Assembly (NCBI RefSeq): GCF_001194135.2
Contig: NC_068986.1
Span: forward strand, 85,244,342-85,308,341
DNA: 64,000 nt
Direction: 5' to 3'
From: Octopus bimaculoides
Taxonomy: Eukaryota
Position 1 is the stretch's first letter, and each line of letters opens with the position of its first letter. The notes beneath the pieces were generated by a model. That model worked only from the letters and a program-made list of their open reading frames with translations. It did not search any database and was not told where the DNA came from. Positions 1 to 64,000 of this stretch are shown in pieces. The translations under genes and the position numbers were made by a program.

Positions 1-446
1 TGTTCTCAACTGTATTCTAGTAGATGATGATAAATCAGTTTATCACCATCAACTATAATACATTTGATAACTCGCAAAGGATTTAATTCTAAATGGCGGA
101 TGACGACATGTTGCATAAAATCTTGTAAATATAAATAACTACGTCATCACTTCTTTATCTTGACCCCACTATTTTTCCTCTGCTACTCACTAAATTAATA
201 ATATAGACATTATTTTCTAAACTCATTTTAACACAGATATAACATATATATCAATTAAATGGAACCGCTTGAAACGGACACCTGTACATCCTTGTTACTT
301 AATTACATTCTGTTCACCTAACTTGAAGCAGACAAGGTGCCTCAATTTAAGTACCTAATTCAACTGAATCATAGTTATATGTGTTTGTGTGTTTTATATA
401 TGTTATGTATATATATGTGTATATGTTATATATATACACACACACA

Positions 447-484
<38 letters not shown>

Positions 485-1603
485 NNNNNNNNNNNNNNNN
501 NNNNNNNNNNNNNNNNNNNNNNNNNNNNNNNNNNNNNNNNNNNNNNNNNNNNNNNNNNNNNNNNNNNNNNNNNNNNNNNNNNNNNNNNNNNNNNNNNNNN
601 NNNNNNNNNNNNNNNNNNNNNNNNNNNNNNNNNNNNNNNNNNNNNNNNNNNNNNNNNNNNNNNNNNNNNNNNNNNNNNNNNNNNNNNNNNNNNNNNNNNN
701 NNNNNNNNNNNNNNNNNNNNNNNNNNNNNNNNNNNNNNNNNNNNNNNNNNNNNNNNNNNNNNNNNNNNNNNNNNNNNNNNNNNNNNNNNNNNNNNNNNNN
801 NNNNNNNNNNNNNNNNNNNNNNNNNNNNNNNNNNNNNNNNNNNNNNNNNNNNNNNNNNNNNNNNNNNNNNAAAAAATAAGTACTGTGTCGATTTGTTCGA
901 TCAAATCCCAACAAGGCTGCAATACAATCCCCGAAACAAGTAAAGGATAAACAAAATGTATACAAACATACACGAGTAAGCACATAAATACAAAACAAGG
1001 CGGGAAACTGGTACTGGAATACCGAAGGCAAAATACGATCCTTTTTGTTTTATTGATGTACATTGATGATTAAATTTCAATTAAATATTACATTTGATCA
1101 CTTGTTTTCTTTATTCAAAATTCAGACAGAACTTATGGGATGACCTGATATATATTTGGCTTAATGTACTATAACAGAAACAAATTGGAGCGAACAATGA
1201 ATGGATATATTATTGTAAAATATTCGTAAACTCTGTAGGGCAAATACTCTTCAGCTATCTTGAATTGTACAATGCCAGTTAAGTTTACAGTAGTTGAATG
1301 TCAATGAACTACTAAATATAATTTACGGTGTGCTGCACCGCTGTGAATAGAAATGCTCTTTTAGTAACATGAATTGTATTGACATCAATTTCATTCGAAC
1401 CTCCGGACATTTGGTATTTTCATTCATTCCAGACCAGCTTACAACAAATGACATATTAATGAATTTTATTTCGTGACTCAAAAACAATTAATACATATAT
1501 TGATGCCAACTACGTGTTAATTTCTATTGGAGGTTTAAGGTTTCTACCAAGCTTATGTCGTATCTATGGTGCACATCAGAATCATGGAATTTTCTTTTCA
1601 AAT

Positions 1604-1766
1604 AGGCGCAGGAGTGGCTGTGTGGTAAGTAGCTTTCTTACCAACCACATGGTTCCTGGTTCAGTCCCACTGCGTGGCACCTTGGGCAAGTGTCTTCTAC
1701 TATAGCCTCGGGCCGACCAAAGCCTTGTGAGTGGACTTGGTACACGGAAACTGAAAGAAACCCGTC

Positions 1767-1804
<38 letters not shown>

Positions 1805-2395
1805 NNNNNNNNNNNNNNNNNNNNNNNNNNNNNNNNNNNNNNNNNNNNNNNNNNNNNNNNNNNNNNNNNNNNNNNNNNNNNNNNNNNNNNNNNNNNNNNN
1901 NNNNNNNNNNNNNNNNNNNNNNNNNNNNNNNNNNNNNNNNNNNNNNNNNNNNNNNNNNNNNNNNNNNNNNNNNNNNNNNNNNNNNNNNNNNNNNNNNNNN
2001 NNNNNNNNNNNNNNNNNNNNNNNNNNNNNNNNNNNNNNNNNNNNNNNNNNNNNNNNNNNNNNNNNNNNNNNNNNNNNNNNNNNNNNNNNNNNNNNNNNNN
2101 NNNNNNNNNNNNNNNNNNNNNNNNNNNNNNNNNNNNNNNNNNNNNNNTGTGTGTGTGTGTGTTTGTTTGTGTGTCTGTGTTTGTTCCCCTAGCATTGCTT
2201 GACAACCGATGCTGGTGTGTTTATGTCCCTGTCACTTAGCGGTTCGGCAAAATAGTCCGATAGAATAAGCACTAGGCTTACAAAGAATAAGTCCCGGGGT
2301 TGATTTGCTCGACTAAAGACGGTGCTCCAGCATGGCCGCAGTCAAACGACTGAAACAAGTAAAAGAGTAAAAGAGAGTAAAGAGTAAAGAGTAAA
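1604..2395 (+). mobile_element. SINE family A (tRNA-like head, internal microsatellite, GTAAAAGA tail), spans an N-gap
   Basis: Head aggcgcaggagtggctgtgtggtaagtagc...ggttcagtcccactgcgtggcacc; body ttgacaaccgatgctggtg...gctccagcatggccgcagtc; tail (gtaaaaga)n. Homologous copies at 12730-13206 and 57000-57412. Confidence 0.85.
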
Positions 2396-3280
2396 TATTC
2401 ACTCAACACTCACAATGCTGCAGTGTTCTGCATGGGAGATCAGAACGATCAAAATTTCAAAACTCCTCGTCAATTGCATCTTAGCCTTAAAGACAATAGG
2501 AGTGACATCCTTTGTAACTAAAATGACTTTTTTTAATTATAAATATTTGTTTTATTTATTTATTTATTGTTATGTTTTTTTTTTGTTTTTTTTTTTCATT
2601 ATACTCTTTCAATAATTCCATATTTTAGTTTTCTGAAATAATACTAAATAATTTTCCTGTAATACCTTTGGTATTCAATTTGTTTTCCTAAACAGTATGT
2701 CTTTCGAATAATCGTTGTAACAGAAATAGAGAGCCTTCCAATTAGTATTTTTATATCCCGTACTTCAGGACATTAGAATTTTTATGTACTTATAAATATT
2801 TAGCTATTGCATTTATATGTACAGTATCTTGTAATACTTTAATCTTCCACGAAACAACACTTTGATACAACAAACAAGAGAACCGTCCTTAATTCAAATA
2901 TCAAATAACGCGACAGAATGGGTTTTTGATATAGTTTATGAATAAATTAATGAAAATTTATTTATTATACACTTGTTTTGGTCTCTCTTAAATTACAAAC
3001 ACCAAACGAAAACTAAGTATATGTTTTTACAGAATAAGATTTCAGCCATAAACATTTATTCGCTTATAATGGTTGGTGCGTAATATTTATTACATAAAGT
3101 TTTATAATACGTATATACTTTTTGATTCTTTATAAACTTATATATTTTAAATTTTAAGAGATTATTTCATTTACAACACAACTCTCTGCTCGTTCAAAAC
3201 CACCTTCTGTCTCTTCTTCTCATTCTACTATTCCCTATTCAGTAAATATTTTGTATGTATGCAATGTTCTGCAAAACTAA

Positions 3281-3663
3281 AAGGACGGCGAGCTTGCAGA
3301 ATCGTTAACACGCTACGCAAAATGATTTGTGACGTTTCGTCCGTCTTTACGTTGTGAGTTTAAATTCCGCCAAGATCGACTTTGCCTTTCATTCTCTCGG
3401 AGTCGATGAAATAAGTACAAGTTGAAAACTGGCGTTGATTTAATCGACTTGCTTCTTCCCCGAAATTGCTGCCCGTTTGATAAAATTAGAAAGAAATATT
3501 CAAATATTCTACAAAATCCGCTTCAGTATTATTTCTGACAAAAAGCAGTGAATTGGCAGAAACTTTAGCAAGCCAGGCAAAATGCTTAGCTTTATTTCGT
3601 TTGTCTTTACGTTCTGAGTTCAAATTCCGCCGAGGTCGATGTTGTCTTTGTTCCTTTTGGGAG
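3281..3663 (+). mobile_element. Two adjacent SINE family B copies (about 3281-3492 and 3550-3663, the second cut by a gap)
   Basis: Shared head ggcggcgagct(g/t)gcagaatcgttag...aaatgcttagc...cgttctgagttcaaattccgccgaggtcgac (B-box-like gagttcaaattcc). Confidence 0.8.
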
Positions 3664-3899
3664 NNNNNNNNNNNNNNNNNNNNNNNNNNNNNNNNNNNNN
3701 NNNNNNNNNNNNNNNNNNNNNNNNNNNNNNNNNNNNNNNNNNNNNNNNNNNNNNNNNNNNNNNNNNNNNNNNNNNNNNNNNNNNNNNNNNNNNNNNNNNN
3801 NNNNNNNNNNNNNNNNNNNNNNNNNNNNNNNNNNNNNNNNNNNNNNNNNNNNNNNNNNNNNNNNNNNNNNNNNNNNNNNNNNNNNNNNNNNNNNNAAAT

Positions 3900-3930
<31 letters not shown>

Positions 3931-4054
3931 AAGGAGGTGTACTTTCATAGCAAGTGACCTGATCTGAGATCGTGTGCTGGAACCAAAACAATTGCAGCGT
4001 GGAAGGTGTTTATAAGCCATTTAAGAAACACAAAAACACCGTTAGATTCACTTC

Positions 4055-4206
4055 AACATTTAGATTTAATTTGCCAAAATATTTTCGTCACTTTGAGACC
4101 GCGACCTGTTCACTGACAAAATTCCGATGCAGCACGGAATTTTGTCATTGAACAGGTCGCGGTCTCAAACCGACGAAAATATTTTGGTAAATTAAATTTA
4201 AATGTT
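4055..4206. repeat. Near-perfect inverted repeat (about 72-bp arms, 8-nt loop)
   Basis: aacatttagatttaatttgccaaaatattttcgtc...gacaaaattccg | atgcagca | cggaattttgtc...gacgaaaatattttggtaaattaaatttaaatgtt. Confidence 0.92.
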
Positions 4207-5937
4207 TCAATTAAATTAACCAAATGACTGAAATTAATTGCTCTCATTCATGCGATATCAACTATTTAAAAGTTAAACATGCAGCAACTGGAGATACACG
4301 GAGAAAATAATACGCTCTTCAGGTTATAGGTTAGAAAGATGTATCTTCAGCCAACAATCAAAGGTTTTCTAATCGTAACCATCCCTTAAAATATGGGAGA
4401 ATCATATATTCAGCATTTTACACACCGGATTTTAGATTCCGAAAACTACAGCTATGTGATTGATGTACAAAGTGAAGGCGATATCTAAATTCTATTAGTT
4501 TTGCAAATTTGTATATAAAAATTCCTTTTGTTTTAAATATTAGAAGTTATGTATTAGTGATGTTCACACTAAAATCATAGATATTTCATAACGTATTCAG
4601 AATTTCCATCCGGGTATTAGAGAAATCCGAATTCGAAGGAGACTGAGGAGAATTGGCGTCGTCAACAATGATAATAGAAAATTCAGTGAGAGTGTGTTGA
4701 GTATCATTGTTTTACACTTTGTTGTATGGAGTGGATAAGCTGGGGTATATGCTAAGATTCTTGAAAAGAGTGTGATTAAAATGGCTGGTTGGTGGGGATC
4801 AAGAGTGAATAGATTATTTTGTAGAGACTTAGAGTGGTGAGGAAGTAATGCTAGTGACCGTGTGGTCTGTGGTAGTTAGGAGAATGAAAAAAGAGGTCTG
4901 GAATAAAAGTGATTGGGTTGAAAATGTGGGTGGACGGCAAAGCAATAGAAATACATGTTGGAGGGAAAAGTGTGACGCCAGTTAATCAAGAAAAGGGAAG
5001 TTCGGTGTGAAAGGTGTAGGATGATATACAAGCAGCCGATGTAATGCCAGGCAGGTAAAGTGCAGCGTATTTTAATTATTGATATAAGCATTTACACAGC
5101 TGCAATAGAACATGCAAACTTGTAAGGCAACGATGAGCAGAACAGAAGAGAATAGGTGGCATTATTAGAACGTCGCGTATTCGTAAAGTAGGAGTACTTC
5201 TTCGCAAAATGAGTTGTAAATTTTGGTCGATCGGATATGGGTCATAGTGCTAACAAACTTCAAAGAGAGTGCATGGAGCAAACAGAGAAAGAATAGTTGA
5301 AGTGACGAGCCAAACTCTTGATGTATGAATAACCAGGTTTATTTCATTTTCAGTAACAAATGTGTGTTGCTAACAATGTCGTAGAGGGTACTATCTAGAT
5401 TCGGAGAAAAATGAGATTGCATATAATGTGCATATCTATAAAAGGAGATTTGTGAAAGATAATGTAAACTTCTTTTACTTTTAATGCGTTAATATCTCAG
5501 ATGAATTCTAAGCCAATCAAATGCAACTAAGCCGAATTTGAACTCATGTTTAAGTTTACTTTTAAAGTTTATTATATTGAGTTATTTCTTTAGAAATATT
5601 TACAGAGAATTCAGAGTTTAGATTTTGTTTGAGTTCCATGTCTTTTCTTTACCGCGACACATTTTAATGGAATCAAATAGCTACAGACCGTAACAGGTGC
5701 CGGTTGAAGGATTTAGCTTGCTCAACGGTTTATAAAGTATTGACTACGTTGGTTATGGCATACGAAATCTAGTTATTAGTAATAATATTATCTAGAGTAA
5801 CACTGGAATAAGTTTGGACTGTGTAATGTAATATGGTTGCATAAAAGTAGGCTAAATGATTGCATTAGGCAATCAGTTCCAAACTAATGAACAGAGAGCT
5901 ATATCCATTATCTTACTAACTTTTCTAACCTTTTCAG

Positions 5938-6021
5938 CATCAAAAACTTTGGAGAGGTTTTCACATCAAGAGGTTTTCACTTAATGCATTAATCCAACCT
6001 CTTAACAGAATACGTCCTCGG
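5938..6021 (+). other. Candidate orphan exon (84 nt), gene unknown
   Basis: Perfect branch point TACTAAC, then ttttctaaccttttcag; possible donor CGG/gtgggt at 6022. Only frame 0 is open (HQKLWRGFHIKRFSLNALIQPLNRIRPR). No recognisable homology. Confidence 0.3.
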
Positions 6022-6427
6022 GTGGGTGGATTTTGTGTTTTCTTTTCGTTTTGTTACATATCTTCAGATCATAATTTCTGTTCTTTCTTTTCTCGCATTA
6101 TCTTTCTGTCTCTTTCTCTCTCTTTCTTTCTCACTATTTCCACTTATTTCACTTTCTCATTTCCACATGCTTTCTTTGCATTTCTTCCTTTCTTCCTTGT
6201 ATACAGGTTGTCTCCCTTACTTTTCCCCCTCACCAAATCTACTTCAAAAGTTGATAAATGCATGCAAAATTACGTGTATCTATGCCCATTTATCCATGTA
6301 CGTATGTATACATGTATGTATGTATGTATACATGCATGTTTGTATGCATCCATGCATGCGTGTATGTATGCATGCATGTATATACATATGTATGTGTATA
6401 CACACACGTGTCTGCATGTTATCTACG

Positions 6428-6470
<43 letters not shown>

Positions 6471-6500
6471 TAGAAAATAGAGCTGATAAGGATGGACTCA

Positions 6501-6605
6501 TCGCTTAAGGACATACCTATCCCACCTAAAGGCACATATGTTAAAGAACTAATTTTAAGAATAAATGAATTCATTCATAGAATACGCTGGAGGATACATC
6601 ACTAG
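6501..6605 (+). mobile_element. Penelope-like element ORF N-terminal fragment
   Basis: SLKDIPIPPKGTYVKELILRINEFIHRIRWR resembles the recalled Penelope-like N-terminal motif SLKNIPIP...Y.K.LI...E.FI.R.RW. Confidence 0.6.
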
Positions 6606-7261
6606 GATAAGAAGACTTCCCAGTTGGATGTAAACCAGGTTGGCAGAATAACATAGTCTGCCATAGACACCTGTGCTTTGGTTCTTTCTTTCTTTTTCTT
6701 TCTTTTTTTGTCACTTTTGCTATGAATTAAATTAATGAATTCAACGGGATACACCGTCTGCAAGTAGTTGGGTTCAGCATATTATCCTCCATTTTCTAAT
6801 TGTTATACAAATTTTGGGTAAAACCTCCACTTTTACCCGCTCCCATTGATTGCACTTAGTATAGCACTAGTGTAGCAATAATTGGGTACCCTCCCAGCAG
6901 TATACTGGATAGATACTATCCCTTAGTGGGTTGAACCCCCAACCCCTAACTCTCTCACGTTATATATATATATATNNNNNNNNNNNNNNNNNNNNNNNNN
7001 NNNNNNNNNNNNNNNNNNNNNNNNNNNNNNNNNNNNNNNNNNNNNNNNNNNNNNNNNNNNNNNNNNNNNNNNNNNNNNNNNNNNNNNNNNNNNNNNNNNN
7101 NNNNNNNNNNNNNNNNNNNNNNNNNNNNNNNNNNNNNNNNNNNNNNNNNNNNNNNNNNNNNNNNNNNNNNNNNNNNNNNNNNNNNNNNNNNNNNNNNNNN
7201 NNNNNNNNNNNNNNNNNNNNNNNNNNNNNNNNNNNNNNNNNNNNNNNNNNNNNNNNNNNNN

Positions 7262-7306
<45 letters not shown>

Positions 7307-8151
7307 GTATATATGCACATATACACACTATATATGTATATATGTTCGTGCTTGTCACGCGTAGTGACAATGTACATGTGTCTGCCTATATATTTGTAGT
7401 CAGTGTGTTTATGATCCTGGATGCAAGCAAGTCAGACAGTGATCACGAAGCACGCTTCGCAAAAAAGATCCATTTCATTTAATAGGGTAGATTTTTCTGT
7501 ATATGATTGTTGCACCAAAAGAGGCAACGCAGCTGACTATCTAGAAATGGAGGAAGAGAGATTATTCCTTCTTCGATTAAGCCTTCAAATTTCTTTTTAA
7601 TATTGTTTTTGGAAAGGTAAGTGAGGGAGAAGAGGGAAATGTGATGACTATGGCCAAAATGGTTAGTGCGAATAGAACTATTCTAAATTTTCCTGTGTAT
7701 TTGAAGAAAATGAATACTAGATTGCTTGTGCCTTTGGTTAAAGCAATCTTGTATATATGAGTTTCCTTAATTATTTCTAGTTTGAGGCTGTACTATATAA
7801 GGATGTTTATAATAGACATGTATTCATATATTTTGGTATACTGTGTGTACTTATCATGTTATCTTTCCTACCCAGTTTTTCTTTATTCGCTAATTTTATG
7901 TAAATCCCAACATCATTGCACTCCCTCTTTGTAAAGATCCCTACATCCATTTCCGCTGTAGCAAATAAAAGTCATCATGTCGTATTCTTTCCGAAAATAT
8001 CTCACAAAGGCGAGAATAGTCTCCTATGTTACAGAAATTATCAAGGTTTCTTCTACTGTATCCAGCTGTTCAAACTTCTACGCTGATCTTTGTTGCTCCA
8101 CCTCCGCCAGATTTCTTTATCCACACCAGGCCAACTTTGTTTGTACATACA

Positions 8152-8185
<34 letters not shown>

Positions 8186-8203
8186 CATACATACATGCAT
8201 ACA

Positions 8204-8259
<56 letters not shown>

Positions 8260-9655
8260 CGTATAAGTAATATTCGTAGCCCTTTTAACAAGGCTGTCCG
8301 TTCGAGCGGAATTTACTGCGACTTTTTAACCCGAAGAGAACATCTCCTTTAGCTGGTTAACGATGCACAGCTGCGTCCGATAAAACTGCGAGTAGAGGAG
8401 CGAAACCCTACCTTCTAGCGACGGGACCAGTAGATAAGTCCTGGTTTCGGGCTATTTCTGCCCCTCCTCAGTACTGGACACCTCGTCTGTCGAGATATAT
8501 TCTTTATTGTGATAATATTTATCGGACGGAGGACACTACAGGACATCACAAATAAAAAGTGTTCACAGGTTCATAAATGAGTTTTAAAAATATGATGATG
8601 TGTTTACATTTAATTAAGAAAAAATTAAACCTTGGCCGTGAAGTCCACCTGCTACACCGTATTACTTTACATTTTTAGTTTGGGGAGGGACTGCACGCTT
8701 TCAGCTTCCTCCCCATCCTTTTCTTCTGTGGTGTAGCCGCTGAACTAACCATAAAACTTTGGCCACCCATCTCTTTGTTAACATCATTGATGTCGTCTGG
8801 GTATCTGTTTTTTTTTTAATTCCGTGAATAAGTCCACCTCCATTCTAGCAATTCTAATATGAGGTGGCATGTCTTTTCTAATTTTATACACTTGAGCTTT
8901 ATGGCTAGGTCGGATTACTGTGGAAAGCACCTAATAATTCTGCCAGAGATGACAGCAGCTCGCTTCTGCACGCAATATATATATATATANNNNNNNNNNN
9001 NNNNNNNNNNNNNNNNNNNNNNNNNNNNNNNNNNNNNNNNNNNNNNNNNNNNNNNNNNNNNNNNNNNNNNNNNNNNNNNNNNNNNNNNNNNNNNNNNNNN
9101 NNNNNNNNNNNNNNNNNNNNNNNNNNNNNNNNNNNNNNNNNNNNNNNNNNNNNNNNNNNNNNNNNNNNNNNNNNNNNNNNNNNNNNNNNNNNNNNNNNNN
9201 NNNNNNNNNNNNNNNNNNNNNNNNNNNNNNNNNNNNNNNNNNNNNNNNNNNNNNNNNNNNNNNNNNNNNNNNNNNNNNNNNNNNNNNNNNNNNNNNNNNN
9301 NNNNNNNNNNNNNNNNNNNNNNNNNNNNNNNNNNNNNNNNNNNNNNNNNNNNNNNNNNNNNNNNNNNNNNNNNNNNNNNNNNNNNNNNNNNNNNNNNNNN
9401 NNNNNNNNNNNNNNNNNNNNNNNNNNNNNNNNNNNNNNNNNNNNNNNNNNNNNNNNNNNNNNNNNNNNNNNNNNNNNNNNNNNNNNNNNNNNNNNNNNNN
9501 NNNNNNNNNNNNNNNNNNNNNNNNNNNNNNNNNNNNNNNNNNNNNNNNNNNNNNNNNNNNNNNNNNNNNNNNNNNNNNNNNNNNNNNNNNNNNNNNNNNN
9601 NNNNNNNNNNNNNNNNNNNNNNNNNNNNNNNNNNNNNNNNNNNNNNNNNNNNNNN

Positions 9656-9689
<34 letters not shown>

Positions 9690-9771
9690 CACACATATAA
9701 AATAAAAACAGCTCTACTATAATAAATATTATTAACCACATATACTTAAAGTGTATGCTTCATATATTTTC

Positions 9772-9980
9772 CGTTGGCTGCAATAACGTGGTAGAGTATA
9801 TACACTTTCAAAGCACCGAGTATTAAAGCAACGCGGAGGCATGACAGGCGAAGTAATTCACCCTCAATCCCATCACTTCTAAATGGGATTGAGGGTGAGT
9901 TACCTCACCTGTGTATGACTTTTTTTTATCAACTGGCGCTTTGAAATTGTACATACTCTACCATGTTATTGCTGCCAACG
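9772..9980. mobile_element. Palindromic MITE-like element
   Basis: Outer arms cgttggctgcaataacgtggtagagtat / atactctaccatgttattgctgccaacg; inner stem gtaattcaccctcaatcccat / atgggattgagggtgagttac; 9-nt loop at 9874-9882. Confidence 0.8.
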
Positions 9981-10899
9981 TAATATGTCCTCTTTGATGT
10001 CAACTGTTTTGTGTCATTCGTCGTGCTTTTGTTAGGAAGGTCCTCTTTTTTCGGTTTATTAAAACCGAAAGTGCTTGATTCTAAAAATTCAGTTTGCTAC
10101 GGCTGGAATTATCATAAGTATGTTAATTTTACAGGTAATGCTATTGTCGTTGAAATGAATTTCAAGAGTAGTTTTGACTTTCGAATTTCCATTATCATTC
10201 TTATTCGCTCAGCTTTCGCGCCGTGTTACTTGCATTTATGTTTAATTACATACAGAAAGCGACATTGTCTGTCTTTGCATGATCCCCCATTCGTACAGTT
10301 ACAAACCAACAGCATGGTTTGCTAATTTACGTCGTTTTATTATCTCCTTCATACATTTATCCAGCCTAAATATCATCATAAAATTGTTGCGGAATTACTT
10401 GCCTTTAATGTAGAGACATCATCAATATTTTCAGCATATGGTTACGGTTATTCATGAAAAGCTGATGGCAGATGAGTCTGAAATTCAATTTCCTTACGTC
10501 ATACTTCTAACTTGTTTTCTATTAACTAACACAAAGGCAACAATCATAGAATAAAATGAAAACCACAGGTACTATCACGTTAGAATATTCCTGGCTTAGA
10601 TATTCATATGACACAGGAGCTTAGTCATAATGTTTTCTGTTACTGAATGAGAACTATCTACAAACTCTTCATTTTTTATACATTTCATCGTTTCAGTTAA
10701 TCTGCTAGGGCGCATACTTTAAGACACAAGGGAAAGAAAACCGTTCGATTGATCTGGATTGCATATGTTCAAAGTAACGTCAAATCCTCATTTCGTTTAT
10801 TGACGGATTCGGAGTGTCGTGTACAACTTAATTCTATGTACGTGTGCTATAACTTACAACGACATTTGCTCACTGATCAGAGTGAATGACCACCTTGTG

Positions 10900-11270
10900 T
10901 CGTAGTGACCATAGACCCACTACTGCAGCGCTTTGCATCCCACGAGAATCCATGTTTGCATATGCTGACGATGTCATCGTAATAATGTTTGTTGGGAATC
11001 AAATACATCGCGTTGATTATTTCTACTCTAATGGAATACGAGGTCGTGACAGGAGTAGAAATTACCCAGAAGTCGTTTGGCCTGCGGGCCGCTACCTGAT
11101 GAGTAATGTTTTGAGGTGGTGGATGGAGAGACCATTTAAATAGTTCGGAGCTTGATTTTGTCCAGAAAATCCAGATGGACAAGAGCTGGAAACAGATGAC
11201 ATGCAGAGTATTTGGTCTCACCCAGAACTGGGTCGAGAAAAAGCTATTGAGGATACGAATTGAAAGCATT
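10900..11270 (+). mobile_element. L1/Tx1-like LINE RT fragment
   Basis: Translates ...SMFAYADDVIVI... (RT catalytic YADD), followed by frameshifted L1/Tx1-like sequence (cagatggacaagagctgg = QMDKSW). Confidence 0.6.
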
Positions 11271-12729
11271 CCATTAATAAGATCTGTTGTTTTGTGCGTC
11301 GCCTACAGTGGAGAAACTGACGGTCAATGAATAAGAATACAAAGAAAAACAGATGGCTTAATGAAAAGAGGGGAAAATTAAATGCAGGCATAACTGATCA
11401 CATTTAATGTGAGATTGTTAACAATATACAAACGGGGATTGAAGTTTTCATTATAAAATAAATTGCAGCAGGAAATCGGTAAAGACTAAGAAACAGTAAT
11501 TGTAGCGCTTAGAGATCACAGACAGTAAATCTAGAAATAGCTTCAGCTGAAGATAGCTGCCATTATTGTACGGTCAAAGTTAAATTCAACCAACATACAA
11601 TTACTTCACTGGATCAGAATGTTAATAGATCATAATGTTAATAACCACTATTTAGAAATATGGAATCCAAGTCCAAATCCATTTTCAAAATAAACCAAAT
11701 ATTGCAGAATATAACGATGATTTTAGATCGAACAGATCGAAATGTTGAATAAGTAAAAATATCCTGAACGTTGATAATAGATGGGTGGTGTTAGAGGATC
11801 GGTTACTGAGCGGAGGCATTCGATAACAATCTCTCAATCATTTTAGTTGTATTATGTTAAGCTAAATTATGTAAGGATTTATAGTAAACTTTGACATTAT
11901 ATATTTGACGAATATGAACGATCATTGATCACAATACTTCGATTGTTGTAACCAACCATAACATTTATTCAGAAGTGATGTATGAAGATTTCGCTAATTG
12001 CAGTCTTTGACTCCCGCGCAGCTCTCCGACCTCCTGATCCAGCGGAATATTTAAAATGTTATATGACAAGCAGAGAGAGGGGGGGGGAGAAAGATACAAA
12101 GAAGGAAAGGAAGTGAGACAGACTGACAGAGATAAATACACAGAGAGGGACCGACAAACAGAGGGTTGTACTAGGCCTATACTCGTTTTCAACTGATTGG
12201 AGTGAGGCAATATGAAATGTTGCGCTTTGCTCAAGGACAAAACACGCCATCCGCTTACACTGTAACACTATTGGTATATTCTAATAAAAATATTTTTGTA
12301 CAACAACCAGATATCTATTGGAATTAGTGTATGTTAATGTTAGACGGCTTGTCAAGGTTATCAGGTTTCATTGCATGAAACATAACATCAGAACATATCA
12401 CAATAAGATTCTGAAAGCATTAAAGTAATCATTGTCTAGGACATGACTGTCCACTCAGACAATCAAATTAAAGAGAATGTCTCTTGTATCATTGTGAATG
12501 ACAGCTTGGAAACACGTTTCCTACAACAAAAATAATCAATCCCCGTGGATTTATTAAATTTCTTAACAAAATATAGAAGTTATGAAACACATGACATGTA
12601 ATACAGAGCGATACTCCACGATTCATCAATACCATTAATACCATTAATACCATTAATAGAATAGAATATGATGTCCATATTGTGTCCATCATTCATTTTG
12701 CAGATGGTAATGTATGTATGTATTCTCTT

Positions 12730-13002
12730 ATTCTTTTATTATTTTACTTGTTTCGGTCATTTGACTACAGCCATGCTGGAGCACTGCCTTTAGTCGAGCA
12801 AATCGACTCCAGGACTTAGTCTTTGTAAGCCTAGTACTTATTCTATCGGTCGCCTTTGTCGAAGTGCTAGATTACGGGGATGTAAACGTACCAGCATCGG
12901 TTGTCAAGCGATGTTGGTAGACAAACACAGGCAAACACAAAAACAGATATTGGGGGACAAACACAAGCGATGCTGGAGACACACACATACATACAAGCAT
13001 AC

Positions 13003-13047
<45 letters not shown>

Positions 13048-13206
13048 TATTTACATATACATGACGGGATTCTTTCAGTTTCCGTCTACCAAATCCACTC
13101 ACAAGGCGTTGGTCGGCCCGAGACTGTAGTAGAAGACTCTAACCCAAGATGCCATGAGAACCCGAAACCATGTTGTTGGTAAGCAAGCTACTTACTACAC
13201 AGCCAC
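12730..13206 (-). mobile_element. SINE family A copy
   Basis: Reverse complement aligns to 1604-2395, including the internal (CA)/(TA)/(CATA) tract. Confidence 0.85.
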
Positions 13207-14120
13207 ATATATATTATATATGAGGAAAAATCAAAACCAAGACAAAACGACTATCTCAAGTCATGATGACAGAATAACCAGTGGACATGCTAATCAACTT
13301 GTGTTATACCAGAAACAGCTGTAAGACTTGAAATTCACCTTTGCCTAATTAAATTATTCTAAATGACTTGAGATACTCGTTCTGGGTTGGTTTTGATTTT
13401 TCCCATAATATAATATATACATGCCATATTGGAGCTCTAACACGGCTCCCTAGATCCAGTCTTAGCTGTGTTCTTGGAACCTAATTGCCGACCATCTATA
13501 GCACTCACCCAGCGTTAACTAAACCCTCGCATATTCTTTCTTTCTCTCTTCCTCTCTCTCTCTCTNNNNNNNNNNNNNNNNNNNNNNNNNNNNNNNNNNN
13601 NNNNNNNNNNNNNNNNNNNNNNNNNNNNNNNNNNNNNNNNNNNNNNNNNNNNNNNNNNNNNNNNNNNNNNNNNNNNNNNNNNNNNNNNNNNNNNNNNNNN
13701 NNNNNNNNNNNNNNNNNNNNNNNNNNNNNNNNNNNNNNNNNNNNNNNNNNNNNNNNNNNNNNNNNNNNNNNNNNNNNNNNNNNNNNNNNNNNNNNNNNNN
13801 NNNNNNNNNNNNNNNNNNNNNNNNNNNNNNNNNNNNNNNNNNNNNNNNNNNNNNNNNNNNNNNNNNNNNNNNNNNNNNNNNNNNNNNNNNNNNNNNNNNN
13901 NNNNNNNNNNNNNNNNNNNNNNNNNNNNNNNNNNNNNNNNNNNNNNNNNNNNNNNNNNNNNNNNNNNNNNNNNNNNNNNNNNNNNNNNNNNNNNNNNNNN
14001 NNNNNNNNNNNNNNNNNNNNNNNNNNNNNNNNNNNNNNNNNNNNNNNNNNNNNNNNNNNNNNNNNNNNNNNNNNNNNNNNNNNNNNNNNNNNNNNNNNNN
14101 NNATATATATATATATATAC

Positions 14121-14178
<58 letters not shown>

Positions 14179-14181
<3 letters not shown>

Positions 14182-14612
14182 TAGTTGAAATTTATAGAAA
14201 AACAAAAGACGAAGACATGTATATGAACAACAAATAAGTGTATTAGTTTGACGCTCGGTAAAGTGAGAAAGTCTTTTACGTTTCGAGCCTACGCTCTTCA
14301 ACAGAAAGGAATAAGATGAAATGAAGAAAGAGGGAAAGGAAAAAACGTGTAGCGTTCAGCAGTCCAGCATGGCAAATTCGGCCATTGTTCTCAGGTCCAA
14401 CATGGCCAATTCACCATGTGGGACCGCTGAACTCTACACGACTTTTTACATTCTCTCTGTGTGTTTATTTGCTCTTATTCCTTTCTGTTGAAGTGCGTAG
14501 GCTCGAAACGTAAAAGACTTTTTCATTTTTCCCTAGCGTCAAACTAATACATTTGCTTGATATTCATACACCTGTCTCCGTCTTTTGTTTTTCTATAAAT
14601 TTCAACTATATA
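14179..14612. repeat. About 430-bp foldback element with Penelope-terminus-like arms
   Basis: 14179-14316 is the reverse complement of 14473-14612; inner arms cgtgtagcgttcagc...ggccattgtt / aacatggcc...gctgaactctacacg. A single related arm occurs at about 56500-56650. Confidence 0.88.
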
Positions 14613-15365
14613 TTATACGCTCACTTGGTTACACTAGTTTGATCCTGACTGAACTTCTTACTATTTGGACTTGCATATCTTAACCACTTTCCAAACTTTC
14701 ATCCCCACTCCTTATCCATATAGCAGCACTCCACCTGCATCACCAATGGATCTACTGACTCTGAGATATGAGCATGCTTTTGTGTGTTTGTGTATCTTTT
14801 GAATTCGTTTCTAAAAGTAGATTGAGATTAAATTACGATCACAGTGGACAATGGCTAGTTGTAGCTCTGAGGAACTACAATTCTCCTTGGATTTGTTCTA
14901 TAAAGGATGGCTACTCATTTGTGAAAAGAATAAACATAAAAAACTATATATTAGCAAGAATCCAAATCAATATATTTATTTAACCTCTACTTATTTACTC
15001 AGTTTTTATTATAACTTTTATTTATTTAGATGTATTAATTTTATTTGTTGATAATTTAGTTGATTATATATATTTTTAGTTAAATTAACTTTTGCATTTT
15101 ATGGAGGTGTGATTCACTATGAAACTTCATAAGTATTAAAAATTGCAGCACATGTAAGGATCACAGCTATGAGTTAATTAGCATGTGCACCACTGGGAGT
15201 GAAGGACAAGGTAAACACATATGTATATATAAAAAAATTCTGAAGTGCAAATAGTTTCTGGCCGTCTCAATCGCAATTGTGCCGCTAGTTTTACAACTGA
15301 TAGTGCTGAAAAGTGAGTTCAGCACTGTGCATCGGTCGATGGTTTAGCTGACCGAGTCTTCGAAT

Positions 15366-15366
<1 letters not shown>

Positions 15367-15430
<64 letters not shown>
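15367..15430. repeat. (GAT)n microsatellite
   Basis: About 21 GAT units. Confidence 0.95.
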
Positions 15431-15649
15431 ACTGTATTGATCACAAGTGGTGCAAAGCTCATTCAAGACAATACAAAGGGAAAGAGCAGTAGGGATGTAC
15501 ATAAACACACGTAAACATTAAAAAAAAACAACAACAAAAGTTATAAGAGCAAAACCCCCAATCGGAAGAACGCCATTCAGCATTGACAAAAGATCCCCAC
15601 AAGATTACGAGTCACACTATATACGAGAAGTACCAGGGCAAATGCTTTT

Positions 15650-16260
15650 CTTTTATTCATAATTTTCAGACGACAAACGCATGTCTAGAGTAAGTGCATT
15701 CACCGAAACCATTCTCGCTACATCTACTCACTCTTATAAATTTACTGGCGTTCAGCACAACCCTCTCCACCTTTGTTTTTCTTACCAAGAGGAACTTAAA
15801 CATTGTAGATAAAAGCTTGGCCCAAAATGGAAATATTCGTCTTTAGTATTTTTGCATCCCAAATAGCCTCCTTTGACTTAGTCGCCGGACAGAAGAAAGC
15901 TACCTGCCGGTCCCCATTAAAGGAAAGTAGTAGATTTTCACGATGAACTCAACTGATAGCTGGATCCAACCTACTTGTTAAACAGCTTTTCGACACAACT
16001 CCATAAGTCAGCAATGCTTGTTTACTGCACGAACAGGAGGTTTCGTAGCTCTGGGTGCATCTCGCATAGGTGTGATTGATAGCTTGATAGCACTAAGATA
16101 CCTTCACATCCGTCTTTGGTGCATCGTCCACCCCATTCAGTTGAGCCAAGTACCATGGACGAGCATCTTCTCGCAATCGAGTAGCACGCACCCCTCTCGA
16201 TCCGTTAAAGACCGAATTGTGGCTTTGTTGCCGCTTTACACAAGTGACGACCGAACCCAT
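15650..16260 (-). mobile_element. L1/Tx1-like LINE fragment
   Basis: Reverse complement near 16230 (gcggcaacaaagccacaattcggtctttaacggatcgagagggg) resembles 37220-37260 (gacgacaaagccacaatttggtttttgacgagccgggg) of the Tx1-like element. Boundaries approximate. Confidence 0.5.
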
Positions 16261-17063
16261 TGAAAAGCAAAACAGGAATTTTGAAAAAAGTATCTATAAC
16301 ACTATTTTTTAAACAATGAGTGGCTTTGGGGTTCCACCAGAATAAGATAGTAATCAAAGGCGTCCATAGATAAAAAAATTACTGAATAACAACTTTTCTT
16401 TATTAAATCGTTATTTGCATATTCATTCTTAATGTATCTAGGCAAGTTCAGACGCAAAATATGCTTGTTGCTATAGCGCGTCAAAGGAGGAAAACTTCAC
16501 TATTTTATGACGAGAGTGAGCTCAATACGTTCAACTCATTGGAGCAAAAGATTCTAAGACGTTGGTATTTCGACATGCTCTGTCTCATAAGCCAGATGTA
16601 CTCCGGTCCTTTGAATCTAGCCAAGCAGCTGGCGTCTCTTTATACTTTCAGTGCACAAAATATCTGCAGGTCGGTGCTTATATCTGCTAATATATATATA
16701 CAATCGTTATATACACCATATAGAGCGAGATCTGAAGGGAACATTTAGCATATTTATTCTTAATAAGTTTCTTTGTCAAGAGGAAATATAATACAATTAA
16801 AAAATATATTTTCTAGCATATTTTGTGAACAAGAGCGTCGTTGATTATAAGAAGTTTACTTCTCGCCACTTTTCTCGTTTTCTAAAGGGTATTTACCTGA
16901 TTGTCTAAGCTTCGCAAATTCCTCTATTTATATAGAATACCGACACATGCGGCGCGTATAAGTTTGTTTATTATATATATATATATATNNNNNNNNNNNN
17001 NNNNNNNNNNNNNNNNNNNNNNNNNNNNNNNNNNNNNNNNNNNNNNNNNNNNNNNNNNNNNNN

Positions 17064-17107
<44 letters not shown>

Positions 17108-17240
17108 GTTGTTTGTTCTCCACCAACGCTTGACAAAGGCATTGCTGAGTTTGCTTCCATGTATTTCAGCGGTCTGGTCAAAGACACCAATGGATAAAAG
17201 TTGAACACTGGAGTCAGTGCAATCGACTTGGGTAAGAGTA
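17064..17240 (+). mobile_element. Degenerate 3' half of SINE family A
   Basis: After the gap and (GT)n: gtttgttctccaccaacgcttgacaaaggc...gtcagtgcaatcgacttgg, similar to the family A body. Confidence 0.5.
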
Positions 17241-17593
17241 AAAGCTACACCCTTCTATCAAGCCAGTGTAGCAGAATAGGCCCTTCAAACAAGTATGATC
17301 TCAAGCTCAAATACTCAGCCTCCCACATCAGACTGTAGTTGGTGGAAAGAACATACTGAGGCCTTCCTACTTCAGTGATTTGAACACAGGCAGTCCACTC
17401 CCAAAAGTCATGCGGAAATTTATCAGAACCCGTTGCTGGTCTATCTGATTTCAAGAGTCGGGTTAGCTAAGTAGACATTCTAAGGCATATCATTGAAATA
17501 TGTAAGACAGCATTGAAAGTAACTCACTGCACAATCTTATTGTGACCATTGTGGCTAATGAAGAAATTCTTCTTCGTCTTCTTCTTCTTCTTC

Positions 17594-17624
<31 letters not shown>

Positions 17625-17754
17625 GATTATTATTATTATTATCATTATTATTCTTGTCGTTTTTGTTGTTTTTGTTGCTGTTGTTGTTATTGTTGTTGTT
17701 ATTGAAGTAAGAAGAAGAGATATTATCATAGAGGACAAAATAAACAAACTATAT

Positions 17755-18080
17755 AAGATATTAGTCTTTGTGATCCCCAATGATAACAGAGTCGTTACCA
17801 AAGTAATTGAACAAATGAGAGCTAGAGAGCAGAATATACTATGGAATACTAAGACAACAATTATTCCTGTGGTAATTACTGCACTTGGCCCAATGCAACC
17901 TGAGACACTGAACGACAATTGAAATGAGATTCGCACTGTTAACCGGCAGAAAATCATCATCCTATATTCTGCAGGAATCATAATGATTTTTGAGATCTGA
18001 GGAGACTTGCTGTCACCAAACCTCTAGACAACATACTTGAAAATGTAATTAGCATGTACTAGCTTGATGATAATGATAAT
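17755..18080 (+). mobile_element. R4/Dong-like (RLE) LINE 3' fragment
   Basis: ILVFVIPNDNRV...LWNTKTTIIPVVITALG is the C-terminal RLE motif; lies downstream of a (CTT)/(ATT)/(GTT) tract. Confidence 0.65.
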
Positions 18081-19585
18081 AATTAATCATGTACTACAAA
18101 GCTTCAATGTACTAATGTACATCTTTTTCTCTTGAATATACGCAGTGTATTATTGTTTTAGATTTTGGTCTTATGTTGTATTATAAAGATTCTGCGAAAG
18201 ATCTTTAAATTTCTAATAGAGATATTCTCCCTAAGTTGTGCATGGATGCAACTCTGTGGTTTTGGCCATGTTAAAATCGTAACTAAGGTGCCTATTATTA
18301 CTGAAGGTGTTTTCCATCTTCCCTCACCTGTCAATTTTTATATGTTTTTTTTTTAATAATTTCACTACTTTTAGAGATATATAATAATTTGCTGGGACCG
18401 CTACTTTGATTAGATGACATGCTGGTCCATCATAACTACATCCGCTCTGTTTAACTTAATATCCTTCTTTGCGGGGCTAGGCATCTTCAGAACATGGTTC
18501 CTTTGTCATCTCACTTTGTAGATCTGAGAGAGCACGCTCTTCTCTCTGAATCTACTGTGGCTTCTGCATATAACATTACGTTTAATCTAGTGATATAATG
18601 TTCATGGCTTTCATTCAGTTTGCGTTGTTCTGGTTCGAGTCTTTCTCTGTTTTATTTTTTTATTTCGTTTTTTGCAATTTCATCTTTATGTTTTATCTTT
18701 CGGAGCAGATATAACGACTTCCATTTTTAATACATTTCCGCCTTTTTATTATTGTCATTTCTACAATTTATCATTATCTTTAATTTTTGCCTCCGTATCT
18801 GCTGTATTGGTTCAGTTTTTGTAGTTTAGTATGCTGTAATATTCTATGAGTTTATTGTATTCTCTCTTTATTAGTGTTTATGTGTTTATTTACTACATCT
18901 TTTCAGTTTTCACAACGTATCATATTAAATTAGCTAGACTGTTGGAATTCAAAGTGAAGTTTCTCTACAAATTTACTAAGAAAATACTACAATTAGTTCT
19001 TCTGTGAAGAGTGAGTGTTATTGGAAATTATGCAAAACGTACAGAAATATATTCCGTTCGTGATCGCGACCATTTATAACGTTGCTGTTTTAATTGCGAG
19101 AGTTGAGAAATATAGTCTAGCTTTTGTTTAAATTGAAATCGTTCGCTTCGTGTACCGGTTTACTTAATCTGATAATGTAGAGTTATCCATTTACCCACTA
19201 TTTACTTTGCGCTTTCTCCTTTTAACCTTCGTCTGAATAATGTGGTGTACATTTGTATTATTTATCATTTTAAGACGAGTGACTGAATCCATCCAATGTT
19301 GATATTATTTGTGTCTTCTTACTGCTTAAACATGATGATTTGTTATCGAAAATCACTAGCATATGCAATATATTATAATAGTTTTAGCATGTAAATCATT
19401 GTATTACACAATCTCCTTCCAAATTATTTTCAGATTTAATTTGTTGTCTTTTCATCGATGAGCAGCATCCCTGGATCAAACATAGAGCAAAGTAGAGCGC
19501 CTGTCATCTACAGTGTCTTCAGATGCTCAGCCTTCTGCCAGTCGGGTAATACTGCCAGTGGAAGTTCCATTTTAGAGCTCTATAG

Positions 19586-20005
19586 AAGGCGGCGAGCAGG
19601 TAGAGGCGTTAGCGCGCCGGGCAAAATGCTTAGCGGTATTTCGTCTGCCGTTACATGCTGAGTTCGAATTCCGCCGAGGTCGACTTTGCCTTTCATCCTT
19701 TCAGAGTCGATAAATTAAGTACCAGTTACGCACTGGGGTCGATGTAATTGACTTAATCCCTTTGTTTGTCCTTGTTTGTCCCCTCTATGTGTAGCCCCTT
19801 GTGGGCAATAAAAAAATAAGAAACATTAGTACGTCGGGCGAAATGCTTAGCGGTATTACATCTGACTTTACGTTTCCGCCGAGGTTGACTTTGCCTTTCA
19901 TCTTTTCGGGGTCGATAAATTAATTACCAGTTGCGTACTCGGGTCGATCTAATCGCCTGGTCTCCTCCCCCAAAAATTCCGGGTCTTGTGCCTAGAGTAG
20001 AAAAG
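19586..20005 (+). mobile_element. Tandem pair of SINE family B copies (19586-19824 and 19825-20005)
   Basis: Two consecutive head/body units (aaatgcttagcggtatt...gaggt(c/t)gactttgcctttcatc...gtcgataaattaa), with different 3' tails. Confidence 0.85.
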
Positions 20006-21541
20006 GATATGTGTTGTACGAATTGTTTTGGTCTATTGGGTGGTTATTGTAAAGGGTATATGTTGTATGCAGTAGATGTATTGATTGAATTTGTGCTATT
20101 GAATTAAAAGCGTATTGTGTCAGATGTGGAGTGTACTTGGTAGAGCTGTTTTAGGATTCGTTTATAGCCAAGGTTAGGCTTAGGGCCAGTATAAAGTTTC
20201 GGCTCAGGTTTGTAATACGGTGTTGTTTAGATTTTTTTTTCGTGACATTTTAAATCATTTCAATTCTTCCAATTATTATTATTGGTATAATTTTTTCTTT
20301 CACGTCTTTCATGTCATTTCATTCAAATTACAGAGCCTTGAATTTTATCTGCTTTTCCATTTGGTTTTTTTGTTTTTTTTCAAATAATGTGTTAATCAGA
20401 AGAGATAGTGATGCCTAAAGGTGTGTATACATTTACTTTGCAGTCCTCATTTATTATATTACTGCAATTTACCTCTATTTCTTTGCTAGTTTTGCTAGTT
20501 TGGATTAGCATGTCTATCATTTTACTGCATATTCATACCACTCTCACTTCATTAGTCAAGTGTTCATCCTGTATGATGTTTAGTATGTGTCTAACACGTC
20601 TAATCCTTTTTACGTCGACACCATCATATGTTGCTCAGCATTTTTGTTGGTTCGACCTGGCAAGGGCTTGGTCAGATTCAATGTTGTCAACTGGCAGCAT
20701 AGTTCGCTACTTTATTTATGTAAAGGGTTTCCAGTATACAAGAACAGAGAATGCCTTCATTTATCAATCTATGTTATGCGAATGTTTGATTTCTTATTTA
20801 TATTATCTTTTTATCATAGCTTGGTTCACCGATGGCTGCACATTGCAGCCAAACATTCCTTTCCCGGTAATCTTTCCGTAAATCCAGTAAGATATTATTC
20901 TCCACGTGTGTAACCAGTCTATTATACAGTACGGATGTACCGCATACATCTCTTTAATACTGTTACTGTGTATTTCCTATAGTGTTGATACTTAAAGGAG
21001 TATAATGTTTTAAAATAATGTTCAGTGGGCGGACGTTATCTCTGTTTTTATTTTGAACCCTGACACTAAAAGATGATTCGTTTTATTCGGATTAAACATC
21101 TTGAAAAGACACCGTTTCTGAACCACATGTTGAATTATTTTTGTTTATAATTCACAGTAATCTCACACTGGAATGTTCATTACATATCCTAAGTGGACCG
21201 ATAGTTTAATCAAGAGATTTTGTTTCTGATAACTTTATTAGCCGTAGTTTCGGAAATATATGTACGATTCCTTTCTTTGAAAAAAACTTTGAAACATCTT
21301 GGAGAGCATGTATAGAAGTGTTTAACATTCACAAGGCAGTTCATACTTAATAATGAAACATTCAAAATTAACAGTAATGCTCAGGTTTATTTCTTTTTAC
21401 TTTTTGTATTCTCTGTTGAAATCTCACTAGGATCAACCTTGCCTCCCATTTCATCGGGGTCAACAAAGTAAGGTTCTAATCGAATGATGAGATTGATAGT
21501 GTCGGGTAACTTTTTCCCTCAAGATTTGAGGCACTGCGCCT

Positions 21542-21637
<96 letters not shown>

Positions 21638-21654
21638 CATCATCATTATTATTA

Positions 21655-22400
21655 TACTTCTCGGAGCTCCCGGTCTTACTGAATCTGATTAATTCTATGA
21701 GAGCGGACAGCAACCAGATGTCAGAGATCTCACTGGGTTTCTTTCCACAAATTATAAACCTGGGTAATAACCATGGAAGACACTCAGTACCCATGCACCA
21801 GAGTGTTAATCCTAGCTGTCCCAAGAAGAGCAGTTTTTCGGGCCTGCCTTGCCCTCATGCTAATTCCAGATTTTCCGACATATTTTTCAAATCTGGTTGT
21901 TAGTGCGCCGAGTGAACTTACAACTACTAGGATAACACTTACTCTCCTCATTGCACACATTCTTGCAGTTTCGTCTGTATTTTCCATCTTTTCCAGGTCT
22001 TTGTCATCTACGCGTGCATCCCCAGGAATAGCAATATCTATGACCTTAGTTTCCTTTTTCCATCTATTTACCTCAACAATGTCTGGTCTCCGAGCATCGA
22101 TGAGGGAATCACACTGGATTGTAAAATCACACAGGATCTTATATTCATTGTTCTCAGCGACGCCCTAACCATTTCCGTGCTCTGCCCAGACCACAATTTT
22201 CACAGTCTCCAGTGAATAAAATTAGACACGTTATCGTGCCTCCTTTTGTAGTACTTTTAGGCCAGCTCGCTATACTTACTCACGTTATGTGAGATTGTTT
22301 CGTTTTTGTTGTCACACATCCTACAAAGAGACGATTCACTGCTCTTATCTATTTGGAACTTGGTGTAATTAGTTCTCAAAGCTTGTTCCTGGGTGATGCA
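21655..22400 (-). mobile_element. R4/Dong-like (RLE) LINE 3' fragment
   Basis: Minus strand: QEQALRTNY...SLCRMCDNKNETISH (zinc knuckle), YKILCDFTIQCDSLIDARRPDIV..IDIAIPGD (PD-D/ExK), KTALLGTARI. Flanked by (ATT)n and (CAT)n. Confidence 0.85.
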
Positions 22401-22401
22401 T

Positions 22402-22430
<29 letters not shown>

Positions 22431-22432
<2 letters not shown>

Positions 22433-23020
22433 CAGGTTTTGTTGAAACTCCTGGAGCCTTGCATATGTAGCGGTCTTGCTACCTGCAGCCTAAGCTAAAA
22501 TGCTATCCGTTCTTTTCTGCTATCTAATATCTTCCTGATTATTCTGGCCGTGCTAAGGAGGAAAAACTATTGTAACAGTCCTACTGCTTCCTCTATTCCA
22601 ATTTCCTTTATACTCCTTTTGATGCCTTCTAATACTGTCTTCAAGGAGCCTACAATAATTGGCACTATCTTCACCTCTTCCGTTTTCCCTAGACGGGCTA
22701 TTTCATACTTAAGAGGGTTCTATCTATCTATCTATCTATCTATCTATTCTTTCGCCTTCCTTCTTGAATATTCGTGGGTCAAAGGGGCATGCGTCATCGA
22801 CTATATAGCAGATGTGGTGCATCTTGTCGACCATCGCTAGGTCCGGTCTATTATGCTCTAGTACACGTTCTGCTTGGACTGGGAAATCCCAGGGGATTTT
22901 GCTAGTCTCCAACTCTGTCACTCTCTGCAGTATGAGCTCATACAACGTCTTGCTCCCGCTTTTCGCGTAGTTTCCAATGCAGCACTTTCGCTACTTGTAC
23001 TGGTTTGGGGCAAGTCTAGG
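22431..23020 (-). mobile_element. R4/Dong-like (RLE) LINE 3' fragment
   Basis: KIPWDFPVQAERVLEHNRPDLAMVDK..CYIVDDACPFD; VKIVPIIVGSL...LLSTARIIRKILD. Interrupted by (ATCT)n. Confidence 0.8.
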
Positions 23021-23073
23021 GCATTCGTTCGTGACATGTGCAGTGGTGTTATCCACTCAATTTGTTGTTGTTG

Positions 23074-23119
<46 letters not shown>

Positions 23120-23184
23120 CATTATTATTATCATTATTATTGTTGTTGTTGTTATTAATAATAATAATAATAATAATAAAATTG

Positions 23185-23525
23185 AGTAGTCTTGTTTTTA
23201 CCCCATGCTTTCGCTGTTCTACAGAGCGCAGCTCTGTGTGCCTTGAGTATGAGCTGTGGTTTGTTGTGGTATTCTTATTTTCACTGTATTGAAAGTGTTT
23301 TACGTAGGATGATTGCAGTGCCTATTAGTGCTATTTTCTGTATGTTATATATACTTGTAAGTCCTGGTGTTTTTGTTATGTATTTGTCTGAATCATTTTT
23401 TATCATACCTAATGCGCCTACTATGATAGGAATTGTTTCTGTTTTTGAGCTCCACATTCGAGTTACCTCCTTTTTCCAGATCTTTATACATCTATTTCCA
23501 CATCTAGTTACCTCTATTTCCAGAT
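23185..23525 (-). mobile_element. R4/Dong-like LINE 3' end (young subfamily), between an (ATT)/(TAA) tract and (CTT)n
   Basis: DLEIEVTRCGN...RMWSSKTETIPIIVGALGMIK...IQKIALIGTAIILRKTLSIQ-stop plus 3'UTR; similar to 25070-25143 and 27039-27320. Confidence 0.9.
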
Positions 23526-23699
23526 CTTTCTTCTTCTTCTTCTTCTTCTTCTTCTTCTTCTTCTTCTTCTTCTTCTTCTTCTTCTTCTTCTTCTTCTTCT
23601 TCTTCTTCTTCTTCTTCTTCTTCTTCTTCTTCTTCTTCTTCTTCTTCTTCTTCTTCTTCTTCTTCTTCTTCTTCTTCTTCTTCTTCTTCTTCTTCTTCT

Positions 23700-23750
<51 letters not shown>
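23525..23750. repeat. Long pure (CTT)n microsatellite followed by (ATT)n
   Basis: About 58 uninterrupted CTT units, then about 16 ATT units. Confidence 0.97.
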
Positions 23751-23752
<2 letters not shown>

Positions 23753-23769
23753 GTCGCACACTATACAAT

Positions 23770-25005
23770 ATTGTGAGGTTATTTGAAGATTTTGTGTCTG
23801 CTGGGGTTTGTACTGTTTTTTCAAGTCACAACAACGACCTCAGACACACAGTACATTACGCAATATACGTGCAGTTCCAAATAATGCCGATTTTTGCAAT
23901 ATATCTAGATTGTAGGGTATCTCTAAGGTTGTCAGATGTTTTTTTTTTTTCAGATAATGTGGTATTGAACCCAATGCTCCGATAACAATAGGGATATCCT
24001 TTATGTTTGACTCCTGTAGCTGCCACATCTTAGCGATCTCAATTCTCAGGTGTCCATATTTATGAACCTTTTCTCTTTCTTTCTTTCATGATAATAAGTT
24101 GATCTCCTGGTACTGCCACGTCAATTGTTAGGCATTCTTGTTTGTCTTTCCTAATGGTTTCTATATCCGGCCTTCGATGCTCTAATGCCTTGTCTGTCTG
24201 GAAGTCCCAGAGGATTTTTGCCTTTCTCCTTTCGTCCATTACCTTTAACGGTGTATGTTGGTACCAAGCACCCGTAACCTCATATCAATACTTACGGCAT
24301 AGCAGCCAGTGGAGGATATGGCCTACCTTGTCATGTTTCCGCTTGTATTCTTTCTGCGCAAGAATTTCACAAGCACTAACAATGTGAGTCACGCTTTCGA
24401 CCCTCTTCTCACACATTCTGCAAACGTTCGTTGCACTTGTATGGTATATATTCTTTTTCACTGAGTTGGTGTTCAATACCTGGTCCTGGACGGCGATTAT
24501 TATGCTTTCAGTATTCTTTTTTAGGTCACCTTTGTTAAACCACCTCCATGAGGTTTCCAGGTCACTTCATTTCTTGGTTTCACGGTGGAACTGACTATCT
24601 AATTCCATGCCGAGTAGGGTTTCTTCTCTCTCGTTGGCTATTCTTGATCGCAATTCATGAGCACTCTCAAGTCCATTTTTTCTAAATCCTTCTGCATTAG
24701 CAAGCATACTGTAACAGGTCTTATTTGCTGTTTACCAAATATTCTGTCATGTTTCTTCTTTCACTGTTGATACATTCTCGTACGCTAATGAGGTCACGTC
24801 CACCTTTACTCCTTCATGTAGAGCCTGTGTACATTCGCCTTAGGGTGGAGGGCACCATATATTGTCATTGTCTTTCAGGTAGTCCGATCGAGTTGGTTGT
24901 GTCCATTTCAGAATGGGTGCACTTTATGGGACTACAGCAACCGCCCATATGTTGATGGCAGTCACAAGGTTCCTTGAGTTGAGCCTTGATTTCAAGAATA
25001 TCAGT
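23770..25005 (-). mobile_element. R4/Dong-like (RLE) LINE fragment
   Basis: VCRMCEKRVESVTHIVSACEILAQKEYKRKHDKVGHILHW; AKILWDFQTDKALEHRRPDI; IPIVIGALG...QKSALFGTARILRNVL. The 5' end abuts (ATT)n at about 25006. Confidence 0.9.
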
Positions 25006-25006
25006 G

Positions 25007-25069
<63 letters not shown>

Positions 25070-25073
<4 letters not shown>

Positions 25074-25143
25074 TAGTTTTATTTTTATAACGTGCTTTCA
25101 CTTCACTACCGAGCGCAGCTCTGTGTGCCTTGGGTATGTGCTG
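25070..25143 (-). mobile_element. 3'UTR of the young R4/Dong-like subfamily, running into a gap
   Basis: cagtagttttatttttataacgtgctttcacttcactaccgagcgcagctctgtg is nearly identical to 27039-27110 and directly abuts (ATT)n. Confidence 0.8.
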
Positions 25144-25901
25144 NNNNNNNNNNNNNNNNNNNNNNNNNNNNNNNNNNNNNNNNNNNNNNNNNNNNNNNNN
25201 NNNNNNNNNNNNNNNNNNNNNNNNNNNNNNNNNNNNNNNNNNNNNNNNNNNNNNNNNNNNNNNNNNNNNNNNNNNNNNNNNNNNNNNNNNNNNNNNNNNN
25301 NNNNNNNNNNNNNNNNNNNNNNNNNNNNNNNNNNNNNNNNNNNNNNNNNNNNNNNNNNNNNNNNNNNNNNNNNNNNNNNNNNNNNNNNNNNNNNNNNNNN
25401 NNNNNNNNNNNNNNNNNNNNNNNNNNNNNNNNNNNNNNNNNNNNNNNNNNNNNNNNNNNNNNNNNNNNNNNNNNNNNNNNNNNNNNNNNNNNNNNNNNNN
25501 NNNNNNNNNNNNNNNNNNNNNNNNNNNNNNNNNNNNNNNNNNNNNNNNNNNNNNNNNNNNNNNNNNNNNNNNNNNNNNNNNNNNNNNNNNNNNNNNNNNN
25601 NNNNNNNNNNNNNNNNNNNNNNNNNNNNNNNNNNNNNNNNNNNNNNNNNNNNNNNNNNNNNNNNNNNNNNNNNNNNNNNNNNNNNNNNNNNNNNNNNNNN
25701 NNNNNNNNNNNNNNNNNNNNNNNNNNNNNNNNNNNNNNNNNNNNNNNNNNNNNNNNNNNNNNNNNNNNNNNNNNNNNNNNNNNNNNNNNNNNNNNNNNNN
25801 NNNNNNNNNNNNNNNNNNNNNNNNNNNNNNNNNNNNNNNNNNNNNNNNNNNNNNNNNNNNNNNNNNNNNNNNNNNNNNNNNNNNNNNNNNNNNNNNNNNN
25901 G

Positions 25902-26002
<101 letters not shown>

Positions 26003-26049
26003 ATAATGATGATGATGATGATAGTAATAATAATAATAAGAATTATTAT

Positions 26050-26965
26050 TATTCTTTTATATCATCATTTATGGTTTCCTTTCATTATAACTTTATTTCA
26101 GATGCCTTAGTACCGAGCATCCTACGGAGGCCAAGAGCAAAAGGGCACTTTTGTCTTGGTAAAATTATCACCGCATTTATTCCATTTTAGATGGAGAGTG
26201 CTTTCCGTAGTTTATGGGTTGTACTCAAGGTCATCTTTTGTAGTTCACGGAGACTGGAATTCCCAGGGAGTTACTTAATATACTTCTCAGTTCCCTTCTT
26301 TATCATTCCCAACGCACCAATTACTACTGGTATTATCGTAGTACTAAGCTTCCACATTTTTGTGATTTCAATTTGCAGATCTTTATAGTGAAAGCTTTTC
26401 GTATTCCTTTCTTAAGACATTTTGATCTTGTGGGACAGACATATCTATTAACAGACAAGTTCCTTTGATGTAATCCTTGATCACAATGCCAGGTCGATCG
26501 GAGTCAATTTTTCTGTCTGTTTGTATTGTGAATTTCCAAAGGATAGTGACGCCCTCGCCATTTGCTACATCTTCTGGATGGTGCCTGTACCACTTTCGTG
26601 GGGTCTAATCTTATAGTATTTACAAACATTCCAGTGGATGTACTGCCCTGGTCTGTCGTGTCTTATGAGGTACACCTTTTCAGCGAGGACTGGGCAGCCA
26701 TAAACAACGTTTTCTATTCTCTCTGTGAATTTTCCGCAAATTCTGCATGAGGGGCCAGATCCATATTTAAGGATCTTTGCATAGTAGTTCCTCGTAGGTA
26801 AGCTCTGTTTCCCCCTTCAGACCTGTCCCTTGTAGCCATTGGTGTGTTAGATTTTGATCAATATCTGGTTTGGACAAGCGGTTAGGGTATTTTCTATGCA
26901 GGAATTTACCTTTGCAGTTGTCTTCAATATTATTCATGCAAGCCTTCTTTGCTTTCTGTTTGATG
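26050..26965 (-). mobile_element. R4/Dong-like (RLE) LINE fragment
   Basis: GCPVLAEKVYLIRHD; EGVTILWKFTIQTDRKIDSDRPGIVIKD..CLLIDMSVP; KDLQIEITKMWKLSTTIIPVVIGALGMIKKG. Flanked by trinucleotide tracts. Confidence 0.88.
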
Positions 26966-26984
26966 TTTCTATTATGATTATTAA

Positions 26985-27036
<52 letters not shown>

Positions 27037-27038
27037 GT

Positions 27039-27320
27039 TCAGTAGTTTTATTTTTATAACGTGCTTTCACTTCACTACCGAGCGCAGCTCTGTGCGCCTT
27101 GGGTATGTGCTGTGGTTTGCTGTGGTGCTCTTATGTTTACTGTATTGAAAGTGTTTTGCGTAAGATGTGTGCAGTGCCCAGTAGTGCAATTTTCTGTATG
27201 TTATATATATTTGTAAGTCCTGGTGTTTTTGTTATGTATTTGTCTGAATATTTTTGTATTATACCTAAGGCACCTACTATAATAGGAATTGTTTCTGTTT
27301 TTAGATTCATTCATATGTTT
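27039..27320 (-). mobile_element. R4/Dong-like LINE 3' end (young subfamily), running into a gap
   Basis: KTETIPIIVGALGIIQKYSDKYITKTPGLTNIYNIQKIALLGTAHILRKTLSIQ plus 3'UTR, ending in (AAT)n. Confidence 0.88.
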
Positions 27321-27750
27321 NNNNNNNNNNNNNNNNNNNNNNNNNNNNNNNNNNNNNNNNNNNNNNNNNNNNNNNNNNNNNNNNNNNNNNNNNNNNNNNN
27401 NNNNNNNNNNNNNNNNNNNNNNNNNNNNNNNNNNNNNNNNNNNNNNNNNNNNNNNNNNNNNNNNNNNNNNNNNNNNNNNNNNNNNNNNNNNNNNNNNNNN
27501 NNNNNNNNNNNNNNNNNNNNNNNNNNNNNNNNNNNNNNNNNNNNNNNNNNNNNNNNNNNNNNNNNNNNNNNNNNNNNNNNNNNNNNNNNNNNNNNNNNNN
27601 NNNNNNNNNNNNNNNNNNNNNNNNNNNNNNNNNNNNNNNNNNNNNNNNNNNNNNNNNNNNNNNNNNNNNNNNNNNNNNNNNNNNNNNNNNNNNNNNNNNN
27701 NNNNNNNNNNNNNNNNNNNNNNNNNNNNNNNNNNNNNNNNNNNNNNNNNN

Positions 27751-27804
<54 letters not shown>

Positions 27805-27806
<2 letters not shown>

Positions 27807-29087
27807 GTTTATGTTTGACTTTTGCTTTGCATTTGTACAAGTTGGCTCCAAGTCTCACCCAGAGACCTCAAGAGACAAAAAGTTCATGTTAGTGTTATGC
27901 CTAGGGTGTCATATATTTGGTTTTGCACATAGTATTGTTCTAGAGAATTTTAAGACAGCATAAGAAAATTGTGTGTTTGTTTTAAAATTTGAGATTACGT
28001 AGATATTATTTTACGTAGGATATGGGCAGTTTCCATGAGCATTATCTTTTGAATTTCTGCCATTTTGGGATTTCCTGGTATCTGAGCTAAGTAGCAATCA
28101 GCACCTTTTGCTATCGTTCCTAGGGCACTTATGACAACAAATATTGTTTTATTCTTCAGGTTCCACATTTTGTTAATTCCAATTTCAAGGTCTTTATACT
28201 TGCCCAGTTTTTGGTAGGTCTTGACAGATATGTTTATACTGATTGGGACAGTCATATCAATGAGGAGGGATGATTTCTGTCTGAAGTCCTTCAATATAAT
28301 GTCTGGCCTATTTGTATCTATCTTTCTGTCAGTTTGAATGGTGAAGTTCCAGAGGAGTGAAATGTGATTATTTTCATGCACAGGAGGTGGCTTGTGTACC
28401 CACCAGTTTTTATCATGGCGCAAGTCCAGGTTTTTGCATATTGTGCAGCTCTATCATGCCTCTTGAGATACTCTGTAGGCGCAAGGAAACTGTACATGGA
28501 GACAACATGATCAATAGTTTCATTTTGTTGTTGACACACACGACATATTAGGGAGCTACCATTCTTTAATATGTTGGCCTTGTAGTTCCTTGTAGGTAGG
28601 CATTGATCTTGGGCTGATATAATAAACCTTTCCGTTTCTGATTTTAAGCCAGAAGCCATTAGCCATTGATGGGTAAGGGCTTTGTCAACATCGGCATTAT
28701 AGGCTCTTTTTGACTTTTTGGCATTGAGATGTTTTTCTTGCCATTTATCAGTCAGAATATCTAAGGCAGCAATTTTAGCACGGGTTTTCAAGCGCTTAGC
28801 TTTTCTGCGCTTGTTTCTTGTACGTCTAATTCTAGAATTTGTTGCATTTGGAATTCACTTATATATTCCTTTGCCTGCTTTGTTTCTGAGTATGATGCTT
28901 TCTTGTTTTCATGTTTTGAGACAAGGTTTAACATCCAGTCCTCAGAGCTTTTCAGGTAGATGTCTAGACCAATTGTGGCAATCTTCATTGTTAATGCCAG
29001 TTGTAAAAGTCCATGTCCTCCCTCTTTTCTTGGCAGATAAAGTCATTCTATATCTGCCTATATTATTATTATTATTATTATTATTAC

Positions 29088-29147
<60 letters not shown>

Positions 29148-29250
29148 CAATGTTGTTGGTGTTGGTGTTGAGAAGAAACTGCTTGCCCGCAACTACTTTG
29201 TTGATTTCTTTCAAAATATTGATATCACTTCTGTGTAATGGAACCAAGTA
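27805..29250 (-). mobile_element. R4/Dong-like (RLE) LINE fragment, about 1.3 kb
   Basis: LYLPRKE (thumb), LTHQWLMASGLKSETERFIISAQDQCLPTRNY, CRVCQQQNETIDHVVS, LLWNFTIQTDRKIDTNRPDIILKD..LLIDMTVP, QKLGKYKDLEI. Homology is clear to about 29060; the extension beyond the (ATT)n tract to 29250 is tentative. Confidence 0.9.
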
Positions 29251-29800
29251 TAGAGGGAGAGAATAAATCTATTTAGAATTTTTCCTCCGACCTGAAGTGA
29301 AAAAATTAAGAGGTATTTTTAAGAAATCACTTATTTGGTTTCACTTTTAACGCGCAACAGAAATGTGAAGAAGTTATAGAGACAACGCCCCCTCAGAGAA
29401 ACCTAGGTAACTACAGTGAGAACAAACAAAAGGAATAGACAACACAAAGCAGTTGATTGTGTGGATACTAAAAAGAATCTCATTTGGCGACACTTTAAGC
29501 AATAATAACATTTACACGCCTACTGCACGCCTACATAAACATTTTCAAATCACAAATACAGTAATTCTATATTTTTTATGATAACAATTTAAGGAGAAGG
29601 CAATTATCGTCATTTACCATAGCGACTGCAATTGATAAACATTGGATATGATATTTGGATAAAAGAAAGAAGACCAGGCATCATTACGGTATTAAATAAA
29701 TGGGTAAGATTTTATCCGAAACTGTCACAGAGTTGTGAAAGCGAAATAAAATACATTTTACCCCAGTGTTACTTTGATGACATGCACTGCTCGCTCACCC

Positions 29801-29844
<44 letters not shown>

Positions 29845-29845
<1 letters not shown>

Positions 29846-30640
29846 GAATAAGTGATCAAACGCATAAAAGGACAAGAATGAAATACAAAGAAAGCACTTC
29901 AGACAGATTGAAGAGAAACCTCTGCATGACCAATTTTGGAGAACCACTGAGGACGTATGGGCTTGGTTAAAAAAAGGGTAATTAAAAAAAGAAACAAAGG
30001 TTATAATTGTAGCAGCTAAAAACCAAGCAATGAAATAAACAACTTGAGAAAAAATATATGGAGAGGTGTGTCAGAAAAATGCAGAGCTTGTGGAACTTGG
30101 AACGAGACAGTAGCACACATTGTGACAGAATGCACCAAGTTGGCACAGGAAGAATATAAGAAATGAAGGCACGACCAGGTTGTAAGAGCATTACGCTGGA
30201 AACTGTCAGAAATGATGATTTGAAGCCGGAAATACATGATGCAATCGAGTTGAAATAGTATTGGAATCGGAGAAACGTAAGATTTTGTGGGGCTTTCCTC
30301 TTCAAACGGACAGGAAGTTAGAAAATTACAGACCGAACATAACAATTATAGATTAGGAAATGATGTTGACTAATCGACCCATCATGCCTGTTTGATTTCA
30401 GGATCTTAAAGAAAGAGGACGAAAAACAAAAACAGAAAAAATAATGTATATAATCCCTTAAAATTTTAAATAGGAAGAAGTTGGTGAATGAGATCAGTGA
30501 AAGTCGGCTTATGATTAGTGTGTTGGGAACAGTAAGCAAAGATATAGACAAATGGGCTAAGGAGATTGAAACAGAATGTCCTACACAGCAAAGATTATCA
30601 GGAGGGTTCTAAGCAGTTGAAATAAAGCTGAAAAACTGTG
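29845..30640 (+). mobile_element. Decayed R4/Dong-like LINE fragment
   Basis: Starts right after (TAA)n. EKPLHDQFW..WAWLKKG; KCRACGTWNETVAHIVTECTKLAQEEYK..RHDQV; QTDRKLENYRP. Confidence 0.85.
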
Positions 30641-30694
30641 GATACTTAAGGTTACAGGTAATAAGATGGGCTACAGCAAATATTCTGCTTAATA

Positions 30695-31070
30695 GCACAG
30701 ATTTGCTTGTCAGTTGTTTGACCTTAACCAGTTGAGCATGTCCCTTGGTGGCTGACGATATGTGCACCTCTGATCATGAACAGAAGTAGTGGGGGAGCAT
30801 CATAGCCATGTGTTGAGGGGAATTCTTTGGGAATTGAATAATTCACCTTTGGAAACATGGGTGTTTTGTTCAACATCCTTAAACAAACCTTATTCAGGGA
30901 CCTTTTGAACGGGATGGGCTACTCGACCTGAAGAAAATTCTAAGTGGGCCCAACCTGCGAGGTCATGCGCTGTTTATCTTGATATGAGATCACCATGTCA
31001 CGCACATATGGTTGTGATGTATGTGCCTGGTGTATCAGACGAGTAGTCATGATGGGTATATTGGGCTTCC
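30695..31070. repeat. Probable interspersed repeat (SINE-like, unclassified)
   Basis: GC-richer non-coding island between two LINE fragments, resembling recalled octopus repeat sequence (gggatgggctactcgacctg). No second copy in this window. Confidence 0.35.
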
Positions 31071-31128
31071 TATATTTTACCCCGTGTCACTTTGATGGCT
31101 TGCACTGCTCTCTCACTCAATAATAATG

Positions 31129-31223
<95 letters not shown>

Positions 31224-32213
31224 TGCAGGAGATGCAGAGGTAGCAAAGACCAATTATTGTTAAACAAAATAGTAATGCAAGATTGTAAACGGAGGAGGAC
31301 AAATTTGAGAATTGCTTGGATTGATTATCGCAAAGCTTATGATTCTATATTAGTCGGGTGGAAAACTGAGCTGACATCCTACGGACAAAGCTTAAGCACC
31401 CTGGGTATCAGAAAACGGATTTTCCAAGGCGATAACTTATCTCAGTTACTTTTTATTGTCTGTATGATCCCTCTAACTTTGATACTTACGAAAATGAACC
31501 TGAGATATCAGCTTAAGAGAAAGTTTCAAACACTCAGCCACCCCCTATTCATGAATGATTTGAAGCTTTATGGCAAGAATGAGGTACAAGTGAGTTTTTT
31601 GGAGAGCACGGTCCGCTGTTTTAGTGTTGATATTAGAATGGAATTCGGACTCAAGAAGTGTGGTATAATGTACCCGAAAAGAGGCAAGGTGCAGCCCTTA
31701 GCAGGGATAAAATTATCTAATACAGAACTGAATAAACAGATTAAAAAGGAAGGCTACAAATATCTAGGCATACTTGAGTTCAACGAAATCATGGAGAAAT
31801 GAAGGAACAACTGAGGATGGAATGTTTCTGAAGACTAAGATTGATGTTGCGCTCAAAATTGACCGGATGGGATAACATCCAAGCTGTTAATACATGGGCG
31901 ATAGCATCACTTCGGTATAGAACTGGAATAAAAAAACCGACAAAAGAAAGAACTGGTGATTATGGATACGAAGACAAGAAAAATATTGACAGTGTACGGA
32001 GCCTTCCACCCTAAGAGTGACACCGATAGGCTGTACTTGTCCAGAAGGAAGGGTGGGAGAAGTTTGATTAGTTTCCAGAATTGTATCGAAGCAGAGAAAA
32101 ACAGCTTAGAGTGGTATGTAAGAAATACCGTGGAACCATTGTTGAGACATGTGAAGAAGTCCTGCGTCATCAAAATTGATAATTATTTAACGAAAGAAAG
32201 ACTTAAAGAAAAG

Positions 32214-32260
<47 letters not shown>

Positions 32261-32320
32261 CAGAAAAAAAAGAAACGGTATGGAAGGAGGAAAATATGTA
32301 CATTGCTTTTTTCGGTCTCA
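31224..32320 (+). mobile_element. R4/Dong-like LINE reverse-transcriptase fragment
   Basis: Starts right after (TAA)n. GSKDQLLLNK..AWIDYRKAYDS, RIFQGDNLSQLLF..MIPL, HPLFMNDLKLYGK, MEFGLKKC, YKYLGI, GAFHPKSDTDRLYLSRRKGGR. Confidence 0.9.
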
Positions 32321-32347
32321 TTTAAAGTATGACTATCTTTAATGGAG

Positions 32348-32552
32348 TCTGAGGCCAACAGCTAGGAGATACAGCCACTACAGCTATCAAATTTTGGAGT
32401 TAATTGTCTGAATTGTTAAATAATACTTTCTTATGGTGACCTTTTAATTATTTTTAGTAGTACAGTGGTATAGTGTATAGCATCAATTCAGACATTGAAC
32501 TCCAGCAACTGATGGCTGTAGTGGCTATACCCGCTGACCTGTTTGCTTCAGA
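32348..32552. mobile_element. MITE-like element with about 68-bp imperfect terminal inverted repeats
   Basis: 32348-32415 (tctgaggccaacag...agccactacagc...gtctgaattg) pairs with 32484-32552 (caattcagac...gctgtagtggct...ctgtttgcttcaga). Confidence 0.75.
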
Positions 32553-33229
32553 TTTCATTGAAGATAGTCATGCCTTAAATGAGATCGAACAAAGAATGTG
32601 CTACCCATCCTTGACATCTGCCGACTGAATAGCAAAATAAGTCCAACATCACCACACACACCTCCATCCCCATATAACTACCATTTCTTCCTTTCTTTCC
32701 ACGACCTTCCCCTCTTCCTCACCAAATACGCACAGACATGCCCATATAACTCAATCAACCAACTTATTGCTCAAAAGGGATAATCAACCCTCAGTTATAC
32801 ATCCGTTAATGTTATATCACCTGAAGAAATGAATCCATGAAGAGGATCTACCCGATGCCCACGGATACGACGGACTACACTAACCATTCTAAGAATACGG
32901 ACTGTGATCTTAAGGAACATGTGATTTGTGGAAACGCGCGTAGCGATGCATCAAAATATTTATAAATTCTATCGAATGATTATTGTTATTATTACTATAT
33001 TTATCCTACATTATATCGGTACAGCTCGATATAATGCATTCTTACTTTTGTGAAACAGGTGACGTGTGTGTTTATGTGTTCACATAGATCTATATGTATA
33101 TGCACATTTGTTAATGGATATGTAAATACATATAAAAGACATGTTTTGTACGAATAGGTACTTATTTTATCTGATGAAACGCATTTTTATGTAACTAAAA
33201 TATATTCTCTCGTATTTTCACCTTTTCAG

Positions 33230-33487
33230 GCGGCTCCGTTATTTGAAACCTTATAAGAAGTTTCATTCTGCTTATATGTATAACAATTACATGTATATTC
33301 TTGCCGGTTACATAGCTGAAATATTAACTGGTCAAAGCTGGAAAGAACTAGTTCAGCAGCGAATATTCAAGCCGCTTGCCATGGCCTCATCTGTCTTTGC
33401 TGACGACGTTTTAGACTGGAGAAAATTTGCTCTTCCTTATGTTTCCATAAATGATGAACTTATTCCTTTAAACACTACACTCCTCAA
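33230..33487 (+). CDS. Internal exon of serine beta-lactamase/PBP-like (class C/AmpC-like) protein; carries the YxN motif
   Basis: Acceptor ttttcaccttttcag ends 33229; donor gtaagt starts 33488. Translates (x)RLRYLKPYKKFHSAYMYNNYMYILAGYIAEILTGQSWKELVQQRIFKPLAMASSVF...LNTTLL(K). YNN..Y.LAG.I.E..TG.SW..L...IF.PL.M is the typical beta-lactamase-fold signature. Phase 2 at both ends. Confidence 0.9.
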
Positions 33488-34449
33488 GTAAGTATTGATT
33501 TCCTTTTCGAAATACATATATTTTTATTAATATTTAGAGAAAGCAACTTATCAAAAAGTTTGATAAGTGCCAACGCTCGAAATTCTCGGCCCTTGAGTCA
33601 ATCTGGCGCTTCTGCTAAATATTAATAAAAATATACATATACTCATATTCTATTTTTCCTGCTACACATATACGTATACATACGTATGCGCACACACATA
33701 CACTCACATATACATATATATACATACGTACATACATGTATAAATATATACATGCATATATATACATATATATACATACGTACATACANNNNNNNNNNNN
33801 NNNNNNNNNNNNNNNNNNNNNNNNNNNNNNNNNNNNNNNNNNNNNNNNNNNNNNNNNNNNNNNNNNNNNNNNNNNNNNNNNNNNNNNNNNNNNNNNNNNN
33901 NNNNNNNNNNNNNNNNNNNNNNNNNNNNNNNNNNNNNNNNNNNNNNNNNNNNNNNNNNNNNNNNNNNNNNNNNNNNNNNNNNNNNNNNNNNNNNNNNNNN
34001 NNNNNNNNNNNNNCTTTTCGAAATACATATATTTTTATTAATATTTAGAGAAAGCAACTTATCAAAAAGTTTGATAAGTGCCAACGCTCGAAATTCTCGG
34101 CCCTTGAGTCAATCTGGCGCTTCTGCTAAATATTAATAAAAATATACATATACTCATATTCTATTTTTCCTGCTACACATATACGTATACATACGTATGC
34201 GCACACACATACACACTCGCAAATATTTTCCGAACGGCCATAAATTCCACCAGCTGTTCAGCCAAATTTACAATAAATAGAGCAAACGTTGCTTGAAAAA
34301 AAATTCTAGTACTAAGGTAAACCACAATTAAATATTTTTCAAACATATGCAGGAAGAGGAAAGTCGATATGAAATTTTCTAAAATATAAGCTTTTGCTCA
34401 TTAAAGGCCTAATGAATAGAGAAAAACAGTGTACAGACAGCTAATATCT

Positions 34450-35220
34450 GAACCAACATTGCATAAAGTAGTTTACATTGGGCTGGCAGAGCATTACTCC
34501 AAAAAGCATTTGAATTAGTACACGATCACATTTTGCCGTCACCGTCTGAAGAATACTACAACACTTTCAGAGAGGTTTTAAAAATTGAGAGACAAAGCAG
34601 TAACCACCGACAGGTTAAGGACAATAGCGGATAAAACTGACATTTTAGAAAGGTTTAAAGTATTATACCTAACCTCTGTTTCTCAGAAAAATGCCATATT
34701 ACCCATGGTTCTACTCATAAGAAATGGGTAGAAGATCTTTTTGCTGATGTATGGCAGACGACATCTGATTTCTTTTCCATCCTTTGAGCATCTACGGTCG
34801 ACTGAAGTGCTGATTGTGAGAAACCATGAATCTCTTATGTACTCATTTTTGTGCCATAGAAATTAAAATATATTAGACTCTACTCACTTCCAGCAAAAAG
34901 CTGTATTCATAAATGTAATGTGTTTGTATCACAGAATTAACTAAAACAATATTCATTTAGTACCGTACAATAGCGGTACTTTATTCATGTAGACGTAATG
35001 CGCATAATGTAATACTATCAATGAAAGTCTACTTCAAAGTACGAACGGAAAGTATTAGAAGATACATGAAATTGGAGACCTACTTGCATTAGATCAACGA
35101 TAACATTACTGTTCAGGAGCAAATTTAATCAAGATTCATATTCGGAAATTCCTACCTCTTCATGAAGAACTAGATTCACTCGAAAGCAGACTTCTTGGTG
35201 CAATACAGAATATAGCAGTT
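34450..35220 (+). mobile_element. Possible very decayed DNA-transposon (Mutator-like) remnant
   Basis: Only weak fragmentary similarity (FTLGWQS; ttttccatcctttgagcatct ~ FP..WA; tgtgagaaaccat ~ CE..H). No intact frame. Confidence 0.2.
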
Positions 35221-35331
35221 AACGAAAGAAAGCTCGCTTCTTCCTTTTTTTTTTTTTTCAATATAATTTGAAATCGGATTAGAAAGAAACATAATGAAAT
35301 TTTTCAGAAACCAATTAATATTTTCAGACAA

Positions 35332-35478
35332 GAAGGCGGCGAACTGGTAGAATTTTTAGCTCGCCAGGCGAAATGATCAGTCATATTTCGTCCATTTTCA
35401 CGTTTTGAGTTCAAATTCTGCAGAGGTCAACTTTGCCTTTCGTTCTTTCGAGGTCGAAAAAATAAGTTCCAGTTAAAT
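35332..35478 (+). mobile_element. 3'-truncated SINE family B copy
   Basis: aaggcggcgaactggtagaat...gagttcaaattctgcagaggtcaactttgcctttc...gtcgaaaaaataagttccag. Confidence 0.75.
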
Positions 35479-35479
35479 A

Positions 35480-38400
35480 CTCTCTCAAACACACGCTCAC
35501 ACACAGACACCCACAGGAACACAAGCCCACTCCTACCCGCATCAGGGAAGGATTACACAGACTCTGATTCTTACACATACCGAAGTGAGGATGAGGAGGA
35601 ACAGAAAAACCCAAAACAACTAAAAAGAAAGCGCAGTAGGAAAACATCCGGATTGACACCAACACAAAAGTAGGACAACAAAAAAATACAATCATACAGT
35701 CAACCCTCCCCCCCAGCTCAGCAACCGATTACACAGCAAAAGCTCCCACCACCAATACAACCAACACCAGCACAACCCCGCCGCGTCTCCAAAAGACAGC
35801 TTTCGGAAGAATTGTTAAATTCTCAGACCCCGAATTTTGTGCTAGTGAGAAGAGCAAATAAAGATCTCATGGCCCTTATAGCTCAAAATAGATTGACCAA
35901 TTCGTGACACCAGCACCATTAAAGTGCCAGAAGACTTAGTGTTAGTGCGTATGGCACAGACAAGAACATTCGGGAGGTTTTCCCAACACAACTTGGGAAC
36001 CCCTAATATAACAGTTTCCAAAACACTTTTAAAGGGGTTTCCAGAGAAACTCCAGCTAGAAGCGGATGCCAGGCCTCCAGGCAGCCAATATCACTGGCAG
36101 AGTAAGTAAGTAAGCTCTTTTTCTTTCTTACAGCTTTTCCGACCGGCATGGAATTGATTAGAGTGGGCTGTGTAAACGTTCGTGGCCTGAGGTCACCCTG
36201 AAAGTAGGGACGCCTGCTCAACAACCTCAGATTACTATCTATGGCTGTGACAGCCGTCAGCGAAACCAGGATTTCCGACACACGCGATCTGGCCCCCATT
36301 TTCGACGATTTTGAGATCTACGCATCTCTTAGTTGACCTGGAATGGGAGTGGGGTGGTAGGGCTGTTAGGAAAGGCCTGGATCTCGAGGTACGGACGATC
36401 TTCTATGACCCGGAAGGTAAGTTAGTGATCCTGGATGTGAGTAACAGCAAAGGTGATGATTTCAGACTAGTTGCTGTGTACGCCTCAACTGGGGCGGGGA
36501 AGCCAGATTTCATTAGACGTTTGGCGGTCTTCCTTGGGACGTCTCTCTCTTTAGTTATAGTTGGCGATTGGAACGCCATTTCGGATGCACGCCTGGATGG
36601 AGTGGGGCTATCCAATAGGAGAGGAGGGTGTAAAAGCCTTACAAACCTGACAGGTACCGACTAGATTTCCTGAATGCGCCAACATGGATATGAGCAAACA
36701 GCACCGGGTCTTTCTGATCGTATTTAGATATGATATTCTGTAGACCAGTTAGCAAAAGTAGCATAGGTTCCCCACAGTTCAAAGTCATCGGCTATAGAGA
36801 CCACAAATTTGTGATCTGCACGGCCGACCTAGATAAGATCCATAGGTAGGGCTCCGGGTACTAGAAACTGAACGCGTCTTTCTCAGTACGTCAAGCATTC
36901 AGAAACCGGGTTATCAAGTTAGTCGATCGGAAGTTGGCGGACGCAATCGTCAACAACCGTCCGTGGATAGGCCTGAAAATAGTTATTTGATTAGATACTG
37001 TAGGATTTAGTAAAGAAATAGATTTATAGGAATCTGGGATAGAGAGACAGGTAGGTAAGAAGCTAGAGGAGGCACTTAGGAGTGGCACTGCGACTGACGT
37101 GATGGCGGCGAGATTGGCTCTAAATTAATTCTTCAGGGCCAAGCGCGAAGGTTGGCAACTGCTGTAAGACATGAGCAGACGAAAGACGTTCGATGGACCC
37201 GGGTTACAGAGGTCCAAGGTGACGACAAAGCCACAATTTGGTTTTTGACGAGCCGGGGCGGGCGCATGCTACATAAATCCAAGCAGGTATATACGGAATA
37301 TCAGAGGCACTACGTCGAACTTTTCGGGGCACGCGGTGTGTCGAGAATGGAAGTGGATTTCACGTCTTACCTCGACGGCATGCCACGCCTTTCGGCTAGA
37401 GCTGCGGAGTTCTGCGGAATGCCGATAACAGCCGAAGACATACCGGACACGATGATGAGCTGCACAAGGGGCTTGATGGTCTGCCCTTCGAGTTTTATGT
37501 TCATATGACAGATTTATTCAGTGATATCTCAGCTGATCTCCAGCACAACTGGCAGCAGAACGGGAGAATACCCAGTGCTGTGGGCCGTGGCATGGTGGTT
37601 CTGCTGAGAATGGACGCGGACAAAGGGGACTAAATACATAAGTTTAGGTCCATAACTCTTCTGAACGCAGATTGTTAGATTTTGGTCAAGGTGTTAGCCA
37701 AGAGGTTGGCGCTTGTCGATAAGCTGATCGGGGACGCCCAGACATGCACTATCCTGAACAGATCTATCCACGACAAACTCCACCTCACGTGCTATATCAT
37801 AGAGGGGGTAAGGAAGGATTCTCATATGGATCAATTTGGATCAATCAAAAGCTTTTGACAGGGTCGACCATCAATACTTAGAATCTGTTCCCGTGGCGAG
37901 AATATTTGGACCATCAATGCTTGGAGTCTGGAGTCTGTTCTAGCTTCGGTCCCGTTTTCAGAGGCTGGATCGCTGTAATGTACAGCGACATCTATACGGT
38001 GTTCCAAGTAAACGGCCATCTTGTGGAGTCGTTTAGCATCACTCGCTCGGCACGTCAAGAATGCCCACTCTTACCATTTCTGTACGTGCTGGCTCTCGGG
38101 GAAATTCTGGGCGTTGGGAGGGATAAATTAACTAGTCTTTTCTGGAGAACTTTCGGGTCGGGGCCTATGGATAACTTCCAGAAATCCCTGGCCTGACAGT
38201 GTTACCGGGAAGCTCTACCGGTTCGAGACAAGCTCTACAGACACGGAAGTGCTGTCAGACAGACCTGTCAGAGGTGTGCGCAGGGCGGTGAAACCGTCCT
38301 GCATGCACTCGTCCAGTGTCCATGCATTACTGACTTGTGGAGCTTTGTCGAACAGCTGTTGTCACGTGTAGGGCGGATCCGGTTATCAGCCGAGTCCATC

Positions 38401-38950
38401 GTGAACATTGCCCCGGCGCCTTCCTTTGGCCAGGAAGGAGAGGCAGTTTTCCTCTATCTGGTGGCCAAGGTGAAGGAGGTAGTAAGATGGACGACACTGA
38501 AAAGATTGAAGGCAGGTACTTTCCTCTTCGGCCAAGCCCTCATCGACTTTTTCAAGTCCCAGTTGAAAAGGAAAGTGAGAGTAGAGAGGGAAGTTCTGCC
38601 TCCCAATATTTTTGTTGAAAGGTAGGTGAATGTGGCGAGGATGGCCCGAGTGAATAGGCCTACTCTGAACTTTCGTTTGTAAACCAGAGAAGTTGAGAAT
38701 AAGAGAGGTACCTGCTGGGGTACATCTGCTCGGGATAACAAGAATGTGTGAGGTTCCTCGGTCGTCCCTGTGAGGAACTTATCCCTTTTGGTGGGATTTT
38801 ATTATTTAATTGTTTTTTGCTATTTATTGTATACACGGCATTGTTCAACACTTCACTTTTACCTTGTATATTTATCGTTTCTATTTGTTTTGTGTTCGGC
38901 CTTTGTAGGCAATAAAGGAAAGTATTATTATTATTATCATTATTATTAAT
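35480..38950 (+). mobile_element. Decayed L1/Tx1-like LINE (APE endonuclease, RT, zf-RVT) inside an intron
   Basis: MELIRVGCVNVRGLRSP from 36148 and VIVGDWNA (APE endonuclease); FRSITLLNA..ILVKVLAKRLAL and DQSKAFDRVDHQY (RT); SFSITRSARQECPLLPFLYVLAL; TCQRCAQGGETVLHALVQC (zf-RVT). AATAAA at 38911 then a (TTA)n tail. Many frameshifts, and the YADD region is deleted near 38100. The 5' boundary (ORF1-like charged stretch) is approximate. Confidence 0.85.
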
Positions 38951-38952
38951 TA

Positions 38953-39180
38953 AGGCGGCCATCTGGCAGAATCGTTAGCACGCCGGGCAAAATGCTTAGC
39001 GACATTTCGTACGTCTTTACGTTCTGAGTTCAAACTCCACCAAGGTCGATTTAGCCTTTCATCATTTCGGGTTCGATAAATTAAGTAGCAGTAAAACTCT
39101 GCGGTCAGTGTGATCGACTTACCCCCTCTCCACGAATTCCAGGCGTTGTGCCTATAGTAGAAAGGATTATTATTATTATT
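38953..39180 (+). mobile_element. SINE family B copy with (ATT)n tail
   Basis: aaggcggccatctggcagaatcgttagcacgccgggc...gtgcctatagtagaaaggattattatt. Confidence 0.85.
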
Positions 39181-39319
39181 TTGTTAGTTTGACATAATCA
39201 GTAAAGTGCCCTATTTTTTACGCATTCAATTTGAAAAACAACTACATTTGAGTTTTATAGAAATGGCAGTAAAATAATATTGAAAATAATCAATCCTAAC
39301 ATTAACTTCACAGTGACAC

Positions 39320-39514
39320 CATCACCACCACCACCACCACCACCACCACCACCACTGCTACCACCACCACCACTGTTATCACCACCACTGTTACCACCAC
39401 CACTGCTANNNNNNNNNNACCACCACCACCATCACCACCACCACCACCAAAACCAAAACCACCACCACCACCAACAACAACAACACTACTACTACTACTA
39501 CTACTACTACTACA

Positions 39515-39543
<29 letters not shown>
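39320..39543. repeat. Compound (CAC)n/(CAA)n/(TAC)n microsatellite abutting a splice acceptor
   Basis: Directly visible; ends about 6 nt before the exon start at 39550. Confidence 0.95.
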
Positions 39544-39545
<2 letters not shown>

Positions 39546-39549
39546 TCAG

Positions 39550-39809
39550 ATCACTTGGACCAGCAGGGCCATCCGGTACCATATGCTCCAATTCAATAGA
39601 TATGCAGAAATGGCTCCAGTTTCAGCTAAACGGGGGTTTGGACATGAGAGGTCATCGGCTTGTGAGCCAGAAAGAGTTCCAGGAATTACATACGCCTCAG
39701 ATACCAACACCTATGCCTCTGGGTCGGAAACTACTGAAGCAACCTGCCTTTCCCATATCTGAAGGGCGGTTTGCTTATGATTTAGGCTGGAGCTCAGGAA
39801 TATACAGAG
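39550..39809 (+). CDS. Internal exon of beta-lactamase-like protein
   Basis: Acceptor tttcag ends 39549; donor gtgaat starts 39810. AA from the previous exon plus A completes Lys, then SLGPAGPSGTICSNSIDMQKWLQFQLNGG...ELHTPQ...AYDLGWSSGIYR(G). Matches the family pattern 'PAG.I.S...DM.KWL.F.L' and 'YxLGW'. Phase 2 in, phase 1 out. Confidence 0.88.
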
Positions 39810-42629
39810 GTGAATATTCTAAACACAACGACGCACTTAGTCCTCAACATATCGTTTGATATGTTGTAGTTTTTTTGTTGTAATTTTGGTAGATTTTATG
39901 GTTGTTATTCTTATTGGTGTTGCTGCTATCATTGTTGCTATTGTTGTTGTTGCTGTAGCTGTTAACATTGTCGTTGCTGATGTATTATTGATGTTATTTA
40001 AATCTAGATCATTCCTAATCACGACTATGAGGAGGAGCATTTCAGCTTCCTTCCCCCAATATCCCGTTTTTTTTTCTCCATCATTATTATGTTCTCGTGT
40101 AATCATCAATGTATTTCTTCCCTTTTCAAGTCAATGGGGCGTCACATGAGGGAGAGAGCAACTATATGGAAGATTCCTAGCGGATTAGTTGCTGATATTC
40201 TCGTTTTGTAGACATGATTAGAGTATAATTGTGGTAATACTGATTAGTGGGTTGCAGATAACCAGATAGGTAAATCAGCGGACATCCACTTTTGGAGTCA
40301 CAGTTTCGTATCATATTACAAGCAACGTATGCAACCCGTGTTTAAATCTACTTTTCAATAAAGTCACTTTAGCTTGTATGAAACTATGACAACGAATGTC
40401 ATGTATGCGACATGCTTCACGGCATGACAAATTTACTAGTGTTTCTTTGATTTACATTCCTGGTACCAATTTCAGTTTTGTCTACATTTGCAGATATATT
40501 TTGAATTGGAAAGACTATAAAGATGTAATATTAGTTTCACTCTAGATCGCAACAGGTCTGGGTAGTATGAAGAACCAGCTGTTGCCAAATGTAAGGCAAA
40601 GTGAATACCAGAACATTTTCGCCCAGCTTTATTACAGAAATTGCTGATTGCAAATATGAATAACAGAGAATTGTATTAGAGATTGCATCCATCTTTATAT
40701 TTAAACGAATGGTTTACTCGCCAAATCTTGTGGGTGTAAGCTCAATGCAAAAGATTTAGGATTAAATCTTTTCTTCTTTTAGCTGGTCACAAAAATAGCA
40801 TTTCCATTTTTCACATGAAAAGAAGTTTGGCATTGAACTGGCAACCATATATATGAAAGCTTGTGGTGGCGATATTTTAGAGTAGGAATGATTATTAATT
40901 AAGTAGAGAATGCAGCTCACTGATTTTCCTGTTGCTTCCTTTGAACATTTGTAGTTCGACGAATGCTGAAAAAATGAGAAGAGGAGGAATTCCAGAATGT
41001 AGAAATTTAGGGGAGATCAAAACTCAAACCTTAGTTTTGTTGAGTCAGGAATAGAACTAAAATATTTGCTATCCTCAAAATATAGAAACCTTGTTCTTGT
41101 GGAACAACTTTAGCGATACTGCTGAATCAGTGAAGCCACTATAAGGGGACGCAAACGTTTGAAAAGCCTACTAACTGCAGCGACAGTTTAAGGCAGAACG
41201 AACAACAATATCATTTTCATAGAAGTGTTTCAATCTTCAGTGGTCAAACTGAATTTCGAACACCAGGCTATCAATGATCTGAATGCACCTGCAGATACCA
41301 CAGCCGCTAAATCATTTCTTCTACCATGACTAATGTGAGAATAAGTAATTAGTTGTTTCTGATAAATCCTTCCCTTAAATTTCTATAAATTTCCCACGAA
41401 CTCTTTAGTTTTATCCATAGATATAAGCCGAAGCGTAAATATATAACAATAGAACCAAGGGATTATCTGGGAAGGTACTGTGAATAGTCTTTGTTAGTCT
41501 TAGATATTTTAACTCTACGTTTAAACAGTTTTTTTCTTCTTTTTTATGAGATTCAATAACTTCAGTTAAGATCGAAGTAATATGAAAGTAGTTCATAAAT
41601 TCTTTACTGTACTGTATGCCCCAACTTGGCGGTGAGATGGTTCACGCGTAACATAAGGGAGATAACTCTTGCATGTGTTCATTTGGAGTGTTCTTGGCAT
41701 CTTTGAAGTAGAAATTAAAATGAGCTCAAAGTAAGTTAAAATGGAATTGAAATATATTAAATGAACCTCGAAGCAAATTAAATAGATGTTATTTAGAAAA
41801 TATATAGTAGGTATTTGTAATATGAATTGTTTGAACTTACGCAGATTCGTTCTAAATCGGATTTATTTAAATTTAAACCTATAATGCTGCATTTATATAT
41901 GGACGACAACAGTCTGTCTCAAAGCAAAGTTGGATTTTCTCAAGCTACAAGTACCAATATTTTCCAAGGTACCAAATAAGAAATTCCGCCCTTGAATCTT
42001 GTCTGTGTCTATTATCTACCACGTAACACAATCTGGGATCCATAAATGCTTCAAGAAGGGCTAAAAAGATAAAGCCATATAATAGGATACACAGAGACAG
42101 TGCCTCACATCTGTACACTGTACGTGCTCAGAGCAAATTGAAAGAGGTAGAATATGAATATGTTGAGTCACTTCTTGAATGTCTAAAGGAATACCCGCAA
42201 TTAACATTGAATGAACACTGAAAATGCTTGCATTCAACAAGGATTAATTATTTTCTAAAGAAGTATAAGTTAACTTTATGGGTGAATGGTTTTATTTAAA
42301 CAAATGTATTTATAACCAGAATTGTTTTTTTTTCTTTTTTCTTTTTTGTATTTCAAAACTGATTAACTTACAAAAGATGTTTCTGTTCTAGTTTTAGAAG
42401 TTATGCAAATCAAAACTAAACTGTTATTTATTACTCTTTAGCTAAAAGCATTAGAAATATGATTTCATGGCAGTATTTTATTTGGAAATATATTCAAAGT
42501 TTTTGTTTTTCAAAATTATTTTAATTTATATCGAGTTTATTTTAAATTGGTTCGAAATTTCGTTTGAAGAGTGTGACATCAATTGAACAACTACAAATGT
42601 TTTATTGTGTTTAATAAATATATGTATAT

Positions 42630-42689
<60 letters not shown>

Positions 42690-42996
42690 ATGTTTCTGTG
42701 TTTTTGAATGTTTCTCGTTGTAAAGTATCTACATTTTAAACTATTCTCGAGCTTTTTGTACATGAGAAAAGTATCATTTGCTTGGGTTTTAGGACTCTTT
42801 CTTGATATAAAATATTTGAGAATATATGAACAGATTTCTTTTAAATTGTACCATTCCCTAATTATAAATCCTGAAACTTGGGATTCTTAATCGCTTTAGA
42901 AAATACTAGACGATGAATAGGTTCCGTTTTACGGAATAATGTTTCGAGTGCAGTGATTTATATAGAACATTCATAATTTTATTGTGTATTTTCTAG

Positions 42997-43835
42997 GTTT
43001 CCATAACGTCCAGCACAACGGCAGGATATTTGGATATGATTCCTTAATATGGTTATTCCCAGACAATAACGTGGCGATATTCAGCAGTGTTAACGGTCCA
43101 ATGAACGCACATTCTAAGAATGCATTAAGAGTCATACATCACTACGCCGCAGATTTGCTGCTTGGACAAGAAGCTTGGCTCAATCAATCCAGTTCGTGCA
43201 CATTTCCAGATCCTTGGTTACACAATTATAATAAAACAAAACACAGGAAAACATCCGGTCGGGTTATGGTTGCACAGAAATCATCTTCCCTAGAAAAGAA
43301 TGGCGCCGAGGCATTCCACCGTCGGTGGAGATCAAAGCAGCATAAGAAAAAAAATCGGTTTCCCGACTTACAGAGGTATCAGCGGCCCCTGTCAGAGTAT
43401 GTTGGTATTTATGGACATCCTGCTTTTGGTAACATTACTATTTATTTGAACTCATCCACACAACAACTCTACCTGGCACACGGCAAATTTGGGCAAGGTA
43501 TTCTTCTACCAACTAATAAAATTGATAAATTTCATATGAGATTCCAAGGACTACTACGATACATGAGCGAAGCAGATGGTTGGGACATGGAGTTTCCAAT
43601 TATTTTTCAAAGTGCAAAAGACGATTCTAGTAAAATAGACTTTCTTTATGCCCACTTCATCGAGAAAACCGTTCCACCGTTGTTTCAACGTGGCGCTTCC
43701 TGGCAGGATTTTGTCCCTTCGCCGTCTTACCCAAACGCAAAGTTCTGTCCCAACAATTTGTCACGTTTGATACCAGCTTGTTCTGTCATATCTATCGTTT
43801 TGTCTTTGTTGCCTGTTTTAATTATATTTTTCTAA
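42997..43835 (+). CDS. Terminal coding exon of beta-lactamase-like protein: HxG motif, DUF3471-like domain, hydrophobic C-terminal tail
   Basis: Acceptor gtattttctag ends 42996; phase matches the previous exon (G+GT=Gly). Translates GFHNVQHNGRIFGYDSLIWLFPDNNVAIFSSVNG (HNG at the KTG/HTG-box position), later EYVGIYGHPAFGNITIY (DUF3471-like), ending SVISIVLSLLPVLIIFF-stop. Longest gap-free ORF in the track. Confidence 0.92.
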
Positions 43836-43889
43836 ACTAAACTCTGTACATTCCATGAACAAAAGAAAAAAAGAGCAAAAAAGAAAAAG

Positions 43890-43978
43890 AACTAATGATG
43901 AACACTCTGACGATGACAACAATGTTGCTGCTCATATTGGTGATGGTGATGATGATGATAATGATGATGATGATGATG

Positions 43979-44029
<51 letters not shown>

Positions 44030-44074
44030 TTAATAATAATAAGGCTACTACTATTACTATTACTACTACTACTG

Positions 44075-44108
<34 letters not shown>

Positions 44109-44111
44109 AAC

Positions 44112-44150
<39 letters not shown>
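43890..44150. repeat. Compound (GAT)n(AAT)n(ACT)n(AAT)n microsatellite just 3' of the stop codon
   Basis: Directly visible, starting about 60 nt after the TAA at 43833-43835. Confidence 0.95.
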
Positions 44151-44164
44151 GAGTTTCCAATTTA

Positions 44165-44310
44165 GATTGAAGGCCAACAGTTTTGAGGAGATGGGATTAG
44201 TCGATTTCATCGACTCCGGTACTTGACTGGTACTTTACCTTATCGATCCTCGATAAGATGAAAAGTAGAGTTAACCTCGGCAAAATTTTGACTCAAAACG
44301 TCAAGCATCG
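44165..44310 (-). mobile_element. Degenerate SINE family B copy
   Basis: gattagtcgatttcatcgactccggtac...ggtactttaccttatcgatcc...gagttaacctcggc is the reverse complement of the family B body. Confidence 0.6.
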
Positions 44311-46057
44311 CATGGCACTAATGATAATAAGAATAATAAAGACATATCCATTTAAAAGAAGCTTTAAAATGGTAAAACAATAATGAAAAAGCAGGGTTAA
44401 CGAGATTAAGCAGGAACAGAGATATCTCAACCAGCATTACTTCTACCGTTGTATTGATGATGGTGATGATGATGATGATGATTAAATGAAGAAATTATCC
44501 AGATAATATGATCTAGGAACAGGGATAACCAAAGCTTGATTTTGTAAAAGAGAAACAATCCGTATAATATTATGTTCCATGATAATCATATAGAGCGATA
44601 GAGTCCAATATGTATAGCTAATTCCCATTACAGAAAATAGTACGACTAAGTATGGTATCTTATATTATGGAGTAATTGCAATGCGATATAAAATATGAAA
44701 GAAAAAAACAAGTACTGCCATAGCCCTAGGCTCACAAAGCAACGCCCTTTTGTACAGTGGAAACCCGCAATAGAAACAGTAAATTGATGACATTAATTAA
44801 AATATTTTTCACAGACGGAGTTCATTCGAACTGGCGATATTTTGCTTAGTAAAGACGAACCAACAATTACTGTGCAGTAGAATTAGTCTACTATGCAATC
44901 AGGTACCACCAGCGGACAAAAAAAAAATGCAATCTATTGTCGAAAACGAGCCTGAACGAAGGCTCCATACTTTGAATTTTTGATTCAGATTCACGTTTAA
45001 AGCGTTACTCAATGCATTTAGTGGTCGACTTTAGTCATATTCATTTGAATATTTGCATAAAGTTTGTAAGATGTTCCATCTGATGAACAGCATGAACTTG
45101 TACAGATCCAACATTGTATAAAATATTTATTACCGACAGTGACAGTATTAATAACGAGAGGTAAGATTTATTCCTACTTAAACGTAGATGTTCTGCTAGA
45201 ACAAACTGCACTACGGCAGTTACTATGAGAAAAACTCTCATAATGGCTTTTGGTGAAAAAGTCACTTTTGTATATATCTCCAGCGGGGAGAAAAATTCTT
45301 GCCACCTCCAGCATCGAGACCAACAGATCATGAGATTTCATGACCAGACTACTAGCGCACGTGATTTCGTACTAGACCAAGGAAGGTCAAAATCACATGA
45401 TCTGGTGGTCTCGTTGCTGGAGTTAGCAAGGATTTATCTCACCGCTAGTGATGTAAACAAGCGTGCATTTTGCACCAAAAGCCAGGATAAGAATGTCTTT
45501 CATGGTAACTAGCTTTTGTATAGTTTGTTCTAACAAAAGAAACTATAGTGTATAAAATGGTTAGATTCTATATCTTGATGAGGAATTTGGCCATGTTATT
45601 CTCCAGATGAAGCATCCTGTAAATTGTAAGCAGTTTGTTACAGTGACTGATACAAATCTCGTGCAACATATAGGAACGTCCCTTCTGTTATTGAGTGTTA
45701 AATCTCGTCTAATTCGGCTGTCTTTTCAGTCGGCTGCTACGATAAAAGTAAACCAGTCATTTACTTGAGAGCGAATTGAAACAAATGTGTCTTCCCCAAT
45801 CGCACCAAGTGGAAACTTTTGCCTTGCGTCTTTCCCAAAGATAGTTACGATGACGACGACGACGACGACTTCATCATCATGTGCTGGAAATATTAGCAAG
45901 TAATACTTGCAGCAAATGAAATTGCTTTCCCGGTTTTTCTTATTGGGTAGTAACTATATTTACTATGCATATTCTGTTGACAAAGGTAAAAATATGCAAC
46001 CTGCCCTTTTATATGGCTTAATGTTCAATTAAGAATTATTATTATCATTATTATCAC

Positions 46058-46108
<51 letters not shown>

Positions 46109-46148
46109 CATTAGTATTATACATGACATGTATTTATGTATTTGTTAT

Positions 46149-46252
<104 letters not shown>

Positions 46253-46699
46253 CGTACATTAGTTTTGCAAGGTATTTGATGTTATGTGAGGCGATGAAAC
46301 AGATGATGTTGTATGTCGGAAGGGTCAATTTGCCAATAAAAAGACACACTCTGGTTGTAGTTTACTTATTTTTAATATCAGTCAACCGTACAACTAATTA
46401 ACTTGGTATCTAATGAATTGCTTGATTAATAGTTTCATCAATTATTTCATCGATCAATCACTTGGCGGCTTCACGAACCAATCGACTGGTTTCTCAATTG
46501 ATTGAACAATATACAATCAGGCCTGTAGTAAAACTGTTTTTCATTTGCAAAATTACCCTCCTGACCTACAGCAACATATATATCACCTACATACATACAT
46601 ACATACATACATACATACATACATACATACATACATACACGCCTTTATAAATGTGTATAGAGATATATATATTATATATTATATATATATATACACTCT

Positions 46700-46755
<56 letters not shown>

Positions 46756-46846
46756 NNNNNNNNNNNNNNNNNNNNNNNNNNNNNNNNNNNNNNNNNNNNN
46801 NNNNNNNNNNNNNNNNNNNNNNNNNNNNNNNNNNNNNNNNNNNNNN

Positions 46847-46899
<53 letters not shown>

Positions 46900-47320
46900 G
46901 TATGTATGTATGTATGTATGTATATGTATATGTACGTATGTATATGTATATATAACAGAATGCGTTTCTTTCTCGATAAAGTAATTCAACTTTTCTTCCA
47001 TTTCTGTTGAATCTCAACCGAACACTACACTGATGTATCATCCATGTCAGAAATAAAACCTATATTGGAGCTGATTTAGAGTTGCCAATATCTCGAGCAA
47101 TATTAATAAACAAAATTGTGCGCAGTGGAGCAACAGCAACAATGAAAGCAACCTTTGAAGCACTAACGTGAACAACACCATTAGTTCCATAAGCAACCTC
47201 TTGCATCTTGTTACCTTTGGGAGCTGACGGTTACGGGCTCTGTCAAAACAAAACCGGCTCTTCTAATTAATATTTAAGCGTTATTCTTTTGTGTAAAATG
47301 CAGTCATGTGTAGGTATAGT

Positions 47321-47701
47321 CATGGCACTGCGTCGGTTACGACGACGAGGGTTCCAGTTGATCCGATCAACGGAACAGCCTGCTCATGAAATTAACGTGC
47401 AAGTGGCTGAGCACTCCACAGACACATGTACCCTTAACGCATTTCTCGGAGAAATTCAGCGTGGCACAGAGTGTGACAAGGCTGGCCCTTTGAAATACAG
47501 GTACAACAGAAACAGGAAGAATGAGTAACAGAAAGTTGTGGTGAAAGAATACACCAGAGTTCACCACCACCCACGTAGAGCCACGTAGAGCTTTAGGGGT
47601 TTTCGCTCAATAAACACTGACAACGCCCGGTCTGGGAATCGAAACCGCGATCCTATGACTGCGAGTCCGCTGCCCTAGCCACTGGGCCATTGCGCCTCCA
47701 C
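47321..47701 (-). mobile_element. SINE family C (tRNA-derived head), full length with 12-bp TSD
   Basis: Minus strand begins gtggaggcgcaatggcccagtggctagggcagcggactcgc...ggtttcgattcccagaccgg (A and B boxes). TSD tgtaggtatagt at 47309-47320 and 47702-47713. Confidence 0.9.
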
Positions 47702-49518
47702 TGTAGGTATAGTATCCTGAATGATGAATGCCAACTAGCCTGAGATTATTTATTGAAATCTCTTCTGATCGTACGCATAACATATTCCTTGGTTTAACAC
47801 AATTTCTTGATTTAAGGGTACATTTAGTAGAATTTTTTCTGTTCTACGTATTGTTTCAGGATAAAAAGACTCTGCTTATGCTACTGCTTATTTCCTTTTT
47901 GCCTTTTCTACAGGTGGTGCCACTGCTTATCTGACAAATTGCTTTAAAGTTTGTTTTGCCAACAGAAGCCCGTTGCACAATAGCACAAAGGCCAGAAACC
48001 TAGTGAAACCCTTCAGAATCGGCTCTCGCTTTGACGCATAATCCTGCTGCATTTTCTCTCCGTCTCTGTAACAGTTTCTCCTTTCAGTTAACGGACTAGA
48101 TTTCCAGAAATCCATCCGAATACACCGGGCACAGCGAGTGTGTTTACAGGGAGAGTCACAGGCAATTATCAGAACATACCATTTTTTTTTTTTTGTCGTT
48201 ATGAACTTGAAACTTATCCATTCCAATTACATTAATCTAACATATTCAAGTAGAAAGGAACAATATCCTGCAAACATTCCGTGTTTTTAAGGTGTTAATA
48301 CTAAAACGAGGGATTGCAATGCATTGTAACCTTAGCATGTATAATTTGAAGTGTTATACTACACTGGTGTGTGGAAAGAAAATACTGAATAACCTTTAAA
48401 TGCTTTGGGTGGCCTACATCAAAGGTTCTTAAATGATTTAATTCAATGGATATCTAACAGCATCGAAATTTTCAAAAAACGTTTTAAGTTTTAGAAAATC
48501 GATACTTATGGTCGAGTAACTTCAAAAACAAATTATTCATAATTTTATTATGCACAAGTATTACTTATGAAACAAGGTAAACATTAGTTTTCTTTATTTT
48601 ACTTCTGTATATTTATTTCTAATTTAAATCGAGCTTTTATAAAAAAAAAAAAAGAAAAAGAAATTCTATGTGAAGCCCACAGACACCTTTTTTGATTGAT
48701 CTCTGGAGGATCGCCAAGCCATGAAGATTGAGAATGGTAGCATACAGCTTGTAGTGAGTAAGGCAAGGAAGATGACACTATTGATAGAAGAGTTCATTAG
48801 ATAATTATAGAAAGGAAACTAAAGAGTTGATCTTTATACGGTGTCAAACAATGAAACAGGACAAATCGCCGAAACACTACGTTGAAAACTTATACAATGT
48901 TCAATGAGGTTTCATTAGACAAGAAAATCTGAACTCATCGGCCTATATCAGATGTGCCGAATTCTAGAATATTGCAAAAATGGTATTATGGTTGTTTTCC
49001 GTATGATTTTCGCATTTTCGTAACCTTCGTCGTGTAGTGGTACTAATTTCAGTATGCATAAATTCTATGAATGTGGTTACATGTTTACACCAAAAGATGT
49101 GTATGCTCATCATTATACAATAAATACAATTGCATACTCAAAGACTGAGGCGAATCAAGAAAGGTAAATCATAAGATCTTTGGAACATCTACGATTTAAC
49201 TCTCAGTTAAATATGTGAATATACAATTGTATTATATACTGCTAAGCATACATATCGTTGTAAATAAAAAATATATGTATAATGTTAAATACTGCAAATA
49301 ACAAGGGTTATGAAATATCTGAAATCATATAGGAATCATACAGAAAAATGAATCCATATTCACTTCTGACATCTCCTGATTTTATGCATTGTATATAATA
49401 TACATACATACATGCATACATGCATACATACATATATACACACACATACACACACTCACTCACACACACACACACACACACGCACACACACGCACGCACG
49501 CACACACACACGCACGCA

Positions 49519-49573
<55 letters not shown>

Positions 49574-49690
49574 GCACATATATATTTATTGCTGTGCTCC
49601 TTCCGTTTTTCTGAGCCCTGTAAAAGGACTCGGAATGTTAGGCCTCCAACCAGGCCTTTCGCGACACTCTTAAAGCCAGGAACTTTATAC

Positions 49691-49769
<79 letters not shown>

Positions 49770-50248
49770 CATATACGAGAACAGGACGTCACCAGCTGTG
49801 TAAACAACATGAAATACAAATACAAACAAGTTAAATACTCAAACAACGAGAGAAAAAATGGAAAACAGGACAAATAAACTCAGAGAATGACTCTTCATCA
49901 GTTGTCGGCTGTCTATCTACTCCTTATTCTGAGCATTCAACGACAATATGAGTCTTCAGAGACAGTTGCTCCCATAAATTCTGAAATAGAATTTAGGATT
50001 TATAGAGGGTCAAAGTTGGGAACAAAAACAGGACAATGGAAACATACAAGAAAGTCGAACGAAATCAAACATGAAGGGTCGTTAGACCAGAACGAGAGGA
50101 AAATAGTGAACGCTAAGAGAAATATTTTCTGTGAAAAGAGAAAAGATATAGGAGAGAGAAAGAAAACGTCCAGTCCTTTCTAGGTCCGTGCATGAAAAGA
50201 AAGATGGTCACGTGAAGAAAAGAAAAATGGACGATGGTTGCGTGTGAG

Positions 50249-50288
<40 letters not shown>

Positions 50289-50446
50289 AGAAAGGGGGAG
50301 GGAGAGACAGGTAGAAAACAGTGAAAGAGCGAGGAGGAGAAAAAAGGGAATTAGAGATGGACGGAGGAAGAAAGCATTATTGAGTCACCTCAAATATATA
50401 TATACATATATAATGTACAAAGACATACATATGCATTTATGTGTGC

Positions 50447-50496
<50 letters not shown>

Positions 50497-51010
50497 GAGT
50501 CATCACAGTTATTACTGAAGTTGAAAAGAAATATACATTAAATGAANNNNNNNNNNNNNNNNNNNNNNNNNNNNNNNNNNNNNNNNNNNNNNNNNNNNNN
50601 NNNNNNNNNNNNNNNNNNNNNNNNNNNNNNNNNNNNNNNNNNNNNNNNNNNNNNNNNNNNNNNNNNNNNNNNNNNNNNNNNNNNNNNNNNNNNNNNNNNN
50701 NNNNNNNNNNNNNNNNNNNNNNNNNNNNNNNNNNNNNNNNNNNNNNNNNNNNNNNNNNNNNNNNNNNNNNNNNNNNNNNNNNNNNNNNNNNNNNNNNNNN
50801 NNNNNNNNNNNNNNNNNNNNNNNNNNNNNNNNNNNNNNNNNNNNNNNNNNNNNNNNNNNNNNNNNNNNNNNNNNNNNNNNNNNNNNNNNNNNNNNNNNNN
50901 NNNNNNNNNNNNNNNNNNNNNNNNNNNNNNNNNNNNNNNNNNNNNNNNNNNNNNNNNNNNNNNNNNNNNNNNNNNNNNNNNNNNNNNNNNNNNNNNNNNN
51001 NNNNNNNNNN

Positions 51011-51044
<34 letters not shown>

Positions 51045-52464
51045 CCCACAATACAGATACTTACACTCATAGACACAGACATAAACAGACGCACACAAAT
51101 ATACATACACATCAAAATTTGAAACCAATATTACATAATTTCTGTCAATAAAGACTAAAAGCCTACAGCAGAAAGTGAAAATTTGACACATACACACACA
51201 TTTACGAAATATGCAGACACTCTCAGAAATTCACACATGTAAGTGTCAAAACTTTCCTTTACAATTTGGTATCAACAACATCAAAGGTACAACATCGCTA
51301 CCACTGCCACCACTAACAGTAATGACTATAGTACAATAACAACAAACACAACAAAAAATTGCAGCAACAATACTAACATATATTTCAGGTACAAAAGTAA
51401 CTATTAATACTTGACAACAAAGTCGTTCTAAGGGAGGCAACATAAGAGGAGACAACTCACTTCATTTTTGTTTTTCCCCCTTTCGTTTTTGGTGTAAGAG
51501 TGAATGTAACTGGATGATTTAAGGATAAATTTCACAAATTTATCTTCGAATATTAAGTATTTGTTCAGCGTTTTGTTGATAGGGGAGATAACTTAATGGA
51601 TATAATTTCTCTTCCTGATGATGAGATAATTTCAAATTACGCACTACTGATGTAAGTAATGACACAGGTATCTTCAATAGCATCTAACTTATATCTAACG
51701 GCATATTTACCAAGTTAGACATTGTAGAATGCTATCCATCCTTTTCTAAAACTCTTCCCATGAAAATCTCAAAATTCACAACAATTACATTCATAACCAT
51801 GACTACGAGATATTGATATAATATTGAAAGAAAAGAAAAAAAAAGAAAATTGTTATAGCCTGGCAGAACTTTCTGAGTAGTATAGAAAACAACTGTGCGA
51901 TGAATCAATAAATAGCTATAACGGTGGGATATTATCAGATCTAATCGACTTATATATGTATATATNNNNNNNNNNNNNNNNNNNNNNNNNNNNNNNNNNN
52001 NNNNNNNNNNNNNNNNNNNNNNNNNNNNNNNNNNNNNNNNNNNNNNNNNNNNNNNNNNNNNNNNNNNNNNNNNNNNNNNNNNNNNNNNNNNNNNNNNNNN
52101 NNNNNNNNNNNNNNNNNNNNNNNNNNNNNNNNNNNNNNNNNNNNNNNNNNNNNNNNNNNNNNNNNNNNNNNNNNNNNNNNNNNNNNNNNNNNNNNNNNNN
52201 NNNNNNNNNNNNNNNNNNNNNNNNNNNNNNNNNNNNNNNNNNNNNNNNNNNNNNNNNNNNNNNNNNNNNNNNNNNNNNNNNNNNNNNNNNNNNNNNNNNN
52301 NNNNNNNNNNNNNNNNNNNNNNNNNATATATATATATATATATACGGCATAGAACGAAAAGCAATTAAATTTACCAATATAAAACTACAGTGTTGCTGAA
52401 GTCCCCACATGCCATAGTATGATTTGTCCTAATGTGGACAGACCTAAAAGAATCTATGTTAAAA

Positions 52465-52585
52465 ATACAAACCTGGAAATAGTAAATTTTTTAGATATAA
52501 CATTAAATTACAACAGAGGGAAATACAATCTCGTTCGAAAACATAGTGAAGGAATAATTTACGTAAATCGATCGCAAATATAAAG
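52465..52585 (+). mobile_element. Penelope-like RT C-terminal fragment
   Basis: NLEIVNFLDITLNYNRGKYNLVRKHSEGIIYVN resembles the recalled Penelope RT motif NL..VNFLDVTL.L....Y..YRKPN....YIN. Confidence 0.6.
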
Positions 52586-52947
52586 CATATTAGAACTAAC
52601 ATTAATGGTTGTATATGAAATTTTATTAGATAAGTCAGAATTCAAAAATTTACTCTGCACTACAACAGAGCCTCGTTTCATAACAATGTGAAGTGCATAG
52701 AACAGTCCACACTAATGCAATGCAATGCACGAAGACATGCATATACGATAGAAATCTTACAGAATTAATATAAGTACAAATAAAGCAAACCACTTCTTAA
52801 CGTGAACAATCACACACTTCCCCATTTCACGTAGATATCATAAATCATGTTTGTCAATTTCTGAAGCTACGTCCAAGCTGTATTAGGTGTTTAGTACGTC
52901 TAAATTTTCGACTTAAGATTGGAAATTTGCTATTCCCTATTCTTTTC

Positions 52948-53155
52948 TATTCTTGGCACAAGGCCCGAAATTTGGGGGGAGGGGGCCAGTCGATTAGATC
53001 GACCCCAGTATGCAACTGGTACTTAATTTATCGACCCCAAAAGGATAAAAGGCAAAGTCGACCTCGGTGGAAATTGAACTCCGAACGTAAAGTCAGACGA
53101 AATACCGCTAAGCATTTTACTAGGCGTGCTAATGTTTCAGCTAGCTCGCCGCCTT
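52948..53155 (-). mobile_element. SINE family B copy
   Basis: Reverse complement reads aaggcggcgagctagctgaaacattagcacgcc...gttcggagttcaatttccaccgaggtcgactttgcc. Confidence 0.85.
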
Positions 53156-53324
53156 TTTGTGATCCCTTATTGATCAAACAACTGGAATCGACTTTCATAC
53201 AGTCTCTTAAACACGAATATCCAGATTGACGGTCAATATAGACACAAGTATNNNNNNNNNNNNNNNNNNNNNNNNNNNNNNNNNNNNNNNNNNNNNNNNN
53301 NNNNNNNNNNNNNNNNNNNNNNNN

Positions 53325-53389
<65 letters not shown>

Positions 53390-54175
53390 TTATAATAGCC
53401 GTATTTTTCAACTGATTGCGCTGAAATTTTACACGTAGGTAAAAGACACCACAGTGGGAGCATCACTTAAATTTCATGAAAAAGCATATGTGATTACAGT
53501 AAAAATCGATATCATTCTAGAATTAACGGTAATTGAACACGTGCATCCAGGCATTTCATTCTGTGTTTAATAAATAAGCTGACACAAAAGAATAAGAAGA
53601 CAAGGCAATTATTTTGAACAAGTAAAAATGAAATAAGATATTAACCGTAACGAATAAATGGCACTAATTGGCTATCAATCAACTCTGTGAATATTTTCTC
53701 AGAGCAAAATTCAATTGATAGAAAACGACAAGTTGATTGGTAATTGAACGTGGAAATTTGGGTGACAAATATCTAAAACTTTAGCTAACAGGTTCTTATA
53801 TAAGACAAATAATGAGCGATATTTTTCGACTTTTGCTTGACTCACTTGATTTGACATGTACATGCTTAGTATCTATTCTTTAATTCCATTTCATGAAGAA
53901 GGAATATTAGTATCAACATTTCAAATAACGAGTTATTTTTTTATTTTTATCAATAAGCATAATTGAACGATATTTTGGCAAATTCTTCGTATCATTTTTA
54001 CGAATTTTACAGATCAAATTCATCGGTTACATTCTAAAAAAAAAGCACTATTCGGTCGGTTCTGGTAGCTTATTCATCCAGAAGTTTTGTTTCATTATCG
54101 ATCAACATCACATATTGCTGAACCCTATATCCCATTTGAAGTTTTCCGGTTTGCATTCAATTACAGATTTTCAAT

Positions 54176-54848
54176 AGGATGCTTGAAAAAAAACAAGACT
54201 CATATTGGCAGAAAACAAGAAATGCTTCCGTTTTGCGTTTCTTGCGGGCAAGCGAGACAGAGGAACAATGTATGCTTCGGGTGCTTGCAATGCTGCCTCT
54301 ACTGCAGTTACCAGAGCATCACAGACAACTCAACAAGCAGAACTCCGGCTCGCTCGGAATGCTGCTTCTACTGTAGTCACCAGAGCATCACAGACAGTTC
54401 AACAAGCAGAACTCTGGCGTGTTTGCAATGCTGCCTCTACTTCAAATAGCCGTTGAACAAAGGGCCACAAGGCTTGGGACTGATTCTCAACGTAAAATAC
54501 GTTCTCGTGTCTCTTCGAGTGTTTCTTCCTGTTGCTGGTCTAACAAGGCGTTTCATTACGCTTCACCCCCACATATCATCATTGGCAACAAGTCTACAGT
54601 TTACGTCCATTGTAATGCAATGAGGTGGCCAGCAGAATCTACGGCTATATGCTGCTCCAATGGAACAATTGGCTTGCCTCATTTACAAGTGTGTGCCGAA
54701 TCTTTGAAGGCCCTGCTGCTCGGAGATCAACCAGATTCTAAACACTTTCTTCGGAATATAAGAGCCTACAATTCTGCTTTCCAAATAACAAGCTTTGGTC
54801 ATACACCAATAAGAGATAGAAATTGTATGCTCACCTTCAAAGTACAAT
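54176..54848 (+). mobile_element. Helitron RepHel N-terminal remnant
   Basis: Frameshifted ORF with 23-aa repeats NAAST.VTRASQT.QQAEL, then IGNKSTVYVHCNAMRWPAESTAICCSNG...LKALLLGDQPDSKHFLRNIRAYNSAFQITSFG..MLTFKVQ, the conserved Helitron N-terminal motif. Truncated before the Rep and helicase domains. Confidence 0.8.
54289..54440 (+). repeat. 69-bp tandem repeat, about 2.2 copies, within the Helitron remnant
   Basis: aatgctgc(c/t)tctact recurs at 54289, 54358 and 54427. Confidence 0.9.
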
Positions 54849-55337
54849 TCTATATAATATATTCATTGAAGAATTATCTTTTCAAAATTTGATATATTAA
54901 TCTTGTGTAACTTGGAAAAATATCCCTATAAGAAGTTGAAATATCCTCATTGTGTTAGTAAACAGTTTATAGCAGAGACTTCATCTAAGAAGATCTGAAG
55001 AAGGAATTGTATTCCAAAATATCATCGGACTATAGATAACTAAATTACAAGTATATAGTCCATTTTCTTTTTTTTTTTTGGTGCATTGTTGTACCATTCA
55101 AAACTCTTTATTCTCTACAAAATTTCATAAAGATTTTTGGAAATTTTTTTCAGAATTATAATTTCCGTATTTTTCCGCGTATTTTGAAAAAAAAAAAAAA
55201 ATTCTGAAAAAAGTTCAAAATGAAGGAAATGGGGGTGGGATGGGGTAATTTAGAAATGTCAAATTTTACCACTAATCATTTCGTCCGGCGTGCTAACGTT
55301 TCTGCCAGCTCGCCTATGTATGTAATTGTTCAACCAG

Positions 55338-55583
55338 TAGGGCCGCGAGCTGGCAAGAATCGTTAGCACGCCGGGCGACATACGTAGCGGTATTTCGTCT
55401 GCCGTTACGTTCTGAGTTCAAATTCCGCCGAGGGCGACTTTGCATTTTTATCCTTCGGGATCGATTAAATAAGTATCAGTTTCGAACTGGAGTCGATGTA
55501 ATCGATTTAATCCGTTTGTCTGTCCTTCTTTGTCCCCTCTATGTTTAGCCCCCTGTGGACAATAAAGAAATAAAGAAATAAAA
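55338..55583 (+). mobile_element. Full-length SINE family B copy with 14-bp target-site duplication
   Basis: TSD aattgttcaaccag at 55324-55337 and 55584-55597; A-rich tail (aataaaga)n. Confidence 0.9.
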
Positions 55584-55794
55584 AATTGTTCAACCAGAGA
55601 CGTAAGATACTGGAGTATAGACAACGGCACACGATCAGCACATAATGAAGAAAAGCAGAATAAAAGCTGAAAGACGAATTGCTAGGAGGACGGGGAAATG
55701 AAAATAATTCATCAAATATGCGTATACATAACATCTTTTGAGTTAGTGACAAAAGTTCATTCTATGTATATTCTATGGATAGTGTACCTTTCAA

Positions 55795-55990
55795 CCCCTT
55801 TTCGTTTATCGTTTTCCAGTCGTTAAACTACGGCCATGCCGGGGAACCACCTTGAAGGGTTTAGTCGAACGAATCGACCCCAGTATTTCTTTTTCTAAAC
55901 CTGCTGCTCATTCAGTCATTCTGAATTTCGGAAACGTAAACAAAGTAAACAAATCAATACCAGTTGTCAAGCAATGGGAGGGGAACGAAC
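55795..55990 (-). mobile_element. Partial SINE family A-related copy
   Basis: cggccatgccgggg...tttagtcgaacgaatcgaccccagta...ccagttgtcaagcaatgggagggg resembles the reverse-complemented 3' half of family A. Confidence 0.55.
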
Positions 55991-56426
55991 ACAAGACAAT
56001 GACATAAGCATGTGTGTGTGTATGTATCACTTTCATATTAATAACTATGGAAGACTGGTGGGAATATTATCTTCATGGACTTCAAGGGATAGGTTGTTAT
56101 TTTGTTAGATAATTTAAGAGTTAGTTATAGGTTTACTTATTGAATTTATTTACCGATACTGATTTTGTAAATAGGGTAAATGTGTTTCTTTGTTGTAATT
56201 TAATTAATAATGTGTTTAATCCTTCCTAGCATTAAGATTGAATGAATCTGGTGGTATATATGGTATACTTGTTCCCAAGCAACACTTATTTTAGCGATGC
56301 TGAGACTGCCAGATTGAACAGTACTGCTCAGGTGTCGAAACCACAGTGATATCTATGGGGCAGCTGATGATGGAGGTATGTTGGATAGCTGGTATGGCTG
56401 TTTTTGTATGTGTGTAATAGTTTTAT

Positions 56427-56484
<58 letters not shown>

Positions 56485-56999
56485 CATATGATTCGCAAAA
56501 AAAAACAACAGACGAAGGCAGGTGGTGTAGAAAACAAATAGATGTACTAGTATAATGTTCGGGAATTGAAAAAGTCTTTACCGTTTCAAGCCTACGCTCT
56601 TCTACAGATAGGAACACAGAAAGAAACAAGGAGAGAAAAAAAATGTGTGTAGTCGTCAGCGATCTATAAGAAAGTATAAAAACATAATAATAATAAAAAT
56701 AAAGGTTTTACATAAAGGTTAAAAAGTTCAAAGGCTTCAGATGTCGTGGTGTATTGCAGCGATTTCTTATCAACAGGTAGGTCCAGAGTAATCCACAAGC
56801 AGGAGAGGTGCAACCGGAGTGTAGAAAGTCCAATATATATATAGATAGATAGATATACGCACACACACACACACACACGCACACATACACACGCACGCAC
56901 GCACACACACATATTCTTTTATTCTTTTACTTGTTTCAGTCATTTGANNNNNNNNNNACACACACGCACACATACACACGCACGCACGCACACACACAT

Positions 57000-57221
57000 A
57001 TTCTTTTATTCTTTTACTTGTTTCAGTCATTTGACTGCGGCCATACTGGAGCACCGCCTTTAGTCGAACAAATCAACCTAAGGACTTATTTTTTGTAAGC
57101 CTAGTACTTATTCTATTGGTCATTTTTGCTGTACCGATATGTTACGGGGGCGTAAACACACCAACATCCGTTGTCAAGTGATGGTGGGGGGGGGGGACAA
57201 ATGCAGACACACAAATACATT

Positions 57222-57254
<33 letters not shown>

Positions 57255-57412
57255 TCACGACAGGCTTCTTTCAGTTTCAGTTTGCCAAATCCACTCACAA
57301 GGCTGTGGCCGGGGCGAGGCTATAATAGAAGATATTTGCCCAAGATACCACCCAGTGGGACTGAACTTTGAATCATATGGTTGGGAAACAAGCCTCTTAC
57401 CATACACCACAC
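57000..57412 (-). mobile_element. SINE family A copy
   Basis: ttcttttacttgtttcagtcatttgactgcggccatactggagcaccgcc...ttgccaaatccactcacaagg...ttaccatacaccac is the reverse complement of the family A layout. Confidence 0.8.
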
Positions 57413-59080
57413 CTATACACACACACACGCATACACACACACAACAGGCTTTCAGTTTTCCCCTACAAAAACCTCTTACAAGGTTTTACTTAGGTCGGAC
57501 CCATATTGTTGGGAAGCAGACTTCTTACCACGCAGCCACGCCTACGCAAAATATTCTAAATGTTGACGAATTAACAGCTGTAAAAAGCAACCGGTTAGTT
57601 GAATGGTCAGTTCATAACAGCAAGAAGTCTTGATGGTGATTTGTGAAAGGGAGAGAGAGAAAGAGTAACCGATAAGTCGAAAGAATGCGGGAGAGAAAGT
57701 GACAGAAGGAAAGGGCAATCACAGAGGAAGGAATAGGGATATAGACATCACGAGGGATAAATGAATAAATAGGTAGACAGATAGACAAATAGATGTAAGG
57801 ATGTTTGAGAAAGACACAACGATAGAAAAGTGGATGCAAATAGTGAAAGAAAGTTAAGTAACAGAGAAAAGGACAGAAGGGTAAGTAGAGAAAAAAGACA
57901 GAAAGATTAGGGTGTACACAAAACGTGTTAGAAAGATTGGTAAAGTGATAGGAACGCAGATTGATAGAAACGCCATGAGAAAGTTAGGTGGATAGCTAAA
58001 GTAAAAGATAGAAAGGTAGGTAAATATAGAAAACGGAAGGTAAATAAAGAAAACCACAAGATGAATAGGCGGATCGAGAAAAAACAACAGGGGCTGGGTT
58101 AGTTGGAGAAAGTGATAGAAAGTTAGGCAGGAAGAGAAACTGTTAGAAAGATAGAGAAAAAGTAAAGAAGTTAGCCATCTACAGAGAATATGTATCACTG
58201 AAGAATACGGCCTAAACATATTCGTTGCTCTCAGCTGTTGGCTTAAAGAACATCCACTCTTATTACTGATTTTGGTAAAGATTACAAATAAAATTACTTC
58301 ATTTATGTTTCCTTCTCTTAAAGTCTTAACCAGTCTCCAGTAAGGTGGTATCTTGGAGATTAGATACAAATTTTGTTCGCAAACTTCACGAGGAAACTTA
58401 GAAAGCAAACTGTGTAAACGTTGGGTTCATCAAGTTTCTGGCGGCAGTTATTTTAAGGGAGATTATGACTACTAGATAAATCTTAAAACATGGCGGAATG
58501 AGAACTTTAAATATTATATTTAAGAGTAACAAAGAAGACGCACAAAATATAAATATAAAATTTTTTTTTTTTTTTACTCGTTACAAAAATTCTGTTTAGA
58601 AGAAAAAAATAGAGCCCTATTGCTTGCCTTGTTTCATTAATCATTTTGTGTGTAACGAAATTATGTACAACAGGGAATTTATGATACTGAAGAATTAGTT
58701 GGATTTCCTTTAGTCCTAAATTTTATATTTGAAAATCCACGGTACATAGTTCAGCATCGATTGAAATCCACTACATTGAGATATCCGGCTCTGCATTTGA
58801 AACAAAGTTACAGCTAGATTTCCTCTAGCTTGAATGAAATATCACATAACCCAAAAGAAGTGTATCTAGATTATCAACAACATCATATGTGATATAATGT
58901 AGCAAGAACACTGAAAACACTCTCTATACCACCTGTCTAAAATGTAAACAAAAGTAACTTATGTTTTATTTATAGTCTATATGTCACCTTTCTAATGATA
59001 GAAAATTCCTTTCGGTATGGCTCAGCTGCTACATTTTGTCAAATAACGGTGAAGGTGGATATTATTAGTGTCGGATTAGT

Positions 59081-59461
59081 TGTGTTGTTGACACTCCGTC
59101 GCTTACGACGTCGAGGGTTCCAGTTGATCCAATCAACGGAACAGCCTGCTCGTGAAATTAACGTGCAAGTGGCTGAGCACTCCACAGACTCGTGTACACT
59201 TAACGTAGTTCTCGGGGATATTCAGCGTGACACAGTGTGACAAGGCTGACCCTTTGAATTACAGGCACAACAGAAACAAAGAGTGAGAGAAAGTTGTGGT
59301 GAAACAGTACAGCAGGGTTCGCCACCATCCCCTGCCGGAGCCTCGTGGAGCTTTAGGTGTTTTTGCTCAATAAACACTCACAACGCCCGGTCTGGGAATC
59401 GAAACCGCGATCCTATGGCCGCGAGTCCGCTGCCCTAACCACTGGACTATTGCGCCTCCAC
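59081..59461 (-). mobile_element. SINE family C, second full-length copy with 12-bp TSD
   Basis: Highly similar along its length to 47321-47701. TSD tgtcggattagt at 59069-59080 and 59462-59473. Confidence 0.9.
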
Positions 59462-60775
59462 TGTCGGATTAGTATGAATTACAAAAAAATACTTAGCAGC
59501 TTTTTAGTTTCAGTGTTTTAGTTAGGTTCTGAGTTCAAATCTCTCCGAGATACACTTTGTCTTTCCTCCATATGGAGTCGGTAAAACAATAGAAATATTT
59601 ATTGTTGGATCAGTATGAACGGTGAATTAAATGAATCGTTAAAACGTTAGACAAATTTCCTTACAGTATTTTAACTATGGCATTTTTTGTTCAGATCTCA
59701 ATGAAATCGACTTAGTAATTTATTTTTTTTCGTGTCGGTGAAATATAATGCCAGTCAACAATAAGAGTCGATATAATCGGCTATCCCTTGTCCCTCAATT
59801 AAGACTTGTAGTTTCGTTATAAATAATCATGGTTAGCTTGACATTGTAGATATTGTTGGTGATTCTATTGAAAGACCTAAGGAACATTAAAAATAATATC
59901 TGTAGATTTTCAATTTTCGTACATGAGATGCATCAAAAATCAAAATGTTGTCTATACTGGGTTCCTTTTATGTCTTTGTCTGGAGCCAGTAACTAAGGCA
60001 ATGACCTGAGTAGTGCCTTTGATCTCGGTGAGATCGATGTGATTGTTATTCCTTTTGAACGATTACCGAATAAATATGACAGAGAAGTGTAATGGTTAGT
60101 GCTGAGCGAGGAAGACAACATAGAACAGCTAACAAAAGAGAACATAAGATAACTGGAAAGCCTGGAGTGTAAAGAGTAGAGACAACTTTAATAGCGGTGT
60201 CAAACAGGATGAGTCAGCACGTTGGCTGACAAGACGTAGGAGTATAAAGGAAATGTCTGCATATTGATCAGTCGAATGGCATTTTTATGAGTATGACGTC
60301 TGCGTGTAAAGTTTAAGCATAACCCAAGACGTGGAAGTAATATTATAAGAGACGTTGAGGATATGACGAAATTGAGTTTCACCAATATCTGTGTCGATTT
60401 CTGAACGATTATGAATGTTGATTTCAATCCCTTCAACAGACTATAAATATTTAAACTGAATAAATTGTATTAGAGTCCAATCAACCCTGACACGTCCTTC
60501 ACGTAAAAATGCTGTAGAATTAACCTACAGTAGTATGTACAACCATCAGGCAAGTGCTATAGGATAAGTTTCTTTATTAGCCACACAGGGCCAGGGTAAT
60601 GCAGTGAGAATAAGCTATGGTCTACTTTTAATTACTAGCTAAAATCGCTCCCCGTCCCTTGGACCAGCCATGTGTCGAAAAAGGGTTTTATATATTTAAT
60701 CAAGACTTCAGAATTGAATATATTGAAGCGATGTTTCAAATTGTTATGATTCCGACGCAATATTGAGTCAAGTTT

Positions 60776-60992
60776 AAGGCAGCTAGCTGGCAGAATCGTT
60801 AGCACGGCCAGCAACGTGCTTAGCGGAGTTTCGTCCTCCTTTACGTTCTGAGTTCGAATGCCACCGGGATCGACTTAGCTCTTCGTCATTTCGGGGTCGA
60901 TAAAATAAGTACCTTTTGAGCACCAGTTCGATGTAATCGACCTATCCCTACACCCGAAATTGCTGGCATTGTGTCAATATTACAAACCAATT
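60776..60992 (+). mobile_element. SINE family B copy
   Basis: Family B head and body; possible 9-bp TSD ttgagtcaa at 60763-60771 and 60993-61001. Confidence 0.8.
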
Positions 60993-62449
60993 TTGAGTCA
61001 AATGATGTAGTTTATATCATCAATGGATTACTGGAGGCAACTGGTTTGGCAGAATTGATTGGGTTCCTTAAGGTATTTTTGTTACAAAGGGTGAAGAGGA
61101 ACACTACGACCAACGATCATTCTCTGTGAGACTGTCAAGAACAGGTGGTCATAGTTACTGAAACATCAATAGTCATTTTCGTGATTTTTGTTACATCCAT
61201 TGTATTCACAGCGTTAATCAGCAAACACATCTACCAAAATATATAAATGTGTGTCAGTTGAACAAGTAACAACACCTCTAATACTAATCCAATAGAAATT
61301 ATTTCTAACATAGCCAGAGCACCAGAAACTCCGTAAATAAAATACCGCACGACATTTTGTCTGGCATTATAAGGATTCTGCGAATTCACATGCCTTTAAT
61401 AATAACCTCTACGTTATTTAACGATAAAATACTGAATTTTACTCAACAGCTAACATGATATATTCGACCCCAAAGTTTCAATTGAATATATGATATCGTT
61501 AAATATTGGAACCCGTTGCAAATCTAATGTTTGGTAGATTCTTATCATTTGAACACGCCATTCTAAAACTTCGCGCCTGACATTCAATAAATGGTCAGCA
61601 TCACATTGAAGTCTCAATAATAAAGTACGGAATTTAATCGATTACATTTGATATCTAAAGGTCTTTTATTCTATGAATATTTCGATACTGAATGGCAAAA
61701 ACTTGACATTTTCAGAACTTACATTGTCCTGAAAAATTCCAAAGATATCTCTAGGACCTTGTTATAACATTCATACAGTTTATAACTTCAGTTGGAACTA
61801 TTTACTTTAAGAAATAATTCAAAAAGAAAACAAGAATGCAAACATTCTTTATCAAATGGAAGCAAAAGAAAATCAATAACTTCATGTGTTAGGGATCATT
61901 ATAGCATTTCTATGCATATAAGAAATATGTATATGTGTGTGTGTGAGAGTGTAATGTACGTTTGTATAGATAAATAGATAGATACACACACACACATATA
62001 TATATATNNNNNNNNNNNNNNNNNNNNNNNNNNNNNNNNNNNNNNNNNNNNNNNNNNNNNNNNNNNNNNNNNNNNNNNNNNNNNNNNNNNNNNNNNNNNN
62101 NNNNNNNNNNNNNNNNNNNNNNNNNNNNNNNNNNNNNNNNNNNNNNNNNNNNNNNNNNNNNNNNNNNNNNNNNNNNNNNNNNNNNNNNNNNNNNNNNNNN
62201 NNNNNNNNNNNNNNNNNNNNNNNNNNNNNNNNNNNNNNNNNNNNNNNNNNNNNNNNNNNNNNNNNNNNNNNNNNNNNNNNNNNNNNNNNNNNNNNNNNNN
62301 NNNNNNNNNNNNNNNNNNNNNNNNNNNNNNNNNNNNNNNNNNNNNNNNNNNNNNNNNNNNNNNNNNNNNNNNNNNNNNNNNNNNNNNNNNNNNNNNNNNN
62401 NNNNNNNNNNNNNNNNNNNNNNNNNNNNNNNNNNNNNNNNNNNNNNNNN

Positions 62450-62511
<62 letters not shown>

Positions 62512-62879
62512 GTATATCTTGATGAACACACAAAGCTGTAAAGATGGTTTATTGTAGAAACATAGTGAGCAATTTATAAACATAAATCCAAAACACGCAA
62601 ATACTGAATGTTTGATAACATTTTGACTTTAAAGGAGTAAATAGAAAGGAAGAAAGAAACGAAACGAAGGTGAGAGACAGAAAGACAGAGTGAGAGAGAG
62701 AGGGGGAGGGGAGAATAGAGAGTGATAGAGAGAGAAAGAGGGAAGGAGAGAGAGAGGGGAAACTCTTGTCCTTGTGTTCAGCCGTTACCAAAAACTGCAT
62801 GGTTTGCAATAAAACGTATTGTATAATGAAAAGATAAGGTCGAAGCCCGTTACTTGTAACCTTAGGGTGAAAGAAAAAG

Positions 62880-63260
62880 AAGACGAAGAAGAAGAAAAGA
62901 GAAGAAGAAGAAGAAGAAGAAGAAGAAGAAGAAGAAGAAGAAGAAGAAGAAGAAGAAGAAAAGAGAAGATGAAGATGGAAGAAGAAGAAGAAGAAAAGAG
63001 AAGATGAAGATGGAAGAAGAAGAAGAAGAAGAAGAAGAAGAAGAAGAAGAAGAAGAAGAAGAAGAAGAAGAAGAAGAAGAAGAAGAAGAAGAAGAAGAAA
63101 CGTTATGGAAATGAGTTTGAGGAAGAATAGATGAAGGAAAAAAGAAGGACGATTAAAATAGAAAATAAAAGCGAAAGTAAAGAAGATAAATATTAAGAAG
63201 TATGAAAAGATCAACAACAACAACAACAACAACAGCAGCAGCAGCAGCAGCAGCAGCAGT
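62880..63260. repeat. (GAA)n purine tract with a duplicated interruption, then (CAA)n(CAG)n
   Basis: The interruption aagagaagatgaagatggaagaag occurs twice within the GAA run; the CAA/CAG run lies at about 63210-63260. Confidence 0.9.
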
Positions 63261-63405
63261 AACTGCTACAAATACCAAACATTAGTGTGCAGTGGCTATT
63301 AGCAGTAGCTACAGTTGCTACATGTAGAAAAACGCATTGCATAAGTTATAAGTTTGGAAGATATCGCACACATAGATATGCTACGTACGTATGTACGTAT
63401 GTATG

Positions 63406-63436
<31 letters not shown>

Positions 63437-63709
63437 GTAAGCACACACACACAACCACATAATCATACATTTGTATGTATATAATAAGAAACGATGAAGG
63501 AAGTTAAGAAATGAGGGAGATGACAAGGTGGATAAGAAAAAGTGGAATTTGAAAGAAAACTTCGTGTTGCGTTCTGTATTAAAAAGAATTGTTATGAGAA
63601 AATGGTAAACGGTCATAAATAACGTTAATAACTATCAATTCTATCATAATAGGCATAATGGTAATAATAATGAAAACGATAACAACATGAACAACAAAGA
63701 CAACAACAA

Positions 63710-63784
<75 letters not shown>

Positions 63785-63817
63785 CAATAATAATAATAAA
63801 ACAAACAAACAAACAAA

Positions 63818-64000
63818 ACAAACAGTTCAAATCCAACCACAAAAAACTCTACCAAGAACTGGGTAAAAATAAAATAGACATTACTGCAGCACCAACAGCA
63901 GAAGAACTAGAGAAATTCCGGAAACAAATATGGTCGGTGAAGCAACAACCCCAGAAAAGGACCATTAAAACAACGAACTTAGCACCTGAGCAACTCTGGG
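63818..64000 (+). mobile_element. Probable R4/Dong-like LINE, 5'-truncated start, continuing beyond the window
   Basis: After an (AAT)/(CAA) tract: NKQFKSNHKKLYQELG...PTAEELEKFRKQIWS, resembling the pre-RT 'F..N.K.FY..L...P..EE...FW..IW' region of RLE LINEs. Confidence 0.6.

What the first reader, a model, noticed from the sequence alone, without database searches (positions are those of the whole stretch)
33230..43835. Intron-containing, probably cell-surface beta-lactamase/PBP-like enzyme in an animal (likely cephalopod) genome
Seen: three exons with canonical splice sites and consistent phases (2/2/1) join into 451 aa with YNN (YxN motif), HNG (KTG/HTG-box position), a DUF3471-like YxGxYxHPxxG segment and several N-glycosylation sequons (NTT, NQS, NKT, NIT, NSS, NLS). 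Established: beta-lactamase plus DUF3471 is an architecture known mainly from bacterial and fungal serine hydrolases; animal LACTB is mitochondrial and lacks it; the oyster shell protein Gigasin-6 has a beta-lactamase domain. Inference: this is a poorly characterised secreted or membrane-anchored D-amino-acid peptidase/esterase-type enzyme. It could act on bacterial peptidoglycan or microbial metabolites (symbiont management or defence), and may descend from an ancient horizontal transfer that later gained introns. Substrate and origin cannot be determined from sequence.
Basis: partly seen in the sequence, partly recalled or inferred. Interest (0 to 1): 0.72.

Follow-up and report, generated by a model that had tools for sequence, protein, structure and literature searches.

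The report
Octopus surface beta-lactamase-fold hydrolase gene
The region holds the last three exons of an already annotated but unstudied Octopus bimaculoides gene for a probably cell-surface, penicillin-binding-protein-like serine hydrolase, which belongs to an old family shared by many invertebrate phyla and is not a recent bacterial import.

Summary
Window 33230-33487, 39550-39809 and 42997-43835 splice (GT/AG, phases 2/2/1) into 451 aa. These are 100% identical to the C-terminal part of NCBI 'uncharacterized protein LOC106868112' (Octopus bimaculoides, 624 aa). Both N gaps are intronic. Exons 1 and 2, which carry the signal peptide and the SxxK motif (S96-L-T-K99), lie 32 kb and 2.8 kb upstream of the window. 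The protein has an intact beta-lactamase/S12 catalytic domain (SxxK, YxN, HxG), a diverged DUF3471 (lipocalin-like) domain, conserved N-glycosylation sequons and a GPI-signal-like C-terminal tail. Its best structural matches are Pab87 and IS11.

The architecture is not mainly bacterial or fungal: at least 90 animal clusters carry it, from molluscs (including 'gigasin-6-like' and 'protein flp'), annelids, nemerteans, brachiopods, priapulids, a millipede, a tardigrade, a hemichordate and amphioxus. The four introns sit at identical alignment columns and phases in nine genes from six phyla. The gene structure is therefore at least as old as the bilaterian ancestor, so recent transfer is excluded and a pre-bilaterian bacterial origin stays open. 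Octopus vulgaris keeps all exons (dN/dS 0.34). Substrate is unknown. This is an ordinary, uncharacterised member of a known kind.

The parts
1..33229 (+). 3' part of intron 2 of LOC106868112 (the intron is about 36 kb; exon 2 ends 2.8 kb upstream of window position 1). It is filled with microsatellites, assembly gaps and decayed retroelement fragments.
   Evidence: Exact spliced mapping of P0001 on L001 places exon 2 at L001 39328-39501 and exon 3 at L001 75571. The window offset is 42341. tblastn finds no residues 1-173 in the window.
33230..33487 (+). Exon 3 (258 nt; third base of codon 173 to second base of codon 259). Encodes part of the all-helical subdomain, including the YxN motif.
   Evidence: AG acceptor and GT donor. 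100% match to P0001. 97.7% nt identity with Octopus vulgaris, with splice sites kept.
33279..33287 (+). Codons Y190-N191-N192: the YxN catalytic motif (motif 2 of S12/class C enzymes).
   Evidence: Read directly from the sequence. Y190 is nearly invariant and N192 invariant in a 43-sequence animal plus bacterial alignment.
33488..39549 (+). Intron 3 (phase 2). Contains both assembly gaps flagged by the scan (33789-34013, 39409-39418) and ORF fragments at 36311-38625 that look like mobile-element remains but gave no Pfam hit.
   Evidence: The same intron position and phase occur in nine animal genes.
33503..34214 (.). Exact 201-nt duplicate (33503-33703 = 34014-34214) flanking the 225-N gap. 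Most likely an assembly artefact; entirely intronic.
   Evidence: the repeat finder gives 100% identity. Both copies map to one interval of the gap-free O. vulgaris locus.
39550..39809 (+). Exon 4 (260 nt; third base of codon 259 to first base of codon 346).
   Evidence: AG/GT. Matches P0001. The exon is 260 nt in octopus, Owenia, Lineus and Solemya.
39810..42996 (+). Intron 4 (phase 1).
   Evidence: Same alignment column (371) and phase in all nine animal genes examined.
42997..43835 (+). Exon 5, coding part (codon 346 to the stop TAA at 43833-43835). Encodes the end of the catalytic domain, a basic linker, the DUF3471/lipocalin-like domain and the C-terminal hydrophobic tail.
   Evidence: 98.2% nt identity with O. 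vulgaris.
43014..43022 (+). Codons H352-N353-G354: the HxG motif in the place of KTG/HTG, on a predicted beta-strand (residues 347-356).
   Evidence: H352 and G354 are invariant in 43 sequences. DSSP of the AF2 model gives strand 347-356.
43233..43376 (+). Basic, low-confidence linker (about residues 425-472: KHRKTSG...RRWRSKQHKKKNRF). It is longer in the two cephalopod-type sequences than in Solemya or Owenia.
   Evidence: pLDDT 48-56 for residue blocks 431-470. Alignment gaps in Solemya and Owenia.
43380..43694 (+). DUF3471-like, lipocalin-type beta-barrel domain (about residues 474-578), starting with Y-V-G-I-Y-G-H-P-A-F-G (43398-43430).
   Evidence: Pfam PF11954 scores 20.2 bits, below the gathering score of 29.3. 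hhalign of animal against bacterial DUF3471 profiles gives 98.4% probability, E 8e-15. The model has eight predicted strands with pLDDT above 90. The best Foldseek hits are the two-domain proteins 2qmi and 7spn.
43767..43832 (+). C-terminal hydrophobic tail (residues 603-624, LIPACSVISIVLSLLPVLIIFF) with nothing after it, preceded by small residues (N598-N599-L-S601). This is a candidate GPI-attachment signal.
   Evidence: Kyte-Doolittle mean up to 3.0 over 15 residues, and the protein ends inside the hydrophobic stretch. The same kind of tail occurs in 48 of 71 full-length animal members. No GPI predictor was available, so this is inference.

Best explanation
Window 33230-43835 holds exons 3-5 of a five-exon, 76-kb Octopus bimaculoides gene (LOC106868112).

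Product. It is a 624-aa secretory-pathway glycoprotein made of:
- a signal-peptide-like leader;
- an S12/class-C-type beta-lactamase-fold catalytic domain;
- a basic flexible linker;
- a diverged DUF3471 domain with a lipocalin-like eight-stranded barrel;
- a C-terminal hydrophobic tail that is most likely exchanged for a GPI anchor.
The enzyme would therefore sit on the outer face of the cell membrane.

Mechanism (inferred from the family). Ser96 of S-L-T-K is acylated by the substrate. Lys99 and Tyr190 (Y-N-N) act as general base or proton shuttle. The H352-N-G354 strand lines the active site and oxyanion hole. The lipocalin-like domain closes over or extends the cleft and contributes to substrate binding, as in IS11 and Pab87.

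Substrate. The most likely class is short peptides or amides containing D-amino acids, such as peptidoglycan stem-peptide fragments. Hydrophobic esters are the second choice.

Evolution. The gene belongs to an old, vertically inherited bilaterian family that also contains the mollusc 'gigasin-6-like' and 'protein flp'-named proteins.

What is shown: gene structure, domain content, motif conservation, purifying selection, taxonomic spread and shared introns. What is inferred: surface location, GPI anchoring, catalytic competence and substrate.
For: - Gene model: the spliced product is 100% identical to P0001. Exact exon mapping with GT/AG at every junction. A 2112-nt Logan contig (run SRR27666065) carries an uninterrupted ORF for a 62%-identical orthologue. 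It is most simply a transcript, and it joins the same blocks without introns.
- Selection: the O. vulgaris locus keeps all five exons, all splice sites and an open frame. Amino-acid identity is 96.8% and dN/dS is 0.34 (0.24 for exons 3-5). Exons are 96-98.5% identical against 88-94% for intron sequence.
- Catalytic domain: Pfam PF00144 scores 153 bits, E 1.3e-44. The S-K-Y-N-H-G signature is intact in octopus and in 80 of 97 animal cluster representatives.
- Second domain: hhalign to bacterial DUF3471 gives 98.4% probability. The AF2 model has mean pLDDT 86 and pTM 0.84 with an eight-strand C-terminal barrel. Top Foldseek hits are Pab87 (2qmi, E 2.5e-26) and IS11 (7spn, E 1e-24), each aligned over about 565 columns. 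The same two proteins are the top sequence hits in the PDB.
- Function of relatives: Pab87 prefers D-Ala-pNA over L-Ala-pNA and removes the terminal D-Ala from a muropeptide (PMC2651629). IS11 is an esterase whose lipocalin domain covers the cleft (PMC9972953).
- Secretory and surface features: eight sequons. In the alignments, N88, N113 and N408 are kept in the four aligned animal proteins, and N491 is kept across the family. An N-terminal hydrophobic segment occurs in 63 of 71 full-length animal members and a terminal hydrophobic tail in 48 of 71. Oyster Gigasin-6 is an extracellular, heavily glycosylated protein (PMC9456362).
- Age: introns lie at alignment columns 123, 186, 283/284 and 371 with phases 2, 2, 2, 1 in nine genes from six phyla, including a hemichordate.
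Against: - No RNA-seq of Octopus bimaculoides itself was examined, so expression and the junctions in this species rest on the NCBI gene model, on conservation and on a probable orthologue transcript.
- No enzyme of the animal clade has ever been assayed. Gigasin-6 is known only as a shell-matrix and settlement-cue protein and has been suggested to be an 'inactivated' lactamase relative (PMC5854119).
- DUF3471 is below Pfam's own threshold in the octopus protein.
- GPI anchoring and the signal peptide were judged by hydropathy only, with no dedicated predictor.
- The two closest solved relatives disagree on chemistry (D-peptidase against esterase), and identity to them is only about 20%, so substrate cannot be transferred.
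- The relative orientation of the two domains in the model is uncertain. The rmsd is 10-15 A over the full-length alignments.
Confidence: 0.75

Rival explanations
1. The protein is a surface or secreted serine carboxylesterase or lipid-directed hydrolase (family-VIII-like), not a peptidase. The lipocalin-like barrel would bind the hydrophobic part of an ester or lipid substrate.
For: The best PDB sequence hit is IS11, a characterised carboxylesterase with the same two domains and a lipocalin lid. Family VIII esterases (4ivi, EstB 1ci8, Est-Y29, EH7) also match. Lipocalin barrels typically bind hydrophobic ligands (PMC9972953).
Against: Pab87, alkaline D-peptidase (4y7p), D-stereospecific hydrolase dHy1 (9s7k), DAP (1ei5), D-amino-acid amidase and R61 DD-peptidase match equally well or nearly so. 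Most characterised S12 enzymes are D-stereospecific peptidases (PMC2651629). Nothing in the sequence discriminates the two chemistries.
Confidence: 0.3
2. The protein is a non-catalytic binding or matrix protein: a dead-enzyme scaffold like that proposed for shell-matrix Gigasin-6, acting as a lectin-like, adhesion or signalling molecule.
For: The only experimentally handled family member, Gigasin-6, is known as a glycosylated shell-matrix component and larval settlement cue, and was suggested to be an inactivated lactamase relative. Seventeen of 97 animal cluster representatives have lost at least one catalytic residue, so non-catalytic members exist.
Against: The octopus protein and its closest orthologues (Solemya, Owenia, Lineus, Tubulanus) keep all six catalytic-signature residues, as does the Pecten 'gigasin-6-like' protein. 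D145, H149, N192, H352 and G354 are invariant from bacteria to octopus. Octopus has no mineralised shell matrix to build.
Confidence: 0.12
3. It is a recent horizontal transfer from bacteria into cephalopods, or bacterial contamination of the assembly.
For: After the animal proteins, the next-best matches are bacterial 'CubicO group peptidase' and serine hydrolases with PF00144 plus PF11954 at about 30% identity. A fungal homologue scores lower than the bacterial ones.
Against: The gene has four spliceosomal introns in a 76-kb gene on chromosome-scale records of two Octopus species. Intron positions and phases are identical in six phyla including a deuterostome. There are at least 90 animal clusters. 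Window GC is 36% with typical octopus repeats.
Confidence: 0.02
4. It is a decaying pseudogene or mis-predicted model.
For: The window is gap-rich, the N-terminal exons are absent from it, a decayed copy of exon 2 exists upstream, and the O. vulgaris annotation skips exon 2.
Against: The frame is open across all five exons in two species. dN/dS is 0.24-0.34. Exons are better conserved than introns and splice sites are conserved. O. vulgaris exon 2 is intact in the DNA, so the skipped exon is an annotation error rather than decay.
Confidence: 0.03

Closest known systems
Animal 'gigasin-6-like' / 'protein flp' / 'penicillin-binding protein 4-like' proteins (automatic NCBI names). Oyster shell-matrix protein Gigasin-6 is the only member with any experimental record.
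   Same: Same two-domain layout and size (about 550-630 aa). Same S-K-Y-N-H-G signature. The same four intron positions and phases in the nine genes of six phyla that were mapped. A leader plus C-terminal hydrophobic tail in most members. Identity to the octopus protein is 34-62%.
   Different: The octopus gene falls in a slowly evolving orthologue group with Solemya, Owenia, Lineus and Tubulanus (42-62% identity; NJ bootstrap 59%). This group is separate from the scallop and oyster gigasin-6-like group at 35-38%. Cephalopod-type sequences carry a longer basic linker. Octopus has no mineralised shell, so the shell-matrix role cannot apply.
Pab87 of Pyrococcus abyssi (PDB 2qmi), founder of the 'CubicO' S12 peptidases
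   Same: N-terminal penicillin-recognising serine-peptidase domain plus C-terminal lipocalin domain. Best Foldseek hit and second-best PDB sequence hit. Same three catalytic motifs.
   Different: Pab87 is a cytoplasmic archaeal homo-octamer with a central chamber. It has no signal peptide, glycosylation or membrane tail. Identity is about 21%. The octopus linker is about 50 residues longer. Oligomeric state here is unknown.
IS11 metagenomic thermophilic carboxylesterase (PDB 7spn)
   Same: Best PDB sequence hit (E 5e-22). Beta-lactamase-like domain plus lipocalin domain that covers the cleft. Ser/Lys/Tyr/Asn/His catalytic residues.
   Different: It is a bacterial, soluble dimer and a characterised esterase. 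Identity is about 20%. Its proline-rich lid strand was not examined in octopus.
Bacterial serine hydrolases with PF00144 + PF11954 (DUF3471), named 'CubicO group peptidase (beta-lactamase class C family)' in IMG
   Same: Closest non-animal relatives (up to 266 bits against the animal profile; 27-36% identity). Same domain order. The Y-x-G-x-Y-x-H-P-x-x-G start of the second domain is shared.
   Different: No introns. The DUF3471 domain is clearly above the Pfam threshold in the bacterial proteins (85 bits in P0009) but below it in octopus (20 bits). They lack the GPI-like tail architecture. Animal sequences fall on one side of an NJ split, with weak support.
LACTB (mitochondrial serine beta-lactamase-like protein) and the metazoan PBP-betaL lineages of Peitsaro et al. 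2008
   Same: Animal-encoded active-site-serine enzymes of the same superfamily that are thought to derive from bacterial PBPs (PMC2266909).
   Different: LACTB matches only residues 56-230 at 34 bits. It is mitochondrial, forms filaments and has no DUF3471/lipocalin domain.

Membership tests
Pfam Beta-lactamase PF00144 / MEROPS S12-type serine hydrolase fold | Profile match above the curated gathering score | tested here: met
   153.1 bits against a cut-off of 27 for P0001; 67.4 bits for the 451 aa encoded in the window.
Pfam Beta-lactamase PF00144 / MEROPS S12-type serine hydrolase fold | Three active-site motifs: SxxK, YxN, and (K/H)xG on the beta-3 strand | tested here: met
   S96-L-T-K99 (exon 1, outside the window), Y190-N-N192 and H352-N-G354, the last on a predicted strand.
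Pfam Beta-lactamase PF00144 / MEROPS S12-type serine hydrolase fold | Catalytic activity through an acyl-serine intermediate | not testable with these tools
   Needs recombinant protein and an S96A control.
DUF3471 (PF11954) / lipocalin-like C-terminal domain of Pab87-type enzymes | Profile match above the Pfam gathering score | tested here: not met
   20.2 bits against a cut-off of 29.3 (E 8e-4). The other close animal orthologues score 14.7-20 bits. Some animal members (Patella 'protein flp', P0155) do carry a precomputed PF11954 hit.
DUF3471 (PF11954) / lipocalin-like C-terminal domain of Pab87-type enzymes | Homology of the domain by profile-profile comparison, and an eight-stranded barrel fold | tested here: met
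   hhalign of 11 animal against 17 bacterial domains gives 98.4% probability and E 8e-15 over 75 columns. The AF2 model has eight strands between residues 482 and 577, with mean pLDDT of 90 or more in the 10-residue blocks covering 481-580. Full-length Foldseek alignments go to 2qmi and 7spn.
CubicO self-compartmentalising peptidases (Pab87 family in the strict sense) | Octameric cube with a central proteolytic chamber, and three CubicO-specific sequence motifs | not tested
   The oligomer was not modelled and the CubicO-specific motifs were not extracted from the paper. A glycosylated, membrane-tethered protein is unlikely to form the cytoplasmic cube, so I do not file it as CubicO (for the definition).
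Class C beta-lactamase (AmpC type) | NCBIfam bla_class_C equivalog score above the cut-off | tested here: not met
   58.1 bits against a cut-off of 415. D-aminopeptidase scores 51 against 443 and AmpH 47 against 266. All are far below threshold.
LACTB | Close full-length similarity to LACTB and a mitochondrial location | tested here: not met
   34 bits, residues 56-230 only. The octopus protein has secretory-type termini.
   Introns at alignment columns 123, 186, 283 and 371 with phases 2, 2, 2, 1, as in eight other animal genes. It falls on the animal side of the NJ split, although bootstrap support is only 12-30%.
GPI-anchored ectoenzymes | Cleavable N-terminal signal peptide, plus a C-terminal signal made of a small-residue omega site, a short spacer and a terminal hydrophobic stretch with no cytoplasmic tail | tested here: inconclusive
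   Hydropathy and inspection fit (N598/N599/S601, then LIPACSVISIVLSLLPVLIIFF at the very end). No SignalP, NetGPI or PredGPI was available and there is no experiment.

The most novel reading that the evidence does not exclude
Many bilaterian invertebrate phyla (none of the hits whose names I looked up was a vertebrate) carry an unrecognised GPI-anchored ectoenzyme. It would use a bacterial-type D-stereospecific S12 active site plus a lipocalin lid to trim peptidoglycan stem peptides or other D-amino-acid peptides at epithelial or haemocyte surfaces. This would be a branch of animal microbe-sensing or detoxifying chemistry distinct from PGRP amidases and lysozymes. Its shell-matrix and settlement-cue roles in bivalves would be secondary co-options.
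Probability: 0.15. Interest if true: 0.7.

Novelty: new member of a known kind. Interest (0 to 1): 0.3.

Why it matters
The gene is already in NCBI as an uncharacterised protein with a beta-lactamase-related domain, so its existence is not new.

The check adds four things:
- The protein belongs to a large family with conserved intron positions, found in at least nine invertebrate phyla.
- The family combines a PBP/beta-lactamase-fold active site with a lipocalin-like DUF3471 domain.
- Most members look like GPI-anchored surface glycoproteins.
- The catalytic residues are under conservation.

No member has been assayed for enzyme activity. If the family does act on D-amino-acid peptides, it would be a neglected piece of invertebrate host-microbe biochemistry. 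It would also give a function to the oyster shell protein Gigasin-6. For the genome scan, the practical lesson is that the 'bacterial-looking domain in an animal' signal here reflects old shared ancestry, not a transfer event.

Tried and rejected
1. Looked for the missing N-terminal exons in the window with tblastn at E up to 10. Only noise was found. The weak hits at 16863-16685 (-) and 61372-61464 (+) are full of stop codons. The exons lie upstream of the window.

2. Considered that an exon might hide in the gaps. Rejected, because the protein is continuous across junctions in all orthologues and the gap-free O. vulgaris intron holds no extra coding block.

3. Considered that the exon-2 copy upstream of the window could be a mutually exclusive alternative exon. 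Rejected. It lacks the first 30 nt of homology and an AG acceptor. It changes invariant H149 to R in O. bimaculoides and carries a stop in O. vulgaris.

4. Tried to settle bacterial against vertical origin with a neighbour-joining tree of 223 catalytic domains. Animals fall on one side of a split, but bootstrap support is only 12-30%. One Haliotis sequence and one EukProt transcript sit at the boundary. This is not decisive.

5. Scanned NCBIfam for a specific enzyme assignment. Everything is far below cut-off.

6. Searched the literature for DUF3471, cephalopod beta-lactamase-like genes and 'protein flp' in molluscs. Nothing specific was found.

7. Scanned Pfam with ten intronic and downstream ORFs. 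Only two weak retroelement hits appeared. No second gene was recognised in 43.8-64 kb.

8. AATAAA occurs 500 nt after the stop (44335), but the hexamer is common throughout this AT-rich window, so no poly(A) site is claimed.

Full report
OBSERVATION

The three proposed exons are real. Each is bounded by AG and GT, and the last ends in TAA at 43833-43835. The exons are window 33230-33487, 39550-39809 and 42997-43835. Spliced, they give 1357 nt whose frame 1 is open for 451 codons. That product is 100% identical over its whole length to the C-terminal 451 residues of P0001. P0001 is the NCBI protein 'uncharacterized protein LOC106868112 [Octopus bimaculoides]', 624 aa, called 'Beta-lactamase-related domain-containing protein' in UniRef. 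An exact protein-to-genome mapping that I wrote recovers the same boundaries on the chromosome record CM046606.1 (locus L001; window position = L001 position minus 42341).

YNN (Y190-N192), HNG (H352-G354), YVGIYGHPAFG (480-490) and the six listed sequons are all present. Pfam Beta-lactamase matches the 451 aa at E 1.6e-18. DUF3471 matches at 20.8 bits, below its gathering score of 29.3.

GAPS

The window has 17 runs of N. The two runs inside the finding (33789-34013 and 39409-39418) both lie in intron 3 (33488-39549).

The first gap is flanked by an exact 201-nt duplicate, 33503-33703 = 34014-34214. Both copies map to a single interval just after exon 3 in the gap-free Octopus vulgaris locus. 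This is most likely redundant contig ends, that is, an assembly artefact. The second gap sits in a (CCA)n/(CTA)n microsatellite directly upstream of the exon 4 acceptor and is colinear with O. vulgaris.

No exon touches an N. Orthologue alignments are continuous across the exon 3/4 junction. The gaps therefore have no bearing on the reading frame.

THE WHOLE GENE

The gene has five exons over 76 kb:
- Exon 1 (L001 10001-10344, residues 1-115) carries the hydrophobic leader and the SxxK motif, S96-L-T-K99.
- Exon 2 (L001 39328-39501) follows.
- Both lie upstream of the window, so window 1-33229 is the 3' part of the 36-kb intron 2.

This explains why tblastn finds no N-terminal residues in the window. 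In the gene model the motif is present, and the serine and lysine are nearly invariant in a 43-sequence alignment of animal and bacterial homologues.

IS IT A LIVE GENE?

The O. vulgaris locus (L012, no Ns) contains all five exons at 95.8-98.5% nucleotide identity without indels. Every AG/GT is preserved and the frame is open for 624 codons. Amino-acid identity is 96.8%. Nei-Gojobori dN/dS is 0.34 for the whole CDS and 0.24 for exons 3-5, and intron 4 is only 88-94% identical.

The deposited O. vulgaris protein (P0002, 566 aa) lacks exon 2 only because the annotation skipped it. A 2112-nt Logan contig from run SRR27666065 carries an uninterrupted ORF for a 631-aa, 62%-identical orthologue (P0003). 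It is most simply a transcript, and it shows the same blocks joined in an mRNA of a related animal. I did not see RNA evidence for O. bimaculoides itself.

WHAT THE PROTEIN IS

The full protein matches Pfam Beta-lactamase at 153 bits. It matches no specific NCBIfam enzyme family: class C beta-lactamase scores 58 bits against a cut-off of 415, D-aminopeptidase 51 against 443, and AmpH 47 against 266.

The best solved relatives by sequence are IS11 (7spn, E 5e-22) and Pab87 (2qmi, E 3.4e-21). Next come alkaline D-peptidase, a D-stereospecific hydrolase, Flp, ClbP, D-amino-acid amidase and AmpC enzymes. LACTB reaches only 34 bits over the N-terminal half.

An AlphaFold2 model built on a 43-sequence alignment has mean pLDDT 86 and pTM 0.84. 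It shows:
- a confident catalytic domain;
- a low-confidence basic linker (about residues 425-472);
- a confident eight-stranded C-terminal barrel (482-577);
- a terminal helix (603-623).

Foldseek against the PDB ranks Pab87 and IS11 first, each aligned over about 565 columns, that is, over both domains. It then ranks other PBP-fold proteins with a C-terminal barrel (Lip3, SurE), followed by single-domain D-peptidases, R61 and LACTB.

The C-terminal domain is below Pfam's threshold on its own. However, a profile of 11 animal domains aligns to a profile of 17 bacterial DUF3471 domains with 98.4% probability and E 8e-15.

Catalytic signature: S96, K99, Y190, N192, H352 and G354 are all present. 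The same six residues are kept in 80 of 97 animal cluster representatives and in 125 of 126 bacterial ones.

LOCATION

The N-terminus (MRTGVDHFLVPWCILATFGYSTP...) has a short charged start and a 13-residue hydrophobic core. The C-terminus ends in a 22-residue hydrophobic stretch with nothing after it. That stretch is preceded by small residues and a sequon, (C)PNNLS. This is the layout of a GPI-attachment signal rather than of a type I anchor, which normally has a cytoplasmic tail.

Among 71 full-length animal members, 63 have an N-terminal hydrophobic segment and 48 have such a terminal tail. The protein has eight N-x-S/T sequons. In the alignments, those at N88, N113 and N408 are kept in the four aligned animal proteins (P0001, P0003, P0004, P0005). 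The one at N491, inside the A-F-G-N-I/V-T/S motif, is kept across the family. Oyster Gigasin-6 is experimentally extracellular and heavily N- and O-glycosylated (PMC9456362).

Surface display through a GPI anchor is therefore the best reading. It rests on hydropathy and analogy only.

FAMILY AND AGE

A word-indexed profile search gave named animal homologues from:
- Octopus vulgaris, Solemya, Saccostrea, Ylistrum ('protein flp-like'), Pecten ('gigasin-6-like') and Argopecten;
- Owenia, Lineus and Tubulanus;
- Priapulus ('penicillin-binding protein 4-like'), a millipede and a tardigrade.
All of these came before the first bacterial hit.

An exhaustive HMMER search of 1.84 billion representatives found 3660 proteins at E 1e-30 or better. 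Name look-ups of 30 of the best 150 added Haliotis, Lymnaea, Elysia, Aplysia ('protein flp'), Patella, Nucella, Babylonia, Potamilus, the chiton Liolophura, Lingula, Helobdella and the hemichordate Saccoglossus. Bacterial entries (Deltaproteobacteria, Blastocatellia, Chlamydiales) appeared only further down the list. A search from the Saccoglossus protein added amphioxus ('gigasin-6-like', Branchiostoma belcheri) and a Patella 'protein flp' that does carry PF11954. No vertebrate was seen.

I mapped nine of these proteins exactly onto their genomic loci: octopus, Owenia, Lineus, Solemya, Argopecten, a millipede, Saccoglossus, Lingula and Haliotis. All have introns at the same alignment columns (123, 186, 283/284, 371) with phases 2, 2, 2, 1. 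Saccoglossus lacks only the first intron. Exon lengths are often identical too: 174, 258 and 260 nt. Such agreement across Mollusca, Annelida, Nemertea, Brachiopoda, Arthropoda and Hemichordata means the intron-bearing gene existed in the last common ancestor of protostomes and deuterostomes.

ORIGIN

A neighbour-joining tree of 223 catalytic domains puts the 96 sequences that include all named animals on one side of a split. A further Haliotis sequence and a EukProt transcript sit at the boundary. Bootstrap support is only 12-30%. The animal profile scores bacterial PF00144+PF11954 proteins (up to 266 bits) higher than a fungal one (124 bits). This fits the picture of Peitsaro et al. 2008, in which several metazoan PBP-like lineages each have their own bacterial relatives (PMC2266909). 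I cannot distinguish a very old transfer from vertical descent with loss. A transfer after the bilaterian ancestor is excluded.

HOW IT PROBABLY WORKS

By homology to S12 enzymes:
- Ser96 attacks the scissile carbonyl to form an acyl-enzyme.
- Lys99 and Tyr190 act as general base or proton shuttle, and Asn192 orients them.
- The H352-x-G354 strand borders the site.
- The lipocalin-like domain probably folds over the cleft and helps bind substrate, as described for IS11, or shapes access, as in Pab87.

Pab87 prefers D- over L-Ala-p-nitroanilide and trims the terminal D-Ala of a muropeptide. IS11 hydrolyses esters. Most characterised relatives in the hit list are D-stereospecific peptidases or amidases. 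I therefore rank a D-amino-acid peptide or amide substrate, such as peptidoglycan fragments, first (about 0.4), a hydrophobic ester second (about 0.3), and a non-catalytic role third (about 0.12). These are inferences; nothing in the sequence decides between them.

VERDICT

The claimed rarity in animals and the transfer-then-intron-gain story do not stand, except for a possible pre-bilaterian event.

The gene is already annotated. It is an uncharacterised member of a widespread invertebrate family related to Gigasin-6 and, more distantly, to Pab87-type S12 hydrolases. Interest is modest. The open question is biochemical: what a conserved, probably GPI-anchored, D-peptidase-like enzyme does on invertebrate cell surfaces.

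Noticed in passing
window 33503-33703 and 34014-34214 (flanking the gap 33789-34013): An exact 201-nt duplicate lies on both sides of the 225-N gap, starting 16 nt after the exon 3 donor. Both copies map to one interval in the gap-free O. vulgaris locus, so it looks like unmerged contig ends. After the second copy, O. bimaculoides resumes about 2.5 kb further along the O. vulgaris intron.
   Followed up: yes
L001 41064-41237 (about 1.1 kb upstream of window position 1) and L012 24526-24699: A decayed partial copy of exon 2 lies 1.6 kb downstream of the real exon 2, and it is present in both Octopus species. It is 78% identical to exon 2 at the nucleotide level and keeps the GT donor. It lacks an AG acceptor and changes invariant H149 to R. 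In O. vulgaris it has a stop codon. It is a pseudo-exon, not an alternative exon.
   Followed up: yes
L012 23394-23567 (Octopus vulgaris): The deposited O. vulgaris protein (P0002, 566 aa) lacks the 58 residues of exon 2. The exon is intact in the genome (97% identical, AG/GT kept). This is an annotation error in that record.
   Followed up: yes
window 31092-31802 (+) and 28318-28791 (-): Decayed retroelement fragments lie in intron 2. One ORF has a weak RVT_1 match (26 bits, below cut-off) and another a weak zf-RVT match (18 bits). ORFs at 36311-38625 in intron 3 and at 54419-54892 look like mobile-element remains but gave no Pfam hit.
   Followed up: partly
window 39320-39545: A long (CCA)n then (CTA)n trinucleotide array, interrupted by a 10-N gap, runs right up to the exon 4 acceptor (...ctactttcAG). 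A comparable repeat-rich stretch lies upstream of exon 4 in O. vulgaris.
   Followed up: partly
P0001 residues 425-472 (window 43233-43376); P0003 the equivalent linker: The cephalopod-type orthologues have an expanded, very basic, low-confidence linker between the catalytic and lipocalin-like domains, with RxxR/RxKR-like motifs (octopus RRWR; P0003 RHTKR). It might be a proprotein-convertase site that would free the catalytic domain from the anchored barrel. This is untested.
   Followed up: no
P0111 (Haliotis, 1052 aa), P0115 (Solemya, 985 aa), P0039 (tardigrade, 1103 aa): Some animal family members contain two tandem catalytic domains in one predicted protein. These are either real fusions or merged tandem genes. 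Several lineages (Owenia, Lineus, Tubulanus, Haliotis, Saccoglossus) have multiple paralogues, whereas only one Octopus bimaculoides protein was seen.
   Followed up: no
L007 (Saccoglossus kowalevskii): The hemichordate gene has lost intron 1 but keeps introns 2-4 at the conserved positions and phases.
   Followed up: yes
whole window: There are 17 assembly gaps in 64 kb, GC is 36%, and TA/CA/trinucleotide microsatellites are pervasive. No second protein-coding gene was recognised in the 20 kb downstream of the stop codon.
   Followed up: partly
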